IMG/VR virus record: IMGVR_UViG_3300023235_000008
Span: 166,060 to 230,059 of that record
Strand: one strand, 5' to 3'
Length of the DNA: 64,000 bases
Positions within the stretch are counted from its first letter, which is position 1. Each line of letters starts with the position of its first letter. Positions 1 through 64,000 of the stretch are shown in pieces. Position numbers and translations under genes: made by a program. Below the pieces are notes generated by a model that was not told where the DNA came from, ran no database searches, and saw nothing but the letters and a program-made list of their open reading frames with translations.

Positions 1-3000
1 TGTAAGGCGCAATACCGTAACGATCATCCCACCAAGTAGGCTTTTCGCTTTGCCCCAGCATTTCCCAAGGGTGACTATGTGGGCGGTCAGTATCGTAGAA
101 ATAACGATAAATTCCACGCCAGTGACCCGGTAACAAATCACCATCTATTTTATCTTGAAAATTAGACCAATTCCACGTAAACTTGTCAGCAACGTCAAAT
201 CCAATTTGTGCCGAGTAATCAACCTTATTGACAATCGCCCAATTTAAGAAACCAAGACTTAAAATACTATCAACTTCTTCACGAGTATAATCACTGTCAC
301 GGAATTTACCGGGAAGAAGTTCATTGACATCGAATACATCTGTGGTATAAGTTGTCTTAATATTGTTATAAATTCTTTTTTCAAATTCAAGTATAATGTC
401 GTCGCGACTATCGTTGAATGCCACAAAAATACTACCATCGTGTCCTTGGATAACTGTCTTCGGCGTGCGGTATGTATCGTCAGTGTAAATCTCTGGTCTA
501 AACTTCGGATATAACCCCATTTTTGTAGGCGTAGGCGGAATAAAACTTCCGTCCGTATTTGAATAATCAATAATCTCAATGATATCGTCTACTGCCAACA
601 CAAATCCATCATCAAAGGTAATATTTGCGCCAACGGTATCAAATACAAAATCCGTGCCAACATAAATCTGAACACCGTTATGATATACTAATACAGAGCG
701 ATTGCTGATATCATTGATATCAAAGAATAGTCCGTAGTCATATGTTCTAATATCTGGGTTCTCGATTGCATATATAGCAGTCGCGGCATCTTCACCATAT
801 CCAAGCATATCACTATAAAAGAACGGGAATGTTTCCGATTTGCCAATTTTTAGTTCATTGATAACTGCATCCAGTGCGGCGGGGATATCATCAAAATTTA
901 AATCCATCGTGCTAATAGCATCATATAATTTTTGTTTATACTTACTATATTCACGGCGGGAATAATCAATTGATCTGATTATACTCGAATCATGAACGTG
1001 GGTATTGTTATCCTTATTAATACTGCCGTTGTTTAGCAGAAATGCGCCTAAATGTGCGCCCGCACTATGCTGAAGAATATTACCAGCATAACTTTTTAAA
1101 TTAGTAACATCACGCAGATTACTATTACCCGGCGAATTACCAAAGAATGTAGTTGAGTTATTACTAGCGATGGTAATGTGATTGCGGATTTGTCCAAGTG
1201 TAAGCGTAGTAAACTCGGTGTTTGTTGCGTTATTTTCCAAGTTTGATGGAATTTCATAGTAACCGAAATCAGGCTGAACATCAGAATATGCACGAATAAC
1301 AATGTAATCATCCACGTCAGCCGGTGCAGCTAATACAACAAAAAAGTTCCCATCCTGCTCCAACGTAGTATATTCAGGTTCAATAAAGTTAGTGACATTT
1401 TGTGTAGTATCACGTTTCAGTAGTTTGCTATTTTTATATACGAATAGATTAACCACATCGTTCTCATTCTTAGGAATGGTGGGTGATTGAAATACCTGTG
1501 TCTCATCGGCAGTTACGAGGTATTCCTGAATAGAGAACTGGCGGGTATTTCTATTAACTTTCGTCCAGTCGTTCTTGATTTCATCCGTATCTCTGTCAAT
1601 AATTTTATGAACAAAGCCATCATTAATCTTGGTTGTTTCAATAATATTGCTTGGTGAATAAGTGAACGCATCACGAACGTAGTTGTTTTCAAAAATTATA
1701 TCGCCGACATTTTCGAAGTTTTTGTAGCTTAATCCAAATCCAAGAACAGGGTCTTCCACTGCGGCTGGCTGTTGCTGATAGCTAAACAATCTAGTTCCAG
1801 TGAAACCTGTTCCAAAATATACGCTTTCATCACCAAAACTATTTCCAGACGTATCGAAAATATCGAAATATGGGGTTTGATTAATATTGGTTTTTTGCTG
1901 GGATTCTAACCACACATCATCATTATAATAAAACACAATACCCTGTCTTGTGGCACCATTGGAAATAAGAATAACATCGTCGTTGGTGGCATCACCAACT
2001 TCTGTCAAATGAAGTTGAAATTCATCGTCTGAATCAGTATCAATAAAGGATACCTCATATATTTTACTACGCACCAATGGATCACGGTCAGCACCAAAGA
2101 TAACGGTTGTTCCACCTAATAACGGAATACCATCCACGAAGTAACCTGACTGACCTTCAACATTTGACAATGCATCAATCTGCGTTTCGTCAAATACATT
2201 AACAACTCGATTAAAAATCTTACCATAGTTGAATAGTTGTAAATCTGGTTCAAATTCAATGATAGGACGATTAGCTCGTTTGTCTTGATCGACAATAAAA
2301 TTAAAGTCATTATATGCAGCTGTTTTTTCAATCACATCAATGTGGAACCAACGGTTTGAACGTGACCAAGCATTGCGGTCAACGGATGAACGATTTATTG
2401 TGAAATAATCAACCTCTAGTGGCGCATTAGCAGAGCCAGCCCAACCAGCACTGTCAAACGTTTCTGTATCAAATCCTTCTTCTTCGGTGGTCGTAAACGG
2501 CTCTGGAACAACCAAATCATCCACTGATACTAATCGAATGCCTCCTGTTTGACCGACTCCTTCTACGTAATATTCGTTACCCGCATATGAAACTGGGGTG
2601 ACATCACTATTAAAATCAATCTTCATTCCATTCGTAAGTTCTACAGCATTTGGTGAAATATACTCGTTGCGTCCAATGATATCTTCGTCCACATTAATCG
2701 CAGGGACTTCATCCTGCTCAACCACATCAATAATACCGAAACGCAACGGGTCAATGCCATCAGCATAAAAGAAGCGGGTTAATGGCGCAGTGATTACGGG
2801 AACAAGTTCAAGTTGCTGAACTGCATTTTTCCAAAGTTCTTTATTGCCAAATTCGCTACCTTTAAGAATAAAAATCTTTTCATCCTGCGGTATATTCAGA
2901 ACACGAACAACAGTCATAATATCATTGGCATCAATGCTTATTCTGTAAACGTCGTGTCGGTCTTCTAGGGAAATCGTATTTGTAGGATCAAAGGTACTTC

Positions 3001-4000
3001 CGTTAGCATCAAAGCCAACACCCTGCGTATCAAATAGTCCGCCCGCTTCCCAAATCTCTTCGTTTTGGTTTTCGTCAACATTATAAAAAACGATAGTAGC
3101 ATTTTCAATTTCACGCTGATCAGTAATACCGTCAATACCATCAGGATTATTAGCAATGAACGTAGTGAATACTTGGTTATGTATTTCTGTATAAGAAAAG
3201 CGAGTTGCAAAATCAACGTCATCGGTTTTTGTCATTCCAATCCATTTATTTTGCGCATTTGCTGCTGGTACATTAAACGTTACTACGCCCACATCCTCGC
3301 CATTATTTTCAATACCTAGAATGTCACGGGTCGAAATGTTATCTTGGATGTCTTTAAGACCATCTAATCCCGGCTCAGTCTGAATATAAAATGGAAACCC
3401 AAGTTGATCTACTGTGAACGTATATGAACCACCACGTGCAATCTTAATAGTAGGGTTATTAACCGAGTTGCGATCATTTATAAAATACGAAGGTTCAATA
3501 TCCACACGAGTTATGTCAAAATTTTCTTCGGAATCAATAACGGAACTGAATACAGGAATAGAATCGGGTCCATTTGGTAACCAATAATATTGTGAAAAGT
3601 TAACAAACTTATCAAAATCAAAGAATGAAGACCAAGAATAATATTCATTTTCAAATAGACGGTCGTGATTATTAGTATCACCGCCTTCTGCCTCAATGGC
3701 GTTGACCATATCAACATAATTTGTCAAAAACTCAACACGATCACCACTCGTACCAGTTTCTGGAATTTCTTTAAATACTACACCCGGCTCAAGTTGATAA
3801 TTCTGACGAGTATCAGATACTTCATTTACGTATTGGTCACCCGCAGAGAAAGACGGTGCAAATTTTCTACCGACAAAGGCATTAATCTTTTCTTGAACAC
3901 TAGGTGTTACAAGTTGGTCAATGGTTGCATTAAGAAATTTCTCGTTTTTTTCAGTTCTGAAAATCTCAGGTAATAATCCGATGGTTTTACGCAAAGCCAT
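1..4000 (-). CDS. Large virion structural (baseplate/tail) protein, runs off the window start
   Basis: ATG at 4000-3998 overlaps the upstream stop (MALRKTIGLLPEIFRT...). The same frame at the window start reads MLGQSEKPTWWDDRYGIAPY, typical of giant jumbo-phage baseplate proteins. The frame was spot-checked, not read in full. Confidence 0.7.
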   Translation of the reverse strand, partial: MALRKTIGLLPEIFRTEKNEKFLNATIDQLVTPSVQEKINAFVGRKFAPSFSAGDQYVNEVSDTRQNYQLEPGVVFKEIPETGTSGDRVEFLTNYVDMVNAIEAEGGDTNNHDRLFENEYYSWSSFFDFDKFVNFSQYYWLPNGPDSIPVFSSVIDSEENFDITRVDIEPSYFINDRNSVNNPTIKIARGGSYTFTVDQLGFPFYIQTEPGLDGLKDIQDNISTRDILGIENNGEDVGVVTFNVPAANAQNKWIGMTKTDDVDFATRFSYTEIHNQVFTTFIANNPDGIDGITDQREIENATIVFYNVDENQNEEIWEAGGLFDTQGVGFDANGSTFDPTNTISLEDRHDVYRISIDANDIMTVVRVLNIPQDEKIFILKGSEFGNKELWKNAVQQLELVPVITAPLTRFFYADGIDPLRFGIIDVVEQDEVPAINVDEDIIGRNEYISPNAVELTNGMKIDFNSDVTPVSYAGNEYYVEGVGQTGGIRLVSVDDLVVPEPFTTTEEEGFDTETFDSAGWAGSANAPLEVDYFTINRSSVDRNAWSRSNRWFHIDVIEKTAAYNDFNFIVDQDKRANRPIIEFEPDLQLFNYGKIFNRVVNVFDETQIDALSNVEGQSGYFVDGIPLLGGTTVIFGADRDPLVRSKIYEVSFIDTDSDDEFQLHLTEVGDATNDDVILISNGATRQGIVFYYNDDVWLESQQKTNINQTPYFDIFDTSGNSFGDESVYFGTGFTGTRLFSYQQQPAAVEDPVLGFGLSYKNFENVGDIIFENNYVRDAFTYSPSNIIETTKINDGFVHKIIDRDTDEIKNDWTKVNRNTRQFSIQEYLVTADETQVFQSPTIPKNENDVVNLFVYKNSKLLKRDTTQNVTNFIEPEYTTLEQDGNFFVVLAAPADVDDYIVIRAYSDVQPDFGYYEIPSNLENNATNTEFTTLTLGQIRNHITIASNNSTTFFGNSPGNSNLRDVTNLKSYAGNILQHSAGAHLGAFLLNNGSINKDNNTHVHDSSIIRSIDYSRREYSKYKQKLYDAISTMDLNFDDIPAALDAVINELKIGKSETFPFFYSDMLGYGEDAATAIYAIENPDIRTYDYGLFFDINDISNRSVLVYHNGVQIYVGTDFVFDTVGANITFDDGFVLAVDDIIEIIDYSNTDGSFIPPTPTKMGLYPKFRPEIYTDDTYRTPKTVIQGHDGSIFVAFNDSRDDIILEFEKRIYNNIKTTYTTDVFDVNELLPGKFRDSDYTREEVDSILSLGFLNWAIVNKVDYSAQIGFDVADKFTWNWSNFQDKIDGDLLPGHWRGIYRYFYDTDRPHSHPWEMLGQSEKPTWWDDRYGIAPY

Positions 4001-7000
4001 TAACTTGTACTCCCTACATTAGTATTTTCGATAGTGGTAGTAGTGGCGAATGAACTAGTGATTGTATCGTCGGTGGAAGAGGACGATACTACATTGCCGC
4101 TTGCTTTTAGTCTACTTGCCGTAATTCCGTCAATAATATCAACATCACTTACTGTTGCTGACGATATAAAGATTTCATCACGCTGGGCAGTGATTTGAAA
4201 TAACGATCCAAATACTTGGTCGCCGCTATTAGGAACAATCAATACCGTTTCGATATCAGGCACAAGCTCTTGGTGAATATATCCTGCAAGTTCACTGAAG
4301 AAGAATGTGTCACCAAAATCCCAGTTATCCACTGCAAAGAATTCATTAATTGCATTAATAACACGAACGTTTATTTCACTATCAGTTTTTAGTGTTGCTG
4401 AATTTTTGATAACCTTGAAGGTTGACTGCAATGATGGATCGGATTTTTCACCAAATAATGGTCTATATTTGACACTGTTGAAAATAATCGTATCGCTGAT
4501 TGCCTTAAATGCTTCCAGACCACCAAAACTATTACGTAATTCAAAACTGGTTGGCTTAGTCGGCTCAGTCAATGTGTTGGTAGTATCAGCAATATATGCA
4601 CGATAATCCTCATCGTATGCACGTGTTAACAAGAACATATCAACGAAGTTCGAAGGCGATGGGTCAATACGGCGGCCGTTCGGACTGTTGTGCGTGTACT
4701 GGAAGTTAAGTAGGTCACGTCCAATACGAACACGATATTCTGTAGATTCGGCGACAGTACGTGTTCCTGCCGAACTAATGCTCATCACAAAGAATTTTTC
4801 TTCGGTCGTGGCATAAAATATCTGACCATCATTATACAATGATAAATCTTGACTTATATCAATTTCTGCGGCATAATCAACATTAACAGTGGTGGATGAA
4901 ATAGGACGATATCTTTCAAAGTTATCAACATCCAATACTTTTTCAAAAAATACCAATTTAGTTGTTACATTTGTTTCAGGGGCAACCACAATATCAAAAA
5001 TCTCGGGGTTATCTGGAATACCGTCATCATCACGATCAGGATAGGTCACTTTAATTTTAGTGCTATCAACATATCCATCACTTTCCTGAACATTCGCATA
5101 CACAGAAAGATTATAGTTTGACGGGAAAGCCTCGTTTGCATCAGGCTGGGCATTGATTTTTAAAATATTGATATTATCTTTGATTGTTTGTCCTGTACGT
5201 GGATCAAATATTTTCTGACCCGGCTCAAAGTAGAAGCGAGTTTGCAATGTGCTTTCAAAGAAATAATCCAATGAACGATACTTCACGGTATATGTTTCGC
5301 CATCTGTCTCAAACATAATAAACCAACTATTGTCTATGCCAGTTGAAGACGTGTCGCCCGCATTGCCAAGATTGAACGTTTCTGATTTATCCAAATCAAC
5401 CCCATCGATAACAACCCATTCCTGCGTTTCTTGATCAAAGCGCAATCCAAACTCTTTAAATAGTTTAACACGTGAAATAATATCGCTTTCTACAACCGCA
5501 GGGAAATCATTCGTAAATGGAACAATAATCTCAGTGGGGATTGCGGCACTTGGAAGTATATCATTCAATGATACCGGACCCGTGCCATCAGTCAATGCAC
5601 CCGTTCCTTGATTCGAACCATCATCCACCACGTTAGTGACGGCGCTCCATATAAAATCACGGGTTCCCGGCGCACCACTTGTTCCTGCCTCAAGCGTTCC
5701 ATTTTCACGGAAAAAGAAACCATCGGGGGCAACAAACTTAACAAGCGAACTTGTTTTTAAAAACTTCAGGTTGGATGTTACAAAACTACCAATACTTAAT
5801 GGATCACCGGATGCGTTAGCAAAATATCCAGTTGTTAGGTTGGTTCCTGTTGTTAACTGAATCCACTGAACGTCATTAACAGTAATATCATATGGTGAAT
5901 AATTCTTAAAGTAGAAATGCAACGCTGGTTTATCAGCAATAATAGGTTCCAATGTATTAATAACAACGTTCAAAATGTCGTTATCATTGATAAACTCAAA
6001 GGTAAAGGTTTCAATGCTTTCAAACTCATACAATAATCCGTCATCGGCAAAGATATTGGTTGAACTATACTTACCAGTGGTATCACGAACATCCAAGTAT
6101 CGTGAAATACCAGAACTTGCTCGGTTCACACTCTTAACTTTCAAGATATCATTGTATTGCGTTAACGGAAATGCATTATAATCTTCACCATTTATCATTC
6201 TATTTTGCGAATAGTAACTCAATGGTGCATTTGCACGAACACTGTTTATGCTTTCACGAGAAGACGCATTTGAAACCGTTGCTTCAAGGCTCAACTCAAG
6301 TGATACTGTCTCCAACTGATTGTTACGACTTAGATACGGAATATCAACAACAATACCTTGCATATTATCTGGTGTTATTTTATAATCAAGCGCATTACCA
6401 GCACGGAAAATTACCCGAAAGTCGCCAACTGGAATATCTGAAAATACACCATCACCAAATGCAATATCAATCTGATCATTAGTACGACTATTCACCGAAT
6501 AAAGTGTACGGGTGCTTGCCGCAAGATCGTTGTAAATAATGTTTGTACCTGAAATCGCAGGAACTTTAGTCCACTCGCTTTCCACATTGCCATCTGCATC
6601 CAATTTGTAAAGCCATACATCAGTATTATCAACATTCGAAACATTAATAGATACAATGCGGTTTTCAATAGATTCATCAATAGTAAAATCAGCCTGTTGA
6701 ACCACGCCCTGCTTAAAGTACGTAAAGAAACCAGTGTTATTTGAACCGTTACCACGTCCATCATTGCGATAGATTAGATTAAACCCACTGCCCGGAACAG
6801 GTGGTTGCTCATATACATAACTTTGTCCAGAAAATGAACCATTCACCAATTCAAAGTTCATATCGATGCCGTTCACGTTATTACTGAAAGAATAGATAGG
6901 AACGGTGTTCGGCACCAAGTTCAATGTATATTCTTCAACCTTAATACCGTTTATGTCGCCCGCATACGCTGGCTTGCCAAATCGCTGCGAACGTTGTAAT

Positions 7001-7491
7001 GACGCATTCATAACAATAGTAAACTGTTCTAAGAAATCGCTGTTGGTATTGTCGTCCCAAATAATAGGGGTATCAGCAAGATTAAAACCGTTGCTGTCAA
7101 AAATGTTTTCAGTAGTAGAAATAGATTGAATCTTTAAAAAACCACGTGCAGTAGAACTACGCTTCGGATGATAGTTAAGCATACGTGCAAGTTGCAATAC
7201 GCTGTCACGGCGTTCTGCTGTTTCAAGAAAGTTTTCACGTGCATTCATATCGGTGCGGAACGCAAGGCTCTGTCCCATAAACGCAATCAAATCAATAAGT
7301 GCAATATATTCGGAGGATTCAATGAAATCGTTGAAATCTTCAGGATAATAAATCCGAAGATAATCAATCATCGTCTTTCTTAATGTCTCGTAATCATATG
7401 ACTGGAAGTCCGCTTCACGAAATGTTTCATAAACTTTCTTCCAATCCTCATTGATAAATAAATTAAACCCACGTGTTGATGTTGCTGTCAT
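4000..7491 (-). CDS. gp6: Baseplate wedge subunit, T4 gp6-like
   Basis: 1163 aa; N-terminal DFQSYDYETLR...LAFRTDMNARENFLETAERRDSV and SQNRMINGEDY motifs; next to a gp25-like gene. Confidence 0.8.
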   Translation of the reverse strand: MTATSTRGFNLFINEDWKKVYETFREADFQSYDYETLRKTMIDYLRIYYPEDFNDFIESSEYIALIDLIAFMGQSLAFRTDMNARENFLETAERRDSVLQLARMLNYHPKRSSTARGFLKIQSISTTENIFDSNGFNLADTPIIWDDNTNSDFLEQFTIVMNASLQRSQRFGKPAYAGDINGIKVEEYTLNLVPNTVPIYSFSNNVNGIDMNFELVNGSFSGQSYVYEQPPVPGSGFNLIYRNDGRGNGSNNTGFFTYFKQGVVQQADFTIDESIENRIVSINVSNVDNTDVWLYKLDADGNVESEWTKVPAISGTNIIYNDLAASTRTLYSVNSRTNDQIDIAFGDGVFSDIPVGDFRVIFRAGNALDYKITPDNMQGIVVDIPYLSRNNQLETVSLELSLEATVSNASSRESINSVRANAPLSYYSQNRMINGEDYNAFPLTQYNDILKVKSVNRASSGISRYLDVRDTTGKYSSTNIFADDGLLYEFESIETFTFEFINDNDILNVVINTLEPIIADKPALHFYFKNYSPYDITVNDVQWIQLTTGTNLTTGYFANASGDPLSIGSFVTSNLKFLKTSSLVKFVAPDGFFFRENGTLEAGTSGAPGTRDFIWSAVTNVVDDGSNQGTGALTDGTGPVSLNDILPSAAIPTEIIVPFTNDFPAVVESDIISRVKLFKEFGLRFDQETQEWVVIDGVDLDKSETFNLGNAGDTSSTGIDNSWFIMFETDGETYTVKYRSLDYFFESTLQTRFYFEPGQKIFDPRTGQTIKDNINILKINAQPDANEAFPSNYNLSVYANVQESDGYVDSTKIKVTYPDRDDDGIPDNPEIFDIVVAPETNVTTKLVFFEKVLDVDNFERYRPISSTTVNVDYAAEIDISQDLSLYNDGQIFYATTEEKFFVMSISSAGTRTVAESTEYRVRIGRDLLNFQYTHNSPNGRRIDPSPSNFVDMFLLTRAYDEDYRAYIADTTNTLTEPTKPTSFELRNSFGGLEAFKAISDTIIFNSVKYRPLFGEKSDPSLQSTFKVIKNSATLKTDSEINVRVINAINEFFAVDNWDFGDTFFFSELAGYIHQELVPDIETVLIVPNSGDQVFGSLFQITAQRDEIFISSATVSDVDIIDGITASRLKASGNVVSSSSTDDTITSSFATTTTIENTNVGSTS

Positions 7492-7544
7492 ACTATTTGA
7501 ATCCTACTGTTAATGTATTTATGATTTATAATAAAGTGTGCATA

Positions 7545-7928
7545 TTATAGTATTGACGTACTGATTTGCTGTGTTTCGCCGTTAAACTGCAATAATAACT
7601 CTTCAGAAAGGTCTAACTCACGATAAAATAACTCTACTTCTACTTGTAACCCAAGCTCATATTCCGTTAGGATTACATTCGATACTTGTGTTCGTGGGTC
7701 GCTGTTGACAATAGTGGTTACATCGTCTACTATAGATTGCTTGACATCTTCGGTCATGGGATCGTATATATGATCCCAAATGATTGTGCCGAAATCAGGA
7801 CGCATTAACTTCTCGCCTTTACGGATTTGAAAATGATTAAGTAAATCACGCTTGATTAACTCTTTATCTTCCAAACGGGTTGACCCAAAGACCGTATCGA
7901 CCGTGTTATAACCTCTATAAAAACTCAT
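7545..7928 (-). CDS. gp25: Baseplate wedge subunit, gp25-like
   Basis: LLNHFQIRKGEKLMRPDFGTIIW...DPR motif; 127 aa. Confidence 0.85.
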   Translation of the reverse strand: MSFYRGYNTVDTVFGSTRLEDKELIKRDLLNHFQIRKGEKLMRPDFGTIIWDHIYDPMTEDVKQSIVDDVTTIVNSDPRTQVSNVILTEYELGLQVEVELFYRELDLSEELLLQFNGETQQISTSIL

Positions 7929-7956
7929 ATTATTATCTCCTTGTGGTATTTAGTCG

Positions 7957-7985
7957 TTGACAATAGGCAATGCTTAATGTATATT
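7957..7985 (+). promoter_or_regulatory. sigma70-type early promoter
   Basis: TTGACA-17-TATATT at the head of the plus-strand early block. Confidence 0.7.
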
Positions 7986-8009
7986 GAACGAAATAGATGG
8001 AGAAATACG

Positions 8010-8171
8010 ATGGCTAAGAAAGTCTACAAGTTTGTAAATCACGACGAGATTCCAGCAATCACCGCCGAATATGTATTAAGCGTTGCTGATGCTGATAGCA
8101 TCTGGTCCATACCTATTGACGAAATCAATGAGTTCCTTAACGACTTGGAAGAATATGATGGATTATCGTAA
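8010..8171 (+). CDS. Hypothetical early protein
   Basis: GGAG RBS then MAKKVYKFVNH; first gene after the promoter. Confidence 0.55.
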   Translation: MAKKVYKFVNHDEIPAITAEYVLSVADADSIWSIPIDEINEFLNDLEEYDGLS

Positions 8172-8685
8172 AAGTGGGTCAACATGTACGCATTCCAATT
8201 GGGATGGTAAATGGTATAGTTCGTCACATACAGTAAGTATTGACAAACTGCGGAATCACCAAGGGGATACTCTACCAGATTGGGAACGCCTTATCATAAT
8301 GAAAGAAGTTCTATCACCAGAACAATATGAGTTCAATAAAAATTTCGACGGATTTGCCCATTTAACAGATACAGAAATGCGTAATATATCTATGCGTTCG
8401 TTCCCAACATTACGTTCTGAAGTATTTCAATGGTTGCGTGAAAATGTTGCGGATTCAACCGATATCAATCGCAAAGACCGACCAGAAGGATGGTGCATTG
8501 GTTCAGCCGAATATCGTGTAAGTGGCGCATCGGGTTACCTAACCATCTGGTTTTTACGGCGTCTTGATGCAATGAAGTTTATCAAAAAGTGGAGTGTTTA
8601 CAATCAGCCAGAAGAATACTCGAATGATGACGGTATGTGGAAACGTCTTATTGACGGCATACTTGTAGATGTAGAGCAAAACTGA
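8158..8685 (+). CDS. Hypothetical protein, paralog of 8685-9200
   Basis: Shares FPTLRSEVFQWLRENVADSTDINRKDRPEGWCIG with the next gene. Confidence 0.7.
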   Translation: MDYRKSGSTCTHSNWDGKWYSSSHTVSIDKLRNHQGDTLPDWERLIIMKEVLSPEQYEFNKNFDGFAHLTDTEMRNISMRSFPTLRSEVFQWLRENVADSTDINRKDRPEGWCIGSAEYRVSGASGYLTIWFLRRLDAMKFIKKWSVYNQPEEYSNDDGMWKRLIDGILVDVEQN

Positions 8686-9022
8686 TGAGATATTTAAAAG
8701 GTTGGTATTTTTGTAGCGATTCGAATTGGGGCACTTCATTTGACTCAGGACATAGGGTGTCAGTTGAAACGCATGAAGATTTTAAGCATGGTTCAGTTGA
8801 GTGCGATGATTGGAAACGTCTAATCATTATGAAAAGCGCCATTAATAAAGTAAGATATGATATGTATGCACGTTTGAACCCCGAATGGACCGATTCTGAG
8901 TTAATAAGGTTAGCAGTAGAAGAGTTCCCAACATTACGTTCTGAAGTATTTCAATGGTTGCGTGAAAATGTTGCGGATTCAACCGATATCAATCGCAAAG
9001 ACCGACCAGAAGGATGGTGCAT
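8400..9022 (+). repeat. 99-bp identical direct repeat (8400-8498 and 8924-9022)
   Basis: Base-by-base identity read from the sequence. Confidence 0.9.
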
Positions 9023-9200
9023 CGGAGATACACAACGCCGCATGAAAGAAATGGTTGAGTTAAATATATGGTTTTTACGGCGGCGGGACGCACTGAAGTT
9101 TATCAAAACGTGGAGTGTTCACAAACAACCAACCGAAACCTTCAGCGACGACATAAAGAAGGTGTTGATTGATGGAAAACTTGTAGAAATAGAACGATAG
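8685..9200 (+). CDS. Hypothetical protein, paralog of 8158-8685
   Basis: Coupled stop/start; shared core. Confidence 0.7.
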   Translation: MRYLKGWYFCSDSNWGTSFDSGHRVSVETHEDFKHGSVECDDWKRLIIMKSAINKVRYDMYARLNPEWTDSELIRLAVEEFPTLRSEVFQWLRENVADSTDINRKDRPEGWCIGDTQRRMKEMVELNIWFLRRRDALKFIKTWSVHKQPTETFSDDIKKVLIDGKLVEIER

Positions 9201-9210
9201 GAAAAAGTTC

Positions 9211-9480
9211 ATGAATGAAGAAAAAGAGTATTACAGTCACTATCCAGACCGTTACGTATGTAGTGTGATTGACGAAATGCGGAAGTGTCATGAAACCCGC
9301 AACTATGCCATTCTACCTAGTCTCATTGAAGAAATGCAGACGATGGTTAATCGTATGGAAGCCGGTCTTAGTGAACAAAAAAGTATGAATAAACTTAGCG
9401 AAGATTTCAAGAAACTGCGTGTAGAATATAACGAACTTGTTACCGAATACAACGACCTCAATGATAAAGGTAAGAAATAA
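9211..9480 (+). CDS. Hypothetical coiled-coil protein
   Basis: RBS; operon-coupled ORF. Confidence 0.65.
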   Translation: MNEEKEYYSHYPDRYVCSVIDEMRKCHETRNYAILPSLIEEMQTMVNRMEAGLSEQKSMNKLSEDFKKLRVEYNELVTEYNDLNDKGKK

Positions 9481-9812
9481 TGTTCGGATTTAAGAAAGTT
9501 ATTGATGAAACTATTTCCCGTGAAGAGTTCTGGGAAACGTTATCAACCGACCACGGCATCAAGGCGGGCGATATTGTCCAGACACGAGATATCAGCCGTG
9601 GAAGCAAGTTAGTTTCTGGTGGATGGTCGTATGATTGTGCGGTTGTAATGTCAGTAAATCCTTTTATTATGGTTTCTGAAGAAACTGATATGAAATGGTC
9701 GTGTGCAAAAGCAGAAGATTTTGAACCAGTCGGTGTTCGGGCTTCGCAACGGTGGTTCAAACACTGTTGGAAAAAACGTATGGACGGTAAACCCCCAAAA
9801 TATAGGAGATAA
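9480..9812 (+). CDS. Hypothetical protein
   Basis: Coupled ORF in early operon. Confidence 0.65.
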   Translation: MFGFKKVIDETISREEFWETLSTDHGIKAGDIVQTRDISRGSKLVSGGWSYDCAVVMSVNPFIMVSEETDMKWSCAKAEDFEPVGVRASQRWFKHCWKKRMDGKPPKYRR

Positions 9813-9813
9813 T

Positions 9814-10560
9814 ATGAGAATTCACAGTAAGTTTCAAGACTATTACGACTCTGCACTCGGATTTGGTATTGACGAACAATGCCATTATTCCCGACAGACT
9901 GAATACATCAATGATAATCCGCTTAATGGATTGAAGCAGATCGGGTTCTATGAAGAACTGTTCGAAAGTATACCCCACGAACATGGTACTTGGACAACTA
10001 GCTTTGATGGTGTGAAAACTCATATCTTTTTGTTCTGTGGTAAGATGTATATTTGTATTCAATTCACAATTGAAGAAGAACAGCAATACAAAGATATATG
10101 GTGTTACTCGCCCGATGATATTGCTGAAGTGATTAACGAATACGGTTCCGATAATGATAAAAGTCGTTGGAATAGGAAAAAATACGACAAGGAAAAGCGG
10201 CGCATCGGTTTCCGTTATAGTATAACCAATAAGCGGCACATGGAAGAAATGTTCACAAAATATAGCGGCGTTGAGCGTGATGATATCGATGACTTCCATC
10301 ACGAGACTGGCATTCCTGTTATAGTTATTAAGCCCTCTAGAATGGCAAATGGCGATGTGTTGACTTACAATCCAGTCCTAAAGGATTATCAATTCTACAA
10401 AGTATTGGATGCCTTTACTGCCTTTCAAGAATTGAGCATGTATATTTCTGGTGTGCTTGGTGGTCATTCACCAAAGATGATAGAAGTAAGTAACGAAGTC
10501 AAAATCCACAAAGCTGGGTTTGACAAGTTTTCATTCAGAAAAGATAAGGAAGAGAAATAA
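9814..10560 (+). CDS. Conserved phage hypothetical protein (MRIHSKFQDYYD...)
   Basis: AGGAG RBS; start reassigned from 9703. Confidence 0.7.
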   Translation: MRIHSKFQDYYDSALGFGIDEQCHYSRQTEYINDNPLNGLKQIGFYEELFESIPHEHGTWTTSFDGVKTHIFLFCGKMYICIQFTIEEEQQYKDIWCYSPDDIAEVINEYGSDNDKSRWNRKKYDKEKRRIGFRYSITNKRHMEEMFTKYSGVERDDIDDFHHETGIPVIVIKPSRMANGDVLTYNPVLKDYQFYKVLDAFTAFQELSMYISGVLGGHSPKMIEVSNEVKIHKAGFDKFSFRKDKEEK

Positions 10561-10745
10561 TGGATAAAATCACGTTGATAGAAAAAGACTATTGTTCAGA
10601 AGAACTATGCGACCTTGACCGTGACGTGTCGGAATGTTTAGACCCGTTATTCACGCCCGGTGCAAAACATATACCAGTCGATGAACATGGATTTCATCCC
10701 GGCGTATTCAAAGTGTCGATTACATGGGTGAATGATAATGGTTAA
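10560..10745 (+). CDS. Hypothetical protein
   Basis: Coupled ORF. Confidence 0.55.
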   Translation: MDKITLIEKDYCSEELCDLDRDVSECLDPLFTPGAKHIPVDEHGFHPGVFKVSITWVNDNG

Positions 10746-10974
10746 AAAACCCACACCTAAAAAAGCTGTGCCTAAAAAAGCTGCACCAGTAAAGAAAGCA
10801 CCACCTAAAAAGGTCAAGAATACTGACCCATTCGAAATACCAAGGTTTTTGAATCGGTGGATTGGTAAGACTGAAATCGTAAAACTTATTAGCGATGACA
10901 AAGGCAATCTTATCAAAGTTGACAAAAAAGGTAATAAGTATGATGCTGCAACCGATAAAGTAATAAAAAAATGA
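10738..10974 (+). CDS. Basic protein with histone-like PKKA repeats
   Basis: KKPTPKKAVPKKAAPVKKAPPKK. Confidence 0.6.
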   Translation: MVKKPTPKKAVPKKAAPVKKAPPKKVKNTDPFEIPRFLNRWIGKTEIVKLISDDKGNLIKVDKKGNKYDAATDKVIKK

Positions 10975-11597
10975 TGCCGGATTTTAAATATAATATAAGC
11001 CGTGTGTGGTCCACCGCCGAAGCAAAGGCGAAGCCGTGGTCAACCGCAGGGTATATTGCGGTAATTATTGTTAGTTTTTTTGCGTACGTATTATTTGTTA
11101 ATGTATGGTTATTTACACTCAGTGATATGATGTGGTACGGCGATGCATCTTTTGGTCCGCATCCTATGGACGAAAGGTTTCAGGTGTTCACTGCGATTTT
11201 GTCTACGGTGTCATTCGTGGTGTTCTGTGCAACATGGATGTTTACAACAGATAGAGCAAAATTCATCGTTAATCGATTTTCGGCATTTGCAGTCCATTAC
11301 GGAAAACGGGCAATGAAAGATATCAAAAAGGAATGCACGGTGGGTTATGCTAATAACACATTTACATCTCATCATAATCCCCTTTTAGAAAAAATGGCAG
11401 GTATTACAAACATCAACTGCCACCTATTACTTACTCATAATAATACATCACACATGACTATTTTTAAGAAAGATGCGGTTGACGATTATATGATATACGG
11501 ATTTCCAATCGATGGTAAGCTAGAGTTTTGTGTAGAAGGTGAAAAAAATATGTTCTTTTTACAACTTTCCAGTGATATTTTCATTGACAATGGCTAA
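10971..11597 (+). CDS. Hypothetical membrane protein
   Basis: Two hydrophobic segments; ATGA overlap. Confidence 0.6.
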   Translation: MMPDFKYNISRVWSTAEAKAKPWSTAGYIAVIIVSFFAYVLFVNVWLFTLSDMMWYGDASFGPHPMDERFQVFTAILSTVSFVVFCATWMFTTDRAKFIVNRFSAFAVHYGKRAMKDIKKECTVGYANNTFTSHHNPLLEKMAGITNINCHLLLTHNNTSHMTIFKKDAVDDYMIYGFPIDGKLEFCVEGEKNMFFLQLSSDIFIDNG

Positions 11598-11618
11598 TAT
11601 TATGATATTATATAAATA
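11584..11618 (+). promoter_or_regulatory. Overlapping sigma70 (TTGACA..TATTAT) and late (TATAAATA) promoters before arfA
   Basis: TTGACA 11584-89; TATAAATA 11611-18. Confidence 0.6.
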
Positions 11619-11638
11619 TCAAACATTGGAGAAGAACT

Positions 11639-11809
11639 ATGGCAAAGAAAACAATCAAGTATGTATCGAAAGACGAAATCCCTACACTACGTAGCGGAAT
11701 CAATCTTGGCTTGCCTATGTTCCGTAAACGTGTTGAAGCCAAAAAAACTGGCAAAGCAAGCTACACCCGCAATACTAAACATAAGGGTGATGGCAGAAAT
11801 GGCGTTTGA
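11639..11809 (+). CDS. arfA: Alternative ribosome-rescue factor A homolog, 56 aa (not in ORF track)
   Basis: MAKKTIKYVSKDEIPTLRSGINLGLPMFRKRVEAKKTGKASYTRNTKHKGDGRNGV aligns with E. coli ArfA [24 protein letters not shown]; GGAG RBS. Confidence 0.75.
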   Translation: MAKKTIKYVSKDEIPTLRSGINLGLPMFRKRVEAKKTGKASYTRNTKHKGDGRNGV

Positions 11810-11975
11810 AAAAGAAGACTTTTGGAAAGCGTTATGCCAACCCGAAAAACGAACGTGCTTTAACTGCATAAACAAAGAACAATATTCGGCACGTAGAGCG
11901 CCGTGTAATGGTTGTATGAAACAATACCCGAAAACCGTGTTGTGGGAATGGGATGGAAAAACCCATGACATTTAA
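11799..11975 (+). CDS. Cys-rich small protein (CxxC), paralog of 27235-27459
   Basis: FWKAL..CFNC..WEWD shared with 27235-27459. Confidence 0.55.
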   Translation: MAFEKEDFWKALCQPEKRTCFNCINKEQYSARRAPCNGCMKQYPKTVLWEWDGKTHDI

Positions 11976-12300
11976 ACCATCAAAGGCAATAATCAAAAAA
12001 GAAGCAGCGTATATGAATACGGTGCTTTTTGCCGACGAAATACCCAAGTTCGATATTACAATAAAATACTTGACAGGCGCTTGGGCATATTGTATAAAGT
12101 ATACAGATAATACATTCGAGATAGAAATGAATAACAGTTTTCCTACGAAAGAGTTATTCGCAAATGTTCTCGGACATGAAATGGTGCACATATATCAAAT
12201 GACAAACGGCGATTCTGGTAATCACAATAGTTTGTTTTATTCGTTCCGTGATGCATTTTCTGAAAATGGATACCAACTGAAAAGAGTTTACAATGAGTAA
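11965..12300 (+). CDS. SprT-like zinc metallopeptidase domain protein
   Basis: HEMVHIYQ (HExxH) plus GNHNSLF. Confidence 0.7.
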   Translation: MTFKPSKAIIKKEAAYMNTVLFADEIPKFDITIKYLTGAWAYCIKYTDNTFEIEMNNSFPTKELFANVLGHEMVHIYQMTNGDSGNHNSLFYSFRDAFSENGYQLKRVYNE

Positions 12301-12691
12301 TACGTTTGGCGTCGATACAAAAGCTGTTATGTCCGGTATGCGCTTTGTTCGTGCATTGAATAGTGCATATGGTCCTGACCGTGGCATGGAAGTTTTTGAT
12401 AAAATCCGTGAAGTGATGGGCGAAGATGTTGCCCGTGCCATTTTCTTTGCACAACTTTCCTCAAATGTTGGCAACGATATTCGTATCACTAATCCCGGTC
12501 GAGAAAAAATCCAACTTATTAAAGAACTTCGCAACACACTCGGGTGTGGATTGAAAGATGCCAAAGATTATAGTGAAGGCACGAATCGTATCTTGGAATC
12601 ATATTACGAAAAATATGTGGATATGGACAAAGTTATCAATATTCTTGAAACAGCCGCCGACAGTTGGGGCGTCGAGTTCGAATACATATAA
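12293..12691 (+). CDS. Protein with ribosomal L7/L12 C-terminal-like domain
   Basis: KIQLIKELRNTLGCGLKDAKDYSE. Confidence 0.6.
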   Translation: MSNTFGVDTKAVMSGMRFVRALNSAYGPDRGMEVFDKIREVMGEDVARAIFFAQLSSNVGNDIRITNPGREKIQLIKELRNTLGCGLKDAKDYSEGTNRILESYYEKYVDMDKVINILETAADSWGVEFEYI

Positions 12692-12697
12692 TAAGCA

Positions 12698-12725
12698 TTG
12701 ACAAACAAAATGATTGGTGTATAAT
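12698..12725 (+). promoter_or_regulatory. sigma70 promoter (leaderless transcript)
   Basis: TTGACA-16-TATAAT; ATG 7 nt downstream. Confidence 0.7.
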
Positions 12726-12731
12726 ACTCCT

Positions 12732-13445
12732 ATGATCAAGTTTACAGACATTCCAAATACAACGTTTAAAGGTTTCCGAGTATTCGGTGACGTGCATGGC
12801 GAGTTCGACGATATGGTTGAAATCGTTACAGGCGCACTTAACGAAGACTTGTTTCCGATTGGACTAGGCGACTTTACTGATCGTGGTCCAGAATCAGACA
12901 AAGTTATGGCTTATGTATTGATGATGGCACGTAACGGTTTGTTCGCCAGCATCATTGGTAACCACGACGACAAGTTGTGGCGGGCTTTGAACGGCAACAA
13001 TGTTAAAATCAACAACGGGTTGGAATTGACATTAGAGCAGTTGAACAACAACGATGACCGTGAAGGCATCGTTAATGAGTGGTTAACTGCAATGCCCAAT
13101 ATGCCATTGTTTGCTACATTTGACAAATATACTTTTGTTCACGGTTCATTTCATCCTGCGATGTTGACGGCTGACGAGTTGGCATACAAAGATAAAAAAG
13201 GATGGGGCAAAGTTGTTTCCCGTGCAATGTATGGTCAAGTTGATGGATTTCAAGAAAACGGTTACCCTAATCGTATCCACGATTGGGTTGATACTATTCC
13301 CGCTGGACATACAGTGTTCGTCGGTCACGAGGTTGTAGGCGATGTGCCAATAACCAAAACAGGTGCCTTGGGTGGCACGGCGCACTTCTTGGACACTGGT
13401 TCGGGCAAGGGCGGTTCAATCTCATTTATGGACGTGGAGTTTTAA
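12732..13445 (+). CDS. Calcineurin-like metallophosphoesterase (Pnkp phosphatase/PrpA/ApaH type)
   Basis: GDVHG, GDFTDRGP, GNHD, FVHG, VFVGH, LDTG motifs. Confidence 0.85.
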   Translation: MIKFTDIPNTTFKGFRVFGDVHGEFDDMVEIVTGALNEDLFPIGLGDFTDRGPESDKVMAYVLMMARNGLFASIIGNHDDKLWRALNGNNVKINNGLELTLEQLNNNDDREGIVNEWLTAMPNMPLFATFDKYTFVHGSFHPAMLTADELAYKDKKGWGKVVSRAMYGQVDGFQENGYPNRIHDWVDTIPAGHTVFVGHEVVGDVPITKTGALGGTAHFLDTGSGKGGSISFMDVEF

Positions 13446-13450
13446 AAACA

Positions 13451-13648
13451 ATGAAAGACAACTATAGCGGAGAACTTGCTTTCTTAGGATTGATTGCTTT
13501 CGCATTCGTAATCCTTGCAGTCGCTGGGTGGTTCACACACTTGTATGTGTGCTTTACCACGGCGGCTTGGGGCTTCCTTATCGCAGGGGCAATCTTCTTT
13601 CCAATCGGGGTATTCCACGGTTGGGGTAGTTGGTTCGGAATCTGGTAA
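13451..13648 (+). CDS. Small membrane protein
   Basis: Hydrophobic; conserved-looking GWFTHLYVCF...FFPIGVFHGW. Confidence 0.65.
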   Translation: MKDNYSGELAFLGLIAFAFVILAVAGWFTHLYVCFTTAAWGFLIAGAIFFPIGVFHGWGSWFGIW

Positions 13649-14052
13649 TGGCAATAATACATTTCTTTTTCGTATGGGGTATTCTATATGCCGCATCAAA
13701 CAACTACTACGACAATCCCGAGAACTACTATATGTATGTAGCAGTATTGGGTGCGTATGCTATCTCAATGATCGGCATATATATATGGCGTATCATTAAG
13801 CCGCAGGATATAACCGAAATCAAAGAAAAGTTGGTTACGATTACAATTGAGACAAATAATGATATGTTTATGCCCGAACTCTTTAAATGGATGACTACAT
13901 TTATTACTGTTCATCACGCTGCGGTTATAATGGCGACGGTGTATTTGTTGCCCGAACCAAACGTAATCCTTGCCATGTTGTTTATGGCGGCATATACACT
14001 TTGTGGTATTATTACCGACAAAACATTAGACCGTCTTTACCAAAAAGGATAA
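13648..14052 (+). CDS. Membrane protein
   Basis: Several hydrophobic helices; TAATG coupling. Confidence 0.6.
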   Translation: MAIIHFFFVWGILYAASNNYYDNPENYYMYVAVLGAYAISMIGIYIWRIIKPQDITEIKEKLVTITIETNNDMFMPELFKWMTTFITVHHAAVIMATVYLLPEPNVILAMLFMAAYTLCGIITDKTLDRLYQKG

Positions 14053-14061
14053 CCAATATAT

Positions 14062-14247
14062 ATGTTAATATCATCAGATTCCGACCAAACCCAAGAAACA
14101 TCAGAAAAACTCGAAGGTTATATTCTCGGATATATACAGCTTGGGTTTGGCGAAGATGCAGCTGCGCAGTGGCGAGTCAGTCGCATAACATTCTGTACTA
14201 ACGACGAGTTTGAAAAATATATGTTTTGGCAACAACTTTCTGCTTGA
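14062..14247 (+). CDS. Hypothetical protein
   Basis: ORF in operon. Confidence 0.5.
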   Translation: MLISSDSDQTQETSEKLEGYILGYIQLGFGEDAAAQWRVSRITFCTNDEFEKYMFWQQLSA

Positions 14248-14271
14248 CATTCATCTAACTTAGGGTATAAT
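14244..14271 (+). promoter_or_regulatory. sigma70 promoter (leaderless transcript)
   Basis: TTGACA-16-TATAAT; ATG 8 nt downstream. Confidence 0.7.
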
Positions 14272-14278
14272 ACTTATT

Positions 14279-15484
14279 ATGAAATATAACTTTCCACATA
14301 TCAATCACATCAATGATGTCCTTCCACATATCGAAGGTCGTAAAGAGTTCGTTGTGGCAGAACGAGATGGATTTACGGTTATCAACTATGTCGTAATGAC
14401 GCCTGACCTGTTCCCACCAGTTGTTACTGAAGCAGATGCAATACTGCGTGAATGTCGTGGCATCACTTTCTGCAATGAAACGGGCAAAGTCGTAGCTCGA
14501 AAGTTTCACAAGTTCTTTAACGTTGGCGAACGCATGGAAACCGAGTTCCGTAAACTGGATTTAAGTCAGCCACACGTTATTCTTGAAAAGCTTGATGGCT
14601 CAATGATTACGCCGTATCTGCGTGATGGTAAAGTTGAATGGCATACCAAAATGGGCAAGACTGATGTTGCCGATATGGTTATTCCTTTCGTTGAAGCAAA
14701 TCCACAGTATGCTGAACTGGCAGATTTCATATTGCGTAATAATAACGCTACGCCAATATTTGAGTTCTGTTCACGCAAGAATCGTGTTGTGATTGACCAT
14801 CCAGAAGACCGTATGGTATTACTGGCGGTGCGTGATAACGTAACTGGAAAGTATTGGGAATACGAGCTTGGTCTTGAAATCCCAGCTGTAGAATTTAATG
14901 TCGAGTTGGTCGGACAGCATAAAGCAACGTTTGACAAGGATTTCCTTGAATATGTTCGTGGCTTGGTCGGAACTGAAGGGTTCGTTGTGCGCTTTGATGA
15001 TGGGCATATGTTGAAAATCAAAGCAGAGGATTACTTACAGTTACATCGTGCCAAAGAAGGTATCTCTCATGAGAAGAATGTTTGGTCAATGGTCCTCAAT
15101 GAGTCAGTAGATGATTTGAAGTCATTCTTAGATGATGATGACCGTATGCGTGTTGAAGATTTTGAAGTGAAGTTATGGCGTGAAGTTGATTACGCTGTTC
15201 AGCACTTGGAAATGTTCTTCGGATTTGCAATGGATGATTTGAACAAGCGTGACCTATCAATGTTTGAAGATGCTGACCGTGAACGTAAGAAGATGTTTGC
15301 CATGGAATACGCTAATAACTACCGTAAAGAGTTCAAAGGTGTCTTGTTCAGCATGTTTGATGGTGGCGATGTGCGTGACTTGGTTATACAGTTCATTAAG
15401 AGCAACGTATCAACTGGAACTAAGTTGGATGGAATACGTCCGTTGTTTAACAACATTCAGTTTGATGAAAGGGAGTATGAATAA
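14279..15484 (+). CDS. rnl1: RNA ligase 1 (T4 Rnl1 family)
   Basis: ECRG, FHKFFNVGE, EKLDGS (motif I), TPIFE, EGFVV, LKIK. Confidence 0.9.
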   Translation: MKYNFPHINHINDVLPHIEGRKEFVVAERDGFTVINYVVMTPDLFPPVVTEADAILRECRGITFCNETGKVVARKFHKFFNVGERMETEFRKLDLSQPHVILEKLDGSMITPYLRDGKVEWHTKMGKTDVADMVIPFVEANPQYAELADFILRNNNATPIFEFCSRKNRVVIDHPEDRMVLLAVRDNVTGKYWEYELGLEIPAVEFNVELVGQHKATFDKDFLEYVRGLVGTEGFVVRFDDGHMLKIKAEDYLQLHRAKEGISHEKNVWSMVLNESVDDLKSFLDDDDRMRVEDFEVKLWREVDYAVQHLEMFFGFAMDDLNKRDLSMFEDADRERKKMFAMEYANNYRKEFKGVLFSMFDGGDVRDLVIQFIKSNVSTGTKLDGIRPLFNNIQFDEREYE

Positions 15485-15690
15485 TGGCAATACTAATATG
15501 TAATGATTGTCGCTTTCATTTTGAAGATAAATGGTCCACAAATCATAAGTGTTGTATTGAACCACAAACGACAGACAGGTTTCCTAGTATGACAGCGTGT
15601 CATAGGTTTGAACCAGAGTTTTGTTCAGACCCAGAACTGAAAAAACAATACGACAAGTTTATGTTTGGCATACACTTGCAAAAGGAGTAG
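15484..15690 (+). CDS. Cys-rich hypothetical protein
   Basis: CNDC...C..C. Confidence 0.55.
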   Translation: MAILICNDCRFHFEDKWSTNHKCCIEPQTTDRFPSMTACHRFEPEFCSDPELKKQYDKFMFGIHLQKE

Positions 15691-15696
15691 AGACAG

Positions 15697-15996
15697 ATGT
15701 TTAAAATAATAGAAAAAGCCGAATCATATGGAAAACGGCTAGATGAGAAGATAGAAGCAAATAAGTTAACTAGCGAAAGTCAATCCCATTTCTGTCTTTA
15801 CTATATCCTAAACCAGATTTCCTTTGAAATGTGTTTTAGCGTAGGAACGATGCTAGGATTCATATTCGCAGCGATTGTGCTAATCGGTTTGATTAGCTTC
15901 TTCCCATGGTTGCTTATCGTTATTGCGGTAGCACTAGGTTGGGCGATTAAACAACACTGTAATAAAAACTGGAAGAAACACAATGCCAAACAATGA
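15697..15996 (+). CDS. Membrane protein
   Basis: Hydrophobic C-terminal half. Confidence 0.55.
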   Translation: MFKIIEKAESYGKRLDEKIEANKLTSESQSHFCLYYILNQISFEMCFSVGTMLGFIFAAIVLIGLISFFPWLLIVIAVALGWAIKQHCNKNWKKHNAKQ

Positions 15997-16171
15997 AGAT
16001 CGAGTTCCTACTACTGCACCCTATGGCGGGATAACTGACGGAAGTGTCTACTGTACTCGATGTGGCGAAGAGAGAACAGGGTGCAGTATGTGTGCTGGTG
16101 AACTCAGGAGTTTGAAAGCAGGGCGATCAACCGCCTACAGATTTTGTATAGGAGATGAAAATGCTAAATAA
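15983..16171 (+). CDS. Zinc-finger-like small protein
   Basis: CTRC...CSMC. Confidence 0.5.
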   Translation: MPNNEDRVPTTAPYGGITDGSVYCTRCGEERTGCSMCAGELRSLKAGRSTAYRFCIGDENAK

Positions 16172-16595
16172 ATTGAAAGATGATGCGTTACAAGCGAGGA
16201 AAGATCGTGATCTTTTTGCTAGTTCACTCAACACGCTTTTGTCTGAAGTAAAGATGAGAGCAAAGAACGATGGCAACCGTGAGCCTAACGACGAAGATGT
16301 GTATAAGATAGCACAGACTACAATGGCTTCGTTGCTCGGTAATCGTGACCTATTGGACACTGCAGGACGTGACACGACTGAAGTAGAACAAGAGATGAAA
16401 GTGATTTCTGCTTACGTTCCTACTGTTATGCCGAAGGAAGAAGTCGAAGGTAAAGTTCAACTTGCTATGCATGAAATCAAACCAGAAGGCATGCAAGATA
16501 TGGGCAAAGTGATGTCATGGCTTAAAGAAAAGTATGGAGCTCGTATTGATATGAAACTGGCCTCTCAGCTTTTCCGGGAGCGATTGAATGGATAA
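16161..16595 (+). CDS. yqeY: YqeY/GatB C-terminal domain protein (tRNA-binding fold)
   Basis: LKDDALQARKDRD..LLSEVK..EPNDEDV..EMKVISAYVP..DMGKVM. Confidence 0.85.
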   Translation: MLNKLKDDALQARKDRDLFASSLNTLLSEVKMRAKNDGNREPNDEDVYKIAQTTMASLLGNRDLLDTAGRDTTEVEQEMKVISAYVPTVMPKEEVEGKVQLAMHEIKPEGMQDMGKVMSWLKEKYGARIDMKLASQLFRERLNG

Positions 16596-16857
16596 CATTG
16601 CCCAATCAGAGGATGAACTGATCGAAGACTTTGCTGGAATCATCGGCAAAATCATTGTCGCCCGAAAAGCATGTGATGATTATCTGGAATCTGGAACAGC
16701 ATCAACCTTCCGCGGTGATGTTGTGGTTGAAACCGACGCAAAGATTGCGGCACTATCACGTGAAGCCGATGTCATTATTGCAATGATTGATGATATTGCA
16801 GAAAACAAAGGCTTTGTGAACCGTATGAAAAAAATGTATAAGGAGTTAATGGAATGA
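16588..16857 (+). CDS. Hypothetical protein
   Basis: Coupled ORF. Confidence 0.6.
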   Translation: MDNIAQSEDELIEDFAGIIGKIIVARKACDDYLESGTASTFRGDVVVETDAKIAALSREADVIIAMIDDIAENKGFVNRMKKMYKELME

Positions 16858-17108
16858 CGAATGAAACGTGGAAAGAAGCTATTACCGACACATTAGGCGA
16901 TCTTGGCGATACAATCGTGTTGGCTACATTGGTTGAAGCTTACGTTGCAAATGAGCGTGACATTTACAATCTCGAAAGCAACGAAGAACTCGAAGATTAT
17001 CAAACAGAGGATTTAGAATATAATAAGAAGCTTCGTGAATCTGTAAAGTTTGTAATCAAATATTATTCAACAGATTCTGAACGTGTAAGATTGGGATTGG
17101 ATTTTTAA
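16854..17108 (+). CDS. Hypothetical protein
   Basis: ATGA overlap. Confidence 0.6.
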   Translation: MTNETWKEAITDTLGDLGDTIVLATLVEAYVANERDIYNLESNEELEDYQTEDLEYNKKLRESVKFVIKYYSTDSERVRLGLDF

Positions 17109-17567
17109 ATGCCTATGTTATATATGCTAATCGGTGTTCCAGCAAGCGGCAAGTCAACTTGGCTTGAACAAAATGCTGATAGTGGTGTAGTTTTAAGCAC
17201 GGACGCACATATTGACAATGTTGCCGCACAACAGGGCAAGTCATATAACGATGTGTTTGGCGATGCGATTAAAAAAGCCACTGTGAAAATGAATAACGAT
17301 TTAAAGCAAGCGGTTAATCGTGGCGAAGATATCCATTGGGATCAAACCAATCTTACGGTTAAATCTCGTCGTGGCAAGCTACAGAAGGTGCCTGATACGT
17401 ATGAAAAGATTGCGGTAGTATTTCCAACACCCGATGCCGACGAACATCAGCGGCGACTGGATTCACGCCCCGGCAAAACTATTCCACCACATATTTTGAA
17501 GAATATGATGGCAACTTTCCAAATGCCTACCACCGATGAAGGATTTGATAGGATAGTAGTAATATGA
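17109..17567 (+). CDS. Polynucleotide kinase-like P-loop protein (AAA_33)
   Basis: GVPASGKST, STD, WDQTN, RR, IP..I. Confidence 0.85.
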   Translation: MPMLYMLIGVPASGKSTWLEQNADSGVVLSTDAHIDNVAAQQGKSYNDVFGDAIKKATVKMNNDLKQAVNRGEDIHWDQTNLTVKSRRGKLQKVPDTYEKIAVVFPTPDADEHQRRLDSRPGKTIPPHILKNMMATFQMPTTDEGFDRIVVI

Positions 17568-17884
17568 AAACACCAGACAACTGGGTTGTAATCTTCTTTA
17601 ATAGTGATGATCCTCATTATCGTGTCTTGGCTGGTTGGTCCGGTGGATATACCACAGGCGATGGCTGGCAGATGAACAGTGGCATCACTCGCATCGAACA
17701 AGACGAAGATTATTATAACGTGCATGGTTCATCGGGCAGCGTTTATCGTTGTCACAAAGATTCATATTGCCTACGGATGAACAATGGGCATATATGGAAC
17801 CAGTTGAAAGAACTCCATGGCGATAAAGTCCAAATGATGGACGAAGACACAAACTGGTTAGAAATGGATTGGATAATTGAGTAG
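17564..17884 (+). CDS. Conserved phage hypothetical protein
   Basis: PDNWV..YRVLAGWSGGY..GDGWQMNSGI..GSSGSVYRC. Confidence 0.7.
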   Translation: MKTPDNWVVIFFNSDDPHYRVLAGWSGGYTTGDGWQMNSGITRIEQDEDYYNVHGSSGSVYRCHKDSYCLRMNNGHIWNQLKELHGDKVQMMDEDTNWLEMDWIIE

Positions 17885-18251
17885 CAATATAGTTCAACTT
17901 GGGGCGGCGGCACGTTTAAAAACACCGATGTCTCAATCGGAATATGAAGATTTTTCCGAAGAAGCCGATGATATGGGTTTCAATATCGGTGCGGGTTATA
18001 TTAATGAAACCATTGATATGATTTTTATCAGGGAAGAAAGTTTTGATATTTTCGAACAGTTTCACGAACACGATATCACTGGTGTATTCGCATCAGCACG
18101 TGAAAGTCTAATCGAGATGGTTGAACATTTTAAACTTGATGCCGACCTTGACGATATCCGAGACTTTATGGATATGTATTATAATGGGGCAGACGATACC
18201 ATGTCGTATGCCAGTTGGGAAAACTTCGGAACAGGAAAGGGCGCATTATGA
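17877..18251 (+). CDS. Acidic hypothetical protein
   Basis: Coupled ORF. Confidence 0.55.
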   Translation: MSSNIVQLGAAARLKTPMSQSEYEDFSEEADDMGFNIGAGYINETIDMIFIREESFDIFEQFHEHDITGVFASARESLIEMVEHFKLDADLDDIRDFMDMYYNGADDTMSYASWENFGTGKGAL

Positions 18252-18559
18252 ATGATAAAGATTATGTTGTGGTTACGTGTGTTTCGTCTTATCGTATGCG
18301 GTATGTTATGCATAAAGATGACCTACAAAAACTCAACACAGAAAAACCAGTTAATCCGATTGAGTGGGCTAACGACATCGTAACATTGGACCAATGCGAA
18401 GAGTTTTCACAAGAGCATATGGGTGAATATATCCTAGACACGGTTGAAATGGCAGAAGATGATGTCATTGAACTATTCGATAAAGATAATGATTATCTTA
18501 GTTCATGGACGAAAGAGCAAAAGATTGAATCTATTAGAAAATCATTAGATGATGAATGA
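18248..18559 (+). CDS. Conserved phage hypothetical protein
   Basis: VSSYRMRY..EFSQEHMGE. Confidence 0.7.
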   Translation: MNDKDYVVVTCVSSYRMRYVMHKDDLQKLNTEKPVNPIEWANDIVTLDQCEEFSQEHMGEYILDTVEMAEDDVIELFDKDNDYLSSWTKEQKIESIRKSLDDE

Positions 18560-18695
18560 ACGTCTACAAAAGAGTATAATAAGGCTTATCAAATTTGCAT
18601 CAACGTAGATACAAATGGACCAACGGATGTATACCTAAACGATGCCGAGGTAAATGCAGTATTAAAAACTTTTTTATAAAAAATGCAAAAAAGGC

Positions 18696-18733
18696 TTGAC
18701 TTATTAATATATATGTGATAGAATGTATAAATA
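18696..18733 (+). promoter_or_regulatory. sigma70 (TTGACT-17-TAGAAT) plus late TATAAATA promoter
   Basis: Direct motif match. Confidence 0.65.
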
Positions 18734-18780
18734 GAATAACAGCACAGAATACTTCAGTGCACAATATAGAAAGAGATACA

Positions 18781-18975
18781 ATGACTTCAACACTTTTAAC
18801 ACAACCAATAACACTCAGCTTATCAGATTATCGACCGATTATCCGTGCGTGTATTGCCGTGCTTAAAGGTTGGGGTAGTATTCAATCAGAACATACAGCG
18901 CTACCCGTATATACACGATTTAATATGGATAAAAGCGCAACGAGGGTTCAAGGAGATGGTGGAAGTTCATTCTAA
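18781..18975 (+). CDS. Short leader-like ORF ahead of the tRNA array
   Basis: Lone 64-aa ORF between a promoter and an intrinsic terminator. Confidence 0.4.
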   Translation: MTSTLLTQPITLSLSDYRPIIRACIAVLKGWGSIQSEHTALPVYTRFNMDKSATRVQGDGGSSF

Positions 18976-19004
18976 CACAAAATCTTAAAAACGAAAGTTT
19001 TACG

Positions 19005-19037
19005 AACCCTCTAAACCGCAAGTTTAGGGGGTTTTTT
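19005..19037 (+). terminator. Intrinsic terminator
   Basis: AACCCTCTAAAC-CGCA-AGTTTAGGGGG followed by a T6 run. Confidence 0.8.
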
Positions 19038-19056
19038 AATGAGCGTAAAAAAGATG

Positions 19057-19085
19057 TTGACAAAAAGATATAGGTAGAGTAATCT
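19057..19085 (+). promoter_or_regulatory. sigma70 promoter of the tRNA/ncRNA array
   Basis: TTGACA-17-TAATCT. Confidence 0.65.
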
Positions 19086-19150
19086 ACTGAAGATAAGCAG
19101 TCAAGACCGGCGAACAACAAAGGTTGTTCAGATATATGGTAAGGCTGGCA

Positions 19151-19223
19151 CAGTAAAGAATAGCCCGTAAGGATACTAACTTTACTGCAGTAAAGAATAG
19201 CCCGTAAGGATACTAACTTTACT
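19151..19223 (+). repeat. Head-to-tail duplicated 37-nt hairpin
   Basis: CAGTAAAGAATAGCCCGTAAGGATACTAACTTTACTG twice (second copy 36/37). Confidence 0.9.
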
Positions 19224-19282
19224 AAGCAGAGGTTCGAAGCGTTTACGTGGATTGCCAATCTAAAATGTTATGTGTGTTTTGT

Positions 19283-19357
19283 CAGGGTGTAGCTCAGTCT
19301 GGCCAGAGTGTCGGTCTTGGAGTCCGAAAGTCGCAGGTTCGAGTCCTGCCACCCTGA
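19283..19357 (+). tRNA. trnP: tRNA-Pro(TGG), CCA not encoded
   Basis: CAGGGTG/CACCCTG acceptor, CT TGG AG loop, TTCGAGT T-loop. Confidence 0.9.
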
Positions 19358-19376
19358 CAGAATACATATAGAGAGA

Positions 19377-19599
19377 ATATGGGCGGGTACGCAACACCGT
19401 AAGTCCCAGAGATTACGTGAGTTAACGGTCCACGCTGACAATCGGGTTCACAGCATGAAATAGGGCAATCGGAATCAACCGTTATCGTCTTTATCTGTTA
19501 TATTATAATAAATGTGAAGACCAATGGAAATCGGTATCACAGATAATATTGCAATAAACTTAATAGTTTCCCAATCGAAGGTGACGATAATATCCATAT
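19377..19599 (+). ncRNA. Structured ncRNA A (shares 18-nt motif with ncRNA B)
   Basis: Terminal stem ATATGG/CCATAT; CGTAAGTCCCAGAGATTA at 19398-19415; nested stems. Confidence 0.55.
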
Positions 19600-19608
19600 A
19601 GATATTTA

Positions 19609-19770
19609 TACTAGGGGCAGCTTAAAGCGTAAGTCCCAGAGATTAGTTACCCCGGTGGTCCTACGGTACGTTGTTTAACCGCTTCGTTATCATGGTCTAG
19701 CGTGGTCGCTAGGGTGAAACAGGCTGGGTAGTAAAATAGTGTGGTAACTATTTGAACCCCGTCCCTAGTA
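19609..19770 (+). ncRNA. Structured ncRNA B
   Basis: Terminal stem TACTAGGG/CCCTAGTA; same 18-mer at 19628-19645; TAGTTACC/GGTAACTA stem. Confidence 0.6.
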
Positions 19771-19782
19771 GCCAAAAGTTTA

Positions 19783-19915
19783 GGATTGGTAGCTGAGAGG
19801 CACAGCGGCACCTTAATGGGTGTGTCGAAACATAAGCACGTAACAAACTCGCCGAGGACGCTCGAACGATAAGGTTACGCCTGTTACGTTGGTTCAAATC
19901 CAACCCAATCCACCA
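19783..19915 (+). tRNA. tRNA-Leu(TAA)-like RNA with ~60-nt extra arm
   Basis: GGATTGG/CCAATCC-A-CCA, intact D and T arms, irregular anticodon loop. Confidence 0.55.
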
Positions 19916-19999
19916 TTTCGCCAAGCGTATCTCGATACTGTCCGAATGCAGTACATAAGCAACGAATGTCGTTGATATTGGGACCGCTACTTTTTTTAA

Positions 20000-20075
20000 T
20001 CCCTACGGGCGAGCAAGCGAACGCACTGGTCTGTTAAACCAGCATTGCCTCGGGCGGTACGAGGGTAGGGAGCCA
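20000..20075 (+). tRNA. trnN: tRNA-Asn(GTT), non-canonical T-loop GGCGGTA
   Basis: TCCCTAC/GTAGGGA-G-CCA; CTGGT CTGTTAA ACCAG. Confidence 0.8.
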
Positions 20076-20086
20076 ATATATATTAT

Positions 20087-20190
20087 CGTGGATGTCAGAA
20101 GCGTTTAAGCTTCGGGTATATTACAACTTTCGTCCCATGGGATGGGTGCCGAAGTGATATATCTGCTGGTGTAAGCCCAGTGCCCACGCC
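20087..20190 (+). ncRNA. tRNA-like RNA with expanded anticodon arm
   Basis: CGTGGAT/GCCCACG stem, GCTGG-TGTAAGC-CCAGT T-arm, GGTATAT/ATATATC stem closing ~35 nt. Confidence 0.4.
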
Positions 20191-20450
20191 TATTTAGTGA
20201 CCGTTACAGACAGGTTTTGGCAACCTCTCATAAGCAATACTAGTAAAAGCTTTGGATGGGGAAACACCAAACGGCACTAATCCAGTTTGCGATAGCTTAA
20301 TAACTCTTGGATAAGCGCACTAAGAGTAAAGCGTCTGGTATTTCGCCAGAAGATGGTAAACGAAAGGAATAATGCATTATTCCAAGTAGTTGCGGCACTG
20401 ACCACCTCGCAAAGCCAAACTTAGGGTAGAAGCAGCATTATGCTCCCCTC
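20191..20450 (+). ncRNA. Multi-stem non-coding RNA candidate
   Basis: No ORF; TTTGCGA/TCGCAAA enclosing several hairpins. Confidence 0.4.
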
Positions 20451-20456
20451 CTTTAT

Positions 20457-20567
20457 TAGCGTGAAAAACGGAGGTATTGCAGTTCGATTCTGCTGATCTT
20501 GTTCGTAAGAAAAATAGTGGTCTGTTGTGGGTAGCACCCAGCCTATGGTTTCGAATCCTTCACGCTA
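20457..20567 (+). ncRNA. tRNA-like RNA with two T-loop arms
   Basis: TAGCGTGAA/TTCACGCTA closing stem; GCAG-TTCGATT-CTGC and GG-TTTCGAAT-CC. Confidence 0.45.
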
Positions 20568-20582
20568 TAGTAAATACCCACA

Positions 20583-20670
20583 CCAGAAGTTGGGCAGGTG
20601 GTGAGCCTCGGGGATTGTAAATCCCTCGCGTATGTATGCTTTAGAAGTTCGATTCTTCTCTTCTGGACCA
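20583..20670 (+). tRNA. trnY: tRNA-Tyr(GTA)
   Basis: CCAGAAG/CTTCTGG-A-CCA; long variable arm. Confidence 0.9.
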
Positions 20671-20698
20671 ATTTTATTTAACAGACTAATTCAAATAA

Positions 20699-20776
20699 CT
20701 TCCCATCGTCTAGTCTGGTTTAGGACGCTGCCCTTTCAAGGCGGAAACACGAGTTCAAATCTCGTTGGGAAGACCA
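20699..20776 (+). tRNA. trnE: tRNA-Glu(TTC)
   Basis: CTTCCCA/TGGGAAG-A-CCA; CT TTC AA. Confidence 0.9.
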
Positions 20777-20781
20777 ATTAA

Positions 20782-20861
20782 GGGGGCAGTGGTCTAAGTC
20801 AGGTTCAAGACGCCGGTATTCCATCATCGGAAACAGTGGTTCAAATCCACTCACCCCGCCA
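20782..20861 (+). tRNA. Degenerate tRNA-like gene with 8-nt anticodon loop (ATTCCATC)
   Basis: D, anticodon and T arms and CCA present; acceptor stem mispaired. Confidence 0.5.
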
Positions 20862-20937
20862 TATTTTGCGGAGCGTTTCCGTGTACCCGCTCCATTTTAT
20901 ATAGAGTTTCTTTGATTGTTTGTGATATAATCAAAGT

Positions 20938-21554
20938 ATGAACACATGTAAAATATGCAATACACAGTTTATCAATAAACCTAAAACAACAGGTCTATAC
21001 TGTTCAATCTCCTGTGGAAATCGCAGTAGAGGAAATAAACTAAGAGAACAAAATAAGACAATCTATGTTCCGTCATCTTGCAAACGCTGCGGTGATGACA
21101 TTCCATATGAAAAAAGACGCAACACATTTTGCTCTAGTAAATGTGCTGCTACAGGAAATACAAACAGAAGGTATCTTCATACATCATATGCAAAGAATGC
21201 AACGAGGCATACAAACCAAGACATTCGGTTTCATACTTTTGTAGCAAGGCATGTGAGATTGAGAATAGGCGAGGGGCTACTGAAAAGAAAATTAAAAAAG
21301 GGGCAGTCAGAGGTCGCCCGACATTAAAAAGATATCTTCTACGAAAGAATGGACACTGCTGTGAAATGTGCAACGGGACGGAATGGATGGGCGAACCTAT
21401 TCCACTCGAACTTGACCATATTAATGGCGATGCGGGTAACAATATGCCCGACAACTTGCGATTATTATGCCCTAACTGCCATACTATAACACCATACTCA
21501 AATGGAAAAAATAGAGGCAATGGTAGAAAATCTCGTGGTGTCCCGCTAAACTAA
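20938..21554 (+). pseudogene. HNH endonuclease with zinc-finger N-terminus, split by a frameshift near 21165-21170
   Basis: ORF 20938 (CxxC/CSxxC) joins ORF 21141 (LELDHINGD..NLRLLCPNCH) if one base is restored. Confidence 0.75.
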
Positions 21555-21558
21555 TAAA

Positions 21559-21633
21559 GCCTCGGTAGCTCAATGGTAGAGCGATGGTGTGAAGTACCAT
21601 GCGTAGGGAGTTCGATTCTCTTTCGAGGCACCA
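21559..21633 (+). tRNA. trnF: tRNA-Phe(GAA)
   Basis: GCCTCGG/TCGAGGC-A-CCA; ATGGT GTGAAGT ACCAT. Confidence 0.85.
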
Positions 21634-21655
21634 TTTCAAAACTATGTTCTTAGGT

Positions 21656-21728
21656 GTGGTCGAAGGCAAACTGGTGAGCCGACAGATTGTGGTTCTGTTG
21701 TTATTGGATTCGAGTTCCAGCGGCCACC
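21656..21728 (+). tRNA. trnH: tRNA-His(GTG), CCA not encoded
   Basis: GTGGTCG/CGGCCAC; ACAGA TTGTGGT TCTGT. Confidence 0.8.
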
Positions 21729-21743
21729 CCTAATAACATATAT

Positions 21744-21820
21744 GCATAGGTGGCGGAAATAGGTACGCACAAGATTGCAAATCTTGACAGATGCTGGTGC
21801 AAGTCCAGTCCTATGCTCCA
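21744..21820 (+). tRNA. trnC: tRNA-Cys(GCA)
   Basis: GCATAGG/CCTATGC-T-CCA (U73). Confidence 0.9.
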
Positions 21821-21869
21821 AAAATTTATCTTGTTGCCGGAACTGGTATACTTGGTATAATAATAATAA

Positions 21870-21944
21870 GGGTATGTAGCTCAAAGGAAGAGCGCCGCTC
21901 TGTCGAAGCGGAGGTTGGGATATCGTAATTCCTCATACTCGCCA
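21870..21944 (+). tRNA. trnD: tRNA-Asp(GTC)
   Basis: GGGTATG/CATACTC-G-CCA; atypical T-loop ATCGTAA. Confidence 0.85.
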
Positions 21945-21954
21945 TTTAAAGAAC

Positions 21955-22089
21955 GTGTCGTGTAGCAGCGACTAGTCGTGGACCCACCCACGATGATGAG
22001 AAGTGGTGTCGCAACCGCAAACAAAGGTCGTACCCGAAGGGTGGCTGTGAAGGCAGCAGTAGATAGATCGGTGGAGTCGCTTATGGCAT
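21955..22089 (+). ncRNA. Structured ncRNA candidate
   Basis: GTGTCGT/ATGGCAT and AGCGACT/AGTCGCT closing stems; internal hairpins. Confidence 0.5.
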
Positions 22090-22113
22090 TGATTCCGAGA
22101 TATTCCTTCTTAA

Positions 22114-22190
22114 TGCGGTGTAGCTTAGTGGCTTAAAGCATTCGGCTCATATCTGAAAGATCGTTGGTTCGAATCCAACCACCGCCACCA
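22114..22190 (+). tRNA. trnM: tRNA-Met/Ile2(CAT)
   Basis: TGCGGTG/CACCGCC-A-CCA; CT CAT AT. Confidence 0.85.
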
Positions 22191-22220
22191 TTTTTTTATA
22201 TACATTTACAGGAAATCATT

Positions 22221-22577
22221 ATGGCTAAACTAGAAAAAGAGGTTATTAAGAACGAAACCGTTTGTGACGTAGATATGACTATCTTTAGCGGATCAACCGT
22301 TGGCGAAGTAGTCGATTATTTTGGGCAATACGAAAGAAGCTTTGAACTCGATGCGTTCTGGGGATACGATGGTATTGAACAGTTACTCATCAAGGATGTC
22401 GAACTCGAAAGCGACGATGATTTTGAAAAGCGTTGCGACGAAGAAGAAAATCGTCTGGAAGAACAACGAAAAATTCGTGAATCAAATAAACGCAAAAAAG
22501 AATTAAAAGAACGTAAGGCTGTAGAAGCCGAAGAAAAGAAACTCCTCAAAGAGTTAAAGAAAAAATACGAACAATAG
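22221..22577 (+). CDS. Hypothetical protein with coiled-coil C-terminus
   Basis: AGGA RBS; stop overlaps tRNA-Gln. Confidence 0.65.
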
Positions 22578-22652
22578 GGGAATAGCACAGCCCGGTAGTG
22601 CGGCACGTTCTGAGCGTGATGGTCGTAGGTTCAAATCCTTCTTCCCCTGCCA
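22576..22652 (+). tRNA. trnQ: tRNA-Gln(CTG)
   Basis: AGGGGAA/TTCCCCT-G-CCA; TT CTG AG. Confidence 0.85.
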
Positions 22653-22661
22653 ACACATTAT

Positions 22662-22737
22662 AGGGCGGTAGCACAATTGGTAGTGCATTGGTTTTTGGTG
22701 CCGAAGGTTGTAGGTTCGAACCCTACCCGCCCTGCCA
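22662..22737 (+). tRNA. trnQ: tRNA-Gln(TTG)
   Basis: AGGGCGG/CCGCCCT-G-CCA; TT TTG GT. Confidence 0.9.
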
Positions 22738-22770
22738 AGATCACACAGTTGACCTTACATTATATGTTAA

Positions 22771-23091
22771 CACTTCGATCCAGCTAATGATACCAAAATA
22801 GTTTCAGGGGCAGCATTCAACTTCGGTGGCCAACGCGGTCGGGCAAGTTTTAAAATAAGCAAAGGAACGCCGAACTCATACGTGATAGTAACTGTTCCTT
22901 CATCATTCACTATTTCAAAAGGTGGCTCTACGTTAACAGTAGACCAACTAACTGTTAGTCCAACTGGTCCGATATTATTGGATAATAAAGGCAAGGGTTT
23001 ATTTTATGTTGGTGGAAGACTTACCATTCCGACCAATCAATCAGGTCAGGCAGGATTAACTGGCGACCTAACAATTTCAATAACAGAATAA
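22771..23091 (+). pseudogene. 5'-truncated DUF4402-like (pilin/spore-coat-U fold) gene fragment
   Basis: Open frame without a start: GRASFKISKGTPNSYVIVTVPSSFTISKGGSTLTVD..FYVGGRLTIPTNQSG..GDLTISITE. Confidence 0.5.
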
Positions 23092-23092
23092 T

Positions 23093-23172
23093 ACTTCCGT
23101 ATACCCTTCCGCTACGAACGGATTGAAAGGTTAGCTGGACACACGTGGGTTCAAATCCTACCGGGAGTGCCA
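23093..23172 (+). tRNA. trnR: Atypical tRNA-Arg(ACG) lacking a normal D-arm
   Basis: ACTTCCG/CGGGAGT-G-CCA; TCCG CTACGAA CGGA; D-loop-like TAGCTGGAC lies 3' of the anticodon arm. Confidence 0.65.
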
Positions 23173-23179
23173 AAACAAT

Positions 23180-23276
23180 GAGGGTGGGGTCTTTAGCTAA
23201 GACGCTGATCTGTTTAATCAGAGATAGTAGGTAAGCATCAATTCTAGAAATGATGCGAATCTTATCACCCTCGCCA
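23180..23276 (+). tRNA. trnN: tRNA-Asn(GTT) with a hairpin inserted in the T-loop
   Basis: GAGGGTG/CACCCTC-G-CCA; GCATCA-ATTCTAGAAA-TGATGC inside the T-loop. Confidence 0.6.
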
Positions 23277-23296
23277 ATTATACAAAGGAAAATATA

Positions 23297-23383
23297 ATGG
23301 AAATAGCAATCGGATCGTTATTAATCGCAGCAGTCGTGGTAATCGGACTGGCAATGTTTCTTTTCTTTAAATCATCTTTTTAA
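23297..23383 (+). CDS. 28-aa single-TM peptide
   Basis: AAGGA RBS; MEIAIGSLLIAAVVVIGLAMFLFFKSSF. Confidence 0.5.
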   Translation: MEIAIGSLLIAAVVVIGLAMFLFFKSSF

Positions 23384-23468
23384 TATACGCCGGGAATATA
23401 ATATAATGTCAAAACTAAGCTAGCCATGGAAACTTGCGCATCCATGGTAGAATTAATCGCTTACTACT

Positions 23469-23546
23469 GGATACGAGCCAACTATTGGTTTGTTGGGGCG
23501 GCCTTTTAACCCGTGTCTATTCTCGGTTCGATTCCGAGCGTATCCT
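23469..23546 (+). tRNA. trnK: tRNA-Lys(TTT), CCA not encoded
   Basis: GGATACG/CGTATCC; CT TTT AA. Confidence 0.8.
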
Positions 23547-23547
23547 C

Positions 23548-23627
23548 GTCTGTCAATATATAGTTACCTCCACGCGGTGACGGATGGAAAAGTTCGATAT
23601 AATATCGAACCTTACTAAATACTATAT
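23548..23627 (+). ncRNA. HDV-like (theta-type) self-cleaving ribozyme 3' of tRNA-Lys
   Basis: P1 GTCTGTC/GACGGAT (G1.U), P2 ATATAGT/ACTATAT, P3 ACC/GGT, L3 TCCACGC, P1.1 GG, P4 hairpin, J4/2 CTAA. Confidence 0.8.
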
Positions 23628-23631
23628 GAAA

Positions 23632-23703
23632 TACACAGTAGCTCAGAGGCAGAGCAGCAGATTGTTAATCCGTAGGTCGTGAGTTCGAGTCCCGCCGCCC
23701 CGT
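23632..23703 (+). pseudogene. tRNA-Asn(GTT) pseudogene (acceptor strands not complementary)
   Basis: D, anticodon and T arms canonical; TACACAG versus CGCCCCG. Confidence 0.6.
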
Positions 23704-23749
23704 TCTCCAGATTATGTTGTCGAGTGGGATTTTGATCCCATTTTTATAT

Positions 23750-23826
23750 AGGGATGTAGTTCAATCCGGTAGAATAGGTGGTTCCAACCCACCCGATGCG
23801 AGTTCAAATCTGCGCCGTCCCTGCCA
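23750..23826 (+). tRNA. trnW: tRNA-Trp(CCA)
   Basis: AGGGATG/CGTCCCT-G-CCA; one extra base in the T-stem. Confidence 0.85.
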
Positions 23827-24090
23827 TTCTCCAATCAGGAAATAAATATTCGAATTTCTTGATTCTTTTGCAGGTAAACGTGTTTTTGAACCTGCCAAAA
23901 ATTAATGTGGCTGACACATAGTATTCCAAAGTTGCCTAAACTCTTCTTTATTTGTAAATGCGGTATCATATGGATGATATAGAAATTCGCAGAATCGCAT
24001 CACATTGCTGTTGTATGGAATATCGAATTATATGGGTTCCGCATCTACTAGTGGTGCATAGTAATTTTTTTTGCATATTATATTTATTCA

Positions 24091-24168
24091 TCTGGGTTGG
24101 CTGATAGGAAAAGCGGCGTCTTGATAAGGCGTGTCATTACATTGGTTCGAATCCAATACCCAGAACCA
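24091..24168 (+). tRNA. trnI: tRNA-Ile(GAT)
   Basis: TCTGGGT/ACCCAGA-A-CCA. Confidence 0.9.
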
Positions 24169-24218
24169 AAATTCGGTATCGCCAACCAATAAATATACAG
24201 TTGATAAGGATTAACATA

Positions 24219-24290
24219 ATGGCTACTTACATAGGGTTAGGTATTATTGGATTAGCTTTTATATGGTTGATTCATACGATACATAAATAA
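24219..24290 (+). CDS. 23-aa single-TM peptide
   Basis: TAAGGA RBS; MATYIGLGIIGLAFIWLIHTIHK. Confidence 0.45.
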   Translation: MATYIGLGIIGLAFIWLIHTIHK

Positions 24291-24297
24291 AGAATAC

Positions 24298-24382
24298 GGA
24301 GGATACCGAGGTTGGCTCCTCAAACGGTCTTGAAAACCGTGGCACCGCAAGGTTGATAGTTCGATGCTATTATCCTCCGCCA
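24298..24382 (+). tRNA. trnS: tRNA-Ser(TGA)
   Basis: GGAGGAT/ATCCTCC-G-CCA; long variable arm. Confidence 0.9.
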
Positions 24383-24399
24383 TTAATGGAATTTGTAAA

Positions 24400-24588
24400 A
24401 TGATTTTTATACCCACTGATAATGTATACAATCGCATTGGCAATACATTCTTTACAACGATTGAAGAAGCGAAAGCGTGTGAACACAAATGCGTATGTGT
24501 ATCAAATGTAGAAGCGATTGATAGAACATTGCGATTTTACAAAAAGATGGGCAACGCAATTATTGCTTGTGATGTTAAAAAAGTTTAA
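24400..24588 (+). CDS. Hypothetical protein
   Basis: ORF after tRNA-Ser. Confidence 0.45.
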   Translation: MIFIPTDNVYNRIGNTFFTTIEEAKACEHKCVCVSNVEAIDRTLRFYKKMGNAIIACDVKKV

Positions 24589-24596
24589 AATACCTG

Positions 24597-24624
24597 TTGA
24601 CATATCCGTTGGATAGTGTATATT
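24597..24624 (+). promoter_or_regulatory. sigma70 early promoter
   Basis: TTGACA-16-TATATT. Confidence 0.65.
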
Positions 24625-24661
24625 CACATTATCAGTTGAACGCAAACAGGAGATTTTGCAA

Positions 24662-25315
24662 ATGAATATGTTTCAAAAAGCACTTGACGAAGCAGTTGTC
24701 GCACCGAAAGCCGCCAAGTCAAAAAAGCCGAGCAAGCCAGAGATTAACGTTGAAGGTATTGCAGTATTCGCAACCGTTGATGCAGTTATCAAAGGGTTGA
24801 CGGGCATTAAGTCCTCACTTGATGGCGAAATCAAAGCAGAAATCGTTGAGAATGCAGTAGCAACCCGTTCCGCAGAAAGCATTACCGGCATCGGCAATGA
24901 CGAAGATGGTGAGGCTATCGCAAGCGCAAACTTACAGTTACGCAAGCGTGTAGCAACTTCCGCACTTAGCGAAACAGAAGTAGCAATGCTTGCCGCTAAC
25001 GGTGTCAGCACACAGGAAGTCGGCGTTGATAGTCAAATCATTATCAACCCAAAATACAAGAACAACGAAAAGTTGCTGACTAAAATTAGCAAAGCACTTG
25101 AAAAAGTGGCTGGTATGCCAGAAGACTTCATTGTTGCCACACCAGAGTCGAAGAAGACTGTTACTACCGAGAACAGCATCAAAGACGCATTGGCGGTTGA
25201 AGATAAAGAAGTGGTTGCACAGTTGTTGGCAATCGTTGCCACCCCGGCAATCAAAGCAACACTGAACGATCCCGATTTGGCAAAAGCACTTGATCGCCTA
25301 AAAGACCTAATCTAA
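24662..25315 (+). CDS. Early hypothetical protein (highly-expressed codon usage)
   Basis: CAGGAG RBS; own promoter and terminator. Confidence 0.75.
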   Translation: MNMFQKALDEAVVAPKAAKSKKPSKPEINVEGIAVFATVDAVIKGLTGIKSSLDGEIKAEIVENAVATRSAESITGIGNDEDGEAIASANLQLRKRVATSALSETEVAMLAANGVSTQEVGVDSQIIINPKYKNNEKLLTKISKALEKVAGMPEDFIVATPESKKTVTTENSIKDALAVEDKEVVAQLLAIVATPAIKATLNDPDLAKALDRLKDLI

Positions 25316-25320
25316 TCCAA

Positions 25321-25348
25321 GCGGGGGTGAAAGCCCCCGTCATTTAGT
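25321..25348 (+). terminator. GC-rich hairpin terminator
   Basis: GCGGGGG-TGAAAG-CCCCCGT. Confidence 0.6.
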
Positions 25349-25350
25349 TG

Positions 25351-25379
25351 TTGACATCGTATAACATATAGTCTACTAT
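25351..25379 (+). promoter_or_regulatory. sigma70 early promoter
   Basis: TTGACA-17-TACTAT. Confidence 0.65.
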
Positions 25380-25417
25380 CTATTTGTAAGTTGATGAACA
25401 CATTAGGAGAGATTCAG

Positions 25418-25600
25418 ATGTCTACCATTTATGACCAAGCTATTCGTGAAGAAATCAAAGCCAATGCACCTTGCTGCCGCAATGGCATCAAACGATTTGG
25501 TGAAGCTAACGCAACAGGTCGTTCCGATGACATTGTATATTGCAGTTGCCCTAAAGGCGTTACAGAAGCCAATAAAATGCCAGCGTGGATGAACAAATGA
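25418..25600 (+). CDS. Small Cys-containing early protein
   Basis: AGGAG RBS. Confidence 0.6.
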   Translation: MSTIYDQAIREEIKANAPCCRNGIKRFGEANATGRSDDIVYCSCPKGVTEANKMPAWMNK

Positions 25601-25827
25601 ACGTTAGTTTCGAAACAACGATTTTGGGCGGGTTGCCGGTTTATGTTCAAGGCAATGTAGCGCCACCAGAACCTGATGTTGGCATCTTTCATTATTATGT
25701 TTATGATTATGAAATCTTCTGGGCAAGTGGTAAAAAACTGCGGAACATTCCAAACTCAATGTATGAGCGTATGACGGAAGACGAGATTGATGATCTGAAA
25801 GAAGAGATTTTAACTTGGGAACCGTAA
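25597..25827 (+). CDS. Hypothetical early protein
   Basis: ATGA overlap. Confidence 0.6.
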   Translation: MNVSFETTILGGLPVYVQGNVAPPEPDVGIFHYYVYDYEIFWASGKKLRNIPNSMYERMTEDEIDDLKEEILTWEP

Positions 25828-25834
25828 ATAGGGT

Positions 25835-25862
25835 TTGACATAATCGCAAAATCTGCTATACT
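25835..25862 (+). promoter_or_regulatory. sigma70 early promoter
   Basis: TTGACA-16-TATACT. Confidence 0.65.
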
Positions 25863-25888
25863 TCAAATATCAGAAACAGGAGATTAAA

Positions 25889-26110
25889 ATGGCTGCAATG
25901 AAAAACAAGATGATGGAAGTTCAAGACGAAGCACGTGAAGCGTTTGACAATGATACCGGTCTTGAAGCTGGTGTTCAATACAAAGGCACCATGTTTGAAG
26001 AAGTTTTTATCGATGCTTTCATTGAACGCCAAAACGAATACATCGCATACCTTGAACAGACTGCCACCATGAATGCCGCAAACGCTGGTTACGAAAATGG
26101 CGGCTGGTAA
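25889..26110 (+). CDS. Hypothetical early protein
   Basis: CAGGAG RBS. Confidence 0.7.
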   Translation: MAAMKNKMMEVQDEAREAFDNDTGLEAGVQYKGTMFEEVFIDAFIERQNEYIAYLEQTATMNAANAGYENGGW

Positions 26111-26324
26111 ATACGATATCACCTTCATCAAGGATGGCGTATCCGATGCGAACAATAACGGTGAACGATTTGATTTGTTCACCGTTCAGTTTAATGGCAA
26201 GCCCATTATGCAACGTGTTCCACATCATTTCGCTGTTTGGGCAGTTGCCGCAATGCGTGAGTTCGATCCACGGGATAATCACGATGCCTATCGCAAAGTG
26301 CAATCAGAGTGTCCATATGATTAG
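26097..26324 (+). CDS. Hypothetical protein
   Basis: Coupled ORF MAAGKYDITF. Confidence 0.55.
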   Translation: MAAGKYDITFIKDGVSDANNNGERFDLFTVQFNGKPIMQRVPHHFAVWAVAAMREFDPRDNHDAYRKVQSECPYD

Positions 26325-26577
26325 AATGATTAAACGAACGATTAAAGGCTGTGGATATGTTCCCGGATATGGAACGCATCCCGGCACCCCCATTATTTGG
26401 TATTTGACGTTCCTTGGCTTTAGTATTAATCTTGTCAACGGGACATTAATGATGGCAATCGTTAGCGCATCCTTAATGCTTATTATTTTTGGCATTCCTT
26501 ATCTATGGAGTGCGCACGAAAGAGCAGTAGATGGCGAAAAAGATTTCATCAGGGGATTGACAAAAGAATACAAGTAA
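26317..26577 (+). CDS. Membrane protein
   Basis: Hydrophobic segments. Confidence 0.55.
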   Translation: MIRMIKRTIKGCGYVPGYGTHPGTPIIWYLTFLGFSINLVNGTLMMAIVSASLMLIIFGIPYLWSAHERAVDGEKDFIRGLTKEYK

Positions 26578-26585
26578 GGTAGTAT
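26557..26585 (+). promoter_or_regulatory. sigma70 promoter (leaderless transcript)
   Basis: TTGACA-17-TAGTAT; ATG 7 nt downstream. Confidence 0.6.
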
Positions 26586-26591
26586 CTTATT

Positions 26592-27245
26592 ATGAAATAT
26601 GAAACATTCAATTACTGCTTTCCCGGTCGCCCACGTAAAGCGATTGCCCCAGCATTCCTAAACTTTCACGAAAAGCGTGGATGGGTAGGTCAATACAAAA
26701 AGAATGGAACGTGTAACGTTTTGTTTGTATCGCCTGATAAAGAAGTCACGGCTATGACACGACATAACGATACCCACAAACTTTGGACACCCACAGAAGC
26801 TTCTACTGGACTACTCCGCACAGTACCCGGCAATGGCTGGTGGGTGTTTAATGCCGAACTACTACACAGTAAATCACAGGCTGGACCGACCGATACCAAC
26901 TATCTATTCGATGTTCAAGTCGCCGATGGTGAAGTATTACTAGACAAAACATTTGCTGAACGTATTAAGATTATGGAAGACCTATTCTTGAAAGAGGATT
27001 CCGTCGAAGAATATAGCCATTACGTGGTAGGTGAGCGTGTATGGCTTGCTAAGACCATCACAGAGGGGTTTAAAGACAAATGGGACGAAGCAGATAGAGT
27101 TGCAAAAACACTCGATACTTCGCCTACCGATGAAGGATTGGTGTTGAAAAATCCAAAGGCAGTTTTGAAGCCACCGTTTTCAGCAGATTCAAATGCGGCA
27201 TGGCAAGTCAAATGTCGGGTGGCACACACAAACTATGCATTCTGA
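26592..27245 (+). CDS. Stand-alone ATP-dependent ligase/capping-enzyme nucleotidyltransferase domain
   Basis: QYKKNG (motif I), NAELL, YLFDV, EGLVLK, QVKCR; no OB domain. Confidence 0.75.
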   Translation: MKYETFNYCFPGRPRKAIAPAFLNFHEKRGWVGQYKKNGTCNVLFVSPDKEVTAMTRHNDTHKLWTPTEASTGLLRTVPGNGWWVFNAELLHSKSQAGPTDTNYLFDVQVADGEVLLDKTFAERIKIMEDLFLKEDSVEEYSHYVVGERVWLAKTITEGFKDKWDEADRVAKTLDTSPTDEGLVLKNPKAVLKPPFSADSNAAWQVKCRVAHTNYAF

Positions 27246-27459
27246 TAAAAAAGAGTTTTGGGACGCATTAAAGTATCCATCTGAAAAAGGATGCTTTAAC
27301 TGTAAACATAGGGTAGGAACGTCAGTTGAAAATACGTGTTGGCGCTGGTTGTCAGCGGCACCCGAAGCACGGTGCAGTATTACTGAAAAGCGGGGTGGCA
27401 CATCTCGGCTGTATCCATTTTGGGAATGGGATGAAGGATTGAAATGTGACATATTTTAG
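27235..27459 (+). CDS. Cys-rich small protein, paralog of 11799-11975
   Basis: EFWDAL..CFNC..WEWD. Confidence 0.55.
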   Translation: MHSDKKEFWDALKYPSEKGCFNCKHRVGTSVENTCWRWLSAAPEARCSITEKRGGTSRLYPFWEWDEGLKCDIF

Positions 27460-27488
27460 TTGACATCCGCATTCCGCCATGGTATAAT
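27460..27488 (+). promoter_or_regulatory. sigma70 promoter
   Basis: Perfect TTGACA-17-TATAAT. Confidence 0.75.
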
Positions 27489-27498
27489 AAATACTGTA

Positions 27499-27756
27499 AT
27501 GAAAGATATAAAAGAAGCACGGATTTGCCGTGAACAAGAGTTTTATGCTAAGTGTGGCGAACTCTTAGGATTGGAACATAAATATGTTGTTCCGTATAAA
27601 AGAAAAACACGTTGGAACCAACGCAATCCCGGTAACGGTAGATACAAAGGTTTCGGCGTAATAAGATATTTTAACGAAGCGAATATACACGTTATGTGTC
27701 GAAAGGGTTCAAAAACCTTTACCAATGTCGATGCAGTATATGAATGGCTTCAGTGA
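27499..27756 (+). CDS. Hypothetical protein
   Basis: RWNQRNPGNGRY.GFG. Confidence 0.6.
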   Translation: MKDIKEARICREQEFYAKCGELLGLEHKYVVPYKRKTRWNQRNPGNGRYKGFGVIRYFNEANIHVMCRKGSKTFTNVDAVYEWLQ

Positions 27757-27923
27757 GCGAGTGTGGTGAAATTGGTAAACACGCCAGATTTATGAGAGTC
27801 TCCGTTATAGGCTCCAATCTACAAGTTAGATTGTTTGGGGAACCGAGAAGGCTAAACCTTCAAAGTTCAAATCAGGTTCTGGTGCCGAAAGGTTTGGAGG
27901 TTCAAGTCCTCTCACTCGTACCA
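27757..27923 (+). tRNA. trnL: tRNA-Leu(TAG) with an 82-nt structured insert in the anticodon (27793-27874)
   Basis: Removing the insert restores CCAGA TT TAG GT TCTGG; the rest is a perfect Leu cloverleaf with A73-CCA. Confidence 0.85.
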
Positions 27924-27929
27924 AAATAA

Positions 27930-28005
27930 CGTAGGGTGGAGCAGTGGTCAGCTCGTGAGTCTCATAAACTCAAGGTCGGGGGTTCGAATCCCCCCCCTGC
28001 AACCA
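27930..28005 (+). tRNA. trnfM: Initiator tRNA-fMet(CAT)
   Basis: C1.A72 mismatch; CT CAT AA; CCA. Confidence 0.8.
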
Positions 28006-28048
28006 AAATATACAACGATAAATACTATTATCAAAAAGGAGAAAAGCA

Positions 28049-28240
28049 ATGATGATCGTAGGTTATCGTTCAAACGTAAACGCCGCAGAGGGCGTAAGAG
28101 CAGTAGTTAAACACACAGGTAAGCCAGTCGGCGAGGCACGTAAACTAATCGATTCTGCAATCGGTGGACAATCAGTTTTATTCGATTCAGATTGGGTATT
28201 ACGTGAAGACCTCGAAGACAATGGATTTATCATAGACTAA
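28049..28240 (+). CDS. Small protein, weak L7/L12 CTD-like helix motif
   Basis: AAGGAG RBS; VRAVVKHTGKPVGEARKLID. Confidence 0.6.
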   Translation: MMIVGYRSNVNAAEGVRAVVKHTGKPVGEARKLIDSAIGGQSVLFDSDWVLREDLEDNGFIID

Positions 28241-28245
28241 AAAAT

Positions 28246-28320
28246 GCGGATATAGCTCAGAGGCAGAGCAGAAGGTTTCCAACCTTCGTGTCGGGATTTC
28301 GAAATTCCCTATCCGCTCCA
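28246..28320 (+). tRNA. trnG: tRNA-Gly(TCC)
   Basis: GCGGATA/TATCCGC-T-CCA. Confidence 0.9.
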
Positions 28321-28426
28321 ACAAAGCAAAAGCGCTTCACGTTCAATAGTGATGCTCCTTATTTTGATTAAGTTCAAGCCTTCGGGTCATAGGGGTTATA
28401 TACTGGCTAAAGTTGAACATAGTTTC

Positions 28427-28502
28427 GGGGTATTAGCTCATCGGGGAGAGCACGACGTTAGCACGGTCGAGGTGGTAGGTTCGAGTCCTTGTTGGCCCAC
28501 CA
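28427..28502 (+). tRNA. Degenerate tRNA-Ala-like gene, anticodon AGC
   Basis: TT AGC AC loop; mispaired acceptor and T stems; CCA. Confidence 0.55.
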
Positions 28503-28508
28503 ATATAT

Positions 28509-28585
28509 AGTTGCGTAGCATAACTGGCGAATGCCGACTCCTCATAAGAGTTTTTATTCTGGTTCGAATCCAGACGTGACTACCA
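28509..28585 (+). tRNA. trnI: tRNA-Ile2/Met(CAT)
   Basis: AGTTGCG/CGTGACT-A-CCA; CT CAT AA. Confidence 0.8.
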
Positions 28586-28623
28586 AAATAAAAGGCGCAG
28601 GAACACGTTCCATAAATATATGT

Positions 28624-29321
28624 ATGAAAAGTATGTTTGAAGAAAACCCCGTTTATCGGGATGGATGGGAATATGATGATAATATCAAAGCCAATAAAGT
28701 AGTATATGCTATTGGATGCAGTTGGATACATTATAGTTGGTTCACTCGGGTACACGCTCTAAAATATCCAGACACCCTTCTTATCAATAGGTCATTCGGC
28801 GGTCATGGAAATAGTATGATTATAGACACGGTAAAACGTGAATATGATCTAATGCAAAAGTTTGATGATATATATTTTATAGTTTGTTTCTCCGAAGTAG
28901 GTAGAAATATCAAAGACTTTTCATATCAAAATCCAAAAAATTACAACGGTGTTCAAGAATATGAAAAAGCAATACTATACAATCAGATGGAATGCATTGA
29001 TCAGTTTCTCGGCAATGAACAAAGGTTTATAACAACCAGTTTCGTCAGTAATCCATATAATAATAATAAGCGTATTATTGACTTCTGTGAAAAGACATAT
29101 GATCAACCATGCGAAAGTTATACAGCTGCACCGGTGCATTCGAATACCTCAAAGATAGAAATAAGGTGTTCGATTTTGATTTGAATACATTAAGCAACGA
29201 CTTAGAGGATTGTATTAAATATATCGATTGGATGAATAGCCACAAACACATAGAAAATAATCACGCATTTGGATTCACGCCATATGAAAGTTTTATAGAT
29301 TATTTTTATCATGATAAATAA
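28624..29321 (+). pseudogene. SGNH-hydrolase-like gene split by a frameshift near 29115-29120
   Basis: AIGCSW and NRSFGGHGN blocks; continues in the frame of ORF 29109-29321. Confidence 0.5.
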
Positions 29322-29413
29322 TAATACACCTTGAACGGACCCGTAATGTTGGATGGGCCGCGCCCCTTGAGGTTTTCTAAGGCTCAATCGCCAACACGAA
29401 AGAGTTACAAAAT

Positions 29414-29512
29414 GCCCCTATAGCTGAGTGGTTTAGCAAGGGTTTTGTCAAGTACATCCGAGGGTGTATTTGAAAAACCCTAGACCGGAGTTCGATTCTT
29501 CGTGGGGGCACC
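29414..29512 (+). tRNA. trnT: tRNA-Thr(TGT) with a 25-nt hairpin insert (29449-29473)
   Basis: AGGGT TT TGT [CAAGTACATC-CGAG-GGTGTATTTG-A] AA ACCCT; GCCCCTA/TGGGGGC-A-CCA. Confidence 0.85.
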
Positions 29513-29527
29513 ATTCCTAAAATATTA

Positions 29528-29596
29528 GGGGCTGCTGTATGGGACAGACTCTGCACTTGCACTGCGGATGGTGGGGATCGTTACCCCATAGCTCCA
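29528..29596 (+). tRNA. trnA: tRNA-Ala(TGC), CCA not encoded
   Basis: G3.U70 pair, A73, CT TGC AC. Confidence 0.8.
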
Positions 29597-29664
29597 GATT
29601 GATAATATTGACTACCTCCACGTGGTATCAATCGGAAACTACAGAAATGTAGGCTAAATGTCAA
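29597..29664 (+). ncRNA. HDV-like (theta-type) ribozyme starting right after the tRNA-Ala discriminator
   Basis: P1 GATTGAT/ATCAATC, P2 TTGAC/GTCAA, P3 ACC/GGT, L3 TCCACGT, GG, P4 CTACA-GAAA-TGTAG, J4/2 GCTAA. Confidence 0.85.
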
Positions 29665-29674
29665 AAAGAATAAA

Positions 29675-29830
29675 GGGTCTTTAGCTCAGTTGGTAGAGCA
29701 TCTCGCTTATGTGAGACTTCCTATAGTCTCCGGTCTATTGTTAGACCGTCATTGGTATACTGCGAAGGGAAATCTTCAAAGTTAATGAACATCGAGAATG
29801 TCGGCGGTTCAAACCCGTCAAGACCCACCA
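29675..29830 (+). tRNA. trnV: tRNA-Val(TAC) with an 80-nt structured insert in the anticodon (29710-29789)
   Basis: Removing the insert restores TCTCG CT TAC AT CGAGA; GGGTCTT/AAGACCC-A-CCA. Confidence 0.85.
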
Positions 29831-29896
29831 TTTTAGAGGTATATGGTTAAAGTCCATATTTAAAGCGACGGTCAGTTCTCGCCTCTACTATAATAT

Positions 29897-29985
29897 GGAT
29901 AGTTGGCTGAGTTGGCCGAAAGCGCTCGATTGCTAATTGAGTGAACCGCAAGGTTCCGTGGGTTCGAATCCCACACTATCCGCCA
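29897..29985 (+). tRNA. trnS: tRNA-Ser(GCT)
   Basis: GGATAGT/ACTATCC-G-CCA; long variable arm. Confidence 0.9.
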
Positions 29986-29991
29986 ATTGTA

Positions 29992-30020
29992 TTGACATTC
30001 GTTGTCAATTTTGATATACT
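29992..30020 (+). promoter_or_regulatory. sigma70 promoter
   Basis: TTGACA-17-TATACT. Confidence 0.65.
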
Positions 30021-30044
30021 TAATTAAACATGGATATTTAATAA

Positions 30045-31175
30045 ATGATCATAGACGATGTGCCACGTGGATATACTGTCAACAATAAACTATTTTTCAA
30101 CCGCCATTTAGCTCACATTGAGCAAATGACGAATGGAGGGCTACTTGAGTTTAATATGTTTGATGACGCTTTCAGCAAATATAATTGGAAAATAGACCCT
30201 ACATTATCATTTGAGGAATTGATAGATATCCGAGCACACCAAATCAGAGAAACCAATGATGTGGTTGTGTTATGGTTTAGTGGTGGTACAGATAGTCTCA
30301 CGATGTATAATGCATTTATTCGCAACAATTTACACATTGATGAAATCATTGTTAGGTATTGGCCGATAGCTGGTCATTTTGGTATCGACAAATCAATTAT
30401 CGACTGGCTTTATGAACATCATCCTGACAAAAAAACTACTATAACGACGATTGACCAAACAGATAAGACTGTTCTATCATCCAATTTATACACAGATGAA
30501 TGGACATTATTGAATATGGGATTTGCTAAACATTTGAACGCTGCTGTAGTTTGGGGAACAGACGCCCTTAGTAAAAAATATGAAAACAGGAAATGGGTAC
30601 AAGTACATGGTTTCGAAAAACCACACTTGGTATACCGTAATGAAAAATTCTCTGCTTGGCATTTGGACCTTCCTTATCAATCAACTTTAGGTCACGAAAA
30701 TATGGAATACTTTTTCATAAGTCCTGAATTACCAGAACTACATATAAAGCAGTGCCATCTGCTAAAGAATCATTTAGTAGATAACCTATCGCATACATTA
30801 CATGAGGATTTTAGGTCAGAAAAACTATTTGAAACTACTGACCAGTCATCGTATATGAACTTATCAGTTCATGGGTGTGGCAGACACGGTGAAATACATC
30901 ATAAAATATGTGTTAGTGAGAAATCACTAATAAGGTCTAAAAAAGTTATATTTTCAAAGACAGAAAATTACAATGATTTGAAATTCACTGGATACCAATC
31001 TATACTTCACGCCAGCGCCAATAATATTGATAATATGAAGCATTGGTACAATGGCAGACTTGAGCTTATCAAATCCCCTGTGATGAAATATATGCTGGAT
31101 AGAAACCTAGTGACAAATAAAGACGACCCATTCAGTTTCGTCGGGATGTATTCCAAACAGTACGATCTAGAATGA
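30045..31175 (+). CDS. PP-loop (adenine nucleotide alpha-hydrolase-like) protein
   Basis: VVLWFSGGTDS; YFFISPELPELHIKQCH. Confidence 0.7.
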   Translation: MIIDDVPRGYTVNNKLFFNRHLAHIEQMTNGGLLEFNMFDDAFSKYNWKIDPTLSFEELIDIRAHQIRETNDVVVLWFSGGTDSLTMYNAFIRNNLHIDEIIVRYWPIAGHFGIDKSIIDWLYEHHPDKKTTITTIDQTDKTVLSSNLYTDEWTLLNMGFAKHLNAAVVWGTDALSKKYENRKWVQVHGFEKPHLVYRNEKFSAWHLDLPYQSTLGHENMEYFFISPELPELHIKQCHLLKNHLVDNLSHTLHEDFRSEKLFETTDQSSYMNLSVHGCGRHGEIHHKICVSEKSLIRSKKVIFSKTENYNDLKFTGYQSILHASANNIDNMKHWYNGRLELIKSPVMKYMLDRNLVTNKDDPFSFVGMYSKQYDLE

Positions 31176-31270
31176 TATTATCATTATTGGCTATTATAAG
31201 TGGATTGGTTTCTGGTATTTTTATCGGATATTTGAATGGATGGGCATCTTGTCCATCCATTCATAAATAA
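31172..31270 (+). CDS. 32-aa TM peptide
   Basis: ATGA overlap; hydrophobic. Confidence 0.4.
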   Translation: MILSLLAIISGLVSGIFIGYLNGWASCPSIHK

Positions 31271-31367
31271 ATGATGGACGCAATTTATAACTTTCTTGCC
31301 ACGGCTATCATTGTTGTATTGACACCGCTTATCGTATACTCTATAATAAGCATTACATTTTACATTT

Positions 31368-31443
31368 CTTCCCGTGGTGAAACTGGATATCACACTAGTC
31401 TTCTAAACTTGTATTTCGAGTTCGAGTCTCGACGGGAAGACCA
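31368..31443 (+). tRNA. trnR: tRNA-Arg(TCT)
   Basis: CTTCCCG/CGGGAAG-A-CCA; CT TCT AA. Confidence 0.85.
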
Positions 31444-31449
31444 TAATAC

Positions 31450-31568
31450 GGGTGCGTGGTGGAATTGGTATACACGCCAGACTTTTCAGTAAGGCTTTCG
31501 GAAACGAGAGTTTTACAAAAAATCTGGTGCCTTATGGATTGCGGGTTCGAGTCCCGCCGCACCCACCA
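31450..31568 (+). tRNA. trnL: tRNA-Leu(TAA) with a 34-nt hairpin insert (about 31485-31518)
   Basis: CCAGA CT T[TTCA-GTAAGGCTTTCG-GAAA-CGAGAGTTTTAC-AA]AA AA TCTGG; perfect Leu body. Confidence 0.8.
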
Positions 31569-31574
31569 ATCACA

Positions 31575-31757
31575 TTGATTAAAAGAACCTACTACTGTAT
31601 GTGTGACAAGTGTGGCACCGTACTTAAAGATAACTTCGAACAATATGCATACCAAACTGAACTTAAAACGATGGTTTCGTTTGTCACTAAATCTGGATGG
31701 ACTGTTGTAGAACAGGATGATGGGTCATTTAAAGACTTTTGTGAAGTATGTTCTTAA
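31575..31757 (+). CDS. Small zinc-binding protein
   Basis: CDKC...CEVC; TTG start inferred. Confidence 0.45.
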   Translation: MIKRTYYCMCDKCGTVLKDNFEQYAYQTELKTMVSFVTKSGWTVVEQDDGSFKDFCEVCS

Positions 31758-32041
31758 ACCGTCTTATTTAAAACAAGCTGATATTGATACACGGGCTTCG
31801 CCGCCTTGGTATATGATATCAGCTTTTTTTGTGGCTTTGGATTGACTGTTTTCATACACAGATGATAGCCATTATTATTTAATAATATATTAGGGAATAT
31901 GGTTACCAAAAAATAAATTAAATAATGGGGAAGACAGAGGGTCGAGGATTTTTACCGAAGAGAACCGGGGTAGAAATTAAGCAGTGAAGCGACCACAGAA
32001 AAAGCCCGGTAGACTTTGCTATCTTTTACAGGAAACAAATA

Positions 32042-32167
32042 ATGAACAAGTTAATATTCATCGGAGTAGCGTTGTTTGCAGGGTTGCTAGTTGAGGGGAT
32101 TTGGTGGGATGTTCCCGTCACCTATATGTCAAGTATGTCATTCGCCCTATTTGAAGTATTCCAATAA
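32042..32167 (+). CDS. 41-aa membrane peptide
   Basis: ACAGGA RBS; hydrophobic. Confidence 0.45.
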   Translation: MNKLIFIGVALFAGLLVEGIWWDVPVTYMSSMSFALFEVFQ

Positions 32168-32505
32168 CTCCCTATGCGTAATCGTATAGGGATATTCTCG
32201 TTTATTCTGTGATTGTTTCCATAAATCAATATCACGCTCAAAGAATGGCTTGATGTAATGTTGATAGGCTTCACGAACACGGGGATGGGTTGTAATTAAC
32301 TCTCCTACCTTTGATTGGGCGGCGGATTTAGCACGGCCTGATTTATTGCGGCTCTTTAACGTTAGTAGGTATGGATAATGTATGCCAAACTGTTCTAAGA
32401 AATCATATGTGCGGTCGTTGAAGAAGACGACGAACTACTTATTGGCGAATCTAATAAAAGAACATCACGTGAAGATGAAGATTTAGAGTTGCTTGGATTG
32501 TTAGA

Positions 32506-34635
32506 TTAAGCGATAGCCGAACGACCAATATTATAGTAGGTATCTATTGATACACCATTACCATCCGTGAATGTTCCACCATTATTAGCCCATTTTTTAA
32601 CATCGCCCGGACCTTTAAGATGCGAAGCCATAATCAAACCAGCTTGTTCTTGCGTTGTGGTAGATGCTTTAATAACACCAATACGTTTCAGTGTTGCTAC
32701 ATTACGGTCGGTAAATGTTTCCATAGCTGCTTCTTGACCTTCTTTTGAAGCTAGAAAATCAGGGCGACTTCCTACGCCTTCTTTACCAGTCCACACATTA
32801 GGGTCTTGTAGAACATCATTAATATTTCTAAATGAATAACCTGCCTGCTGTGCCGAAGCAAACGTTCCCGGTTTAACGTATCCCGCATCCTCAAGTGCTG
32901 CCAATCCCATTTGATATTTACCAAGATATCCAAACTGGTTAACAGCCTGATAATTATTGGAACTTTCACGTTGTCCGATTGCTGCAAGTAAACGCTTTGT
33001 TTCTTCCGCAGAAAGATCACCTACCGCACCATTTGGTTCAGGTTGTTTAATTACTGCGCCTCGTGTAACACGATCTGCTTTATCTAAATATTTTGTTCTG
33101 GCTTGCGTTGGTCCCGGTTTAGTAGGGGTATCATCCAATTCAGCAGTAGTAGCTGCCTGTGCTGCCTGTCGATTAGCAAGATCAATCTGTTCCTGTTTAT
33201 CTTCGCCTCGTGATTTAAATGGTTCGTGTGTAGGCACACGGGATACAATGGTATTAATCGTACCGTCACTAACCATCCAAAATCCATTACCCGTGCGTAT
33301 TGTGTCATCCACGGGAACTTTGGCTAACGCAACAGGTGTTCCCGAAACGCCGCCAGCACCATTTCCCAGTTCAACGCAACTTCCATCAATTTTAACATCG
33401 CCGCCCGCATTAAGATTAATAGTACCGGATGCGTCGAGATTAACCGCCGATCCTTTTATATCAACCGCACGGGATGAATCTAACTTTATACCCGTAGTAG
33501 TAGATTTTAAATCTATATTACCAGCATCAACTTGGAATTTTCCTTCAGCAAGGATACTGATATTTTTCTTAGCGTGCATATTAATATTACTATCAGCGTA
33601 TAAATTCATATTATTTGAACGTACATTAACACTAGATTGCGAATATATATCAAGCGTTCCACTATTATCCATTTCAATCCATACTGTTCCTTTGGCATTT
33701 CCGATATACACAACGCCCTCGGTATCATGTAACAAAATTTGATGACCTGATGCCGAACGCATTCGGACAAGATTGTTTTTTCCTTCAATGTCGCCATCGT
33801 CGAGAACTACGCTATGTCCTTGCTTGCGTGTTGCGAATTTAAATGCATCTAACTCTTTGCCAGTCAAATCACTGATGCGATTCCCGGAAAGTTTTTCAAT
33901 AATAGATGCATTATCTTTAGCATCATACACAGGGCGTCCCTTTGTGCTAATACCAAAAACGTTACTCGGTGTTTCTCGTTGGGCTGAACTTGTAGTATGC
34001 CCACGAATTAAATCACCATTCAATCCCTGTTCTTTATATACACTATTCAAGTATTTATTAATCGGCTTTTCTTTAACCATTGGGTTAGGCACATTTTCAT
34101 GGTGTGACATCGTGCCCGTTTTGATGGGATCGTAAAATTCACCGACTGCCTGTGCTGTATCATATTTTCCAGTAGATGGGTCTAAAAACTCCTTTTCTGG
34201 GTCCGTGTCTGCGTCCCAAAATATAGAACTAGCAAACCCCGGCAACGAATGGTTGTTATAACGGTCCTGCACACATGCAATCCAAAAACCTTGGTTTGTA
34301 TCGCCATTCGCAAAAATAACTAATACTTCCGATCCAATATCCGGCTGCTGTAACCACATGCCTGAAGTTTGTGTTGACGATGCATAGTCACCATTTTTAC
34401 CATCGGCTCGGGTGTGACTTATAAATGGACTTGCAAACCTAACATCAAGTCGTTCGCTGTAATCCGATGCCAAGTTTGGAATGTATACAGAAATAGTACC
34501 AGTGCGTTTGTTATCAACATTATTCATAACAACTGCTATATATGGACCTGAATCAAGGTATGCGCCCGGTTCCCGATCTGGTCTGTTGGTTTTATCACCG
34601 CCTCGTGTGGATTGACCTCGTGTATTTAATGCCAT
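32506..34635 (-). CDS. gp5: Baseplate hub/needle protein, gp5/VgrG-like, with C-terminal lysozyme-like domain
   Basis: OB-fold GMWLQQPDIGSEVLV, GHQILLHD beta-helix, NQFGYLGKYQMG. Confidence 0.8.
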   Translation of the reverse strand: MALNTRGQSTRGGDKTNRPDREPGAYLDSGPYIAVVMNNVDNKRTGTISVYIPNLASDYSERLDVRFASPFISHTRADGKNGDYASSTQTSGMWLQQPDIGSEVLVIFANGDTNQGFWIACVQDRYNNHSLPGFASSIFWDADTDPEKEFLDPSTGKYDTAQAVGEFYDPIKTGTMSHHENVPNPMVKEKPINKYLNSVYKEQGLNGDLIRGHTTSSAQRETPSNVFGISTKGRPVYDAKDNASIIEKLSGNRISDLTGKELDAFKFATRKQGHSVVLDDGDIEGKNNLVRMRSASGHQILLHDTEGVVYIGNAKGTVWIEMDNSGTLDIYSQSSVNVRSNNMNLYADSNINMHAKKNISILAEGKFQVDAGNIDLKSTTTGIKLDSSRAVDIKGSAVNLDASGTINLNAGGDVKIDGSCVELGNGAGGVSGTPVALAKVPVDDTIRTGNGFWMVSDGTINTIVSRVPTHEPFKSRGEDKQEQIDLANRQAAQAATTAELDDTPTKPGPTQARTKYLDKADRVTRGAVIKQPEPNGAVGDLSAEETKRLLAAIGQRESSNNYQAVNQFGYLGKYQMGLAALEDAGYVKPGTFASAQQAGYSFRNINDVLQDPNVWTGKEGVGSRPDFLASKEGQEAAMETFTDRNVATLKRIGVIKASTTTQEQAGLIMASHLKGPGDVKKWANNGGTFTDGNGVSIDTYYNIGRSAIA

Positions 34636-34651
34636 ATATCAATTTATCCTA

Positions 34652-37651
34652 TTAATTGTATTTGAATTTTTTCTGTAAGGCGGCAGTAGCTTGCTGGAAA
34701 GACTCGTCTGACAATCCAGCCGCTCTTGATTCATTCAACTTATTACGAAGTCTTACGTACTCATTAAATCTAGCTCTTTCCGTTCTTGACATATTTGTGG
34801 TATCCCGAACCACATCATCGAATGGATTTTGATTAACCGTTGCCTTGCCTACATCGTTCTTAGTGTTAAGTTCGTCAGTGCCACCAAGATTTTTACTTAA
34901 TGCGGCTTGACGTAAGGCGAGTTGTCGATTGTCTTGTAAAAGTTGCCCTCTTGATTGATAATCAGCAAGTGCTATTGAATCTTCGCCGCCATCATCTGAC
35001 CCATTAGTTACATCATCTGACCCATTAGTTACACTAACGGTAGAAATATATTGGGTATTCAGTTTGTTTTTTTCAATGCACTTTTGTCTTTCTTCCTGCG
35101 CTTCTTTACGTTCTTTATTGATTTTATCAACATCCACCTTTTCTTTAGTTTTTAGAAGTCTTACGCCTCGTAAAGTCTGATTGAACTGCCCGCCCGTAAA
35201 TGTATGATCGACGTGCGTTACTCGATATATGCCACTAAACTGGTCACTTGATCTATATTTATTAGACGAGTTTTCAGCGAGTTGCATAAGACCATCGCTG
35301 CCGTAATCTGATGGAAACTTAAAGTTCATATTTATAAGCAGATCGCCGTAATCATAGTTAATGGTTCCGTCATCTAAGAATGCTGTCATTGGTAGATTAT
35401 TCAGTGGATCAATATGATCCTGACTATAAATCTCTGATTGCATAATGAACGCAGGGTCACCGATGATATTTAACTTCAAACCAATCATTTCTGGTCCCTC
35501 GGTCAAAACGGTCTTTGCCAAATCTCTTGCGGATAAAGCTAACGAACCCTGACCTTTATCTGGAAGTCCAGAACTTACCGCTTTAGGCTTTGCCGAATAA
35601 TGCACTGGTGTATTTACATCACCTGATTCATTTTCTGGATCATCCGCTTCCTGTGCTTCGTCACCAATACCAAGGGTAGATTGTCTGTAATATGCAATAT
35701 TATATTTGATGTCAAAATCAAGAACATCTGTGTTTTGTCCAGTATAAATGTAATCATATTGCTTATGATATCCATTACCTTTAGGATTTCCACGAGGTGC
35801 TTTCGGGTAGTTAATATTAAATACCATATAAGGCGATATAGTATACCTGATCTTGTATGCGAAGCGACCTATTTTACTATCCCACTCACCTAACAAAACA
35901 CGAGGTGTTATTTTAAACCATTTAAGCGGTTTGTTTTTATCATTGTCGGTTGATTTAAGCTGATCCTGAATGTAAGAACTATGCAGCATAATAACTTCAA
36001 TAACCTTAATAATACTTGTTCCTGCATTTAATCGCAAGGTGGTTTTATCAACCAACTTATATGATGACGGGCTGATACTTGACACGAAATGCTGCAAGAA
36101 AGCGTTGTTTTCATAGGTAGAGGTGTTAGGTATATTTTCAAGCTGAAGTGAATCATATTCGATAGCACTCTTGCCTATATCTTCATAAAACACAAACTCA
36201 ACAGTATCAGGATAATCCCGTCTACGTATGGATTCGCCCGGACAACCAGCAGATGTTGAAAGTTTCTTTCTCATTTCTGCTGGCAAAAAGCGACTTTGTG
36301 CTGCCAGATTATTACTGGTCAATGAGATATAATATTTATTAAGCAAGTCTTCTAAGCTTTCAAAACTATAGGTTGATACATCTCTTGTCGTAGGAGCTAC
36401 GTCACTATTATTCGCACGAGCCGATTGTGAGGCTTTATCATTCCTAATTTTGTCTTTGTCTCTATCCACTTTATCGAATACAGTGACACTGTTATTCAAA
36501 AAATCTTCAACTGTCTTTCCTGCAATCTGAATCATCTTGGGCAAAACAATACTTGTGGTTGACATTGCTTCCTGATTATATGGCACGGCATTTATTGCAT
36601 ACGTGGCACCACCTTCATTCGCATCAAATGTCAACGAAGTTAGTTTTACTGGAATATATCGGGTGGCGTTGTCAATCTTTTTAGGAACGCCATCTTTGTC
36701 ATATCCGACAAACGTAATCTTGATAAGATATGGGAGCTGCGAATACATCTTCGGACGTAGACCGGGCTTGAATGTATCACGAACCATATTTTCAATACGT
36801 TCAAGTAACGTCACACCATATGGCTCAATGATTTTAAAGCTGACATTAGTGACGTTCGTATTTTTACTTTTACCAGTAGTTGGCGTTACCGTTTTCATTT
36901 CAAGGTCATCAATATAGAAAGTATCATCAAACTCACTATTACGCATTCCTACTGGATATCGCTTGTCTCCTGAACTAATAATAAGACGATTGCGTACAGC
37001 AGCAATAGATGTTGGGTTCAATACCATCGTATTATATGTATCATCGTCTAATAAATACAAATCAATATTATATGTATAGTTCGAATATGCATCCAAAATA
37101 TTATCCTGTTTATCGATATTCAGTTTTATTTCTTGTCTATTTACAGCGACAGATTGTGATTCACCACTAATAGATTTTTCAGGTGTCGATTTACGGGCAA
37201 AAGAATGATCGTCATCGTTGCCACTTGTTTTTGGTGGATTTATTTTGCGATAATCTTCATCATATACGTCAATCCCATCCCTGCCTTGTGATGGTTTCTT
37301 TTTTAATTCATCGATATGCTGCTTGTTTGCTACTCGTGCAGATACCGCATCCCGTTCATTTTTCAATGCTCGACTTTGCTCGATGGTAATAGTATCACGG
37401 GTTTCAAAAGCATCTTGCGCTGCATCATCAACTATACTTTGCGTAGAAGTTGCTGTGGCTCGCTGTTGATTAATATTGTTCGATAAATCCGAAACACTTA
37501 CATCAATCCCTGATGCTTCTGGTTCCTCAACAACATCACTCCAAAACGACGATGGAAATGGTGGTTGCGGGGTTTCTATTTTTTTTGGGTCGGTAAAATC
37601 GCCACCGTAATCGCCTTCACCTACGCCGCCATTAACGTCTACTTCAGCCAT
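34652..37651 (-). CDS. Baseplate hub/tail protein
   Basis: NILDAYSNYTYN, FKIIEPYG, YDYIYTG, I.GDPAF motifs of jumbo-phage hub proteins. Confidence 0.7.
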   Translation of the reverse strand: MAEVDVNGGVGEGDYGGDFTDPKKIETPQPPFPSSFWSDVVEEPEASGIDVSVSDLSNNINQQRATATSTQSIVDDAAQDAFETRDTITIEQSRALKNERDAVSARVANKQHIDELKKKPSQGRDGIDVYDEDYRKINPPKTSGNDDDHSFARKSTPEKSISGESQSVAVNRQEIKLNIDKQDNILDAYSNYTYNIDLYLLDDDTYNTMVLNPTSIAAVRNRLIISSGDKRYPVGMRNSEFDDTFYIDDLEMKTVTPTTGKSKNTNVTNVSFKIIEPYGVTLLERIENMVRDTFKPGLRPKMYSQLPYLIKITFVGYDKDGVPKKIDNATRYIPVKLTSLTFDANEGGATYAINAVPYNQEAMSTTSIVLPKMIQIAGKTVEDFLNNSVTVFDKVDRDKDKIRNDKASQSARANNSDVAPTTRDVSTYSFESLEDLLNKYYISLTSNNLAAQSRFLPAEMRKKLSTSAGCPGESIRRRDYPDTVEFVFYEDIGKSAIEYDSLQLENIPNTSTYENNAFLQHFVSSISPSSYKLVDKTTLRLNAGTSIIKVIEVIMLHSSYIQDQLKSTDNDKNKPLKWFKITPRVLLGEWDSKIGRFAYKIRYTISPYMVFNINYPKAPRGNPKGNGYHKQYDYIYTGQNTDVLDFDIKYNIAYYRQSTLGIGDEAQEADDPENESGDVNTPVHYSAKPKAVSSGLPDKGQGSLALSARDLAKTVLTEGPEMIGLKLNIIGDPAFIMQSEIYSQDHIDPLNNLPMTAFLDDGTINYDYGDLLINMNFKFPSDYGSDGLMQLAENSSNKYRSSDQFSGIYRVTHVDHTFTGGQFNQTLRGVRLLKTKEKVDVDKINKERKEAQEERQKCIEKNKLNTQYISTVSVTNGSDDVTNGSDDGGEDSIALADYQSRGQLLQDNRQLALRQAALSKNLGGTDELNTKNDVGKATVNQNPFDDVVRDTTNMSRTERARFNEYVRLRNKLNESRAAGLSDESFQQATAALQKKFKYN

Positions 37652-37652
37652 T

Positions 37653-37955
37653 TTATAATCCTAATGATTCAATAAGTGTTGCCTGTTTAGGTAGGTATAA
37701 AGATACCCCTGCACTAAAATCCCAAATAGGGTCTTCAAAAGTGTTTGGATTACGAGCAGCAAATACCCACCATAATCCAGCATCGCCATAAAGGTCATAT
37801 GCCAACATATCTGGGCGGTATTGATACACTTGTTGAATCTCATATACAACATCGTCTGGCGCACGGGGTATCGGACGTTTGGTCATAACGTCCAGATAGT
37901 TTCCAAATCTACCAGTATCAAGATAGGGTGAGGTCGAAGTATACGAAACAGCCAT
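37653..37955 (-). CDS. gp53: Baseplate wedge gp53/LysM-like protein
   Basis: YQYRPDMLAYDLYGDAGLWWVF. Confidence 0.7.
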   Translation of the reverse strand: MAVSYTSTSPYLDTGRFGNYLDVMTKRPIPRAPDDVVYEIQQVYQYRPDMLAYDLYGDAGLWWVFAARNPNTFEDPIWDFSAGVSLYLPKQATLIESLGL

Positions 37956-38863
37956 TAAATAAATCCGCCTTTATCAATAAGTCGTCCTGCCGCAAAGTCA
38001 CTAAGTCCAAACTGCTTCATTTGATCACGACTATATAGCGGCTGAAGTCCAACTGTAATATTAGTTCTTGTTGGCACACGTGTAGGCCGCTGCAATAGAT
38101 TCTCGATGCGGCGTTCGGCACCACTGCCATCTGCACGTGTATTTCCAGTATTAATACTATCGATGGTATTAACAAACGCATTAATATAATCAACGTCGCC
38201 GCTAAAATCTGAGTTAAAAGTAGTCACTACCACTGGAACATCTTTAAAAATATGATCGCCATATCCATTCAATCGTAGAACAGGCGGCGGGGTTCCTGCA
38301 TTTTGATCATTGCCAAAAAACATTTTAGTTACACTACGTAAAAAAGTAATAGTTGCTACAATATATGCAGCTTCTAATGCATTTTGTGCCGTGAATTCAC
38401 CAGTTACTTGGATTTGATCAACCGCCGAAGAACCATAAAAGAACTGCGGATAGTTACTATGTGTAGGTTGCGATGATGCATATGATGCACTATGCGAAAG
38501 CATTACTTGTGGTGTATATGGCCATATAAGACCAGCCGTTGCTGCTAATGGACGCATTACTGCATTCGCCGTATCATTGTAAAAATACGGGTTCTTTGGT
38601 GGTAAACTAAGTCTAACACGCCAATCCTGCTCATTAAACTTAGCAGTAGTCGGTGTTCTATCTGATGCTTGTGCACCAGCTGATAATCCTGCATTTCCCA
38701 AACGTCGGTCTTTTGGATTAACAATATTCCCAACCACATCCTTCGCTTGTCTAAGAACCGAGTTCAAGCCACGTGAAATATCAACACCAAACAAACTATT
38801 AGTTTGATTTTGACTTGAAGGTAGACGATTATTACTTGGTGCTACTGGTGGCATTTTATTCAC
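37955..38863 (-). CDS. Baseplate-tail tube junction protein (gp48/gp54-like)
   Basis: GLIWPYTP, FFGNDQNAGTPPPVLRLNGYG. Confidence 0.65.
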   Translation of the reverse strand: MNKMPPVAPSNNRLPSSQNQTNSLFGVDISRGLNSVLRQAKDVVGNIVNPKDRRLGNAGLSAGAQASDRTPTTAKFNEQDWRVRLSLPPKNPYFYNDTANAVMRPLAATAGLIWPYTPQVMLSHSASYASSQPTHSNYPQFFYGSSAVDQIQVTGEFTAQNALEAAYIVATITFLRSVTKMFFGNDQNAGTPPPVLRLNGYGDHIFKDVPVVVTTFNSDFSGDVDYINAFVNTIDSINTGNTRADGSGAERRIENLLQRPTRVPTRTNITVGLQPLYSRDQMKQFGLSDFAAGRLIDKGGFI

Positions 38864-38961
38864 TTTTTCCTTGCATTTACTATAGTATTTATGCTATTAT
38901 TAATGTACGTATATAATACAGTAATAAATAGTATTATACTTTTTTAACCCCAAGGACAGGA

Positions 38962-40788
38962 ATGGCTAGACAAAAATATTTAAACAACAGAGACTTATTA
39001 CGTCAAATACACCTAAGTAAGAACACATATTGTTCATTCGTAGACGATTATTTCAAAGATTATGATATCATCCTACCATCAATTGACAGGATCAACATCC
39101 GAACAATCGCCGAAGCAAAAAGAAATCGTGCGGATCGTCTTCAGAAAAATCAGTTTCATATAGCAAAGAAAGCTGGTGAAACCGTCAAGTTAAGTGATTT
39201 TGAACTATTAAACTGGAAAAAGATTCCAAAACAAGATGTGGTATTTCGTGTCCATACCTTTGACCATATTCCCGAAGAACCGGGTCGTAAGAAAAATCCT
39301 AAATCAGTAGCAGACCGGCACGTGCGATTATATTTCCCGCCGTTTGCACATTATTCATTTAATGATGATAATGAACTTATTATGGTAGGAAAATCGCATT
39401 GGGAAGGCGGAATGGATAATGGATATTTCAAGGAAGATCGTGGACGAATGACCGATGAACTTGGTCGTATGTTTATGAAACTGTGCGAACGCTATGGTTC
39501 AAGATATAACTGGCGCGGATATTGTGTCGATGAAAAAACGGAAGCGTTGACACAACGAGGGTGGTTGGGAATAAACGAAATCACCGATCACGATACCATT
39601 CTATCGTATACCGACAACAAGCTAACGTGGTCATCCATTAAATCAATATTCAGAGATGATTTTGATGGAAAAATGTTCAAGATGACAGTTCGCGGGATGG
39701 ATGCATTAGTAACTCCTCGCCATAAATTTATTACCGACTCTGGGTTAAAAGAAGTTGAATACATTTTGGAAAAAGATAAAATTATTTTAACTGGTGAGCC
39801 AGTAGAAGATGGCGAAAGCATTCACAGCGATGCATTCGTTGAACTCATCGGTTGGATTGTTACTGAGGGAAATTTCTATAACGATAAATCACGAAATTAT
39901 ACCAGAATATCTGTGTATCAAAACGAAGGCACTCACGCTGATAGAATTCGTGAATGTCTACATTCACTAAATGCTGGTTTTTCAGAAAGTATACTCGATA
40001 AATTGATTTCTTTCACATTAAACAAAGACATATGCAATAAAGTAAATGATGTGATAACAGATAAAGTCCTGCCAATGGATTTTATTTTATCATTAACACA
40101 AAAACAGAGATCACTTCTCATCGATACCATGATTGATGGGGATGGATGGATTAGAAGTGGCAACATGAAAAGCTATTGTCAGAAGGATAAGAAACACGTC
40201 GATAGTTTCTTAGCGCTATGTACTATTGCTGGCATCAGAACAACTCATAAGTTGAATGAAATCACATCATTTGGAAAACCAACGACTATATTCAATGTGA
40301 ATTTATTATCAGAAAAGAAAAATGTAACTCGCATGGAGAATGTAAACTTATATGAGGGTAAACGAAGTGGTAGCGGAAGAAGCAAAGTGCATCATCCAAA
40401 TGAACCAACTGTAGATTATCATGGGAAAGTATGGTGCCCGGAAACTGAGTACGGGTCGTTCATGGCACGTAGGAATGGCACAATTTATCTAACAGGAAAC
40501 ACATATAACGATGAAATGCAACAACAAGCGTTAATGCAGCTTTCACAGGTTGGACTTCAGTTCGACGAAAGTAAATCACAAAATCCATTTGCGTATTATA
40601 CCGCAATAATTAACGCTTCATTTACGAGAGTTTTAAATATCGAAAAACGTGGTCAAAATATACGGGATGATATTCTTGAAATGAACGGATTGACCCCAAG
40701 TTACACCCGACAAGCGTTGGCACAGCCAGATCAATGGCAAGCAGCAACTGATATAACCAAGGCGGGAAATAAGCCAAAGAAGAAATAA
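38962..40788 (+). CDS. gp55: Late-transcription sigma factor (gp55-like) with intein
   Basis: KYLNNRDLL, YNWRGY|TYNDEMQQQALMQLSQVGLQFDESKSQNPFAYYT; upstream of gp47. Confidence 0.8.
   Translation: MARQKYLNNRDLLRQIHLSKNTYCSFVDDYFKDYDIILPSIDRINIRTIAEAKRNRADRLQKNQFHIAKKAGETVKLSDFELLNWKKIPKQDVVFRVHTFDHIPEEPGRKKNPKSVADRHVRLYFPPFAHYSFNDDNELIMVGKSHWEGGMDNGYFKEDRGRMTDELGRMFMKLCERYGSRYNWRGYCVDEKTEALTQRGWLGINEITDHDTILSYTDNKLTWSSIKSIFRDDFDGKMFKMTVRGMDALVTPRHKFITDSGLKEVEYILEKDKIILTGEPVEDGESIHSDAFVELIGWIVTEGNFYNDKSRNYTRISVYQNEGTHADRIRECLHSLNAGFSESILDKLISFTLNKDICNKVNDVITDKVLPMDFILSLTQKQRSLLIDTMIDGDGWIRSGNMKSYCQKDKKHVDSFLALCTIAGIRTTHKLNEITSFGKPTTIFNVNLLSEKKNVTRMENVNLYEGKRSGSGRSKVHHPNEPTVDYHGKVWCPETEYGSFMARRNGTIYLTGNTYNDEMQQQALMQLSQVGLQFDESKSQNPFAYYTAIINASFTRVLNIEKRGQNIRDDILEMNGLTPSYTRQALAQPDQWQAATDITKAGNKPKKK
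39523..40500 (+). mobile_element. Intein (326 aa) with LAGLIDADG-type endonuclease
   Basis: C1 (CVDEKTEALT), VTPRH block B, LIGWIVTEG and MIDGDG, ends TGN|T. Confidence 0.85.
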
Positions 40789-42444
40789 TTATTTTTCCCA
40801 TATCCACACATTATTACCGCAATCCCAGAACCGATTGAATTTCAAGAACTTCATTATTTCCCACTCAGACCCCAAATAATGAAGTTCTTGTGGTAATTTA
40901 TGCTTTTGATATTTTATTCTACTTTCTACATTAAGTCCTTTGAAATACCAATAGTTAGGTTTAGAAGAATGGCTTTTCACGAATCCTAGATTAGAATAAA
41001 AATCCCCTTCTCCCCAAGACAAGTTCGCGTAACTAACTACTGATTTAAAATCATATGTGTTACACGCGAATTTGAATAATTTCGACCCCGCGCCTTGAAC
41101 ATTGTATCCATTCTTAGATGCAAATCTAAGCATCTCGTATTCATATTTTTTAGAATAACGAGTTCGCACAAATGTCATAACCGATACCAACTCATTATTA
41201 TGCATCAACCCTAATGAATATTTTGCATTAGCACTGCCTTGTAAGTGATTATTATTTAAGAACTCAGATGCTATTTTATTATCAATTATACTAATCGTGG
41301 TCTTTCGTGCGCCTATGCTGATTTGTGATTTTGATAATGCCGATCCAATCCTTGAAAATACAATATCAGATTTATGCTCCAATTCGTGTTCAAATACGTG
41401 CAATAACGTAATTCCAAGTTGCATACACTTTTTATGTTTAGATAAATGATACGATCTATCTTGATTGACTACTTCCGAATGCCAGTATAATCCGTTATAT
41501 TCAATAGCTACTTTTTGGTCTGGGCAATAAAAATCTAACTCACTTGGTCCAATAATTGTGCGATCTTGGTGGATGTATTTTATCTTTTGTTTATTCAAAT
41601 ATTGTCTGATTTTATATTCACCTACAGACTCGGTTTTAGGATGGCATATATAACATCGTGCGTTTAGTCCCGGTAGTATAGGTTGAGAAAATATATGATC
41701 GCATTGTTTACATTGCCAGTTAAATGACGCATCTGCTTGGGCGGTAGCATATTCGTTCATATCAAATAACGGAGTAGCGTTATCACGTATTTGAATGACA
41801 TCATTATATATACTGGACTTCAGCGTGATAGTTGTTTTTTTTGAAATCTCTGAATTTTGCGCAGGACGCGGGCTACCATATCTATCCTCAAATACATCAC
41901 ATGTCTTATCATAGATATTCTTGTTTTGCTGCGGGAACGAAACGCCATGATTTTCATAACAGGTATGTTGGGATTTGTGTTGGATGTCTACATTCATCAT
42001 AGGCGATACACTACCGTATCTATCAATACACGTTTTGGCAGCTTTGCGCTTTGTGGTGGATGTTTGACTAGCGAAGTCGCATCCATATACAATGTTATTT
42101 GTTGCTTTTCGTTTTTTAATTATATTAAGTTTCTCATCGTGCGATTTAGATTTTCGTTTAGTATCGGCATTCAACTTATTACATACGCATGTAGATTGAT
42201 TACCGCAATAATTCATGAAGCCCTTAGAAAGAGATAAAAAACGCTTAGGAACACCTTCGCCGCAGTTTACTGATTTTTCATTAATATCATTCAAGTACAT
42301 ATAGAATTTACCCATCATTGGTATAGATAAATCGCAATACAAGTTCAGTTCAGTTTGTAAGGTAGTATTTGTAGATAGCATTCTGCTTAATTTGATGGTT
42401 GATATATTTCCATCTCGGTATAGTTTAAGTATTTCTTGTAGCAT
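40789..42444 (-). mobile_element. Free-standing homing endonuclease (Hef/Vsr-like)
   Basis: ELDFY..AIEYNGLYWH..HVFEHE..FLNNNHLQG..RFWDCG; opposite strand, between gp55 and gp47. Confidence 0.75.
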
Positions 42445-42571
42445 TAAATTCTCCTTATATACTATTTATATGCGAACGGGTTGCGTAATGCAATATATAT
42501 TTAATATATTATATATATAGACATTACTCTTGCATATACGATATAATAGTATATAATAAAAAGGGCAACTA

Positions 42572-43585
42572 ATGAGTAATCTATTTAAAAAAGCTATTAT
42601 GTTTACTGATATTCATTTTGGCAACAAAAGTAATTCAAAACTACATAATCAAGATTGTGCCGATTTCGTTGATTGGATAATCACTGAAGGAAAGAAGAAC
42701 GATTGTGAAACTTGTTTCTTCTTAGGTGATTGGCATCACGCTCGTGCGAGCATCAATATTTTGACGCTAAACTACAGTCTACAAGCTTTAGAAAAACTAT
42801 CAAATGCTTTTAGTCAAGTATTCTTTATTCCCGGCAATCATGATTTATATTATCGTGATCGTCGGGATATTCAGAGTGCAGAATGGGCTAGAAACATTAA
42901 AGGCATTACCATCGTTAATGATTTCTTTAACGAAGGCGATGTGGCTATTGCACCATGGCTAGTAGGTGACGATCACAAGAAGGTAAAAAAGATGGAAGCA
43001 AAATATCTTCTTGGTCACTTTGAGTTGCCCCACTTCTACATGAACGCAATGGTGCGTATGCCTGATCACGGTGATATTACCGTGCATGATTTTAAGGGTG
43101 TCGAACAAGTCTATAGTGGTCACTTCCACCACAGACAGGTTCAGGGTAATGTGAAATACATTGGTAATGCATTTCCGCATAATTACTCCGATGCTTGGGA
43201 CGATGAGCGAGGCGCAACAATTATCCAATGGGGAGGTGAGCCAAATCACATCGCTTGGCCTGACGCACCCAAGTATCGCACCCTTAAACTCTCTACACTT
43301 CTAGAAAAACCAGATGAAATCCTATTACCAAAAACATTTGCACGGGTATCACTCGATATTGATATATCATATGAAGAAGCAAACTTTATTAAAGAAGAAT
43401 TTATGGACAAATATGACCTACGTGAATTAAATCTCATACCTACTAAAAACACCGAATATAAAGATGATTTTACAGGCGACGTTAACTTCAAAAGTGTGGA
43501 TACTATCGTATCATCACAACTAGAACAAGTTGAAAGTGACTTTTATGACCCAAAGATATTATTGGGATTATATAGGAACCTATAA
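42572..43585 (+). CDS. gp47: Recombination endonuclease subunit (Mre11/SbcD-like)
   Basis: TDIHFG, GDW, GNHD, GHF, SGHFH. Confidence 0.9.
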   Translation: MSNLFKKAIMFTDIHFGNKSNSKLHNQDCADFVDWIITEGKKNDCETCFFLGDWHHARASINILTLNYSLQALEKLSNAFSQVFFIPGNHDLYYRDRRDIQSAEWARNIKGITIVNDFFNEGDVAIAPWLVGDDHKKVKKMEAKYLLGHFELPHFYMNAMVRMPDHGDITVHDFKGVEQVYSGHFHHRQVQGNVKYIGNAFPHNYSDAWDDERGATIIQWGGEPNHIAWPDAPKYRTLKLSTLLEKPDEILLPKTFARVSLDIDISYEEANFIKEEFMDKYDLRELNLIPTKNTEYKDDFTGDVNFKSVDTIVSSQLEQVESDFYDPKILLGLYRNL

Positions 43586-44937
43586 TGTTAGTATGTGTCG
43601 ATTACCCAAGTGGCGGTTTTGGTCATTTTATAGCAGCCTTATTATCAAGAAGTTTTGACAGCGTATTCGACCGCGGTGGCGAATTCTTACTGGATAGTAA
43701 AGGAACTAGCCATCAGTATCCGTTGCACTATAGTAAATGGCGGCACCGTGACCCATCATTTGAATTGCAACCAAAATTTGACTTCGGCGACAAACATAGT
43801 GTTTTACTTGTTGATTCAGGTTTTGATAATTCATCAGATGTTATATTTTCAAAGATAGAAGCCCCGTTTATTATACGGTTATGCATCGACGACAGAGCAA
43901 AGAGTATAGTACATCAAACATGTAAAATTAAAGCTGAAAATAGTTTGTTTAATTTAAACGGGAATGACTGGGAAGAACGAGAGTTGTTTACACTCACGTA
44001 CCATCACATAGATAATAATCACGACTATTACTTAAACACATTTAGCCCCGGTTCTGATTTTTTTGAAATAAACATCAGTGACCTATTCTTTAATTTCGAA
44101 TCAGTGAAACATCGCCTTGCCGAAGTATTTGGCCAACCGAATAATAATATTGATTTAATGCATCAACAAATGGTACAATCAAACATAGATTTTATCAAAG
44201 CTGAAAAATTAGTTAATAGTTTCGAACAATCTAAGCCAATTAATTGGAATGAATATTCTATTCATGACCAAGGATTTTTTAATTACTGGATTGAAAAAAC
44301 ACACAATATAGAATTGACTATAAAGACTGGTTTTCATCATACGAGGATGTACATGAGCTACTTACCAAATATAATACACTATGATCCGAATTTTGTTTCA
44401 TCCGAGCATTCTCGTATGTTTCAGAGGTTATTGATAAACAGGCAGTGGGTGTTTTTTAAAGATAGCAATGATGACATTAGTGGGTGGTCATTTGATTTAT
44501 ATAATCATTATAAATGGGATGGAAACTGGGATGCCACAGAATGGCTCGATTCAACACCGCCTGAATGGGAAGATTTATATTTACGGATAAGCGATCTTAT
44601 TCCGCCACATTTCTTACATTGGGTTGATGTTAAAGTAACTCCACCGTTATGTGAAGGATCGCCGCCGCATCGTGACAAAGACCCTTGGACCAAAGGTGGC
44701 GATTCTGAAAGGTTTTCACGAACTATTTCTATCGTGTGTAACCTAAACCACGAATGGAAAGAAGAATGGGGTGGGGCATTTAATTTATGGAATGAAGATG
44801 GTACTTTATATAAAAAAGTTCCATTAGAAGCTGGTGCATTGACTATTATGGATAATTGTACACACAGCATAGAACCTATTACCGAACCTAATAAAAATAG
44901 AATATCACTTATCATACACGTACTGGAATATAAATGA
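43585..44937 (+). CDS. Two-domain accessory protein: unknown N-terminal domain plus 2OG-Fe(II) oxygenase
   Basis: C-terminal HRD...HSIEPI..RISL; internal MSYLPNII may be a separate start. Confidence 0.6.
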   Translation: MLVCVDYPSGGFGHFIAALLSRSFDSVFDRGGEFLLDSKGTSHQYPLHYSKWRHRDPSFELQPKFDFGDKHSVLLVDSGFDNSSDVIFSKIEAPFIIRLCIDDRAKSIVHQTCKIKAENSLFNLNGNDWEERELFTLTYHHIDNNHDYYLNTFSPGSDFFEINISDLFFNFESVKHRLAEVFGQPNNNIDLMHQQMVQSNIDFIKAEKLVNSFEQSKPINWNEYSIHDQGFFNYWIEKTHNIELTIKTGFHHTRMYMSYLPNIIHYDPNFVSSEHSRMFQRLLINRQWVFFKDSNDDISGWSFDLYNHYKWDGNWDATEWLDSTPPEWEDLYLRISDLIPPHFLHWVDVKVTPPLCEGSPPHRDKDPWTKGGDSERFSRTISIVCNLNHEWKEEWGGAFNLWNEDGTLYKKVPLEAGALTIMDNCTHSIEPITEPNKNRISLIIHVLEYK

Positions 44938-46712
44938 GTTTTAAAATCAATACACTGACCGTTAAAAATTTTATGAGCGTGGGAAATCAAACCCAAGCGA
45001 TTGATTTTGATCGTGACGATCTTACCCTTGTTCTTGGTGAAAATCTTGACCAAGGCGGTGATGATGCGGGCGCACGTAATGGAACTGGTAAAACCACAAT
45101 CATTAACGCATTATCATATGCACTTTACGGTCAGGCTTTAACTAAGATCAAAGTAAATAATCTTATCAATAAGACAAACGGAAAAGGCATGGTCGTATCT
45201 GTCGATTTTGATAAAGACGGCACTAGTTATCGAATAGAACGTGGTCGTAAATCAAACTTCCTTCGTTTTTATATCGAAGGTCTTGAACAAGAACTTGCCG
45301 ACGATGAATCACAGGGCGATAGCCGTGAAACACAAGCAGATATCGAAAAACTCCTGAATATGTCGCATGATATGTTCAAGCATATTTTAGCATTGAACAC
45401 ATACTCGGAACCGTTCCTTAGTATGCGGGCGAATGATCAGCGGCAGATTATTGAACAACTGCTCGGCATTACGCTATTAAGCGAAAAAGCCAATGTTCTT
45501 AAAACCGATTTAAAATCTTCAAAGGATTCAATTAAAACCGAAGAAGTAAGGATCGCTACATTACAAGAATCAAATAAAAAAATCGAAGAAACTATCGAAA
45601 GTCTACAACGCCGACAACGCCTATGGCATAAAAGCATTGAAGAAAAGATTGCCAATCTCAATAAACAACTTGATGATTTATCACACGTTGATATTGAAGC
45701 TGAACTAAAAGCACATGAAGATTTAGGTGTGTGGAAATTAAAAGTGGGTGAAATTGAAGACTTGGCTAAAAAATTAAACACAGCCGACAAAACTTTATAC
45801 AAAGCCACAAATGCGTTTATCAAGGCTGAACGAAATCTTAAAGTTACAACAGAAGATATGAAATGTCCTACATGTGCCCGAGATTTACACGATGAAAAAC
45901 ACCAACACCTTATAAATGATGCTAAAGAAGAGTATGATGCGTGTTCACGGGAATGTAGTAAATACCAAAGCGAAGTTGATACTATTGCTAATATTATCGA
46001 TAACTGCGTTGATCCCGGCGATAAGCCAAATACTTTTTACAATGGGTTACATGAAGCACATAATCACAATTCAAGCTTAACGCATCTCACATCACAGATT
46101 AAGGATGCCAAAGCCGAATCCGATCCATATGATGAACAAATTGACGATTTACAAAACGAAGCATTAAGTGTGATTTCTTATGATCACATGAACGAACTAG
46201 CTAATTTACGTGATCATCAAGATTTCTTATTGAAGCTTCTGACCAACAAAGACAGTTATATTCGTAAGAAAATTATCGACCAAAACTTATCATTCTTAAA
46301 TGCACGGCTGTGTTATTATCTTGACAAAATCGGATTACCACACACTGTAGAATTTCAGAACGATCTTTCGGTTGAAATTATGGAATTTGGCCGTGACTTA
46401 GACTTTGATAATCTATCAAGGGGCGAACGTAACCGACTAATCCTAAGTCTATCTTGGGCATTTCGTGACGTTTGGGAAAACCTATACCAACCTGTAAACC
46501 TATTGTTTATTGATGAATTGATTGATTCAGGAATGGATGCTAGTGGTGTCGATAGTAGCCTGAGTATTCTAAAGAAGATTTCACGTGAACGTAAAAAATC
46601 GGTATGGCTTGTTAGTCATAAAGACGATCTTGCATTACGTGTTAATAACGTATTGACAGTAACCAAAGAAAACGGGTATACTACGTATTCCCCTGATGTT
46701 ACAATAGCATAA
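44934..46712 (+). CDS. gp46: Recombination ATPase subunit (Rad50/SbcC-like)
   Basis: RNGTGKT, CPTC hook, LSRGE signature, LFIDE. Confidence 0.9.
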   Translation: MSFKINTLTVKNFMSVGNQTQAIDFDRDDLTLVLGENLDQGGDDAGARNGTGKTTIINALSYALYGQALTKIKVNNLINKTNGKGMVVSVDFDKDGTSYRIERGRKSNFLRFYIEGLEQELADDESQGDSRETQADIEKLLNMSHDMFKHILALNTYSEPFLSMRANDQRQIIEQLLGITLLSEKANVLKTDLKSSKDSIKTEEVRIATLQESNKKIEETIESLQRRQRLWHKSIEEKIANLNKQLDDLSHVDIEAELKAHEDLGVWKLKVGEIEDLAKKLNTADKTLYKATNAFIKAERNLKVTTEDMKCPTCARDLHDEKHQHLINDAKEEYDACSRECSKYQSEVDTIANIIDNCVDPGDKPNTFYNGLHEAHNHNSSLTHLTSQIKDAKAESDPYDEQIDDLQNEALSVISYDHMNELANLRDHQDFLLKLLTNKDSYIRKKIIDQNLSFLNARLCYYLDKIGLPHTVEFQNDLSVEIMEFGRDLDFDNLSRGERNRLILSLSWAFRDVWENLYQPVNLLFIDELIDSGMDASGVDSSLSILKKISRERKKSVWLVSHKDDLALRVNNVLTVTKENGYTTYSPDVTIA

Positions 46713-47689
46713 TGTTAGCAAAATGGCACTATCATATTGAAATTAGCTCTAAGTGTACATTGGCGTGTCCTCGTTGTGCAAGAACAGAAGTACCCGAGAG
46801 TCTAATAAATACACAACTTGACTTGGAGTTTTTTACCAAGAACTTTACCAAAGATATTTTAGATGATGTCGAAAAGGTAACATTTTGCGGCGACGATGGT
46901 GACCCGATATACGCACGTGATCTTATATCAGTAATCACATACCTAAAAACTTACGAGGTTGATATTACTATTGTGACAAATGGATCATACAAATCAGCAG
47001 ATTGGTGGTCTAAGCTTGCAATGGTGTTAGGCGAACGAGATGTTATTCATTTCAGCATGGATGGATGGGATAATAGAAGTAATAATTTATACCGTGTGAA
47101 TTCGGACTGGGATTCCATCATGGTGGGGTTTATGATTATGTGTAGAAGCAAGGCAATCGTTGTTCGGGATGTTATTGCATTCAAGTTCAATGAAGATCAC
47201 ATTGACGATATGATTTCCCAAACCAAACAACATGGTGCGGATATATTTCAGTTGACCAAGAGTACAAAATTCGGCAGTGTATATCCGTCATATGGCGACA
47301 ACGATCCATTGGAGCCGAGTAGCATGTACGTATCTTCTACTGACAGATTTGAAAGAGAATATACTATACTAAAAAGAAGTATCCCACAGAAGGATATAAA
47401 AGATTTATACGATAACGCATCCCACGATGAGGTAACGCCGTTATGTTACGTAGGATCAAAGGGATTGTTTATCAATAGCCGTGGCGAGTTCTATCCGTGT
47501 TGTTGGGTAGCTAATCGTTACAAACATAATGAAGATTGGCAAGGCAAGTTCGATCTTCATAAAAGTACCCTTTCACAAATATTTAATGATGAATTTTGGG
47601 AAGGTGATTTTAAGACATTCAAGTGGTATGAATGCCAGACGAAATGCTCGTCAAAACAATCATCCCTTGAAAAAGCAAGTGAATGGTAA
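46712..47689 (+). CDS. Radical SAM enzyme with SPASM-like tail
   Basis: CTLACPRC, GDDGDP, TNG, GEFYPCCW, C..C. Confidence 0.85.
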   Translation: MLAKWHYHIEISSKCTLACPRCARTEVPESLINTQLDLEFFTKNFTKDILDDVEKVTFCGDDGDPIYARDLISVITYLKTYEVDITIVTNGSYKSADWWSKLAMVLGERDVIHFSMDGWDNRSNNLYRVNSDWDSIMVGFMIMCRSKAIVVRDVIAFKFNEDHIDDMISQTKQHGADIFQLTKSTKFGSVYPSYGDNDPLEPSSMYVSSTDRFEREYTILKRSIPQKDIKDLYDNASHDEVTPLCYVGSKGLFINSRGEFYPCCWVANRYKHNEDWQGKFDLHKSTLSQIFNDEFWEGDFKTFKWYECQTKCSSKQSSLEKASEW

Positions 47690-47700
47690 AGGAGTTTATA

Positions 47701-47877
47701 ATGACCACACACGAACAAATTGTATCACAATACGAAGCATATCTAGCAGAACACGAGACTTTCGAAAGCAAGGGCGTTAAAGCCGCCGCCGCACGTGCAC
47801 GGAAAGCACTAGGTGAGATGGGTAAACTATCCAAAACACGCCGTGGTGAAATTCAAGACAAAAAGAACGCCATGTAA
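47701..47877 (+). CDS. Small basic conserved phage protein
   Basis: AAGGAG RBS; KAAAARARKALGEMGKL..RR.EIQ. Confidence 0.7.
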   Translation: MTTHEQIVSQYEAYLAEHETFESKGVKAAAARARKALGEMGKLSKTRRGEIQDKKNAM

Positions 47878-48648
47878 ATGAACAAGGTTATTTTCACTGG
47901 GTGTTCCTTTACATTCGGCAACGGCATGGAAAGGAACATGGATTTATTTTGGGTTAATCTTTTACGCAATGACATTTTTAAAAAGCATGATGTCATTAAC
48001 TTAGGAAAAGGTGGCGCGTCCAATCAGGATATATTTTATCAAGCATCATCGGCTATTGCGAAATATGATGATATTGATTATATAATATGCCAGTGGACTT
48101 CGTATCCAAGATACACGTTTGAAGTAGGATTAGAAACATATGATACCAGCGCCTCAATGAAAATGAGACGAGATTATGACTTAAATGATCGCAGTTTAAA
48201 GTTGTCATACACTCGCCCTATTTGTGATCGCTTTATATCGTTGATTTATGATTATGGCGAACTAGTGAAAATAACCGAATTCATTAATACATTAAACGCG
48301 TTTGGAGACAAGCATAACATCGAAATCATACACATCAACGGGCTGTGTGTATGGGACGAAGGCTTTTTTGATAAAAAAGAATCATTTCTTTCCGGTGACC
48401 TATCACCATATACGCAAGAACTTCTTAATACCGCAAATAGAGATGATGACGAAATATTCTTAATATATGACAAGTTGTTTGGCGAGATTAGTGACGTGTC
48501 GCCATCGCGATGGGTAAATCTTTACGATTCATTTAGATCATCTCGGGTTGATTATGGCGAGGATAATAGGCATCCCGGCATTGCTTCCAATGAACATCAG
48601 GCCATGCTGGTAAAAAAATATGTAGATAATCAATGCCCCGTTTTGTAA
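47878..48648 (+). CDS. SGNH/GDSL-hydrolase-like protein
   Basis: FTGCSFTFG, NLGKGGASN, QWT, D.RHPG. Confidence 0.65.
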   Translation: MNKVIFTGCSFTFGNGMERNMDLFWVNLLRNDIFKKHDVINLGKGGASNQDIFYQASSAIAKYDDIDYIICQWTSYPRYTFEVGLETYDTSASMKMRRDYDLNDRSLKLSYTRPICDRFISLIYDYGELVKITEFINTLNAFGDKHNIEIIHINGLCVWDEGFFDKKESFLSGDLSPYTQELLNTANRDDDEIFLIYDKLFGEISDVSPSRWVNLYDSFRSSRVDYGEDNRHPGIASNEHQAMLVKKYVDNQCPVL

Positions 48649-48884
48649 TCAGGCATCCCGATCTAGAAGAGTGGCATATCTCCGTAAATGACAAGGAGAA
48701 AGCCGATGGCTATGGACAGGTTGAAATCTTTTTTAAGCCATGGGGAATACGCCCCGATATCTATTATGATAAAATGGATTTTCTAGGAATCGAAGAGTCC
48801 GATGAACGATTTGATTTTTATATTGGGCTGTCAGCACATGAGGATATAGTTAAGAAAATCAATGAAAAAATTAATCCTAGTTAA
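48633..48884 (+). CDS. Hypothetical protein
   Basis: Overlapping ORF in operon. Confidence 0.5.
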   Translation: MPRFVIRHPDLEEWHISVNDKEKADGYGQVEIFFKPWGIRPDIYYDKMDFLGIEESDERFDFYIGLSAHEDIVKKINEKINPS

Positions 48885-48975
48885 CCTACCTAAACACGAT
48901 AGTATAGCCCCCCCCTGCGGGAAGAACTACAGTCGTTGTTAAAATTAGTTTCATAAAACCACTTATAAATAGGGT

Positions 48976-49428
48976 ATGGACACAGGACACTGGGAATACC
49001 CTAACGACTTCGACCCCTCTGAATGGTTTGGATTTATATATCGTATTATCGAAAAAGATACACAAAAAATGTATATCGGTAAAAAACAATTCCAATCTAT
49101 TCGGAGGGTCAAAGTTAAAAATCGCAAGAACCGTAAAATAGTTCGTAAAGAAAGTGACTGGAAAACTTATACAAGTTCGTCTACCCACTTAAATGCAGCA
49201 ATAGAAGAAAACGGCATTGATAACTACCAGTTCATTATTGAGTCATTACATGAAACAAAAGGATCAATGTATTACCGTGAAGTAGAACTTCAAATAAAAG
49301 AAGATGTTTTACTTAAAGAACTTGACAATGGTACACCAATGTACTATAATAAGCAGGTAGGATCGGTTAGATTTATTCCGCCAAAACCTACACTTAAAGA
49401 ACAAAAATTTTATAACACAAAAATTTAG
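48976..49428 (+). CDS. GIY-YIG family endonuclease
   Basis: GFIY...YIGKK, YTSSS; preceded by TATAAATA 48964-71. Confidence 0.7.
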   Translation: MDTGHWEYPNDFDPSEWFGFIYRIIEKDTQKMYIGKKQFQSIRRVKVKNRKNRKIVRKESDWKTYTSSSTHLNAAIEENGIDNYQFIIESLHETKGSMYYREVELQIKEDVLLKELDNGTPMYYNKQVGSVRFIPPKPTLKEQKFYNTKI

Positions 49429-49490
49429 TGCTAAGTATAAGCACGAGGCATCATCGAGGGTATAAATCCCCAAGGCATATCAGGCATCAA

Positions 49491-49715
49491 ATGAAATATC
49501 ATTTTCTAGACGAGGCAACACGCCTCAGTTTATTACAAAGAGTACGACATAGAACAACCGATAAAGAATATCGGAAGTTCACACCAGTTGATCTAGATTT
49601 CATAGAATCTATGAAATACAAACTAAGTTCAACAAGTCTATCATCAGTTAAACTGTCAACAAAACAGTTTGAATGGTTATTGAGTATTCTAGAACGTAAA
49701 GAAAAAGAAAAATAG
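49491..49715 (+). CDS. Hypothetical protein
   Basis: ATG start preferred over GTG 49428. Confidence 0.45.
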   Translation: MKYHFLDEATRLSLLQRVRHRTTDKEYRKFTPVDLDFIESMKYKLSSTSLSSVKLSTKQFEWLLSILERKEKEK

Positions 49716-49719
49716 ATAT

Positions 49720-50270
49720 CGGGCATAAGGCATATTTTAGGCATAAGGCATAAATGTTGCTACCTTAAAAGGTTAAGTTTGTGGAGCGCCGAAACTAAGT
49801 AGGTGAGCCTGTTGATTGGGCGGTCTGATTCGCTCTTCCTAACACACAAGCAATGCACACAATATTTTAGGAATCAATGATAGTGGCTCTGTGAAAAAGA
49901 TAACAACCACTGCCCAAAACTCACGTTGGCTAGTTACGGCGTGTGAGGGTCCGTTGTAGGAAGCTAGGGTAACGTTTCGAAGGTACAGAGCAACCGCCTT
50001 CGTCGCATGTTTTGCGAATCCCTTTTAATTAGTATGTTGTAGAACTCACAGAGAGAGCGAAAGCTTCTCGTGTTTTTTTTATACTTCTCTCCGCAAGGGG
50101 AGAAGTATGTCCAAATCTACAGAGAGTATGTGTAAAGAAAATATATTAAGCGTAAATCTTAAATCAGTATGCGAATGAAAATGAATAAGCGAAGTGAAAC
50201 GAAGCGCATTCATTGATTGAGCCGATGCCCTGTGCATCGCATTAGTATTATAATAGTTACAATATTTTAT
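49720..50270 (+). ncRNA. Large structured non-coding region (ncRNA and/or origin)
   Basis: 550 nt without an ORF; GGCATAA repeats; many GC stems and GNRA hairpins. Confidence 0.5.
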
Positions 50271-50271
50271 A

Positions 50272-51096
50272 TTATATGTTTGGATATTTTACGTCTTTTG
50301 CATCAGCTGCGTGGAATAATGGCCACATATCTTTACTTGATGGACCAGTTTGCCATTTTCCATCCTTTGTCTTTTTAGACCACATCTGACCTTCCCACTT
50401 GAAGATATTACCATTATGAGATAATAAAGTTCCTTTAGGGATTTCACGTGGTCTAGAAGGTTTAGGTGTTTCTTCTGGTTGTGCGTTAGGTGTTTCTTCT
50501 GATTGTGCATTATATTTTGCGTTGAGATATTCTTCAGCTTTCTTTGCAATATAAGCCTTCATGCCATCAATATTCTCAACTTCATTATCAAAGTCTCCGA
50601 TGCCTACGCCTTTAACTCCACCAATAATGCCATTCATAAAGTTCTTGAAAATTTCAAGTGTTTTAGAATCCTCTACTGCTTCATCTTTCGTGGCATTGAC
50701 ATAGTAATCTTCCCATTTCTTAGCAAATAATCTTGCAAGTTTAGGCGCATCTTTCTTGATGTTCTTCTTGCGTGTTCTGAATTCATCCGCAGAAAGATTA
50801 TTATTGGTACTTTGTTGTGGGGTGGTATCAGTTTGTTGTTGCGGAAAGAAACGTCTGAATTCGCTACTTGTTCCATCCATTCGCTGCAATAAATCGGTAT
50901 ATTCATTACCAGCTGCGGTCATTAACTTGACTAATATAGCTGTGTCGGATGATCCAAGGTTACCAAAAGCAGATTGTTTAAGTAGTGCATATGCTTTTTT
51001 AGAGCCTTTACCACCATTGCCAAGCTTATTGATAAGCTTTTCATCATCGGGTTTCGGTCCAGTTCCTGCTTCGAATATTAATTCACGATATTTCAT
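50272..51096 (-). CDS. Late hypothetical (virion-type) protein
   Basis: MKYRELIFEA start typical of phage head proteins; upstream ATAAATA. Confidence 0.65.
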   Translation of the reverse strand: MKYRELIFEAGTGPKPDDEKLINKLGNGGKGSKKAYALLKQSAFGNLGSSDTAILVKLMTAAGNEYTDLLQRMDGTSSEFRRFFPQQQTDTTPQQSTNNNLSADEFRTRKKNIKKDAPKLARLFAKKWEDYYVNATKDEAVEDSKTLEIFKNFMNGIIGGVKGVGIGDFDNEVENIDGMKAYIAKKAEEYLNAKYNAQSEETPNAQPEETPKPSRPREIPKGTLLSHNGNIFKWEGQMWSKKTKDGKWQTGPSSKDMWPLFHAADAKDVKYPNI

Positions 51097-51107
51097 ATAC
51101 GTATTTA

Positions 51108-51340
51108 TTAAATAAACGGCATTTGTGTTTCTTTGGTTGCTTCCATATTCGATTGAATGATTTCAGAAATTAATGCACGATCCTTCGGCGGCATAATATA
51201 TACCTCATTAAGCGTGACACCGCCACGCATCCACCAGCATATTGTCAGGAGTTCTTTTCGTAAGGCTTCCACATTTTTATCGTAACTGTCTAGTAACTTT
51301 ACGATATCCTGATTATTGAGCGATAGAAGCCTTACCCGAA
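51108..51340 (-). CDS. -1 frame extension of the upstream chaperone gene (gpT-like)
   Basis: RVRLLSLNNQDIVKLL..ICWWMRGGVTLNE..ETQMPFI; no ATG/RBS at its head; entered through T TTT TTC. Confidence 0.65.
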
Positions 51341-52180
51341 AAAATTTGATGCCTCGAATTCAAGCGGTGCAGTATATTCGTGCTTACAATCCATACAAGT
51401 TAGATTTAATGGGTTTAACTCCATTTGTTTGCGGAACACCGTAAGAATATTTTCAATCATTTCATATGAACGCTTATCCGTATTAGTTACGAATTCAAAT
51501 ATATGTTTACGATCAATAACTTCAGTTCCATCAGGCATTACAATCTTATCAATGAAATTGCTCGTGATATCCATGGATAAGTTACTAATATTACTAAGAT
51601 AATCAGCATAAAGTTTATTTTTACGCTCATCATCCATTGTATTATCTGGATTATCGAGCAATGTCAATAAACGCTGTTCTTCGAACGTCTGCATACTGAC
51701 TTTATTAAGCTGACTAAACATCTGCGGTTTGAAATATATTTTCAAATCTTTGACCATATGCGGTTCTGAGAAATCGATGTGTCTTTTTTGATCAAGCATG
51801 ATGCGTAAATCGATTGCAAACTTATTTTCTTCTTTGCAGCTAGGGCAAATACTAGTGAAATCCATTTCTTCGCCATACGTGGCAATACGGATAGCAATAA
51901 GGATAGAATCGATGTCGGTAGTAGGCACACCCGCAGCATCTTTGATTTGCGGAATGCAACTTTGAATAACTTGTCTTGTTGCTGATCCATTCATAAGTGA
52001 ATCGGGCGTGTTTAGCGCAATTTCATCCCGTGCTGTCATAGGCATAACCGCGACTTCGGTTGAACCTTCCTCCAATTCAAGTGCACCGGGCGAATAATGC
52101 TCGCCTTTCGACGGCAAGTCTAAAAAAAGTGCTGGTGTTCGAAAATGTCCAGAAAGTGGGTTAGTATTAGGGGTTTCCAT
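51332..52180 (-). CDS. gp26: Baseplate hub/tail assembly chaperone (T4 gp26/gp51-like)
   Basis: NPLSGHFR.P...MTARDE..PD.LMNG..AIRIATYG, CxxC twice. Confidence 0.75.
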   Translation of the reverse strand: METPNTNPLSGHFRTPALFLDLPSKGEHYSPGALELEEGSTEVAVMPMTARDEIALNTPDSLMNGSATRQVIQSCIPQIKDAAGVPTTDIDSILIAIRIATYGEEMDFTSICPSCKEENKFAIDLRIMLDQKRHIDFSEPHMVKDLKIYFKPQMFSQLNKVSMQTFEEQRLLTLLDNPDNTMDDERKNKLYADYLSNISNLSMDITSNFIDKIVMPDGTEVIDRKHIFEFVTNTDKRSYEMIENILTVFRKQMELNPLNLTCMDCKHEYTAPLEFEASNFFG

Positions 52181-52191
52181 TAATTTCTCCG

Positions 52192-52199
52192 TATAAATA
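52192..52199 (+). promoter_or_regulatory. T4-type late promoter TATAAATA (others at 54546, 48964, 18726; GATAAATA at 57523, 57813)
   Basis: Recurrent motif just upstream of structural genes. Confidence 0.7.
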
Positions 52200-52250
52200 C
52201 AATATAGTAGTGTGTTATTTATTGCACTAATTAACTTGGTATATAATTAT

Positions 52251-54542
52251 ATGAATGATCAGCAAGTACAAACCTTATTAAATACATTGAATGGTCTACC
52301 TGACCGCATTGTTAATGCAATGCAATCTGGTGGCACTCCCGGTGGCGGAAGCGGTGCGCCCGGAACACGTGATGGCGATAATGGTGCTGGTAATGCAGCC
52401 GCTGATTTAGAAAAAGCGATGCGTGATGCACAAAAAGGAACCAAGGGGTTACTCGGCGCATTCCATCAAGGCACGAAAGATTTATCACAGGACTTCGACC
52501 AGCTTGGGTCTAGCATGGATAGCGCATCATCGGCGATGGCTGACGGTTCCGGTGCGATCACCGCATCGTATAAAGCCATAACATCAACGGGTGGTGCGGT
52601 TGCATCATCGCTTTCGACAATGAAAGACGGTTTTATTGAAAATACCGAAATGGGTAGAAGGTTTGGTGAAAGACTAAAGGACAGCGATGGTAAATTAACT
52701 GGTTTTGGTAAGAGTTTAAAAGTCGCATCGATTGGTCTAACGCTTCTTTCTGGTATAGTCGGTTTTGTTGTTAGTCAACTTGGTGGAACATATGATGCAT
52801 TCAGAGATATGTCGTCGGCAGGTGCTACTTTCGGATCGTCGCTTTTGGGATTACGAGAAAGCGCAACCGCTAGTGGTCTTGGACTTAAAGAATTCACCAA
52901 ATATGTAACAACTAACGTTAAAGTATTGACACAACTAGGCGGAAGTGCATCGGGCGGCGCAAAGGCACTGGCAGAAGTTGGTAAAGAGATAAGAGATCAG
53001 GGTCTTACTCAATCATTTCGGGCAATGGGTATTAGTGCTAAAGAACAGTTAGAGGTATCGCAGGATTATATGCGTGTTGTTCAGATGACGGGATATTCAC
53101 AATCCCATTCTACTGCCGATGTTGCTAAGAAAAGTTTAGATTATGCCAAATCTTTGAAAATGCTAGGTGAACTAACGGGGGAGTCTGTCGAGGAACAGCG
53201 TAAAAACCAAGAAGCCCTTGCTATGGATACCGCATTCCGTGCTAAAATGCGGGGGATGAGTGCAGATGAAATCGCCAACTTTAAAGCGATGGAAGCGACC
53301 ATGAAAGCACAATTCGGCGACGTGGGTTCGCAAATGGCGAAGGAAATCATCGTTACAGGTAACGTTGCGAGTGAGGCAACTGCAACATTAGCAGCATTTT
53401 CGCCAGCTGCGACCCAACTTATGGATACGATGATGGCATCGCAAGGAAAAACTGCTAAAGAGTTTGCAGCGGCAATGCCGGGAATATTAAAAGGCATCGA
53501 AGGACAACTAAAAGAAGACCTTGATAATATGGCTGAGACTGCGATGCTAACAATTTACGGAAAAGAAGGTCCGATGGGAACACTTGATAAAATCTTTGTT
53601 CCTATGTCGGATGCTGCCGAAAGATTATCTAAAATGTCAGTTGAACAACTGGCAGAATCTAATGCTAATCTTGGAAAAGGCGGAGCGGCAATGGATGCAG
53701 CCGTAAAGGCGGCTGAAGCATTTGAAAAATTAATGGTTAAATTGCGTGAAGTTGGAACGGAGCTTTTTGAAAAAATATTCACCGCCGATAATGTTAGTGG
53801 TATGATTAGCTTCATTGATGGTATAAAGAATTTTGAACTAGGGTCTTGGGCTAAACTAATAACCGCTGTTGGAGTTCTTGGTGCTGCCTTTGTTGGATTG
53901 CCGATGATAATTTCAGGCATGGCGGCTAAAGCTATGATGGGCGGAATGGGCGGCGGAATGGGCGGCAGAATGGGCGGTCGTGGTAAATTTGGTAAACTTA
54001 AAAGTTTAGCAAAGGGTGCTTTTGGTCTTGGTCGTGCTGTCCTTGGAGGAACTGCTGCCGCTGGTGCTGCCGGTGCTGCTGGTGCTGCGGGGGCGGGTGC
54101 CGCTGGTGCCGGTGCTGGTGCCGGTGCTGGTGCTGCTGGTGCTGCGGCTAAAATAATAGGTGGCAAAATGCTTGCCAAAATCATACCGGGCGCCGCCGCT
54201 GCTTTTGCCATAAAAGACTTCATGGAAGGTGACTACACCGGGGCATTGCTAAACACTGCTGCCGCTGGTGCTAGTTTCATTCCCGGTGTAGGTACTGCGG
54301 CTGCACTCGGATTATCTGGTATTGATGCTATTCGAGAATCATTTTTCAATGACGATGAGGGTGCAGCAATCGCCGAGCAAAAGAAGGTGGCTGAAAACCA
54401 ATTGATAAGTCAATCTGCCCAAGAAAACTCACAGATGGATGTGCCTACCTTGATGGCCAAGTTGGTGACAATCCAAGAGGCAACTCTGCGACTACAACGT
54501 GAAGCCACCGACCACTTAGAAAATATCAAAAACGAGGTCTAA
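52251..54542 (+). CDS. Tape-measure-like protein
   Basis: Ala/Gly-rich and helical; GA low-complexity tract near 54055-54145; divergent from the chaperone gene. Confidence 0.65.
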   Translation: MNDQQVQTLLNTLNGLPDRIVNAMQSGGTPGGGSGAPGTRDGDNGAGNAAADLEKAMRDAQKGTKGLLGAFHQGTKDLSQDFDQLGSSMDSASSAMADGSGAITASYKAITSTGGAVASSLSTMKDGFIENTEMGRRFGERLKDSDGKLTGFGKSLKVASIGLTLLSGIVGFVVSQLGGTYDAFRDMSSAGATFGSSLLGLRESATASGLGLKEFTKYVTTNVKVLTQLGGSASGGAKALAEVGKEIRDQGLTQSFRAMGISAKEQLEVSQDYMRVVQMTGYSQSHSTADVAKKSLDYAKSLKMLGELTGESVEEQRKNQEALAMDTAFRAKMRGMSADEIANFKAMEATMKAQFGDVGSQMAKEIIVTGNVASEATATLAAFSPAATQLMDTMMASQGKTAKEFAAAMPGILKGIEGQLKEDLDNMAETAMLTIYGKEGPMGTLDKIFVPMSDAAERLSKMSVEQLAESNANLGKGGAAMDAAVKAAEAFEKLMVKLREVGTELFEKIFTADNVSGMISFIDGIKNFELGSWAKLITAVGVLGAAFVGLPMIISGMAAKAMMGGMGGGMGGRMGGRGKFGKLKSLAKGAFGLGRAVLGGTAAAGAAGAAGAAGAGAAGAGAGAGAGAAGAAAKIIGGKMLAKIIPGAAAAFAIKDFMEGDYTGALLNTAAAGASFIPGVGTAAALGLSGIDAIRESFFNDDEGAAIAEQKKVAENQLISQSAQENSQMDVPTLMAKLVTIQEATLRLQREATDHLENIKNEV

Positions 54543-54574
54543 ACATATAAATAACCCTATAGATAGGAAACAAT

Positions 54575-57517
54575 ATGAGTTGGCGTAAACACTTTAGAAC
54601 AGCAAATGCAAGCCCCCTTACTAATAATAGTCGGGGCAATGATTCATTTTCGCATAACAACTGGGCTTCCCAGTTACCAGAGGTTTATATTGGTCACCCA
54701 AATAGGGTCGAGCGATATGCCCAATATGAGAATATGGATAACGACAGTGAAGTAAACGCCGCACTGGATATTATCGCCGAGTTTTGTACACAAAAGAATG
54801 GTGATAACGGAACAGGGTTCGATATTCATTTTTATGAAGAAGCAACAGATTCTGAAATCAAGATTCTAAAAGAAGCCCTTATTAACTGGTGGAAAATTAA
54901 TAAATTCGAAACACGTTTGTTTAAAGCATTCCGTAATACTATTAAATATGGCGATCAAGTCTTTATCCGTGACCCCGATACACTAGAATGGTTCTGGGTT
55001 AATATGGAAGATGTCATTAAAGTAATCGTTAATGAAGGCGAAGGCAAAGCACCCGAGCAATACGTGGTTAGAAACATCAATCCAAACTTCGAAAGCTTAA
55101 CAGCAACGCAACGAACACACCAAGATCAAGTAGCTGGACAGACATCAAGCGGAACATCCGTTAATCAAAGCTACCAACAATCAAGTGCAGCAAATGGTAG
55201 CAGTGGTGGATCACGATTTGAAAATCAAATCAATGAATTCGCAGTCGATGCTGAACATATTGTTCATTGTTCACTAACCGAAGGCATGGATGTATCTTGG
55301 CCATTTGGTAATAGTATTTTGGAACGTATTTTCAAGGTATATAAACAAAAAGAACTACTAGAAGACGCACTTCTTATCTATCGTATCCAACGTGCACCTG
55401 AACGCCGAGTATTCAAAGTAGATGTTGGTAATATGCCATCACATATGGCTATGGCGTTTGTTGAGCGTGTGAAAAACGAAATTCACCAGAAGCGTCTGCC
55501 GTCACAAAGCGGTGGAAACAATATGATGGATGCTACATATAATCCACTATGTTTAGATTTGAGTACCAGAATTCCGTTATTGGATGGTAGGACGCTATCA
55601 CTTAATCATATTATTGATGAATTTAATGAAGGTAAGGAAAATTGGGTTTATTCTACTAATCCAGAAAATGGCGAAATAGTTCCCGGTCCAGTATCATGGG
55701 CTGGTATTACCAGAGAGAATGCGGAAGTAGTTAAATTAACTTTTGATAACGGCGAGACATTGACATGTACCCCCGATCATAAAATTCCAGTATTAGGAAA
55801 AGGATTTGTTAGTGCATCCGAACTAACTGCCGATGATAGTTTAATTTCACATAATACACAACAAACACCCATTACGACTGGAAAAAAACATAAAGATAAA
55901 ACATATACACAGGTGTTTGATCATAACAAGAAAAACTGGATTTATGTTCATAGAATGGTTGCTAATTTTATGAAGAATAAAACTCTTCATGAAGAGTTTA
56001 CATACTTGGACGAAAATATAAATTTATCTAAAAATACCATTCATCATAAGGATTATACAAGAAATAACAATAATCCAAGTAACTTATGCTTTATGAATAA
56101 AGAAGATCATATTAAGTTTCATAGTGAAAATAATTTCTGGAATGTTGTGTCAGATGCCGAGGCAGCACGTATCAAAAATAAGATATCTATTAAAACCAAA
56201 CGTAACTGGGATAATATGAATTCTATTGATAAAGCTGTGGCAGTTAATGATATGCGAACTATTCAACAGAAAGCAGTATGGATGCGCAAAAATGATCCTG
56301 AAACTAAGGCATCTTATGCCAAAAATATGTCTGCATCTCAAAAAATACGCATGAAAGAAAATCCAAAGGCATTAGCGCAATTACTCAAAAATGCTGAAAA
56401 TAGAGTTCCGTTTAATAATCAAGAGATGGTTTTAACACAGCAAATGTTAGGCAGAGTTGTTAGTATTATAGTAAAAAATAATACCACCACAAAAACTGAA
56501 GTTTTAAAGTTATGCGATGCTGATTCCATATTAATGAATATGTTTAGAGATGCTAATCCCAAAACAAAAAGATTATGTAAAATTGATTTTGACAAATGGG
56601 GATATAGTAAAATGGACAAACTTATAACCCAAGAAGGTTATAGTAATTGGAAAGATTTTACTAAAAAAGTTAGTCAATATAACCATAAAGTAGTGTCAAT
56701 TGAGTATTTGGAAGAGACAATGGATGTTGGCACGATTACAGTTGATGGACTAGAAGAATATCATAACTATCATACTTTTGCTATTGATGCCGGAATATAT
56801 GTTAAGAATTCAACAAATGAAGATTATTTCTTCCCCGTAACATCGGATGGTCGTGGTTCATCGGTTGATGTTCTACCGGGTGGACAAAATCTCGGTGAAA
56901 TTAATGATTTGCTTTACTTTAATAATAAATTATTGCGTGGATTACGTATACCGTCATCATATCTACCTACGGGACCAGACGAAGGTTCGCAAACATACAA
57001 TGATGGTCGTATGGGAACCGCATTGATTCAAGAAAAGACGTTCAATGACTACTGTATTCGTCTTCAAAATATGCTTGCACCATCATTTGACCAAGAGTTT
57101 AAGGTATTTTTACAAGAACGTGGATACAATATTGATAACTCAATCTTTGATTTACGTTTCAATGAACCACAAAACTTCTCAGCGTATCGTGAAGTAGAAG
57201 TAGATAGCAACCGTATCGGAACATTTACACAGCTTCTTGAAGTGCAGGGAATGTCATTGCGTTTCTTACAAAAGCGTTATCTTGGTCTTTCAGAAGAAGA
57301 AATGCAAGAAAATGACCGTATGTGGCGTGAAGAAAACGTCGAGTCTGAAGCAACACCTGTAACTGGCGACAGTATGCGTGGGCTTGGTATGAGTCCGGGT
57401 GGATTTAATGCTGATATGGACATTGCAGACCCTGATCAACCAGACTTTGGCGGTGATGAAATGGGCGAGATGGGTGGACCAGAAGGCGACGACATGGATG
57501 CTGACCTAGAATTGTAA
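54575..57517 (+). CDS. gp20: Portal protein with intein
   Basis: LLEDALLIYRIQRAPERRVFKVDVGNMP, EDYFFP, LPGGQNLGEI. Confidence 0.9.
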   Translation: MSWRKHFRTANASPLTNNSRGNDSFSHNNWASQLPEVYIGHPNRVERYAQYENMDNDSEVNAALDIIAEFCTQKNGDNGTGFDIHFYEEATDSEIKILKEALINWWKINKFETRLFKAFRNTIKYGDQVFIRDPDTLEWFWVNMEDVIKVIVNEGEGKAPEQYVVRNINPNFESLTATQRTHQDQVAGQTSSGTSVNQSYQQSSAANGSSGGSRFENQINEFAVDAEHIVHCSLTEGMDVSWPFGNSILERIFKVYKQKELLEDALLIYRIQRAPERRVFKVDVGNMPSHMAMAFVERVKNEIHQKRLPSQSGGNNMMDATYNPLCLDLSTRIPLLDGRTLSLNHIIDEFNEGKENWVYSTNPENGEIVPGPVSWAGITRENAEVVKLTFDNGETLTCTPDHKIPVLGKGFVSASELTADDSLISHNTQQTPITTGKKHKDKTYTQVFDHNKKNWIYVHRMVANFMKNKTLHEEFTYLDENINLSKNTIHHKDYTRNNNNPSNLCFMNKEDHIKFHSENNFWNVVSDAEAARIKNKISIKTKRNWDNMNSIDKAVAVNDMRTIQQKAVWMRKNDPETKASYAKNMSASQKIRMKENPKALAQLLKNAENRVPFNNQEMVLTQQMLGRVVSIIVKNNTTTKTEVLKLCDADSILMNMFRDANPKTKRLCKIDFDKWGYSKMDKLITQEGYSNWKDFTKKVSQYNHKVVSIEYLEETMDVGTITVDGLEEYHNYHTFAIDAGIYVKNSTNEDYFFPVTSDGRGSSVDVLPGGQNLGEINDLLYFNNKLLRGLRIPSSYLPTGPDEGSQTYNDGRMGTALIQEKTFNDYCIRLQNMLAPSFDQEFKVFLQERGYNIDNSIFDLRFNEPQNFSAYREVEVDSNRIGTFTQLLEVQGMSLRFLQKRYLGLSEEEMQENDRMWREENVESEATPVTGDSMRGLGMSPGGFNADMDIADPDQPDFGGDEMGEMGGPEGDDMDADLEL
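55550..56809 (+). mobile_element. Intein (420 aa) with HNH-type endonuclease
   Basis: C1 (CLDLSTRIPL), CTPDHK, HRMVA..IHHKD..NNPSNL, ends VKN|S. Confidence 0.85.
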
Positions 57518-57548
57518 TCTTTGATAAATAAAAGAAAGGGGATTACCG

Positions 57549-57779
57549 ATGCAGTTGCACGAAGTTTTTTCAAGAACAGATGATAATGAAGATTACCGTG
57601 ACGATGCGGAGGACGGATCACGTCGAAAGAAAAGTGATACCCGTAAGACTCGTTTAACCCTTTCACATATTAATAAACTTCGCATTATGAATGATACGCG
57701 AACACTCGAACAAGAAGAAAAAATAAAACAAGTCCAACAACAATATAAGAAACCAGTCGAAGACTCCGCTGGATTGTAA
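57549..57779 (+). CDS. Prohead core protein (gp68-like)
   Basis: DTRKTRLTLSHINKLR. Confidence 0.65.
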   Translation: MQLHEVFSRTDDNEDYRDDAEDGSRRKKSDTRKTRLTLSHINKLRIMNDTRTLEQEEKIKQVQQQYKKPVEDSAGL

Positions 57780-57893
57780 ATTTACTCCAAAATCACGTTT
57801 TTTGGGGCTTTTGATAAATAAATATACGGTTAATAGTAAATACCTGTATAGAAGAAGCCCTATTATAAAAACCTTAAAGGAGTTTAAATTATT

Positions 57894-58784
57894 ATGAGCA
57901 AGTTTGAAAAATTAATTGAATACGTTGTGAACGAAGACATGGAAAAAGCCCGTGCGCTTTTCCACGATCTATGCGTAGAAAAATCCCGTGACATTTATGA
58001 GAATCTTCTCGATGAAGAAGACCTTGATGAAGCTGAAGAAGCTGACGAAGAAGTTACTGAATCAGATGATGAAGACGAAGATGATAAAGAAGAAGTAGAA
58101 GAATCTTTTATGGACGAAGATTCTGACAATCTTCCTGTTGACCAATTCATTGATGATATCGAAGCTGATGAAGCTGGTATGTCAATGGAAGGCGAAGACG
58201 ATTTCGGCGATGACGAAGCAACATTCGGCGATGACGAAATGGGCGGCGAAGATGATATTGAAGATCGTATCGTAGACGTTGAAGACGCACTTGACGAACT
58301 AGAAGCAAAATTTAACGAGATTGTTGATGGTGGCGAATATGGCGACGACGAAGGCGACGATATGGGAATGGAATTCGGCGACGATGAAGACGGTATGGGC
58401 GACGAAGATTTCGGTGACGAAGAAAGTGGCGAAATGGATTTTGATTCTGAAGAAGATGATGATGAAATGGAAGAAACATTTGTTCGTGAATACACAGAAA
58501 AAGTTGACACACCTTCTAATAGTGCTCGTGAAGTTGGTACAGGCAAAGGCATCACTGTTAATAACAAAGATGTTGTAGCTAAAAAGCGTGAAAAAGGTTC
58601 AATCGACATTGGACGTGGTAGCAAGACGGAAGGTTCTAAGCCATCAGTAGGTAAATATGCTGACGGAATGGACCCACGTGCTGTTGGCAAGAAAAATGGC
58701 GACGGTCCAAAAACCGCTGCACCAGCAACAAAAAGCGAAGACCCCGGCAAAGGCAAGGGTCCAGTAGCTAAGAGTCACAAGTAA
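57894..58784 (+). CDS. Acidic prohead core protein (gp67-like)
   Basis: Extremely D/E-rich; between portal and protease. Confidence 0.7.
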   Translation: MSKFEKLIEYVVNEDMEKARALFHDLCVEKSRDIYENLLDEEDLDEAEEADEEVTESDDEDEDDKEEVEESFMDEDSDNLPVDQFIDDIEADEAGMSMEGEDDFGDDEATFGDDEMGGEDDIEDRIVDVEDALDELEAKFNEIVDGGEYGDDEGDDMGMEFGDDEDGMGDEDFGDEESGEMDFDSEEDDDEMEETFVREYTEKVDTPSNSAREVGTGKGITVNNKDVVAKKREKGSIDIGRGSKTEGSKPSVGKYADGMDPRAVGKKNGDGPKTAAPATKSEDPGKGKGPVAKSHK

Positions 58785-58814
58785 AAGACTCCTAACGGAG
58801 AGGAAAAATATAGA

Positions 58815-59450
58815 ATGGCTTCTTATTTGAGAGAAAACCTTACCTTCAAACAAGCGCAGATCGTCGTTGAAACTGCGAATGAAGGTAAGGAACTCTTTAT
58901 GAAAGGTATATGTATTCAAGGCGATCAACTGAACGCTAATAAACGTGTATACCCGACTAACGAGATTTCCGGTGCTGTAGTACAGATCACCGAAAGATTA
59001 AAGCAAGGTGAATCAGTTCTTGGCGAAGTAGACCATCCTGATGACCTGCAAGTTAACCTAGACCGAGTGTCCCACATGATTGAATCAATGTGGATGGAAG
59101 GCAACGATGGTTACGGTAAACTAAAAATTATTCCTACTCCAATGGGCAAGCTTGTCCAAACAATGTTGGAGTCAGGGGTTAAATTGGGCGTTTCATCCAG
59201 AGGTTCTGGAAACGTTAACGAAAGCGACGGAAAAGTTTCTGACTTCGAAATCGTAACCGTTGATGTTGTTGCCCAACCAAGCGCACCAGATGCATATCCA
59301 ACAGCTATCTACGAAGGGCTAATGAATATGCGAGGTGGACACAGAGTTCTGGAAATCGCCAAAGCTACCGGCGAAGATCAAAAAGTCCAGAAATATCTAA
59401 AAGAAGGCGTTCTGCGCCTTATCAAAGACCTAAAACTAGGAGACAAATAA
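58815..59450 (+). CDS. gp21: Prohead protease
   Basis: GEVDHP, VSH, LGVSSRGSG, D.V..PSAP.AY. Confidence 0.9.
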   Translation: MASYLRENLTFKQAQIVVETANEGKELFMKGICIQGDQLNANKRVYPTNEISGAVVQITERLKQGESVLGEVDHPDDLQVNLDRVSHMIESMWMEGNDGYGKLKIIPTPMGKLVQTMLESGVKLGVSSRGSGNVNESDGKVSDFEIVTVDVVAQPSAPDAYPTAIYEGLMNMRGGHRVLEIAKATGEDQKVQKYLKEGVLRLIKDLKLGDK

Positions 59451-60545
59451 ATGTTTGAGGCTCTAAAACCATTACTAGAAAGTGATATCGTCAATGAAGA
59501 AACTCGCCAAGCAATTCAAGAAGCTTGGGAACAAAAGGTTGGTGAAATTACTGAGCAAAATAAAGCGGAACTCCGTGAAGAATTTGCTCAAAAGTATCAG
59601 CACGATAAGTCTGTAATGGTTGAAGCTCTTGACACAATGGTAACTGAAAGTCTTAACGATGAATTAAAACAAATCGTTAAAGAAAAGAAGGCTCTATCCG
59701 AAGACCGTGTACGTTTCGCCAGTAAAATGACGGAATCTGCAAAGCGTTTTGACCAGTTCATGGTTTCTAAACTAGCTGAAGAAATTAAAGAACTACGTTC
59801 AGACCGAAAGGTTCAAGTGGAAGCACTCGCTAAATTCGAAGACTTTATGGTTCAAGCACTAGCTGAAGAAATTGAAGAATTCCAAGTTGATAAAAAAGAC
59901 CTAGCTGAAACAAAAGTTAAACTAGTTTCAGAAGCTAAGTCAAAAATGAAATCAATGCAAAAAGAATTCATCAAGCGTTCAGCGAAATTGGTTGAAACCG
60001 CAGTTTCCAAAAATCTTACACGTGAATTATCACAGTTGAAAGAAGATATCCAAGCTTCACGCAAGAACGATTTCGGTCGCCGCTTGTTCGAAGCCTTTGC
60101 TACCGAATTCGGTGCATCGCATCTTAATACAAATGTGGAAATGAAAAAGCTCGAAAAGAAACTAGCAGAAAAAGAAGCAATGATCAGTGAATCAACTGAA
60201 AAAGCTTCAAAAACTGCTCGCCTACTAGAAAGCAAAGATCGTGAACTACGTTTAACACAAGATCGTATCGAACGTAGTAAGGTTTTGTCAGAACTTTTAC
60301 AACCATTAAATCGAGACAAAGCAAATGCTATGAAAAGCCTACTTGAGTCAGTTGACACAGGTAAACTTAGAACAGCATTCGATAAATATCTACCAGCCCT
60401 ACTTAACGAAACACGTAAACCTAAAGCTAAAACGCTTAACGAAAGTTCACAAGTTCGAGAAGTAACCGGGGATAAAAAACAAAAAGCGCCAGAAGCAGAC
60501 GTTGTTGAATTAGACAGCATCCGTAAACTGGCAGGCATTAACTAA
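59451..60545 (+). CDS. gp22: Prohead scaffold protein
   Basis: Coiled coil between gp21 and gp23. Confidence 0.85.
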   Translation: MFEALKPLLESDIVNEETRQAIQEAWEQKVGEITEQNKAELREEFAQKYQHDKSVMVEALDTMVTESLNDELKQIVKEKKALSEDRVRFASKMTESAKRFDQFMVSKLAEEIKELRSDRKVQVEALAKFEDFMVQALAEEIEEFQVDKKDLAETKVKLVSEAKSKMKSMQKEFIKRSAKLVETAVSKNLTRELSQLKEDIQASRKNDFGRRLFEAFATEFGASHLNTNVEMKKLEKKLAEKEAMISESTEKASKTARLLESKDRELRLTQDRIERSKVLSELLQPLNRDKANAMKSLLESVDTGKLRTAFDKYLPALLNETRKPKAKTLNESSQVREVTGDKKQKAPEADVVELDSIRKLAGIN

Positions 60546-60558
60546 CAGGAGACAAAAA

Positions 60559-61752
60559 ATGTCACAGCCACTATTAGAAAGCCGTTGGAACGAGACAAAA
60601 GGCACGTTGCTTGAAGGTCTTGACGGAACAGCACGCAAGAATATGTCAATGATTCTTGAAAATACAAAAAAGCAGCTTCTTAACGAAACTGCAACAGTGG
60701 GCGGAACAGCCCATGGTAACATCGCAACACTAAACCGTGTGATCCTTCCGGTCATTCGTCGTGTGATGCCAACCGTTATCGCTAACGAACTTGTAGGCGT
60801 TCAGCCAATGCAAGGTCCAGTAGCACAAATTCACACGCTACGTGTACGTTATGCTGACACAGTTACTTCAACTGGTTCAACAGGCGCAACAGCTGGTGAA
60901 GAAGCACTATCACCATTCAAAATTGCAACCGCTTATTCTGGTGCAGATACGACTACAGATGCGAACAACGCTGGACGTGCAGCTAATACTGCTACTCTAG
61001 AAGGTGATCCGGGTCAGCGTATGTCTATCCAAATCATGAAGCAGCCTGTTGAAGCTAAAACTCGTAAGCTTGCAGCACGTTGGACTTTTGAAGCAGCTCA
61101 AGACGCAGATGCAATGCATGGTATCGATATCGAAGCAGAAGTAATGGCAGCACTTGCTCAAGAAATTACTTCAGAAATCGATCAAGAAATCATTTCTTCG
61201 CTTCGTGCACTAGCAGCAACAGAATACACATATAACCAAGCGGCAGTGTCCGGTACAGCAACTTATGTTGGTGACGAACACGCAGCTCTTGCAGTTCTTA
61301 TTAACCGTATGGCTAACAAGATCGGTCAGCGCACACGTCGTGGTCTAGGTAACTGGGCAGTCGTTTCCCCAGAAATGCTTACAGTTCTTCAAAGCGCAAG
61401 CACATCAGCTTTCGCTCGTACAACTGAAGGTACTTTCGAAGGTCCAACTAACCAGAAATTCGTTGGTACGCTTAACAGCACAATGAAAATCTACGTAGAC
61501 ACATATGCAGCAGATACTACACCAGTTCTTGTTGGATATAAAGGTTCTTCTGAAGCAGATGCAGCAGCATTCTATTGCCCGTATATTCCTCTTATGAGTT
61601 CTGGTACAGTTCTAGACCCAAGCACATTCGAACCAGTAGTTAGCTTTATGACAAGATACGGATATGTGGAATTAACGAACTCTTCCAGTAGCTTTGGTAA
61701 TGCTGGCGATTATTTGGGCGAAATTGCCGTAAGTAATATTTCGTTTAGCTAA
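60559..61752 (+). CDS. gp23: Major capsid protein
   Basis: VGVQPMQGP, A.TRKL.ARWTFE.AQD, FYCPYIPL, TRYG. Confidence 0.95.
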   Translation: MSQPLLESRWNETKGTLLEGLDGTARKNMSMILENTKKQLLNETATVGGTAHGNIATLNRVILPVIRRVMPTVIANELVGVQPMQGPVAQIHTLRVRYADTVTSTGSTGATAGEEALSPFKIATAYSGADTTTDANNAGRAANTATLEGDPGQRMSIQIMKQPVEAKTRKLAARWTFEAAQDADAMHGIDIEAEVMAALAQEITSEIDQEIISSLRALAATEYTYNQAAVSGTATYVGDEHAALAVLINRMANKIGQRTRRGLGNWAVVSPEMLTVLQSASTSAFARTTEGTFEGPTNQKFVGTLNSTMKIYVDTYAADTTPVLVGYKGSSEADAAAFYCPYIPLMSSGTVLDPSTFEPVVSFMTRYGYVELTNSSSSFGNAGDYLGEIAVSNISFS

Positions 61753-61804
61753 GGCTATACGCAATAAAGTTACGCAGTTTTACTTAGATAAGACACAAAA
61801 GATT

Positions 61805-61834
61805 AGGGAGAGCCTTCGGGTTCTCCCTTTTTTT
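61805..61834 (+). terminator. Intrinsic terminator after gp23
   Basis: AGGGAGAGCC-TTCG-GGTTCTCCC followed by a T7 run. Confidence 0.85.
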
Positions 61835-61895
61835 ATATAGATTTTTATATCCACCTGCGTTATAATGATAAATAAGTATATAACAAAGGAATATA

Positions 61896-62687
61896 ATGAA
61901 ACATTTTATCTATAAGACAACACATACAAACGGCAAATACTACATTGGTAGACATTCAACAAACAATATAGAAGACGGCTACTTAGGATCAGGTAAATGG
62001 GTCAGGGGCATCATTGATAAGTCTTCTTTATCCCGTGAAGTAATTCAGGAATACGATACCTTTGAAGACCTCATAGACGCAGAAGAGCAGTTTCTTATAG
62101 AACACATCCATAATCCCCAATGTATGAATATGACTGCACAATCTATCGGTTTCGTCACTGGTGGCAACAACCCTATGAAGGACCCTGATATAGCATCTAA
62201 AATATCAGGAGATAATCATTATTCAAGAACTAATCCCGAAAAAGTATCTCGTGGCGACAAACACTGGATGAATACCAATCCAGAAGCACGAGATACTTTC
62301 GTTGATAATCACCCTATGAAAACAGATGATAACAGGCAAAGGCAATCTGTGCGTAGAACGCAACGAAACTATGATAATAATCCTTCTGTGAAAAGTGCCA
62401 AAGAAGGTAAACATCATTGGCAGAATGGTAAGTCCCCGAATGCTGGTGGTAAGTTGAATAAAAAGTTGATTGAAGAAGGTCGGCATAACTTCCAAGGACC
62501 TGAGCATAATCGCCGCATGATTGAAGAAGGTAAAAATCCATGGGTGGGTGCTACACAAAATGAAAAGATGTTATCTACTGGAACTCATCCATCACAAACA
62601 AGATTAGTGTGTGAGCATTGTGGTTTAGAAACTGCTAAGGGTATGTACGCACGTTGGCACGGCGATAACTGTAAGACAAAAACATAA
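61896..62687 (+). mobile_element. GIY-YIG homing endonuclease (Seg-like)
   Basis: FIYKT..YYIGRH..DGYLGSG; NUMOD-like repeats; C-terminal CEHC..HGDNC. Confidence 0.8.
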
Positions 62688-62691
62688 ACGA

Positions 62692-62720
62692 TTGACAATC
62701 CTTAACCTATAGTGTATGTT
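62692..62720 (+). promoter_or_regulatory. sigma70 promoter (leaderless) of the repeat-gene array
   Basis: TTGACA-17-TATGTT; ATG at 62727. Confidence 0.6.
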
Positions 62721-62726
62721 ATTTAA

Positions 62727-63008
62727 ATGATACAGAACATTTATCCAGATGGAATGCATACCGATGCTGCAAATGGCAACAAACAATGGTTCTCTAATGG
62801 CAAACGACATAGAGAAGATGGCCCTGCCCTTGAATATGCAAATGGCAACAAATATTGGTACTTTAATGGCAAACTACATAGAGAAGATGGCCCTGCTATT
62901 GAATTTACAAATGGCACCAAAGTTTGGTACTTAAATGGCAACCTAGTAAACATGGGAGATGTTATCACTGATCCAAAAGATCAATTCTGGTGGAATATGA
63001 AATCATGA
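62727..63008 (+). CDS. HRxDGPA (MORN-like) repeat protein A, 2 repeats
   Basis: WxxNGxxHREDGPA twice; C-cap VITDPKDQFWW. Confidence 0.8.
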   Translation: MIQNIYPDGMHTDAANGNKQWFSNGKRHREDGPALEYANGNKYWYFNGKLHREDGPAIEFTNGTKVWYLNGNLVNMGDVITDPKDQFWWNMKS

Positions 63009-63409
63009 GAAAAGATGGAATGCATACCAATGAATTTGGTAACAAAGAATGGTATTTGAATGGCGAACGTCATAGAGAAGATGGTCCTGCTATTGAATAT
63101 GCATATGGCGAGAATTTTTGGTACTTGAATGGCAACCTTCATAGAACTGATGGCCCTGCCATTGAAAATTCAAATGGCGACAAATTATGGTACTTGAATG
63201 GTGAACGACATAGAACTGATGGTCCTGCCGTTGAATTTGCAGATGGCGACAAATTTTGGTACTTGAATGGTGATCTTCACCGAGAAGACGGACCAGCTAT
63301 TGAAAGCGCAAATGGCGACAAATTTTGGTACTTTAATGGCAAAGAAGTAAGAATGCAAGATGTTATCACCGATCCAAAAGAACAATTTTGGTGGAATATG
63401 AAATCATGA
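63005..63409 (+). CDS. HRxDGPA repeat protein B, 4 repeats
   Basis: ATGA overlap; same caps. Confidence 0.8.
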   Translation: MRKDGMHTNEFGNKEWYLNGERHREDGPAIEYAYGENFWYLNGNLHRTDGPAIENSNGDKLWYLNGERHRTDGPAVEFADGDKFWYLNGDLHREDGPAIESANGDKFWYFNGKEVRMQDVITDPKEQFWWNMKS

Positions 63410-63600
63410 GAAATGGAATGCATACCGATGCATATGGCACCAAACAATGGTACTTTAATGGTGAACGACATAGAGAAGATGGTCCTGCGAGTGAATGGGA
63501 TGATGGCACCAAACAATGGTACTTTAATGGCAACCTAGTAAACATGGAAGATGTTATCACCGATCCAAAAGAACAGTTCTGGTGGAAGTTAAAATCATGA
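63406..63600 (+). CDS. HRxDGPA repeat protein C, 1 repeat
   Basis: ATGA overlap; same caps. Confidence 0.75.
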   Translation: MRNGMHTDAYGTKQWYFNGERHREDGPASEWDDGTKQWYFNGNLVNMEDVITDPKEQFWWKLKS

Positions 63601-63932
63601 AAACAGATGGAATGCATACCAATGCATATGGCACCAAACATTGGTTCTTTAATGGCAAAATACATAGAGAAGATGGCCCTGCTATTGAATGGGATGATGG
63701 TAGCAAATTTTGGTACTTGAATGACAAACGACATCGAGAAGATGGCCCTGCTGTTGAATTTGCAAATGGCACCAAACATTGGTTCTTGAATGATAAACTT
63801 CATAGAACTGATGGCCCTGCTATTGAAGATGCAAATGGCACCAAAGTTTGGTACTTAAATGGCAACCTAGTAAACATGGGAGATGTTATCACTGATCCAA
63901 AAGATCAATTCTGGTGGAAGTTAATATCATGA
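63597..63932 (+). CDS. HRxDGPA repeat protein D, 3 repeats
   Basis: ATGA overlap; same caps. Confidence 0.8.
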   Translation: MKTDGMHTNAYGTKHWFFNGKIHREDGPAIEWDDGSKFWYLNDKRHREDGPAVEFANGTKHWFLNDKLHRTDGPAIEDANGTKVWYLNGNLVNMGDVITDPKDQFWWKLIS

Positions 63933-64000
63933 ATGTAGATGGAATGCATACCAATGGAAATGGCACCACCCGTTGGTTCTTGAATGGCGAACGACATAGA
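63929..64000 (+). CDS. HRxDGPA repeat protein E (runs off the window)
   Basis: MNVDGMHTNGNGTTRWFLNGERHR. Confidence 0.75.
   Translation, partial: MNVDGMHTNGNGTTRWFLNGERHR

What the first reader, a model, noticed from the sequence alone, without database searches (positions are those of the whole stretch)
29597..29664. Second theta ribozyme cutting exactly at the tRNA-Ala discriminator
Seen: G1 immediately follows A73 and all HDV helices are present. It shares ACCTCCACG(T/C)GGT with the Lys ribozyme but has unrelated P1/P2/P4 sequences, which is natural covariation.
Basis: partly seen in the sequence, partly recalled or inferred. Interest (0 to 1): 0.7.

Follow-up and report, generated by a model that had tools for sequence, protein, structure and literature searches.

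The report
tRNA-Ala 3'-end self-cleaving HDV-like ribozyme
Directly after a phage alanine tRNA gene that lacks its CCA tail lies a small HDV-like self-cutting RNA that most likely trims the tRNA to its exact 3' end; this is a known trick of gut phages, seen here in a bulkier form in a salt-lake giant phage.

Summary
Window 29597-29664 (+) has every element of an HDV-like ribozyme: 7-bp P1, 5-bp P2, 3-bp P3, P1.1 (GG with CC), a 5-bp P4 with a GAAA loop, and the catalytic C at 29654. G29597 directly follows A29596, the discriminator of a CCA-less tRNA-Ala(UGC).

Two models support it. Rfam RF02682 scores 41.5 bits (E 6e-5, just under its cut-off of 44). A covariance model built only from eight unrelated phage ribozymes scores 48 bits (E 7e-7) and starts exactly at 29597. 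The tRNA-Lys element shares the 13-nt core, while its P1, P2 and P4 differ in a compensatory way.

It is not a strict theta ribozyme. Theta ribozymes are defined as minimal and P4-less, with 5-8 nt in L4; this element has 18 nt there, forming a real P4. It belongs to a P4-bearing, tRNA-linked subgroup that I also found in IMG/VR phages.

The source is a roughly 65%-complete jumbo phage from a salt lake, and it probably uses the standard genetic code. About 23 of 27 tRNAs in the array encode CCA, but the two with ribozymes do not. The phage also encodes a CCA-adding enzyme and a Pnkp-like 2',3'-phosphatase.

Cleavage itself is untested, because no RNA data were available. Verdict: a new variant of a known kind, of moderate interest.

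The parts
29528..29596 (+). tRNA-Ala(UGC) without encoded CCA. It has G3:U70 and discriminator A73 = A29596, plus an unusual T-loop (ATCGTTA) and a short D-loop.
   Evidence: Read directly from the sequence. The MFE fold gives a cloverleaf with A73 unpaired. ARAGORN calls Ala(tgc) in a frame shifted by 3. The Rfam tRNA model misses it. A related tRNA-Ala on another contig stops matching at 29596 and continues with CCA.
29597..29664 (+). The whole HDV-like ribozyme. The predicted scissile bond lies between A29596 and G29597.
   Evidence: RF02682: 41.5 bits, E 6e-5. Independent model R1: 48 bits, E 7.4e-7, with model position 1 at 29597. Also found by my descriptor scan.
29597..29603 (+). P1 5' strand, GATTGAT. 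G29597 is the +1 nucleotide.
   Evidence: Forms 7 Watson-Crick pairs with 29627-29633. All 7 P1 pairs covary across 26 relatives.
29608..29612 (+). P2 5' strand, TTGAC. It is preceded by J1/2 (29604-07) and followed by the bulged T29613.
   Evidence: Complementary to 29660-29664. Relatives have the same one-nucleotide bulge before P3.
29614..29626 (+). P3 (ACC/GGT) enclosing L3 (TCCACGT). CC 29618-19 forms P1.1.
   Evidence: Identical to the published theta core |ACC|T|CC|ACGT|GGT|.
29627..29635 (+). P1 3' strand ATCAATC (29627-33), followed by the GG of P1.1 (29634-35).
   Evidence: C29633, which pairs with G29597, lies immediately 5' of the P1.1 GG; this is what fixes +1 at 29597.
29639..29652 (+). 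P4 hairpin: CTACA, GAAA loop, TGTAG. This is the feature that minimal theta ribozymes lack.
   Evidence: Present in both the MFE and the centroid fold. The base pairs of P4 covary in relatives.
29654..29659 (+). J4/2, CTAAAT. C29654 is the predicted catalytic cytosine.
   Evidence: It aligns to the conserved GGCUAA of RF02682 and of model R1. Published theta ribozymes have C-T/C/A-A/G-A at this position.
29660..29664 (+). P2 3' strand, GTCAA.
29665..29674 (+). A 10-nt A-rich spacer before the next tRNA gene (29675-29830).
23469..23547 (+). tRNA-Lys(UUU) without encoded CCA. The discriminator is T23546, followed by C23547.
23548..23627 (+). Sister HDV-like ribozyme after tRNA-Lys. It has the same core, different P1/P2, and an 8-bp P4. 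It is predicted to cut after C23547, one nucleotide past the discriminator.
   Evidence: Model R1: 31.6 bits, E 7e-4. drz-agam-1: 28.9 bits, E 0.022. Also found by my descriptor scan.
12714..13445 (+). Metallophosphoesterase (243 aa). It is a candidate enzyme for removing the 2',3'-cyclic phosphate left on the cut tRNA. This role is inferred.
   Evidence: PF00149, E 7e-12. The best solved relative is 4j6o (E 5.6e-17), the 2',3' phosphatase module of bacterial Pnkp.
14279..15484 (+). T4 Rnl1-type RNA ligase (401 aa). It is part of the RNA end-healing and sealing gene set next to the tRNA array.
   Evidence: PF09511, E 4.5e-29. phrog_562, E 3.5e-73.
17109..17567 (+). P-loop protein resembling a polynucleotide kinase (152 aa, kinase domain only).
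   Evidence: PF13671, E 4e-17. phrog_505 polynucleotide kinase, E 1e-10.

Best explanation
Window 29597-29664 encodes an HDV-like self-cleaving ribozyme fused to the 3' end of a CCA-less phage tRNA-Ala(UGC).

Proposed pathway:
1. The tRNA array is transcribed as a long precursor.
2. The ribozyme folds into the nested double pseudoknot (P1, P1.1, P2, P3, P4).
3. With C29654 and a bound Mg2+ doing the catalysis, the 2'-OH of A29596 attacks the A29596-G29597 phosphodiester bond.
4. This releases tRNA-Ala ending exactly at discriminator A73 with a 2',3'-cyclic phosphate. The ribozyme keeps a 5'-OH and stays attached to the spacer and the next tRNA precursor, until RNase P cuts at 29674/29675.
5. 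The cyclic phosphate is then removed. The phage's own Pnkp-like 2',3' phosphatase (12714-13445) is the best candidate.
6. CCA is added by the phage-encoded CCA-adding enzyme (G000 50077-51405) or the host's enzyme, and the tRNA is charged through G3:U70.

The ribozyme thus substitutes for RNase Z or exonuclease trimming at the two tRNAs in the array that lack an encoded CCA.

What is shown: the fold, the conserved catalytic nucleotides, family membership by two models, the junction position, the lack of CCA, and the presence of the accessory genes. What is inferred: cleavage itself, the order of the steps, and which enzymes act.
For: - All helices and core nucleotides are present. The MFE fold of tRNA plus ribozyme keeps the cloverleaf and P1/P3/P4 as separate domains, with A73 unpaired.
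- RF02682 scores 41.5 bits, E 6e-5. Model R1, built from 8 IMG/VR phage ribozymes with no window sequence, scores 48 bits, E 7.4e-7, and starts at 29597.
- In 26 aligned relatives, 99.7% of cells are paired and all 7 P1 pairs show double compensatory changes. The covariation score is 0.714, against 0.199 for shuffles (0 of 500 reach it) and at most 0.139 when partners are slid.
- At least 15 of 25 unique P4-bearing relatives sit directly after a T-arm, a 7-nt acceptor strand and a discriminator.
- Theta ribozymes with the identical core cleave tRNA 3' trailers in vitro, and only 4.5% of their tRNAs encode CCA (PMC10879173).
- In this array, 23 of 27 tRNAs encode CCA. Both ribozyme-linked tRNAs are among the 4 that do not (Fisher p = 0.017).
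- A phage CCA-adding-type nucleotidyltransferase is present: PF01743 E 2e-33, NF009814 E 6e-62.
- A Pnkp-type 2',3' phosphatase homologue, an Rnl1 ligase and a kinase lie next to the array.
- No ORF of 50 aa or more overlaps the element.
Against: - No RNA data exist: no RNA run was listed, so cleavage is not observed.
- The RF02682 score is 2.5 bits under Rfam's gathering threshold.
- P2 is only 5 bp.
- No diverged ortholog of this particular locus was found. Covariation therefore comes from the wider subgroup and from the Lys paralogue, and that subgroup was partly selected for P1 pairing.
- The tRNA is atypical: Rfam's tRNA model misses it, and it has an odd T-loop.
- The phage CCA enzyme lacks an HD phosphohydrolase domain.
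- The assignment of the phosphatase to this step is a guess from homology. Metallophosphoesterases are common in phages, and co-occurrence in relatives was inconclusive.
Confidence: 0.8

Rival explanations
1. The ribozyme is active, but its role is regulatory rather than simple maturation. The 2',3'-cyclic phosphate left on A73 blocks CCA addition, so tRNA-Ala(UGC) and tRNA-Lys(UUU) stay inert until the phage phosphatase and CCA enzyme are expressed. That would time the supply of these two tRNAs during infection.
For: - Only two of about 27 tRNAs carry the ribozyme, and both lack CCA.
- The phage carries its own phosphatase, kinase, ligase and CCA enzyme.
- The theta paper also leaves 'maturation and/or regulation' open.
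Against: There are no expression data. The same facts fit constitutive maturation. Nothing in the sequence suggests a switch, such as an aptamer or an alternative helix.
Confidence: 0.1
2. The ribozyme mainly serves the downstream RNA. It would create a 5'-OH end that separates transcripts or stabilises the following intron-bearing tRNA precursor. In that case its position at the tRNA-Ala end is only a convenient insertion point.
For: HDV-like ribozymes act as 5'-end processors in retrotransposon RNAs (own knowledge). In both cases here the ribozyme is followed within about 4-10 nt by another tRNA.
Against: - RNase P already defines the downstream tRNA's 5' end.
- Cleavage falls exactly at N73 (Ala) or N73+1 (Lys), and the same holds in at least 15 relatives.
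- The link with missing CCA points to the upstream tRNA.
Confidence: 0.05
3. It is an inactive relic or a chance look-alike, with no cleavage.
For: It scores just below the Rfam gathering score. P2 is short. No direct cleavage evidence exists.
Against: - Every catalytic-core nucleotide matches the experimentally active theta consensus.
- Two independent models give E-values of 1e-4 or better.
- Chance pattern matches never show the fold.
- The sequence is identical in several lake samples and in two assemblies.
Confidence: 0.05

Closest known systems
Theta ribozymes (tRNA-associated minimal HDV-like ribozymes of gut phages; Kienbeck et al. 2024, PMC10879173)
   Same: - The catalytic core is identical: ACC-T-CC-ACGT-GGT, the P1.1 GG, and J4/2 C-T-A-A.
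- P1 is 7 bp and starts with G.
- The cleavage site is at the tRNA 3' end.
- The tRNA lacks CCA.
- The phage encodes a CCA-adding enzyme.

   Different: - It has a real P4 domain: 18 nt between P1.1 and the catalytic C, against 5-8 nt in theta ribozymes.
- J1/2 is 4 nt, P2 is 5 bp, and there is a bulged nucleotide before P3.
- The source is a salt-lake jumbo phage, not a gut phage.
- The phage probably uses the standard code and has no suppressor tRNA.
- It carries an Rnl1-type ligase rather than a DRB0094-type ligase.
Rfam RF02682, HDV-F-prausnitzii (drz-Fpra type bacterial/phage HDV-like ribozyme with short P4)
   Same: The overall architecture matches, including a short P4 and the GGCUAA J4/2. 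It is the best Rfam match: 41.5 bits, full model length 1-74.
   Different: The score is below the 44-bit gathering cut-off. Of the 12 full-fold examples with the same core pattern that I found in bacterial MAG contigs, 11 are not next to tRNAs. This element is.
RNase Z / tRNA 3'-trailer endonucleolytic processing of CCA-less tRNAs
   Same: The outcome is the same: a cut right after the discriminator that prepares the tRNA for CCA addition (established knowledge).
   Different: This is RNA catalysis acting in cis. It leaves a 2',3'-cyclic phosphate instead of a 3'-OH, so an extra healing step is needed.
Bacterial Pnkp RNA repair enzyme (kinase, 2',3' phosphatase and ligase; PMC3675462)
   Same: The phage has homologues of all three modules. 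Each hits a separate part of phrog_8238, and the phosphatase's best solved relative is 4j6o.
   Different: The modules are encoded as three separate genes. Any role in healing ribozyme-cut tRNA ends is my inference and has not been shown.

Membership tests
HDV-like ribozymes (drz) in general | Nested double pseudoknot: P1, P1.1, P2, P3 (with or without P4) in the canonical order | tested here: met
   All helices can be drawn at 29597-29664. P1, P3 and P4 also appear in the MFE fold. Both covariance models align over their full length.
HDV-like ribozymes (drz) in general | Catalytic cytosine at the start of J4/2, plus the conserved L3 U...G and P1.1 C-G pairs | tested here: met
   C29654, L3 TCCACGT, and CC 29618-19 with GG 29634-35, compared with the published sequences.
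HDV-like ribozymes (drz) in general | Helices supported by compensatory changes among relatives | tested here: met
   7 of 7 P1 pairs, 1 P3 pair and 2 P4 pairs show double changes, and 0 of 500 shuffles reach the observed score. Caveat: the set was partly selected for pairing. The Ala and Lys elements differ in P1 by 4 double changes.
HDV-like ribozymes (drz) in general | Mg2+-dependent self-scission 5' of +1, abolished by mutating the catalytic C to U | not testable with these tools
   No RNA run was listed. An in vitro assay is needed.
Theta ribozyme sensu Kienbeck et al. 2024 | Minimal: no P4 domain, and a short L4 (5-8 nt in the 131 published sequences read) | tested here: not met
   There are 18 nt between the GG and the catalytic C, forming a 5-bp stem with a GAAA loop.
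Theta ribozyme sensu Kienbeck et al. 2024 | Conserved core letters of the refined motif (P3 RCC/GGY, T, NC, NCGY, GN, C+3-4 nt) | tested here: met
   ACC|T|CC|ACGT|GGT ... GG ... CTAA matches the most frequent published theta sequence letter for letter.
Theta ribozyme sensu Kienbeck et al. 2024 | J1/2 of 1-3 nt and a 7-nt P2 (as seen in the published hits) | tested here: inconclusive
   The natural parse gives J1/2 of 4 nt, P2 of 5 bp and a 1-nt bulge. Forced into 3+7, P2 has 2 mismatches. The mismatch tolerance of the descriptor is in a figure I could not read.
Theta ribozyme sensu Kienbeck et al. 2024 | tRNA-associated: cleavage site within +/-5 nt (77% within +/-1) of a tRNA 3' end | tested here: met
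   The offset from A73 is 0 nt.
Rfam RF02682 HDV-F-prausnitzii | Score at or above the curated gathering threshold (44 bits) | tested here: not met
   41.5 bits, with E 6e-5 over 13 kb and 9e-7 over 201 nt. It is absent from the gathering-threshold scan.
tRNA-Ala | Cloverleaf with anticodon UGC, the G3:U70 identity pair and A73 | tested here: met
   Read from the sequence and the MFE fold. ARAGORN calls Ala(tgc). However, the Rfam tRNA model gives no hit at E of 10 or below, so the tRNA is atypical.

The most novel reading that the evidence does not exclude
P4-bearing, theta-like ribozymes form a distinct class that the published minimal-motif search overlooked, and they are widespread in non-gut phages. 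In this jumbo phage they would be the first step of a phage-autonomous tRNA 3'-end pathway: the ribozyme cuts, a split Pnkp-type 2',3' phosphatase heals the end, and a phage CCA-adding enzyme finishes it. The pathway would serve specifically the tRNAs that lack an encoded CCA, making their maturation independent of host RNase Z and exonucleases.
Probability: 0.35. Interest if true: 0.55.

Novelty: new variant of a known kind. Interest (0 to 1): 0.4.

Why it matters
The theta paper describes tRNA 3'-end processing by a cis-acting HDV-like ribozyme as currently limited to minimal, P4-less ribozymes of mammalian-gut phages, and links it largely to stop-codon recoding. This case extends that picture in four ways.

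- The same core, carrying a P4 domain, does the same job in a salt-lake jumbo phage that probably uses the standard code, on sense tRNAs (Ala and Lys).
- Similar P4-bearing, tRNA-linked ribozymes exist in other IMG/VR phages, so motif searches restricted to minimal forms undercount the phenomenon.
- Within this array the ribozymes sit only on CCA-less tRNAs. This gives a clean internal contrast that supports a role replacing RNase Z.
- The 2',3'-cyclic phosphate left on the tRNA is not discussed in the theta paper. Here a Pnkp-type phosphatase, an Rnl1 ligase, a kinase and a CCA-adding enzyme are all encoded by the phage, so the complete maturation route can be tested with defined parts.

Tried and rejected
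- **Exact ortholog search in viral contigs** with a 22-mer: 0 hits.
- **Relatives of the neighbouring 376-aa ORF:** none.
- **megablast and blastn against cultured phages:** only tRNA-level matches, or nothing.
- **Metagenome scan with tRNA-Ala end plus core (TAGCTCCAG..ACCTCCACG):** 116 loci, but only the phage's own genome and one identical contig have the fold. The rest are chance matches, mostly in GC-rich DNA. This was useful as a negative control and useless for ortholog covariation.
- **RNA runs:** none listed.
- **DNA contigs from four lake samples:** no variants inside the ribozyme, so there is no population-level covariation.
- **Plain MAFFT alignments of the ribozymes:** these misplace P1 and P4. 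I replaced them with a model-guided alignment. P2 could not be scored on that alignment because it is not part of the nested model.
- **A third R1 hit at 19112-19161 (E 0.42):** it is only a hairpin lacking P3/L3, so I rejected it.
- **The other descriptor hits in the genome:** these were at shuffle level and lack the core.
- **Other RNA-repair enzymes:** DRB0094-type ligase, Rnl2-type ligase and RtcB are not found.
- **Recoding:** a crude stop-to-stop ORF coverage comparison gave no sign that TAG or TGA is reassigned, and there is no suppressor tRNA. The tRNA-Sec-like hit at 24297 is a tRNA-Ser(UGA).
- **Co-occurrence of the CCA enzyme and phosphatase in five related phage records:** inconclusive, because most records are 10-38% complete.
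- **The theta descriptor file:** it is held only as an image, so I inferred its limits from the published hit lists. Those lists were truncated in storage.

Full report
**1. The observation**

The sequence at 29597-29664 (+) can be drawn as a complete HDV-like ribozyme:
- P1: GATTGAT (29597-603) with ATCAATC (29627-33).
- J1/2: AATA.
- P2: TTGAC (29608-12) with GTCAA (29660-64).
- A bulged T at 29613.
- P3: ACC with GGT, enclosing L3 TCCACGT.
- P1.1: GG 29634-35 with CC 29618-19.
- AAA, then P4: CTACA-GAAA-TGTAG (29639-52), then G.
- J4/2: CTAAAT, whose first base, C29654, is the predicted catalytic cytosine.

P1, P3 and P4 also appear in the thermodynamic fold. P2 and P1.1 are pseudoknots that the folding program cannot draw.

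**2. The tRNA boundary**

Upstream, GGGGCTG (29528-34) pairs with TAGCTCC (29589-95), including the alanine identity pair G3:U70. A29596 is therefore the discriminator, and G29597 follows it directly.

- ARAGORN reports 29525-29599, but that frame is shifted by 3 and has a mismatched stem and a poor T-arm.
- Rfam's tRNA model misses this tRNA entirely. It has an odd T-loop (ATCGTTA) and a short D-loop.
- Folding 29528-29674 as one RNA gives a cloverleaf, an unpaired A73, and then the ribozyme helices as a separate domain.
- A more abundant contig in the same lake samples carries a related tRNA-Ala. It matches 29520-29596 with 10 differences and continues with CCA right after the position equivalent to 29596. 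This is independent support for the boundary.

**3. Is it more than chance?**

- Rfam's RF02682 (HDV ribozyme of F. prausnitzii) matches 29598-29665 over the full model at 41.5 bits. That is 2.5 bits under its gathering score, with E 6e-5 for 13 kb against all families.
- The RF02682 alignment starts one base late because that model has an extra A between P1 and P1.1. Here C29633 abuts the P1.1 GG and pairs with G29597, which fixes +1 at 29597.
- I built a covariance model (R1) from eight IMG/VR phage ribozymes that share only the core pattern, with no window sequence. It hits 29597-29666 at 48 bits, E 7.4e-7, with model position 1 on G29597. It hits the tRNA-Lys element at 31.6 bits, E 7e-4, and nothing else credible in the window.
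- A loose descriptor scan of the whole 230-kb genome finds only these two convincing elements. Shuffled genomes give 0-2 hits per strand and the real genome three further weak hits, none with the conserved core.
- A deliberately loose metagenome pattern (tRNA end plus 9-nt core) returned 116 loci. Only the phage's own genome and one identical contig had the fold.

**4. Relation to the Lys element**

The 13-mer ACCTCCACG(T/C)GGT occurs exactly twice in the genome.

The Lys ribozyme (23548-23627) has P1 GTCTGTC/GACGGAT, P2 ATATAGT/ACTATAT and an 8-bp P4. Compared with the Ala element, four P1 pairs change on both sides and two change to G-U. P2 and P4 are unrelated in sequence but still paired.

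One difference: the Lys ribozyme's +1 G follows C23547, one nucleotide past discriminator T23546, so that cut would keep the first C of CCA.

**5. Relatives**

Two IMG/VR scans with the core followed by GGAAA gave 128 pattern hits. Of these, 29 (25 unique) have the full fold. By chance, a 7-bp P1 is expected in about 2% of hits.

These relatives share an arrangement that this element also has: GG, AAA, a P4 that opens with C and closes with G, then G, then the catalytic C. Many also have a one-nucleotide bulge between P2 and P3.

On a model-guided alignment of 26 such ribozymes:
- 99.7% of cells are paired.
- All 7 P1 pairs, one P3 pair and two P4 pairs show double compensatory changes.
- The covariation score is 0.714, against 0.199 for shuffles (0 of 500 reach it) and at most 0.139 when partners are slid.

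The caveat is that the set was partly selected for P1 pairing and was aligned to the structure.

At least 15 of the 25 unique relatives lie directly after a T-arm, a 7-nt acceptor strand and a discriminator. Several of those tRNAs have CUA (amber suppressor) anticodons.

In bacterial MAG contigs, 12 of 63 pattern hits have the full fold, and only one of these 12 is next to a tRNA.

**6. Comparison with the known family**

Kienbeck et al. 2024 (PMC10879173) define theta ribozymes as a subgroup of minimal HDV-like ribozymes, and state that minimal ones lack the P4 domain. Theta ribozymes were found with a motif whose L4 loop and J1/2 had been shortened.

[quoted passage not shown] In the 131 unique sequences I read, L4 is 5-8 nt, J1/2 is 1-3 nt and P2 is 7 nt.

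This element has the identical core. However, it has 18 nt with a real hairpin in place of L4, a 4-nt J1/2 and a 5-bp P2. It therefore fails the 'minimal' criterion and would not be found by that descriptor. The held parts of the paper's supplementary lists contain none of the three GG-AAAC octamers I searched for (GGAAACAG, GGAAACGG, GGAAACTA), though those files were truncated in storage.

Functionally it matches. In the paper, 77% of tRNA-associated theta ribozymes cut within 1 nt of the tRNA end, only 4.5% of those tRNAs encode CCA, CCA-adding enzymes are enriched 250-fold in theta-carrying phages, and four tRNA/theta pairs cleaved in vitro in a C-dependent manner.

No later paper in the held library describes P4-bearing or non-gut tRNA-linked HDV-like ribozymes.

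**7. Context**

- The window is the last 64 kb of a 230,059-bp IMG/VR virus record estimated at 65% complete, so this is a jumbo phage.
- It was assembled from salt-lake metagenomes. GC content is 40%. A crude stop-to-stop ORF comparison gave no sign that TAG or TGA is reassigned, and there is no suppressor tRNA.
- The array at 19.2-31.6 kb holds about 28 tRNA genes, all on the + strand.
- Of 27 with clear ends, 23 are followed by CCA. The four that are not are Pro, an unidentified tRNA at 21656, and the two ribozyme-linked tRNAs. Fisher p = 0.017.
- The phage encodes a 442-aa CCA-adding-type nucleotidyltransferase without an HD domain.
- Just upstream of the array lie four relevant genes:
  - a T4 Rnl1-type RNA ligase;
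  - a YqeY-like protein;
  - a polynucleotide-kinase-like protein.
- No ORF of 50 aa or more overlaps the ribozyme. No strong + strand promoter or terminator separates it from its flanking tRNAs.

**8. Mechanism**

Shown:
- the fold and the conserved catalytic nucleotides;
- the position of +1;
- the lack of CCA;
- the presence of the accessory genes.

Inferred from established HDV ribozyme chemistry and the theta precedent:
- The ribozyme cleaves co-transcriptionally between A29596 and G29597.
- This leaves tRNA-Ala with an A73 2',3'-cyclic phosphate and a 5'-OH on the ribozyme.
- The phosphate is removed, with the phage's Pnkp-like phosphatase as the best candidate.
- CCA is then added by the phage or host enzyme.
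- RNase P frees the next tRNA.

I put about 0.8 on this reading. Most of the remainder goes to a regulatory version of the same chemistry.

**9. Verdict**

This is a P4-bearing, theta-like, tRNA 3'-end ribozyme in a non-gut jumbo phage: a new variant of a known kind, of moderate interest.

Noticed in passing
window 27757-27923 and 29675-29830 (also 19783-19915, 29414-29513, 31450-31568): Several tRNA genes carry insertions next to the anticodon. Two genes that ARAGORN calls Ile(UAU), with introns of 82 and 80 nt, have diverged exons. Their insertions are homologous and fold into the same three hairpins with compensatory changes. The insertions are too small for group I introns. The nearby Rnl1 ligase, kinase and phosphatase genes raise the possibility of protein-dependent tRNA splicing.
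   Followed up: partly
window 12714-13445, 14279-15484, 16155-16595, 17109-17567: An RNA end-healing and sealing gene set lies just upstream of the tRNA array. It comprises a Pnkp-type 2',3' phosphatase homologue (best PDB hit 4j6o), a T4 Rnl1-type RNA ligase, a YqeY/GatB-like protein and a polynucleotide-kinase-like protein. The phosphatase, ligase and kinase each match a separate part of one 737-aa phage family (phrog_8238), so this looks like a split Pnkp.
   Followed up: partly
window 23546-23548: The tRNA-Lys ribozyme's +1 G follows C23547, one nucleotide after discriminator T23546. Cleavage there would keep the first C of CCA, unlike the exact-discriminator cut at tRNA-Ala.
   Followed up: partly
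window 29520-29596 versus a 972-nt contig in lake runs X5/X8: A more abundant genome in the same lake carries a related tRNA-Ala (10 differences) that is followed by an encoded CCA and has no ribozyme. The same tRNA lineage therefore exists in both forms, with CCA encoded and with a ribozyme instead.
   Followed up: no
window 19153-19224: A direct repeat of about 34 nt occurs twice in tandem. It lies between a promoter-like site (around 19059) and the first tRNA of the array (tRNA-Pro, 19283). Just upstream, at 19009-19038, is an intrinsic-terminator-like hairpin.
   Followed up: no
window 24297-24379: A long-arm tRNA scores 41 bits on the tRNA-Sec model, but its anticodon loop reads CUUGAAA. 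It is therefore a tRNA-Ser(UGA), not a suppressor. ARAGORN misses it.
   Followed up: yes
window 19283-19357 and 21656-21728: Two further tRNAs lack an encoded CCA (they are followed by CAG and CCT) and have no ribozyme. They presumably rely on another 3'-end route.
   Followed up: no
L099:3902-3969, L102:3410-3477, L111:5503-5570 (IMG/VR loci): In other phages, P4-bearing ribozymes of the same subgroup directly follow tRNAs with CUA (amber suppressor) anticodons, some of which carry insertions. This mirrors the suppressor link reported for minimal theta ribozymes.
   Followed up: partly

Follow-up and report, generated by a model that had tools for sequence, protein, structure and literature searches.

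The stretch of DNA that we analyzed (the window; 64,000 nucleotides, positions 166,060 to 230,059 of IMG/VR record IMGVR_UViG_3300023235_000008) comes from a giant phage of a salt lake. On its minus strand the window carries a gene for a gp26-like protein that ends AAT TTT TTC GGG TAA, whose last codons contain the heptamer T TTT TTC and beyond which the -1 frame remains open. Table 1 lists the features of the locus. The gene product matches the Pfam family PF12322 (T4_baseplate) with an E value of 5.4e-19 and 69.2 bits, against a cut-off of 24.5, over profile positions 9-211 of 219, and matches phrog_150 with an E value of 3.5e-25. It is the only PF12322 gene in the 230-kb record, and its AF2 model has a pLDDT of 90.4. 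Note that the divergent neighbor is only tape-measure-like: its RaK2 ortholog, ORF088, is noted as 'similar to ... tail tape measure protein' and the nearest named ESM-Atlas feature clusters are TMP_3 and PhageMin_Tail (score 0.93), but BLASTP of the 776-aa protein against T4 gp29 showed no similarity.

Table 1 Features at the gp26-like locus (positions are those of the window)
Position	Strand	Feature	Description
51332..52180	-	0-frame ORF, short product	gp26-like hub assembly protein, 282 aa; four invariant Cys (C112, C115, C262, C265)
51338..51344	-	Slippery heptamer T TTT TTC	0-frame codons AAT TTT TTC; one codon before the 0-frame stop
51332..51334	-	0-frame stop TAA	Overlaps -1 frame codons 2 and 3 (GTA AGG)
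51108..51338	-	-1 frame extension	76 codons (RVRLLSL...QMPFI) plus stop TAA at 51110..51108; joined to residues 1-281 gives a predicted long product of 357 aa
51323..51335	-	5' arm of predicted stimulatory stem	GUAAGGCUUCUAU; begins 2 nt after the heptamer
51260..51272	-	3' arm of predicted stimulatory stem	GUGGAAGCCUUAC; 13 pairs with the 5' arm (11 Watson-Crick, 2 G-U); 50-nt loop between the arms carries a further hairpin in the MFE fold
52212..54542	+	Divergent neighbor	776-aa tape-measure-like protein; real start probably at codon 14

The initial annotation had proposed that this arrangement is a programmed -1 frameshift in the style of lambda G/GT, and its observation of the heptamer and of the open -1 frame proved correct, with exact coordinates. 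(The initial annotation had also placed the tape-measure-like gene adjacent to the gp26-like gene, which is so, although the two are divergently transcribed and the former does not lie downstream on the same strand.) To determine whether the arrangement could have arisen by chance, we examined 80 related IMG/VR loci, the products of which are only 37-45% identical in protein. All 80 carry T TTT TTC in frame and followed by G, and in the 75 loci that are not cut by a contig end the -1 ORF is 75-77 codons long and conserved as protein. The site is also present in 16 cultured phages, 15 of which carry the identical heptamer whereas Melnitz carries T TTT TTT; these include Phosso, XaC1, Atu_ph07, RaK2, Turkey5, PHA46, Serratia BF, the cyanophage P-SSM2, OLIVR5, AsFcp_4, LPCS28 and PhiW-14. 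The slip site sits in all 97 single-gene relatives examined, and it is not peculiar to jumbo myoviruses, as the initial annotation had implied, but occurs in RaK2-type jumbo phages, cyanophages, Pootjesviridae, Ionavirus and some Straboviridae (two among the cultured phages). In relatives the 0-frame stop lies 0-14 codons after the heptamer. A protein-level need for Phe-Phe alone would allow four codon pairs and any preceding third base, and relatives that lack the extension (T4-type gp26) use non-slippery codons and do not keep even the Phe-Phe. (A megablast search of the region against GenBank phages found nothing.)

Selection on the -1 frame begins at the heptamer. In particular, the 0-frame codon that follows TTC is GNN with N free (encoding Gly, Glu, Val, Ala or Asp), and in the -1 frame this is always CGN, encoding Arg. 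An alignment of 71 orthologous extensions has a mean column identity of 60%, and the AF2 model of the extension in the window is a four-helix domain with a pLDDT of 87.6. No start codon in the -1 frame is conserved: the first one falls anywhere from codon 1 to codon 46, and one truncated locus has none in view. In the window the first ATG, GTG or TTG in that frame is the GTG at 51272, 22 codons in. In the protein database the extension is absent as a called gene, apart from the window's own 54-aa ORF that starts at this GTG. The initial annotation had stated that its proposal would fail if orthologs lacked the slippery site and the downstream ORF had its own start, for example this GTG; orthologs keep the site, and the GTG is not conserved and lies inside the 3' arm of the predicted stem.

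To test whether an RNA structure accompanies the slip site, we used RNA folding and a duplex search. A stem with a family-wide conserved core, AGGCU, begins at +6, about 5 nt after the heptamer. The 5' arm comes in several sequence classes (AGGCUUUUGA, CGCCUCCUGA, AGGCUCUUAAC, AGGCUUCUGAG), each of which is matched by its exact complement 40-60 nt downstream. The median duplex energy was -14.8 kcal/mol when a 5' arm was paired with its own partner, -7.1 kcal/mol with foreign partners and about -6 kcal/mol for control arms, and 68 of 73 sequences beat the median foreign partner. The fold of positions +1 to +90 has a mean z of -2.98. Moreover, pair types alternate at several positions, for example GC/CG at +8, UA/CG at +11 and +12, and GC/AU at +14, and P-SSM2, OLIVR5, Phosso and Atu_ph07 also have strong hairpins that start 5-8 nt downstream, with z from -4 to -6. 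Note that RNAalifold returned no structure on the ungapped alignment, because the 3' arm slides by whole codons between lineages, and that a simple ungapped pair count was much less discriminating (9.0 paired positions with the own partner and 8.0 with foreign ones); the support for the stem, which is computational only, therefore comes from the per-sequence duplex search with foreign-partner controls. TATAAATA is not enriched in the window.

The initial annotation had remarked that such frameshifts are not described for T4 gp26, and the frameshift is indeed absent from T4 gene 26, but T4 is not without the long form. T4 gp51, the 'hub assembly catalyst', is itself a PF12322 protein, with a match at an E value of 3.9e-52 over residues 1-201 and a match to phrog_150 over positions 13-280 of 282. 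In a MAFFT alignment the frameshift products are colinear with five in-frame gp51 proteins through the junction to the end, whereas T4-type gp26 stops 3 residues after the junction. The small ORFs that are annotated as 'gp51' after gp26 in P-SSM2, Melnitz and OLIVR5 are all in the -1 frame and hit phrog_634, as does the tail of T4 gp51. T4 has two PF12322 genes and no slippery heptamer is present in T4-type 26 and 51, whereas P-SSM2, AsFcp_4, LPCS28, RaK2 and the record that contains the window each have one PF12322 gene. On a tree, T4-type gp26 and gp51 together form one clade (96/96) apart from all frameshift-type genes, although the root of this tree is only a midpoint. The similarity in sequence between the jumbo-type extension and the T4-type gp51 tail is weak, with hhalign E values of 1.2e-3 at 19.5% probability and 4.9e-3 at 7%, both in the expected register. 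The extension profile gave no significant match to T4 gp51 alone, where the alignment fell in a different part of gp51, or to the P-SSM2 tail alone, and only 1 of the 71 extensions touched phrog_634, at an E value of 0.01; the extension in the window did not. The equivalence of the extension and the gp51 tail therefore rests mainly on position and colinearity.

We next asked whether the gp26-like protein resembles known tail assembly chaperones. Pfam found only PF12322 and no chaperone family. Foldseek of the gp26-like model against the PDB gave a best E value of 0.5, and a VIA-wide comparison gave a best Z of 6.7 that covers only a helical hairpin; YqbN (3klu), with a Z of 6.3 at an rmsd of 7.0, is only a weak lead. 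A profile search of PDB sequences also found nothing. A search of BFVD with the extension model returned only small uncharacterized phage proteins at E values of 0.01 or weaker; a 'tape measure chaperone' of phage Moogle appeared at an E value of 0.86, which is not significant. Prediction of a complex between residues 77-776 of the tape-measure-like protein and the gp26-like protein gave a score of 0.00, below the mark, which is not evidence for or against binding. Thus the fold matches no solved tail assembly chaperone, and the idea in the initial annotation that this family is the tape-measure chaperone is plausible but remains an inference. (At least one GenBank record, that of phage Stupor, already labels gp26, gp51 and gp28 'tape measure protein assembly chaperone', so the idea has precedent.) Taken as a whole, the interpretation in the initial annotation is supported in part: the comparative evidence strongly supports a programmed frameshift that extends a gp26-like protein, but not the restriction to jumbo myoviruses, and does not establish the chaperone role.

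With high confidence, we consider the gene to be the single-gene form of the T4 gene 26/gene 51 pair, which most likely makes a gp26-like short form and a gp51-like long form. In this view, most ribosomes would terminate one codon after Phe-Phe and make the 282-aa protein, whereas a fraction would slip back one base on T TTT TTC, where both tRNA-Phe can re-pair on UUU UUU. The slip would probably be promoted by the stop codon next to the site and by the stable stem a few bases downstream, and these ribosomes would read 76 more codons to make a 357-aa form with a small helical C-terminal domain that would correspond to the C-terminal tail of T4 gp51. Leiman et al. 2010 (PMC3004832) list gp26 and gp51 as hub assembly chaperones, state that gp51 is required but absent from the particle, and cite Snustad 1968 on catalytic versus stoichiometric gene products. 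By analogy with T4, both forms would be non-virion assembly factors for the baseplate hub, which is built around the tape-measure protein; the short form would be abundant and the long form scarce, with the ratio fixed by frameshift efficiency, as for lambda gpG and gpGT. The site, the conserved trans-frame peptide, the covarying stem, and the correspondence between one gene with a slip site and two genes without one rest directly on sequence and comparison. That the slip is ribosomal, its efficiency, the production of the joined protein, the chaperone role, its client and any binding to the tape-measure protein are inferred (no RNA run holds the region).

We entertained the idea that the downstream ORF is an independent small gene for a free gp51-like peptide, translated from its own start or by reinitiation coupled to termination at the gp26 stop, and never joined to gp26. 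GenBank records annotate it in this way, as gp51 in P-SSM2, Melnitz and OLIVR5 and as 'hypothetical protein' in Phosso, Turkey5, PHA46, Serratia BF and PhiW-14. In addition, an ATG overlaps the stop (ATGA) in Phosso and Atu_ph07 and follows it in P-SSM2, such that separate initiation could contribute in those phages, and the window has its internal GTG. However, the peptide is conserved upstream of every candidate start, right back to the Arg codon that overlaps the heptamer, the heptamer itself is conserved at the nucleotide level although its codons could vary, and in T4-type phages the colinear, putatively homologous tail is covalently part of a PF12322 protein. Together with the lack of a conserved start and the position of the GTG within the stem, these findings make an independent gene very unlikely.

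Slippage by RNA polymerase on the T6 run, which would add one U to part of the mRNAs, would give an identical product (N F F R...), and a homopolymer run is present in every ortholog. We consider this about equally unlikely, as six residues is short for efficient bacterial transcriptional slippage, which usually needs about 8-9 or more, and the run is never longer than 6-7 in 96 sequences. Moreover, the X XXY YYZ phase is strictly kept, and a conserved, covarying stem placed 5-6 nt after the site is the signature of ribosomal -1 frameshifting and has no role in polymerase slippage. Homopolymer runs are also error-prone and in-frame long forms do exist (T4-type gp51), which raised the possibility of a sequencing or assembly error, or of a recent frameshift mutation, in what is really a single 357-aa ORF. 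The comparative data refute this: the same interruption appears in the 80 metagenomic relatives and in the 16 cultured phages, which were sequenced by many laboratories, the top 120 of 2105 database homologs are all 274-310 aa with none of about 357 aa, and contigs from four further, independent salt-lake runs cover the site with the same run of six T and no base change or indel.

A broader reading, which we consider somewhat more likely than not, is that the lambda G/GT logic extends to the whole T4-like superfamily through an unrelated protein family. Ancestrally, one PF12322 gene would have made both forms by a -1 frameshift at T TTT TTC, and core Straboviridae, T4 included, would later have replaced recoding with two paralogous genes; because the tree is rooted only at its midpoint, this direction is an inference. 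If true, this would explain why the model phage seemed to lack the 'universal' chaperone frameshift and why gp51 acts in catalytic amounts, and it would identify gp26/gp51 as the chaperone pair of the tape-measure protein gp29. We found no annotation and, in full-text literature searches, no paper describing a frameshift in gp26 or gp51, although prior mention in subscription journals cannot be excluded. Thousands of T4-like, cyanophage and jumbo-phage genomes annotate this locus as 'baseplate hub' plus an orphan mini-ORF, or leave the extension unannotated, and a single recoding rule (T TTT TTC at the gp26 end) would correct them. The model, which cultured carriers of the site (RaK2, Atu_ph07, LPCS28 and P-SSM2) make directly testable, also gives a concrete meaning to two of the least understood T4 tail genes, with gp26 as the abundant short form and gp51 as the scarce long form of one chaperone. 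The conserved tail-chaperone frameshift would extend to the best-studied group of contractile-tailed phages through a protein family unrelated to gpG, a case of convergent expression logic, and the contrast between one gene with a slip site and two genes without one is a natural experiment in how programmed frameshifting can be replaced by gene duplication.

Like the site described here, the E. coli dnaX tau/gamma frameshift is a bacterial-type -1 slip on a homopolymeric X XXY YYZ heptamer, stimulated by a stem-loop a few nucleotides downstream. In dnaX, however, the slip shortens the product and uses an upstream Shine-Dalgarno-like stimulator, whereas here the slip would lengthen the product and no conserved upstream element of this kind was seen. 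With lambda gpG/gpGT, and the conserved -1 frameshift reportedly found in tail assembly chaperone genes of long-tailed phages (Xu, Hendrix & Duda 2004, listed among the references of PMC9024508), the locus shares two predicted nested products with a common N-terminus, a slip on an X XXY YYZ heptamer at the very end of the short ORF, and a tail-assembly gene next to the tape-measure-like gene; the products are expected to be absent from the virion and the long form to be the minor species. It differs in that no sequence or fold relationship to gpG-type chaperones was found, the protein is larger and has a four-Cys motif, the gene is divergent from the tape-measure-like gene and is not placed between the tube and tape-measure genes, the heptamer is T TTT TTC rather than G GGA AAG and has a long covarying downstream stem, and the client is not established. 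The cyanophage 'gp51' mini-ORFs (for example, P-SSM2 PSSM2_015; phrog_634) have the same position immediately after gp26, the same -1 frame, the same heptamer at the gp26 end and the same tail motif, but are annotated as free-standing genes of 46-57 aa that start at an internal ATG, and are shorter than the 76-codon extension here. T4-type phages encode the two forms as two paralogous, divergently oriented genes without a slippery site, whereas here there is one gene plus inferred recoding; the jumbo-type domain is about 70 aa longer, and the jumbo-type extension carries an extra stretch of about 14 aa. The 0-frame product is nevertheless a PF12322 member like both T4 proteins, the gene sits next to hub and tail genes as in T4, the short form ends where gp26 ends, and the predicted long form is colinear with gp51, including the ...P.ER... 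tail motif.

To characterize the gp26-like gene we first examined its reading frames. The minus-strand ORF encodes 282 aa and ends AAT TTT TTC GGG TAA, the slippery heptamer being T TTT TTC, and from the heptamer the -1 frame reads FFRVRLLSLNNQDIVKLLDSYDKNVEALRKELLTICWWMRGGVTLNEVYIMPPKDRALISEIIQSNMEATKETQMPFI before it reaches a stop codon (coordinates are listed in the table). The only canonical start in that frame is a GTG that lies 22 codons in. The 0-frame product is a member of Pfam PF12322 T4_baseplate (E 5.4e-19, 69.2 bits against a cut-off of 24.5) and of phrog_150 'baseplate hub', whereas the extension hits no Pfam or PHROG family. The 274-aa ORF directly downstream of the extension likewise has no Pfam or PHROG match; in RaK2 and XaC1 an endonuclease VII gene is found a little further downstream of the extension.

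The window is the last 64 kb of a 230-kb viral contig found in salt-lake metagenomes, and it carries T4-type late genes, namely those for a portal, a prohead protease and a major capsid protein, for gp5-, gp25- and gp6-like baseplate proteins, for gp46/47-like nuclease subunits, and for a gp55-like late sigma factor. Note that two of these genes appear to be interrupted. The portal-like ORF is 980 aa and is matched by the portal profile in two stretches, with HNH-endonuclease hits at about aa 445-535 in between, which looks like an intein or an inserted homing-endonuclease domain. The gp55-like protein is 608 aa but is matched by sigma profiles only at aa 1-191 and 514-598, which implies an insert of about 320 aa that may be an intein. 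Three free-standing homing/HNH endonuclease genes are, moreover, scattered among the structural and recombination genes. The T4 late-promoter consensus, TATAAATA, sits just upstream of both the tape-measure-like gene and the portal gene, although the motif is not enriched in the window as a whole (8 found against 7.1 expected).

Coordinates of the features examined in the window and in the T4 record
Sequence	Position	Strand	Feature
Window	52180..51332	-	gp26-like ORF (0 frame)
Window	51344..51338	-	heptamer T TTT TTC
Window	51110..51108	-	stop of the -1 frame
Window	51272	-	GTG in the -1 frame
Window	51335..51323	-	5' arm of the predicted stem
Window	51272..51260	-	3' arm of the predicted stem
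Window	51328-51363		36 nt around the slip site matched by a second kind of contig
Window	50272-51096	-	ORF directly downstream of the extension
Window	38962-40788	+	gp55-like late sigma factor
Window	40789-42444	-	free-standing homing/HNH endonuclease gene
Window	48976-49428	+	free-standing homing/HNH endonuclease gene
Window	61896-62687	+	free-standing homing/HNH endonuclease gene
Window	52192-52199	+	late-promoter consensus upstream of the tape-measure-like gene
Window	54546-54553	+	late-promoter consensus upstream of the portal gene
Window	54575-57517	+	portal-like ORF
T4	7803-8429		T4 gp26 locus

To determine whether the arrangement is more than chance or error, we searched for relatives of the gene. 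A tblastn search found it in 98 GenBank phages, all below 36% identity, including RaK2-type jumbo phages, Atu_ph07, Phosso and XaC1. In the first four records examined, the gene ends with in-frame T TTT TTC and the -1 frame then continues with a related peptide (FFR.[RQ]LL...), while the 0 frame stops 1-14 codons later. A word-index protein search found 2105 homologs, the top 120 of which are all 274-310 aa, so that none of these is a 357-aa in-frame fusion. In an alignment of 30 of them the C-terminal FF is invariant, and the next residue is Gly, Ala or Val, all encoded by G-initial codons. The extension is not in that database as a called protein, apart from the window's own 54-aa GTG ORF.

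We next compared 80 related IMG/VR loci, which are 37-45% identical apart from the window's own contig. All 80 carry T TTT TTC followed by G, in phase, and in every locus not cut by a contig end the -1 ORF is 75-77 codons. The consensus peptide is FFR.RLLTL...CWYMRGG..Y.EA..LS..ER.II..IIKENLETTKKSGLPFF, with a mean column identity of 60%. The 0-frame codon after TTC is GNN with both N free, and therefore codes Gly, Glu, Val, Ala or Asp in frame 0 but always Arg (CGN) in frame -1. The first ATG/GTG/TTG in the -1 frame falls anywhere from codon 1 to codon 46. In addition, contigs from four further salt-lake runs cover the site without any difference. In three independent salt-lake runs a second kind of contig matches only 36 nt around the slip site, with 2 differences, and diverges on both sides; a related co-occurring phage shares the nucleotide-conserved slip region. 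The initial annotation had reported a heptamer at the end of this gene followed by an open -1 frame, and that observation holds; chance, sequencing error and pseudogenisation are excluded.

The nucleotides just after the site are unusually conserved (G..t.aGgCTctTgAc), and we therefore asked whether they contribute to an RNA structure. Folding of +1..+90 gave a mean z of -2.98 against dinucleotide shuffles, with 70% of sequences falling below -2. A duplex search revealed a predicted stem whose 5' arm begins at +6 and falls into sequence classes, each matched 40-60 nt downstream by its exact complement: AGGCUUUUGA is paired with UCAAAAGCCU, CGCCUCCUGA with AGGAGGCG-type arms, AGGCUCUUAAC with GUUAAGAGCCU, and AGGCUUCUGAG with CUCAGAAGCC. 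The median energy with a sequence's own partner is -14.8 kcal/mol, compared with -7.1 when the arm is offered the downstream region of a sequence whose arm differs at 3 or more positions, and about -6 for control arms elsewhere in the same sequences; 68 of 73 sequences beat the median foreign partner. Moreover, pair types alternate at several positions (GC/CG at +8, UA/CG at +11 and +12, and GC/AU at +14). These controls support a real, co-evolving pair of arms. In the window the stem is 13 bp and encloses a further hairpin, and its 3' arm contains the GTG that might otherwise serve as a start. Phosso and Atu_ph07 have the same design (z -4.0 and -6.0), and P-SSM2 and OLIVR5 have compact hairpins starting at +6 to +8 (z -4.0 and -5.3), whereas RaK2, XaC1, AsFcp_4 and LPCS28 show nothing significant. 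A heptamer, a short spacer and a covarying stem together are the classical anatomy of bacterial -1 ribosomal frameshifting.

In an attempt to identify the extension, we used T4 gp26 as a tblastn query, which led to distant T4-like phages. In P-SSM2, Melnitz and OLIVR5 the gene after gp26 is a mini-ORF annotated 'gp51, baseplate hub assembly catalyst', and PhiW-14 has a 'hypothetical protein' in the same place; all four mini-ORFs are in the -1 frame of gp26. All six distant phages checked have the heptamer 0-2 codons before the gp26 stop (as T TTT TTT in Melnitz), and two of these, AsFcp_4 and LPCS28, are Straboviridae in which the stretch is unannotated. In all six the -1 frame is open from the heptamer for 55-65 codons and carries the motif ..E[LI]E...P.ER..Y... 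T4 gp51 (249 aa) is itself a PF12322 protein (E 3.9e-52 over residues 1-201; phrog_150 13-280/282), and its last ~50 residues (from 199) lie within its match (residues 147-246) to phrog_634, the family of the cyanophage mini-ORFs. In a MAFFT alignment the conceptual frameshift products of 11 phages, the window included, align colinearly with the in-frame gp51 of T4, Stupor, PspYZU05, avDM4 and Skers through the junction ([FVIL]F[RKE].[LIV]L) to the ...P.ER... tail, whereas the gp26 of those five phages stops three residues after the junction. Note that although the jumbo-type and RaK2-type extensions are clearly homologous to each other (hhalign E 1.5e-13), their similarity to T4-type tails is weak, if always in the expected register (E 1.2e-3 and 4.9e-3).

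Further support for the equivalence of one gene with two came from the number of PF12322 copies per genome, which is two in T4 (26 and 51) and one in P-SSM2, AsFcp_4, LPCS28, RaK2 and the window's own record. T4-type 26 and 51 have no slippery heptamer and the FF itself is relaxed there, which suggests that the FF invariance elsewhere owes much to the slip site. On a maximum-likelihood tree, for which only a midpoint root was used, the T4-type gp26 and gp51 together form a clade (96/96), with gp51 monophyletic (100/100), that is separate from all frameshift-type genes and lies next to the two frameshift-type Straboviridae. The simplest reading is that one gene with a frameshift is ancestral, and that a duplication in core Straboviridae replaced it. 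The T4-type gp26 proteins of T4, Stupor, PspYZU05 and Skers end FFELL, FVEVL, FFKLM and FLKIL, and these endings resemble the F-K-L-L continuation of the long form rather than the 0-frame tails of frameshift-type genes (ending G, D or xSxS). This hints that an already in-frame long gene was duplicated and that one copy was then truncated.

AlphaFold2 gave a confident model of the 282-aa protein (pLDDT 90.4, pTM 0.84) and a four-helix model of the extension (pLDDT 87.6), the two parts of the joined 357-aa product being analysed separately. No solved structure was found to resemble the predicted gp26-like fold: the best Foldseek hit has E 0.5, the best VIA hit has Z 6.7 over a helical hairpin only, and no PDB sequence relative was found. 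Thus, as far as these tests reach, the protein is not a member of the known tail assembly chaperone folds. VIA does list B. subtilis YqbN (3klu_A) against residues 1-104 of the model, at Z 6.3 and rmsd 7.0 over 90 residues. YqbN belongs to the XkdN-like family of myophage tail assembly chaperones, and although the match is too weak to use, it is a lead for a remote link between gp26 and known chaperones. In BFVD the fold recurs in 'baseplate hub' proteins of very diverse myophages, including Bacillus SP-15, Campylobacter CP220, Ralstonia phiRSL1, Ackermannviridae and others.

T4 genetics, as summarised by Leiman et al. 2010 (PMC3004832), lists gp26 and gp51 as hub assembly chaperones, with gp51 required but absent from the particle, and Snustad 1968 is cited there on catalytic versus stoichiometric action. 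A scarce frameshift product would fit a 'catalytic' gp51. The hub contains the tape-measure protein gp29, and the divergent neighbour of the gene here is tape-measure-like. Furthermore, the record of Acinetobacter phage Stupor (MN662249) already names gp26, gp51 and gp28 'tape measure protein assembly chaperone', although the source of that naming was not found in the searchable literature. The interpretation offered in the initial annotation, that of a programmed -1 frameshift in the chaperone of the tape-measure protein, is thus supported in part: the frameshift is backed by the comparative data, whereas the chaperone role, on which a complex prediction gave no verdict, is only an inference, if a reasonable one with precedent. 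All of the evidence is comparative and computational, and the efficiency of frameshifting, the client protein and the direction of evolution are inferred.

We entertained the idea that the extension is produced by separate initiation or by reinitiation. This is contradicted by conservation upstream of every possible start and by the invariant heptamer, the absence of which from orthologs, together with an own start for the downstream ORF, had been proposed beforehand as grounds for rejecting the frameshift, but separate initiation or reinitiation could still add to expression in phages with ATGA overlaps. Transcriptional slippage would give the same protein; however, it is unlikely on a run of six and does not explain the stem. 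That the interruption is an artefact is excluded.

None of the 20 GenBank records inspected annotates ribosomal slippage at this gene, and full-text literature searches found no paper linking gp26 or gp51 with frameshifting, although prior mention cannot be excluded. When compared to the recoding of G/GT, which is already known, what appears to be new here is recoding of that type in an unrelated, widely distributed family of putative chaperones, together with a proposed evolutionary explanation for genes 26 and 51 of T4.

Follow-up and report, generated by a model that had tools for sequence, protein, structure and literature searches.

An array of ATGA-coupled HRxDGPA-repeat genes beside the major capsid gene of a jumbo myovirus

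MORN proteins such as MORN4, TbMORN1/TgMORN1, the junctophilins and RSP1/10 consist of hairpin repeats with a 23-residue period and a Gly/aromatic framework, which line up into an elongated single-layer β-sheet. The phage proteins described here share the period and the framework and, if a structural model is right, also the sheet; MORN4, a small protein of ~4 repeats with a C-terminal helix, resembles them in its layout as well. The repeat motif reads YxGxWxxGKxHGxG in MORN proteins and GxKxWYxNGxxHRxDGPAxE in the array, and the array products differ in being phage-encoded stand-alone mini-proteins of coupled genes. A bacterial MORN-variant repeat scaffold that acts as a protein binder is represented by YwqK/MORN_2 (PF07661). 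Proteins of this YwqK type carry the annotation of antitoxin, and tandem arrays of immunity genes are known. The locus is similar to these proteins and to polymorphic-toxin immunity loci in its tandem paralogous genes and in the putative binding by its products; in contrast to them, it is a phage cassette with a promoter of its own, its proteins fall short of the corresponding HMMs and no toxin gene is adjacent. We know of no function for DUF6745 (PF20530), in which profile positions ~62-93 of 206 match one HRxDGPA unit. The array proteins cover only 17-25 residues of this model and stay below its threshold (20.1-22.7 bits against a cut-off of 27 bits, with a match at profile positions ~63-88 only).

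Lineage-specific tandem expansion of host-interaction-type repeat proteins is known from the gene accordions of large DNA viruses (poxvirus K3L; ankyrin/F-box and MORN families of giant viruses). Near-identical neighbouring copies are found here as well (genes g5-g8 below; exact tracts of up to 99 bp), but the array expands at two levels, that of genes and that of 69-bp units, and within-population heterogeneity of copy number was not detected in the contigs. With phage morons the array shares a patchy occurrence and a sigma-70-like promoter of its own after the capsid terminator, followed by a terminator-like site downstream, all between late genes. A moron is one gene, whereas the array holds ten translationally coupled paralogs, the first of them apparently leaderless. 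Nor does it appear to be the target of a diversity-generating retroelement: no match to reverse transcriptase (RVT_1) was found in the 230-kb record, which is ~65% complete.

The array and its surroundings

The source is a PA5oct/Rak2-like jumbo myovirus contig from a salt-lake metagenome (CheckV completeness 65%). The window, i.e. the whole stretch of 64,000 nucleotides that was analysed, ends where this contig ends, and the array is cut there. The missing part is supplied by another contig from this metagenome, with which the window end has 127 bp in common. This 127-mer (63874-64000) has no second copy in the genome, yet the assembly graph forks at it. The features are as follows.

60559-61752: major capsid gene (Pfam Gp23, 4e-99)
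61805-61828, + strand: intrinsic-terminator-like hairpin (10-bp stem, 6 GC pairs) with T-run TTTTTTT, 3' of the major capsid gene
61896-62687, + strand: homing-endonuclease-like gene, 263 aa (PHROG 314 'homing endonuclease', E 9.8e-25)
62692-62720, + strand: sigma-70-like promoter-like site TTGACA-17-TATGTT, 10 of 12 matches, with 6 nt between its end and the ATG of g1
62727-63008, + strand: g1, 93 aa; N-cap, 2 HRxDGPA units, C-cap
63005-63409, + strand: g2, 134 aa, 4 units; start codon overlapping the g1 stop codon (ATGA)
63406-63600, + strand: g3, 64 aa, 1 unit; ATGA overlap
63597-63932, + strand: g4, 111 aa, 3 units; ATGA overlap
63929-64000, + strand: g5, first 24 codons, then contig end; the full gene has 87 aa and 2 units
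Contig Ga0222634_1000043 (locus L176): remainder of g5 and g6-g10; the last 127 bp of the window are in common

The stretch 62727-64000 comprises four full-length genes and the beginning of a fifth; they are joined by ATGA overlaps at 4/4 junctions and carry 2/4/1/3 units between N-cap and C-cap, exactly as a preliminary description of the sequence had it. That description counted at least five genes; the coupling was seen correctly, and the length of the array with the second contig is ten genes, not about five. Their units number 2/4/1/3/2/1/3/2/5/1, so that 1-5 units are found per gene here and 0-7 in the family as a whole. The reading frames and the ATGA coupling are intact in 10/10 genes. 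The entire cassette measures ~2.85 kb, of which the window carries the first 1.3 kb. Each gene follows one plan: an N-terminal half unit (N-cap M-x-x-DGMHT, itself a degenerate half unit with DGMHTD in place of DGPAIE), the 23-residue HRxDGPA units and a conserved C-terminal helix ending in FWW (C-cap V-x-M-x-DVITDPK-x-QFWW). The proteins are devoid of a recognisable catalytic domain.

The cassette is flanked by the major capsid gene upstream, together with the inserted homing endonuclease gene, and by a tail-fibre-like gene downstream; glycosyltransferase-like and NUDIX genes are also among the neighbours. The hairpin at 61805-61828 is the upstream limit mark of the late operon. The homing-endonuclease-like gene is a neighbour and no part of the array, and it is lacking at the corresponding position of a relative (L089). 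About 20 family genes are present in the phage. Those outside the array are dispersed among non-structural accessory genes, where clusters of them have UvdE, cell-wall hydrolase and NMNAT-like genes as neighbours. No toxin-like gene was found adjoining the array or these clusters, and an Rfam scan of 58000-64000 gave nothing above noise.

The order of the ten genes depends on a contig join by the single 127-bp overlap. It is very improbable that the array is an artefact of a short-read assembler that collapsed or chained similar repeats, although the source contig terminates within it, the Logan unitigs break up there and unitig depths are uneven (that of the g2-g3 piece is ~0.72x the flank). 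The longest exact repeat within the array (99 bp, between genes) and the ~105 bp shared by the g4/g5 and g9/g10 junctions (read from a 105-nt unitig) are both shorter than the overlap. Independent assemblies from other samples are identical to the array with 0 mismatches (L095 and L087 over g1-g4, L094 over g7-g10), and an exact unitig of 514-526 bp spans g2 units 2-4 together with g3 in four runs. Joining of the record end to the record start was considered and rejected: another assembly has 163 nt of promoter-rich non-coding DNA before record position 1 and continues for ~14 kb beyond the last gene of the family, a stretch in which nothing more was matched.

Repeat unit and predicted fold

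The unit of 69 bp (23 aa) is in register across 37 family copies. Positions G1, W5, H12, R13, D15, G16, P17 and A18 are invariant in all 37, and the most variable positions are 2, 4, 7, 21 and 22, in agreement with the earlier remark that variation concentrates after GPAxE and around GxKxW. The variable positions are contiguous over the unit boundary (E-x-x-N-G-x-K-x-W) and sit around one hairpin tip, at the N-G turn. Calculation of dN/dS by repeat position, which had been proposed as a check, gave 0.08-0.14 for the framework across ~37 units. As judged from these values, the framework is under strong purifying selection and the genes are real coding genes. The variable sites change at about the synonymous rate, and their amino-acid change, for sites picked after the fact, is not above the framework dS; such rates do not prove diversifying selection. 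The constraint on the framework is therefore borne out by this calculation and diversifying selection at the variable sites is not.

The AlphaFold model of g2 (pLDDT 94.7, pTM 0.82) is alignment-based and replaced a single-sequence model with pLDDT of 54. It adopts an elongated single-layer antiparallel β-sheet of hairpin repeats. The best Foldseek matches in PDB and Swiss-Prot are all MORN proteins, namely MORN4, TbMORN1, junctophilins and radial-spoke MORN proteins (E 5.6e-5 to 1e-3, probability 1.0, TM ~0.45). The array units are predicted to form a MORN-type sheet. VIA-align gave Z of 6-7.8 with the single-layer sheets of MORN4, the CPAP/SAS-4 G-box (TCP10) and the central part of OspA, MORN and non-MORN alike, and 6.9 with one phage baseplate chain; structural Z below 8 may mirror a mere common arrangement. 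The G-box and OspA have other repeat lengths and no sequence relationship to the array, apart from a weak match to Tcp10_C of Pfam. Several of the matched single-layer-sheet proteins bind peptides or helices on the sheet, and the G-box binds a STIL peptide in this way.

The resemblance to MORN/YwqK binding surfaces suggested in the preliminary description holds for the modelled hairpin-repeat sheet and its MORN matches; it does not extend to sequence membership in MORN_2/YwqK or to an adjacent toxin gene. The array proteins score 13.4-14.1 bits with Pfam MORN_2 against a cut-off of 29.6 bits, and have no match to PF02493 (MORN) or, at E <= 1, to any NCBIfam model, YwqK included. No PDB chain was matched by sequence, and PHROGs, NCBIfam and PADLOC returned nothing meaningful for them. 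A DNA mimic of the Ocr or ArdA type was also considered, and was dropped in view of the pI of 4.8-6.9 (the proteome median is 5.7).

Recombination and occurrence of the family

The 3' tracts of g1 and g4 are identical over 88 bp (~86 bp in the earlier reading, which had the identity right and the length slightly short), far beyond chance against a background identity of ~80%. The 3' end of g4 is in turn identical to that of g9 over 85 bp, and exact tracts of 72-99 bp link gene 3' ends in general. Genes g5-g8 are near-identical save for clean indels of whole 69-bp units. These comparisons within the family demonstrate that genes were duplicated in tandem, that 69-bp units were gained and lost and that the 3' cap underwent gene conversion, and they support the idea of a family shuffled by recombination. 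At the corresponding locus of a relative whose capsid protein is 93% identical, the array reads 2/0/2/2, which points to turnover of the array in a close relative. The preliminary description went further and proposed an array expanding and contracting like an accordion at present, naming invariance across isolates as the finding that would speak against it. All independent assemblies of the phage are identical across the family genes; as far as these consensus assemblies (contigs), seemingly of one population, go, this speaks against a present-day accordion. IMG/VR contains neither a designed g5/g6 recombinant junction nor the native one. The locus displays the evolutionary mode of the family unusually clearly, with ten coupled genes, unit indels, conversion tracts and the different array of a relative.

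The HRxDGPA unit matches 26,916 representative protein clusters, yet no curated repeat family, solved structure or paper is devoted to these ~27,000 clusters in the literature searched; searches on the HRxDGPA motif, DUF6745 and MORN in phages returned nothing relevant. In the best-matching Atlas clusters, ~94% of the members that have a taxonomic record are viral, and many metagenomic relatives bear a precomputed DUF6745 label. Megablast of the region against GenBank phages gave no match, and tblastn hits to the family were confined to Celeribacter phage P12053L, the cultivable Agrobacterium phage Atu_ph07 and one uncultured phage, where every member is annotated as hypothetical. The unit is also present in giant-virus proteins (Mimivirus R871, Megavirus, Klosneuvirinae), in some cases joined to a RING or F-box-like N-terminus, and fusions with further domains are found elsewhere. 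Coupled, cap-conserved arrays with variable unit number occur in a MobC/relaxase module of Janthinobacterium and Duganella and on MAG contigs; these arrays of unrelated mobile elements have a like architecture and different caps. The repeat appears to serve mobile elements as a general adaptor module. A role in leading-region anti-defence was considered for the Janthinobacterium and Duganella arrays and dropped, because they sit between mobC and the relaxase gene and relaxosome genes belong to the lagging region (PMC11541004).

Possible function of the cassette

A single promoter-like site precedes the array, no promoter or terminator was found inside it, and a terminator-like site lies 3' of it (L176:2474-2503), which fits the one promoter for the whole array suggested previously. 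The cassette may be a moron-like accessory unit transcribed by host RNA polymerase from its own sigma-70-type promoter, the placement of which would make the first gene leaderless; the nine downstream genes would most likely be translated through termination-reinitiation at the ATGA overlaps. The type of promoter is the one thing that points to 'early' expression. Free variation around the hairpin tip would yield a graded set of proteins built on one scaffold but unlike one another in length and surface. Of the possible roles of the products, the likeliest, which we consider plausible, is that they bind host proteins stoichiometrically once the cell is infected, in the course of host takeover or counter-defence, so that these host proteins would be sequestered, blocked or retargeted. 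The position of the cassette within the structural-gene region, rather than in a classical early region, counts against this reading. No binding partner, expression timing or phenotype is reported for any family member in the literature searched. Should the products indeed bind host factors, the family would offer a large, so far unexploited stock of specificities directed against hosts or their defences, and protein engineers would gain a natural repeat scaffold. More tentatively, HRxDGPA arrays could be modular binder libraries of a widespread kind, undescribed so far, that mobile genetic elements carry (phages, giant viruses, mobilisable islands). Target specificity would then depend on how many units a protein has and on four to eight residues at the hairpin tip of each, and new specificities would arise via unit slippage, gene duplication and cap-guided gene conversion. 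Such a library would disarm or retarget host proteins, as a protein-level analogue of designed repeat binders kept in the form of a coupled operon.

The MORN-like fold of the model, the weak MORN_2 matches, the tandem paralogous genes and their variable surfaces could also be accounted for by a poly-immunity array of YwqK/MORN-variant antitoxins or immunity proteins, each directed against a different toxin (abortive-infection or polymorphic-toxin effectors). This is unlikely given MORN_2 scores of 13-14 bits against the cut-off of 29.6 bits, the lack of an NCBIfam YwqK match and the neighbourhoods free of toxin-like genes. That the array is a largely neutral, recombination-driven expansion, with copies of little individual function or with a membrane- or lipid-binding MORN-type protein indifferent to copy and unit number, appears doubtful. 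Conserved cap DNA and 69-bp units would favour unequal crossing-over as well as slippage, change at the variable sites roughly keeps pace with synonymous change, and decayed family copies do exist: g10 has no C-cap, a 35-aa zero-unit remnant stands at the record start, a fragment lies at C1:4955-5074 and one copy is fused to an exonuclease fragment. However, the low dN/dS of the framework, the frames and coupling kept in all ten genes and the like architecture maintained with different caps in unrelated mobile elements argue against a neutral expansion.

It is quite improbable that the products are virion-associated, i.e. head-decoration, internal (ejected) or fibre-associated proteins of variable length. 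The array is located directly 3' of the capsid gene both here and in a relative and is followed by the tail-fibre-like gene, and the baseplate chain among the VIA-align matches points the same way. Against this, the sigma-70-type promoter stands 3' of a strong terminator, the other family members are found among non-structural accessory genes and related arrays reside in non-viral mobilisation modules. Moreover, 80 IMG/VR loci with 74-78% identical capsid contain 0 family genes in their flanks (<=10 kb on either side, as far as the contigs reach), which places the array outside the conserved virion module.

With no more than 6 nt between its end and the ATG of g1, the promoter-like site implies an mRNA with little or no leader. 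Promoter and ATG are arranged in this way 5 times in the window, where 0.46 occurrences would be expected, and ~12 such sites open real ORFs genome-wide, mostly with 6-nt spacing. This systematic leaderless geometry is an independent second point of interest for phage gene expression.

Organisation of the array and its genomic setting

The window takes up the final 64 kb of one 230,059-bp contig (JGI metagenome Ga0222634_1000013; genome G+C 39.8%), which is linear by IMG/VR and 65% complete by CheckV. Every public run containing the sequence carries the label salt lake metagenome. The capsid protein encoded upstream of the array has its nearest named relatives (~62–65% identity) among jumbo myoviruses (Pseudomonas phage PA5oct, Sinorhizobium phage Phosso, Vibrio phage 2.275.O and large Escherichia phages). 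The array genes g1–g10 are built of 23-aa (69-bp) HRxDGPA units and occupy a moron-like cassette position.

Features of the array locus (window numbering, continued past the window end)
60559-61752: Gp23-type major capsid gene (Pfam, 4.4e-99)
61805-61828: strong terminator-like hairpin after the capsid gene
61896-62687: homing-endonuclease-like gene (PHROG 314, E 9.8e-25; GIY-YIG-like N-terminus by eye)
62692-62720: sigma-70-like TTGACA-17-TATGTT site, ending 6 nt before the g1 ATG
62727-63008: g1, 93 aa, 2 units
63005-63409: g2, 134 aa, 4 units
63406-63600: g3, 64 aa, 1 unit
63597-63932: g4, 111 aa, 3 units
63929-64192: g5, 2 units, start in the window, cut by the record end
64189-64383: g6, 1 unit
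64380-64712: g7, 3 units
64709-64975: g8, 2 units
64972-65442: g9, 5 units
65439-65570: g10, 1 unit, truncated, without C-cap
Then, in order, on the second contig (locus L176): 132-aa ORF; terminator-like hairpin; glycosyltransferase-like gene; 823-aa tail-fibre-like gene; NUDIX gene on the opposite strand

The operon-like anatomy given in the preliminary description (genes coupled by ATGA, 2/4/1/3 units, caps and variable sites) was confirmed in all particulars. Each of g1–g4 carries the N-cap M-x-x-DGMHT and the C-cap V-x-M-x-DVITDPK-x-QFWW, the latter followed by four residues; the N-cap reads as a degenerate half unit (DGMHTD vs DGPAIE). Among the 37 family units of this genome G1, W5, H12, R13, D15, G16, P17 and A18 are invariant, and entropy is highest at positions 2, 4, 7, 21 and 22. 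Judging from the sequence and the DSSP string of the predicted model, positions 21–22 and, across the unit boundary, 2–4 lie on either side of one N-G turn, so that the variable residues would form a single hairpin tip and the HRxDGPA segment the opposite, invariant edge.

The genes beyond the window were found by searching JGI metagenome contigs for a 37-nt word specific to g5, which led to a second contig from the metagenome of the first (Ga0222634_1000043, 81,145 bp). It begins with the 127 bases that end the window, and this 127-mer is unique in the 230-kb record. The join is a single k-mer-length overlap, which equals de Bruijn adjacency and falls short of proof; the native g5 junction and a hypothetical recombinant one are both absent from IMG/VR contigs. 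In the joined sequence every junction from g1 through g10 is an ATGA overlap, and the "at least five genes" counted previously become ten. The record start was rejected as a continuation of g5, as another assembly of this phage (L091) has, upstream of position 1, 163 nt of promoter-rich non-coding DNA (L091:2204-2366); no further family match occurs in ~14 kb past the last family gene of L091. The first bases of the record belong to a stretch in which promoter-like elements (TTGACA ... TCCATATATATGATACAATGGGC; L001:1-101 and L091:2204-2366) are repeated. Several assemblies break there at one same base, and Logan unitig depth is ~3.5x (bases 1-94) and 2x (65-270) the depth of unique phage sequence.

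Inside the array neither a promoter-like site of comparable quality nor a coding-strand terminator-like site was found. The pattern TTGACA-N16-18-TAnnnT-N4-9-ATG occurs five times in the window (12698, 14244, 26557, 29992 and 62692) against 0.46 expected, a count reached by none of 100 shuffles, and record-wide about a dozen of these sites lead into real ORFs (48–401 aa), with spacing nearly always 6 nt (range 5–9). Given this enrichment and the ORFs opened, leaderless first genes look like a habit of this phage, which suggests many leaderless mRNAs. The array promoter had been described as leaderless and early: the 6-nt geometry and its recurrence bear out the former, while the latter is read from the sigma-70-type consensus only. 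From g2 onward a merely weak SD-like GGTGG, derived from the two C-cap Trp codons, precedes the start by ~11 nt, and for this reason the downstream genes are likely translated by termination-reinitiation at ATGA, an established mode at overlapping stop/start codons. Elsewhere in the window 17 tRNA genes, all on the plus strand, are clustered at 19283-31443 and include three tRNA-Met, two tRNA-Gln, two tRNA-Ala and one tRNA-Trp.

A paralog profile matched 20 times across 15 of the record's ORFs; with g6–g10 the family comprises about 20 genes in this phage. The other clusters adjoin accessory genes (UvdE, cell-wall hydrolase, DUF6267 and NMNAT-like cytidylyltransferase).

Family genes elsewhere in the record (C1, whole-record numbering)
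C1:268-1117: pair with 7 and 2 units
C1:2934-4322: four coupled genes (second cluster)
C1:6512-6841: single gene
C1:10767-11030: single gene
C1:139036-139802, minus strand: pair

In one member of the minus-strand pair (L002:2040-2597, minus; G000:C1:139039-139596) 2–3 units stand in frame with a ~120-aa C-terminal piece which by Atlas features resembles the C-terminal portion of a DEDD 3'-5' exonuclease (Rv2179c-like / RNase_T) and has no Pfam or PHROG match; a family copy may have disrupted this gene or recombined with it. At the end of the second cluster the stop codon of the final gene falls within the -35 box (TCTTGACA) of the leaderless promoter that follows (L001:4319-4354), which drives the cell-wall hydrolase gene. 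Reduced forms also occur: a 35-aa ORF with a C-cap only, behind its own leaderless promoter (L001:168-275), an orphan single unit (L001:4955-5074) and, in a relative phage, a 42-aa gene with both caps and no full unit (L089:4660-4788, minus). Both here (L001:9438-11030) and in Agrobacterium phage Atu_ph07 (L175, 421736-423032) an NMNAT-like nucleotidyltransferase gene is closely followed by a family member, which may represent conserved local synteny.

Predicted fold and spread of the repeat unit

The array proteins could be assigned to no Pfam, NCBIfam, PHROG or PADLOC family, and no PDB chain matches them by sequence. The best Pfam match, DUF6745 (20–23 bits vs a cut-off of 27), covers a single unit, and MORN_2 reaches 13–14 bits (cut-off 29.6). 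The AlphaFold2 model of g2 (alignment of 127 relatives; pLDDT 94.7, pTM 0.82) is a run of short strands with a C-terminal helix (residues 117–133). In a Foldseek search against PDB and Swiss-Prot models MORN proteins alone stood at the top (TbMORN1, MORN4/Myo3a, TgMORN1, junctophilins, radial-spoke proteins, PIP5K MORN domains and SET7/9), with E down to 5.6e-5 and probability 1.0 yet TM of only ~0.45; VIA-align gave Z ≤7.8 and grouped MORN4 with other single-layer sheets (CPAP G-box, OspA). The MORN-type analogy drawn earlier is thus supported for the predicted fold class, a hairpin-repeat single-layer beta-sheet, while at such TM and Z values homology to MORN is not proven. Matches to viral models are much stronger (E to 6.5e-17, TM to 0.83) and include, all uncharacterised, proteins of uncultured Caudovirales phages, Atu_ph07, Celeribacter phage P12053L, Mimivirus (R871), Megavirus, Klosneuvirinae, Marseillevirus and Orpheovirus.

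An exhaustive HMMER search returned 26,916 representative clusters at E ≤ 1e-3 (1,653 at E ≤ 1e-30), with proteins of up to about 1,900 residues; a word-indexed search for the unit gave at least 8,000 candidates. Of the taxonomically recorded members of the best-matching Atlas clusters, ~94% are viral. The literature search found no paper mentioning DUF6745 or the motif strings. The repeat class matters in that it is very large, virus-dominated among these best-matching clusters and entirely uncharacterised. Elsewhere the unit is fused to RING fingers, F-box-like N-termini, a RepB primase C-domain, a dGTP diphosphohydrolase N-domain, S1, PcfJ and DUF7666, a pattern suggestive of a general adaptor module.

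In bacteria and archaea (one genome per species) 247 stretches encode relatives, and at least three adjacent family genes were seen at 9 of 79 loci examined. Janthinobacterium sp. RB2P8 (L103:2444-10327) and Duganella qianjiadongensis (L132:3499-10357) each have seven family genes with 4-bp overlaps and 3–6 units, which share an N-cap (MKNGRYEE) and a helical, basic C-cap peculiar to them and are placed between a MobC/NikA-like gene and a putative relaxase and followed by a candidate defence ATPase (PADLOC PDC-S06, AAA_13). An Anaerolineales MAG contig has eleven array genes of 2–10 units, again with own caps. From these loci, cap-conserved, unit-variable, translationally coupled arrays are a recurrent property of the repeat class in mobile elements. 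Repeat proteins of MORN-like type and multigene families of viruses are already known; the form taken here is that of coupled arrays whose unit number varies. The MobC/relaxase context is unusable as a leading-region anti-defence argument because relaxosome genes are located in the lagging region (PMC11541004).

It is a reasonable hypothesis that the array proteins are binders which the phage would use on host proteins after infection, with length and hairpin-tip residues setting what is bound. It draws on the fusion partners, on the restriction of the family to mobile elements and, by analogy, on other single-layer sheets that act as binders: a Myo3a helix is the ligand of MORN4, and peptides of CaV1.1 and STIL are those of junctophilin and the CPAP G-box, respectively. 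A DNA-mimic role was dropped, the proteins being merely mildly acidic.

Dynamics of the array and alternative explanations

Genes g5, g6, g7 and g8 are nearly base-for-base alike apart from deletions that cleanly remove one or two 69-bp units. Exact tracts are found at the 3' ends: 99 bp in g5/g7, 88 bp in g1/g4 (previously estimated at ~86 bp), 85 bp in g4/g9, 75 bp in g5/g6 and g6/g7, and 66–80 bp in the second cluster; two genes outside the array have internal exact unit duplications of 69–78 bp. In the relative phage (L089/L084; capsid protein 93% and flank DNA ~80–83% identical) an array at the same locus has four genes with 2, 0, 2 and 2 units; their N-caps differ from those here and their overlaps read GTGA. 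The array comes straight after the capsid terminator, and the homing-endonuclease-like gene, an insertion between capsid gene and array, is missing there. The array of another contig (L088) has 5/2/3/3 units. The unit indels, exact 3' tracts and differing relative arrays demonstrate gene duplication, slippage with unit gain and loss, and cap-centred gene conversion.

The framework dN/dS of 0.08–0.14 (15 positions, pooled Nei-Gojobori) means that these are constrained coding genes under purifying selection on the scaffold. At positions 2, 4, 21 and 22 dN is ~0.85, compared with a dS of 0.34 at the same sites and 1.03 in the framework; diversifying selection, for which a per-position comparison had been proposed, is not demonstrated by this, since the sites were picked for their variability and dN is below framework dS. 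The reverse transcriptase sought alongside is absent from the 230-kb record, itself 65% complete. Besides the binder hypothesis, the array might be a YwqK-like poly-immunity array or the product of a largely neutral, recombination-driven expansion; these two are about equally probable and come before all other alternatives. That the products are virion-associated proteins is less probable than either, and the least probable is that the array was created in assembly.

Against such an artefact argue independent contigs and unitigs. Two IMG/VR contigs from other samples (L095, 7,081 bp; L087, 9,134 bp) match 100% through g1–g4, a third (L094) has 0 mismatches in 2,417 bp over g7–g10 and 1.2 kb beyond, and the record start matches 100% in four; the sole differences, in two contigs, are one SNP and a 9-bp deletion, both in non-coding DNA. 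Logan unitigs of four runs contain an exact 514–526-bp piece across g2 units 2–4 and g3. Among these contigs and unitigs, consensus assemblies of seemingly one population, the array gives no sign of heterogeneity. The expansion and contraction "like an accordion" proposed for it is supported on the scale of lineages and not within the sampled population. The g2-g3 unitig (63074-63587) has ~0.72x the depth of unique flank in 4 of 4 runs, and the assembly graph broke at the genome-unique 127-mer (63874-64000); either could reflect a minority structural variant.
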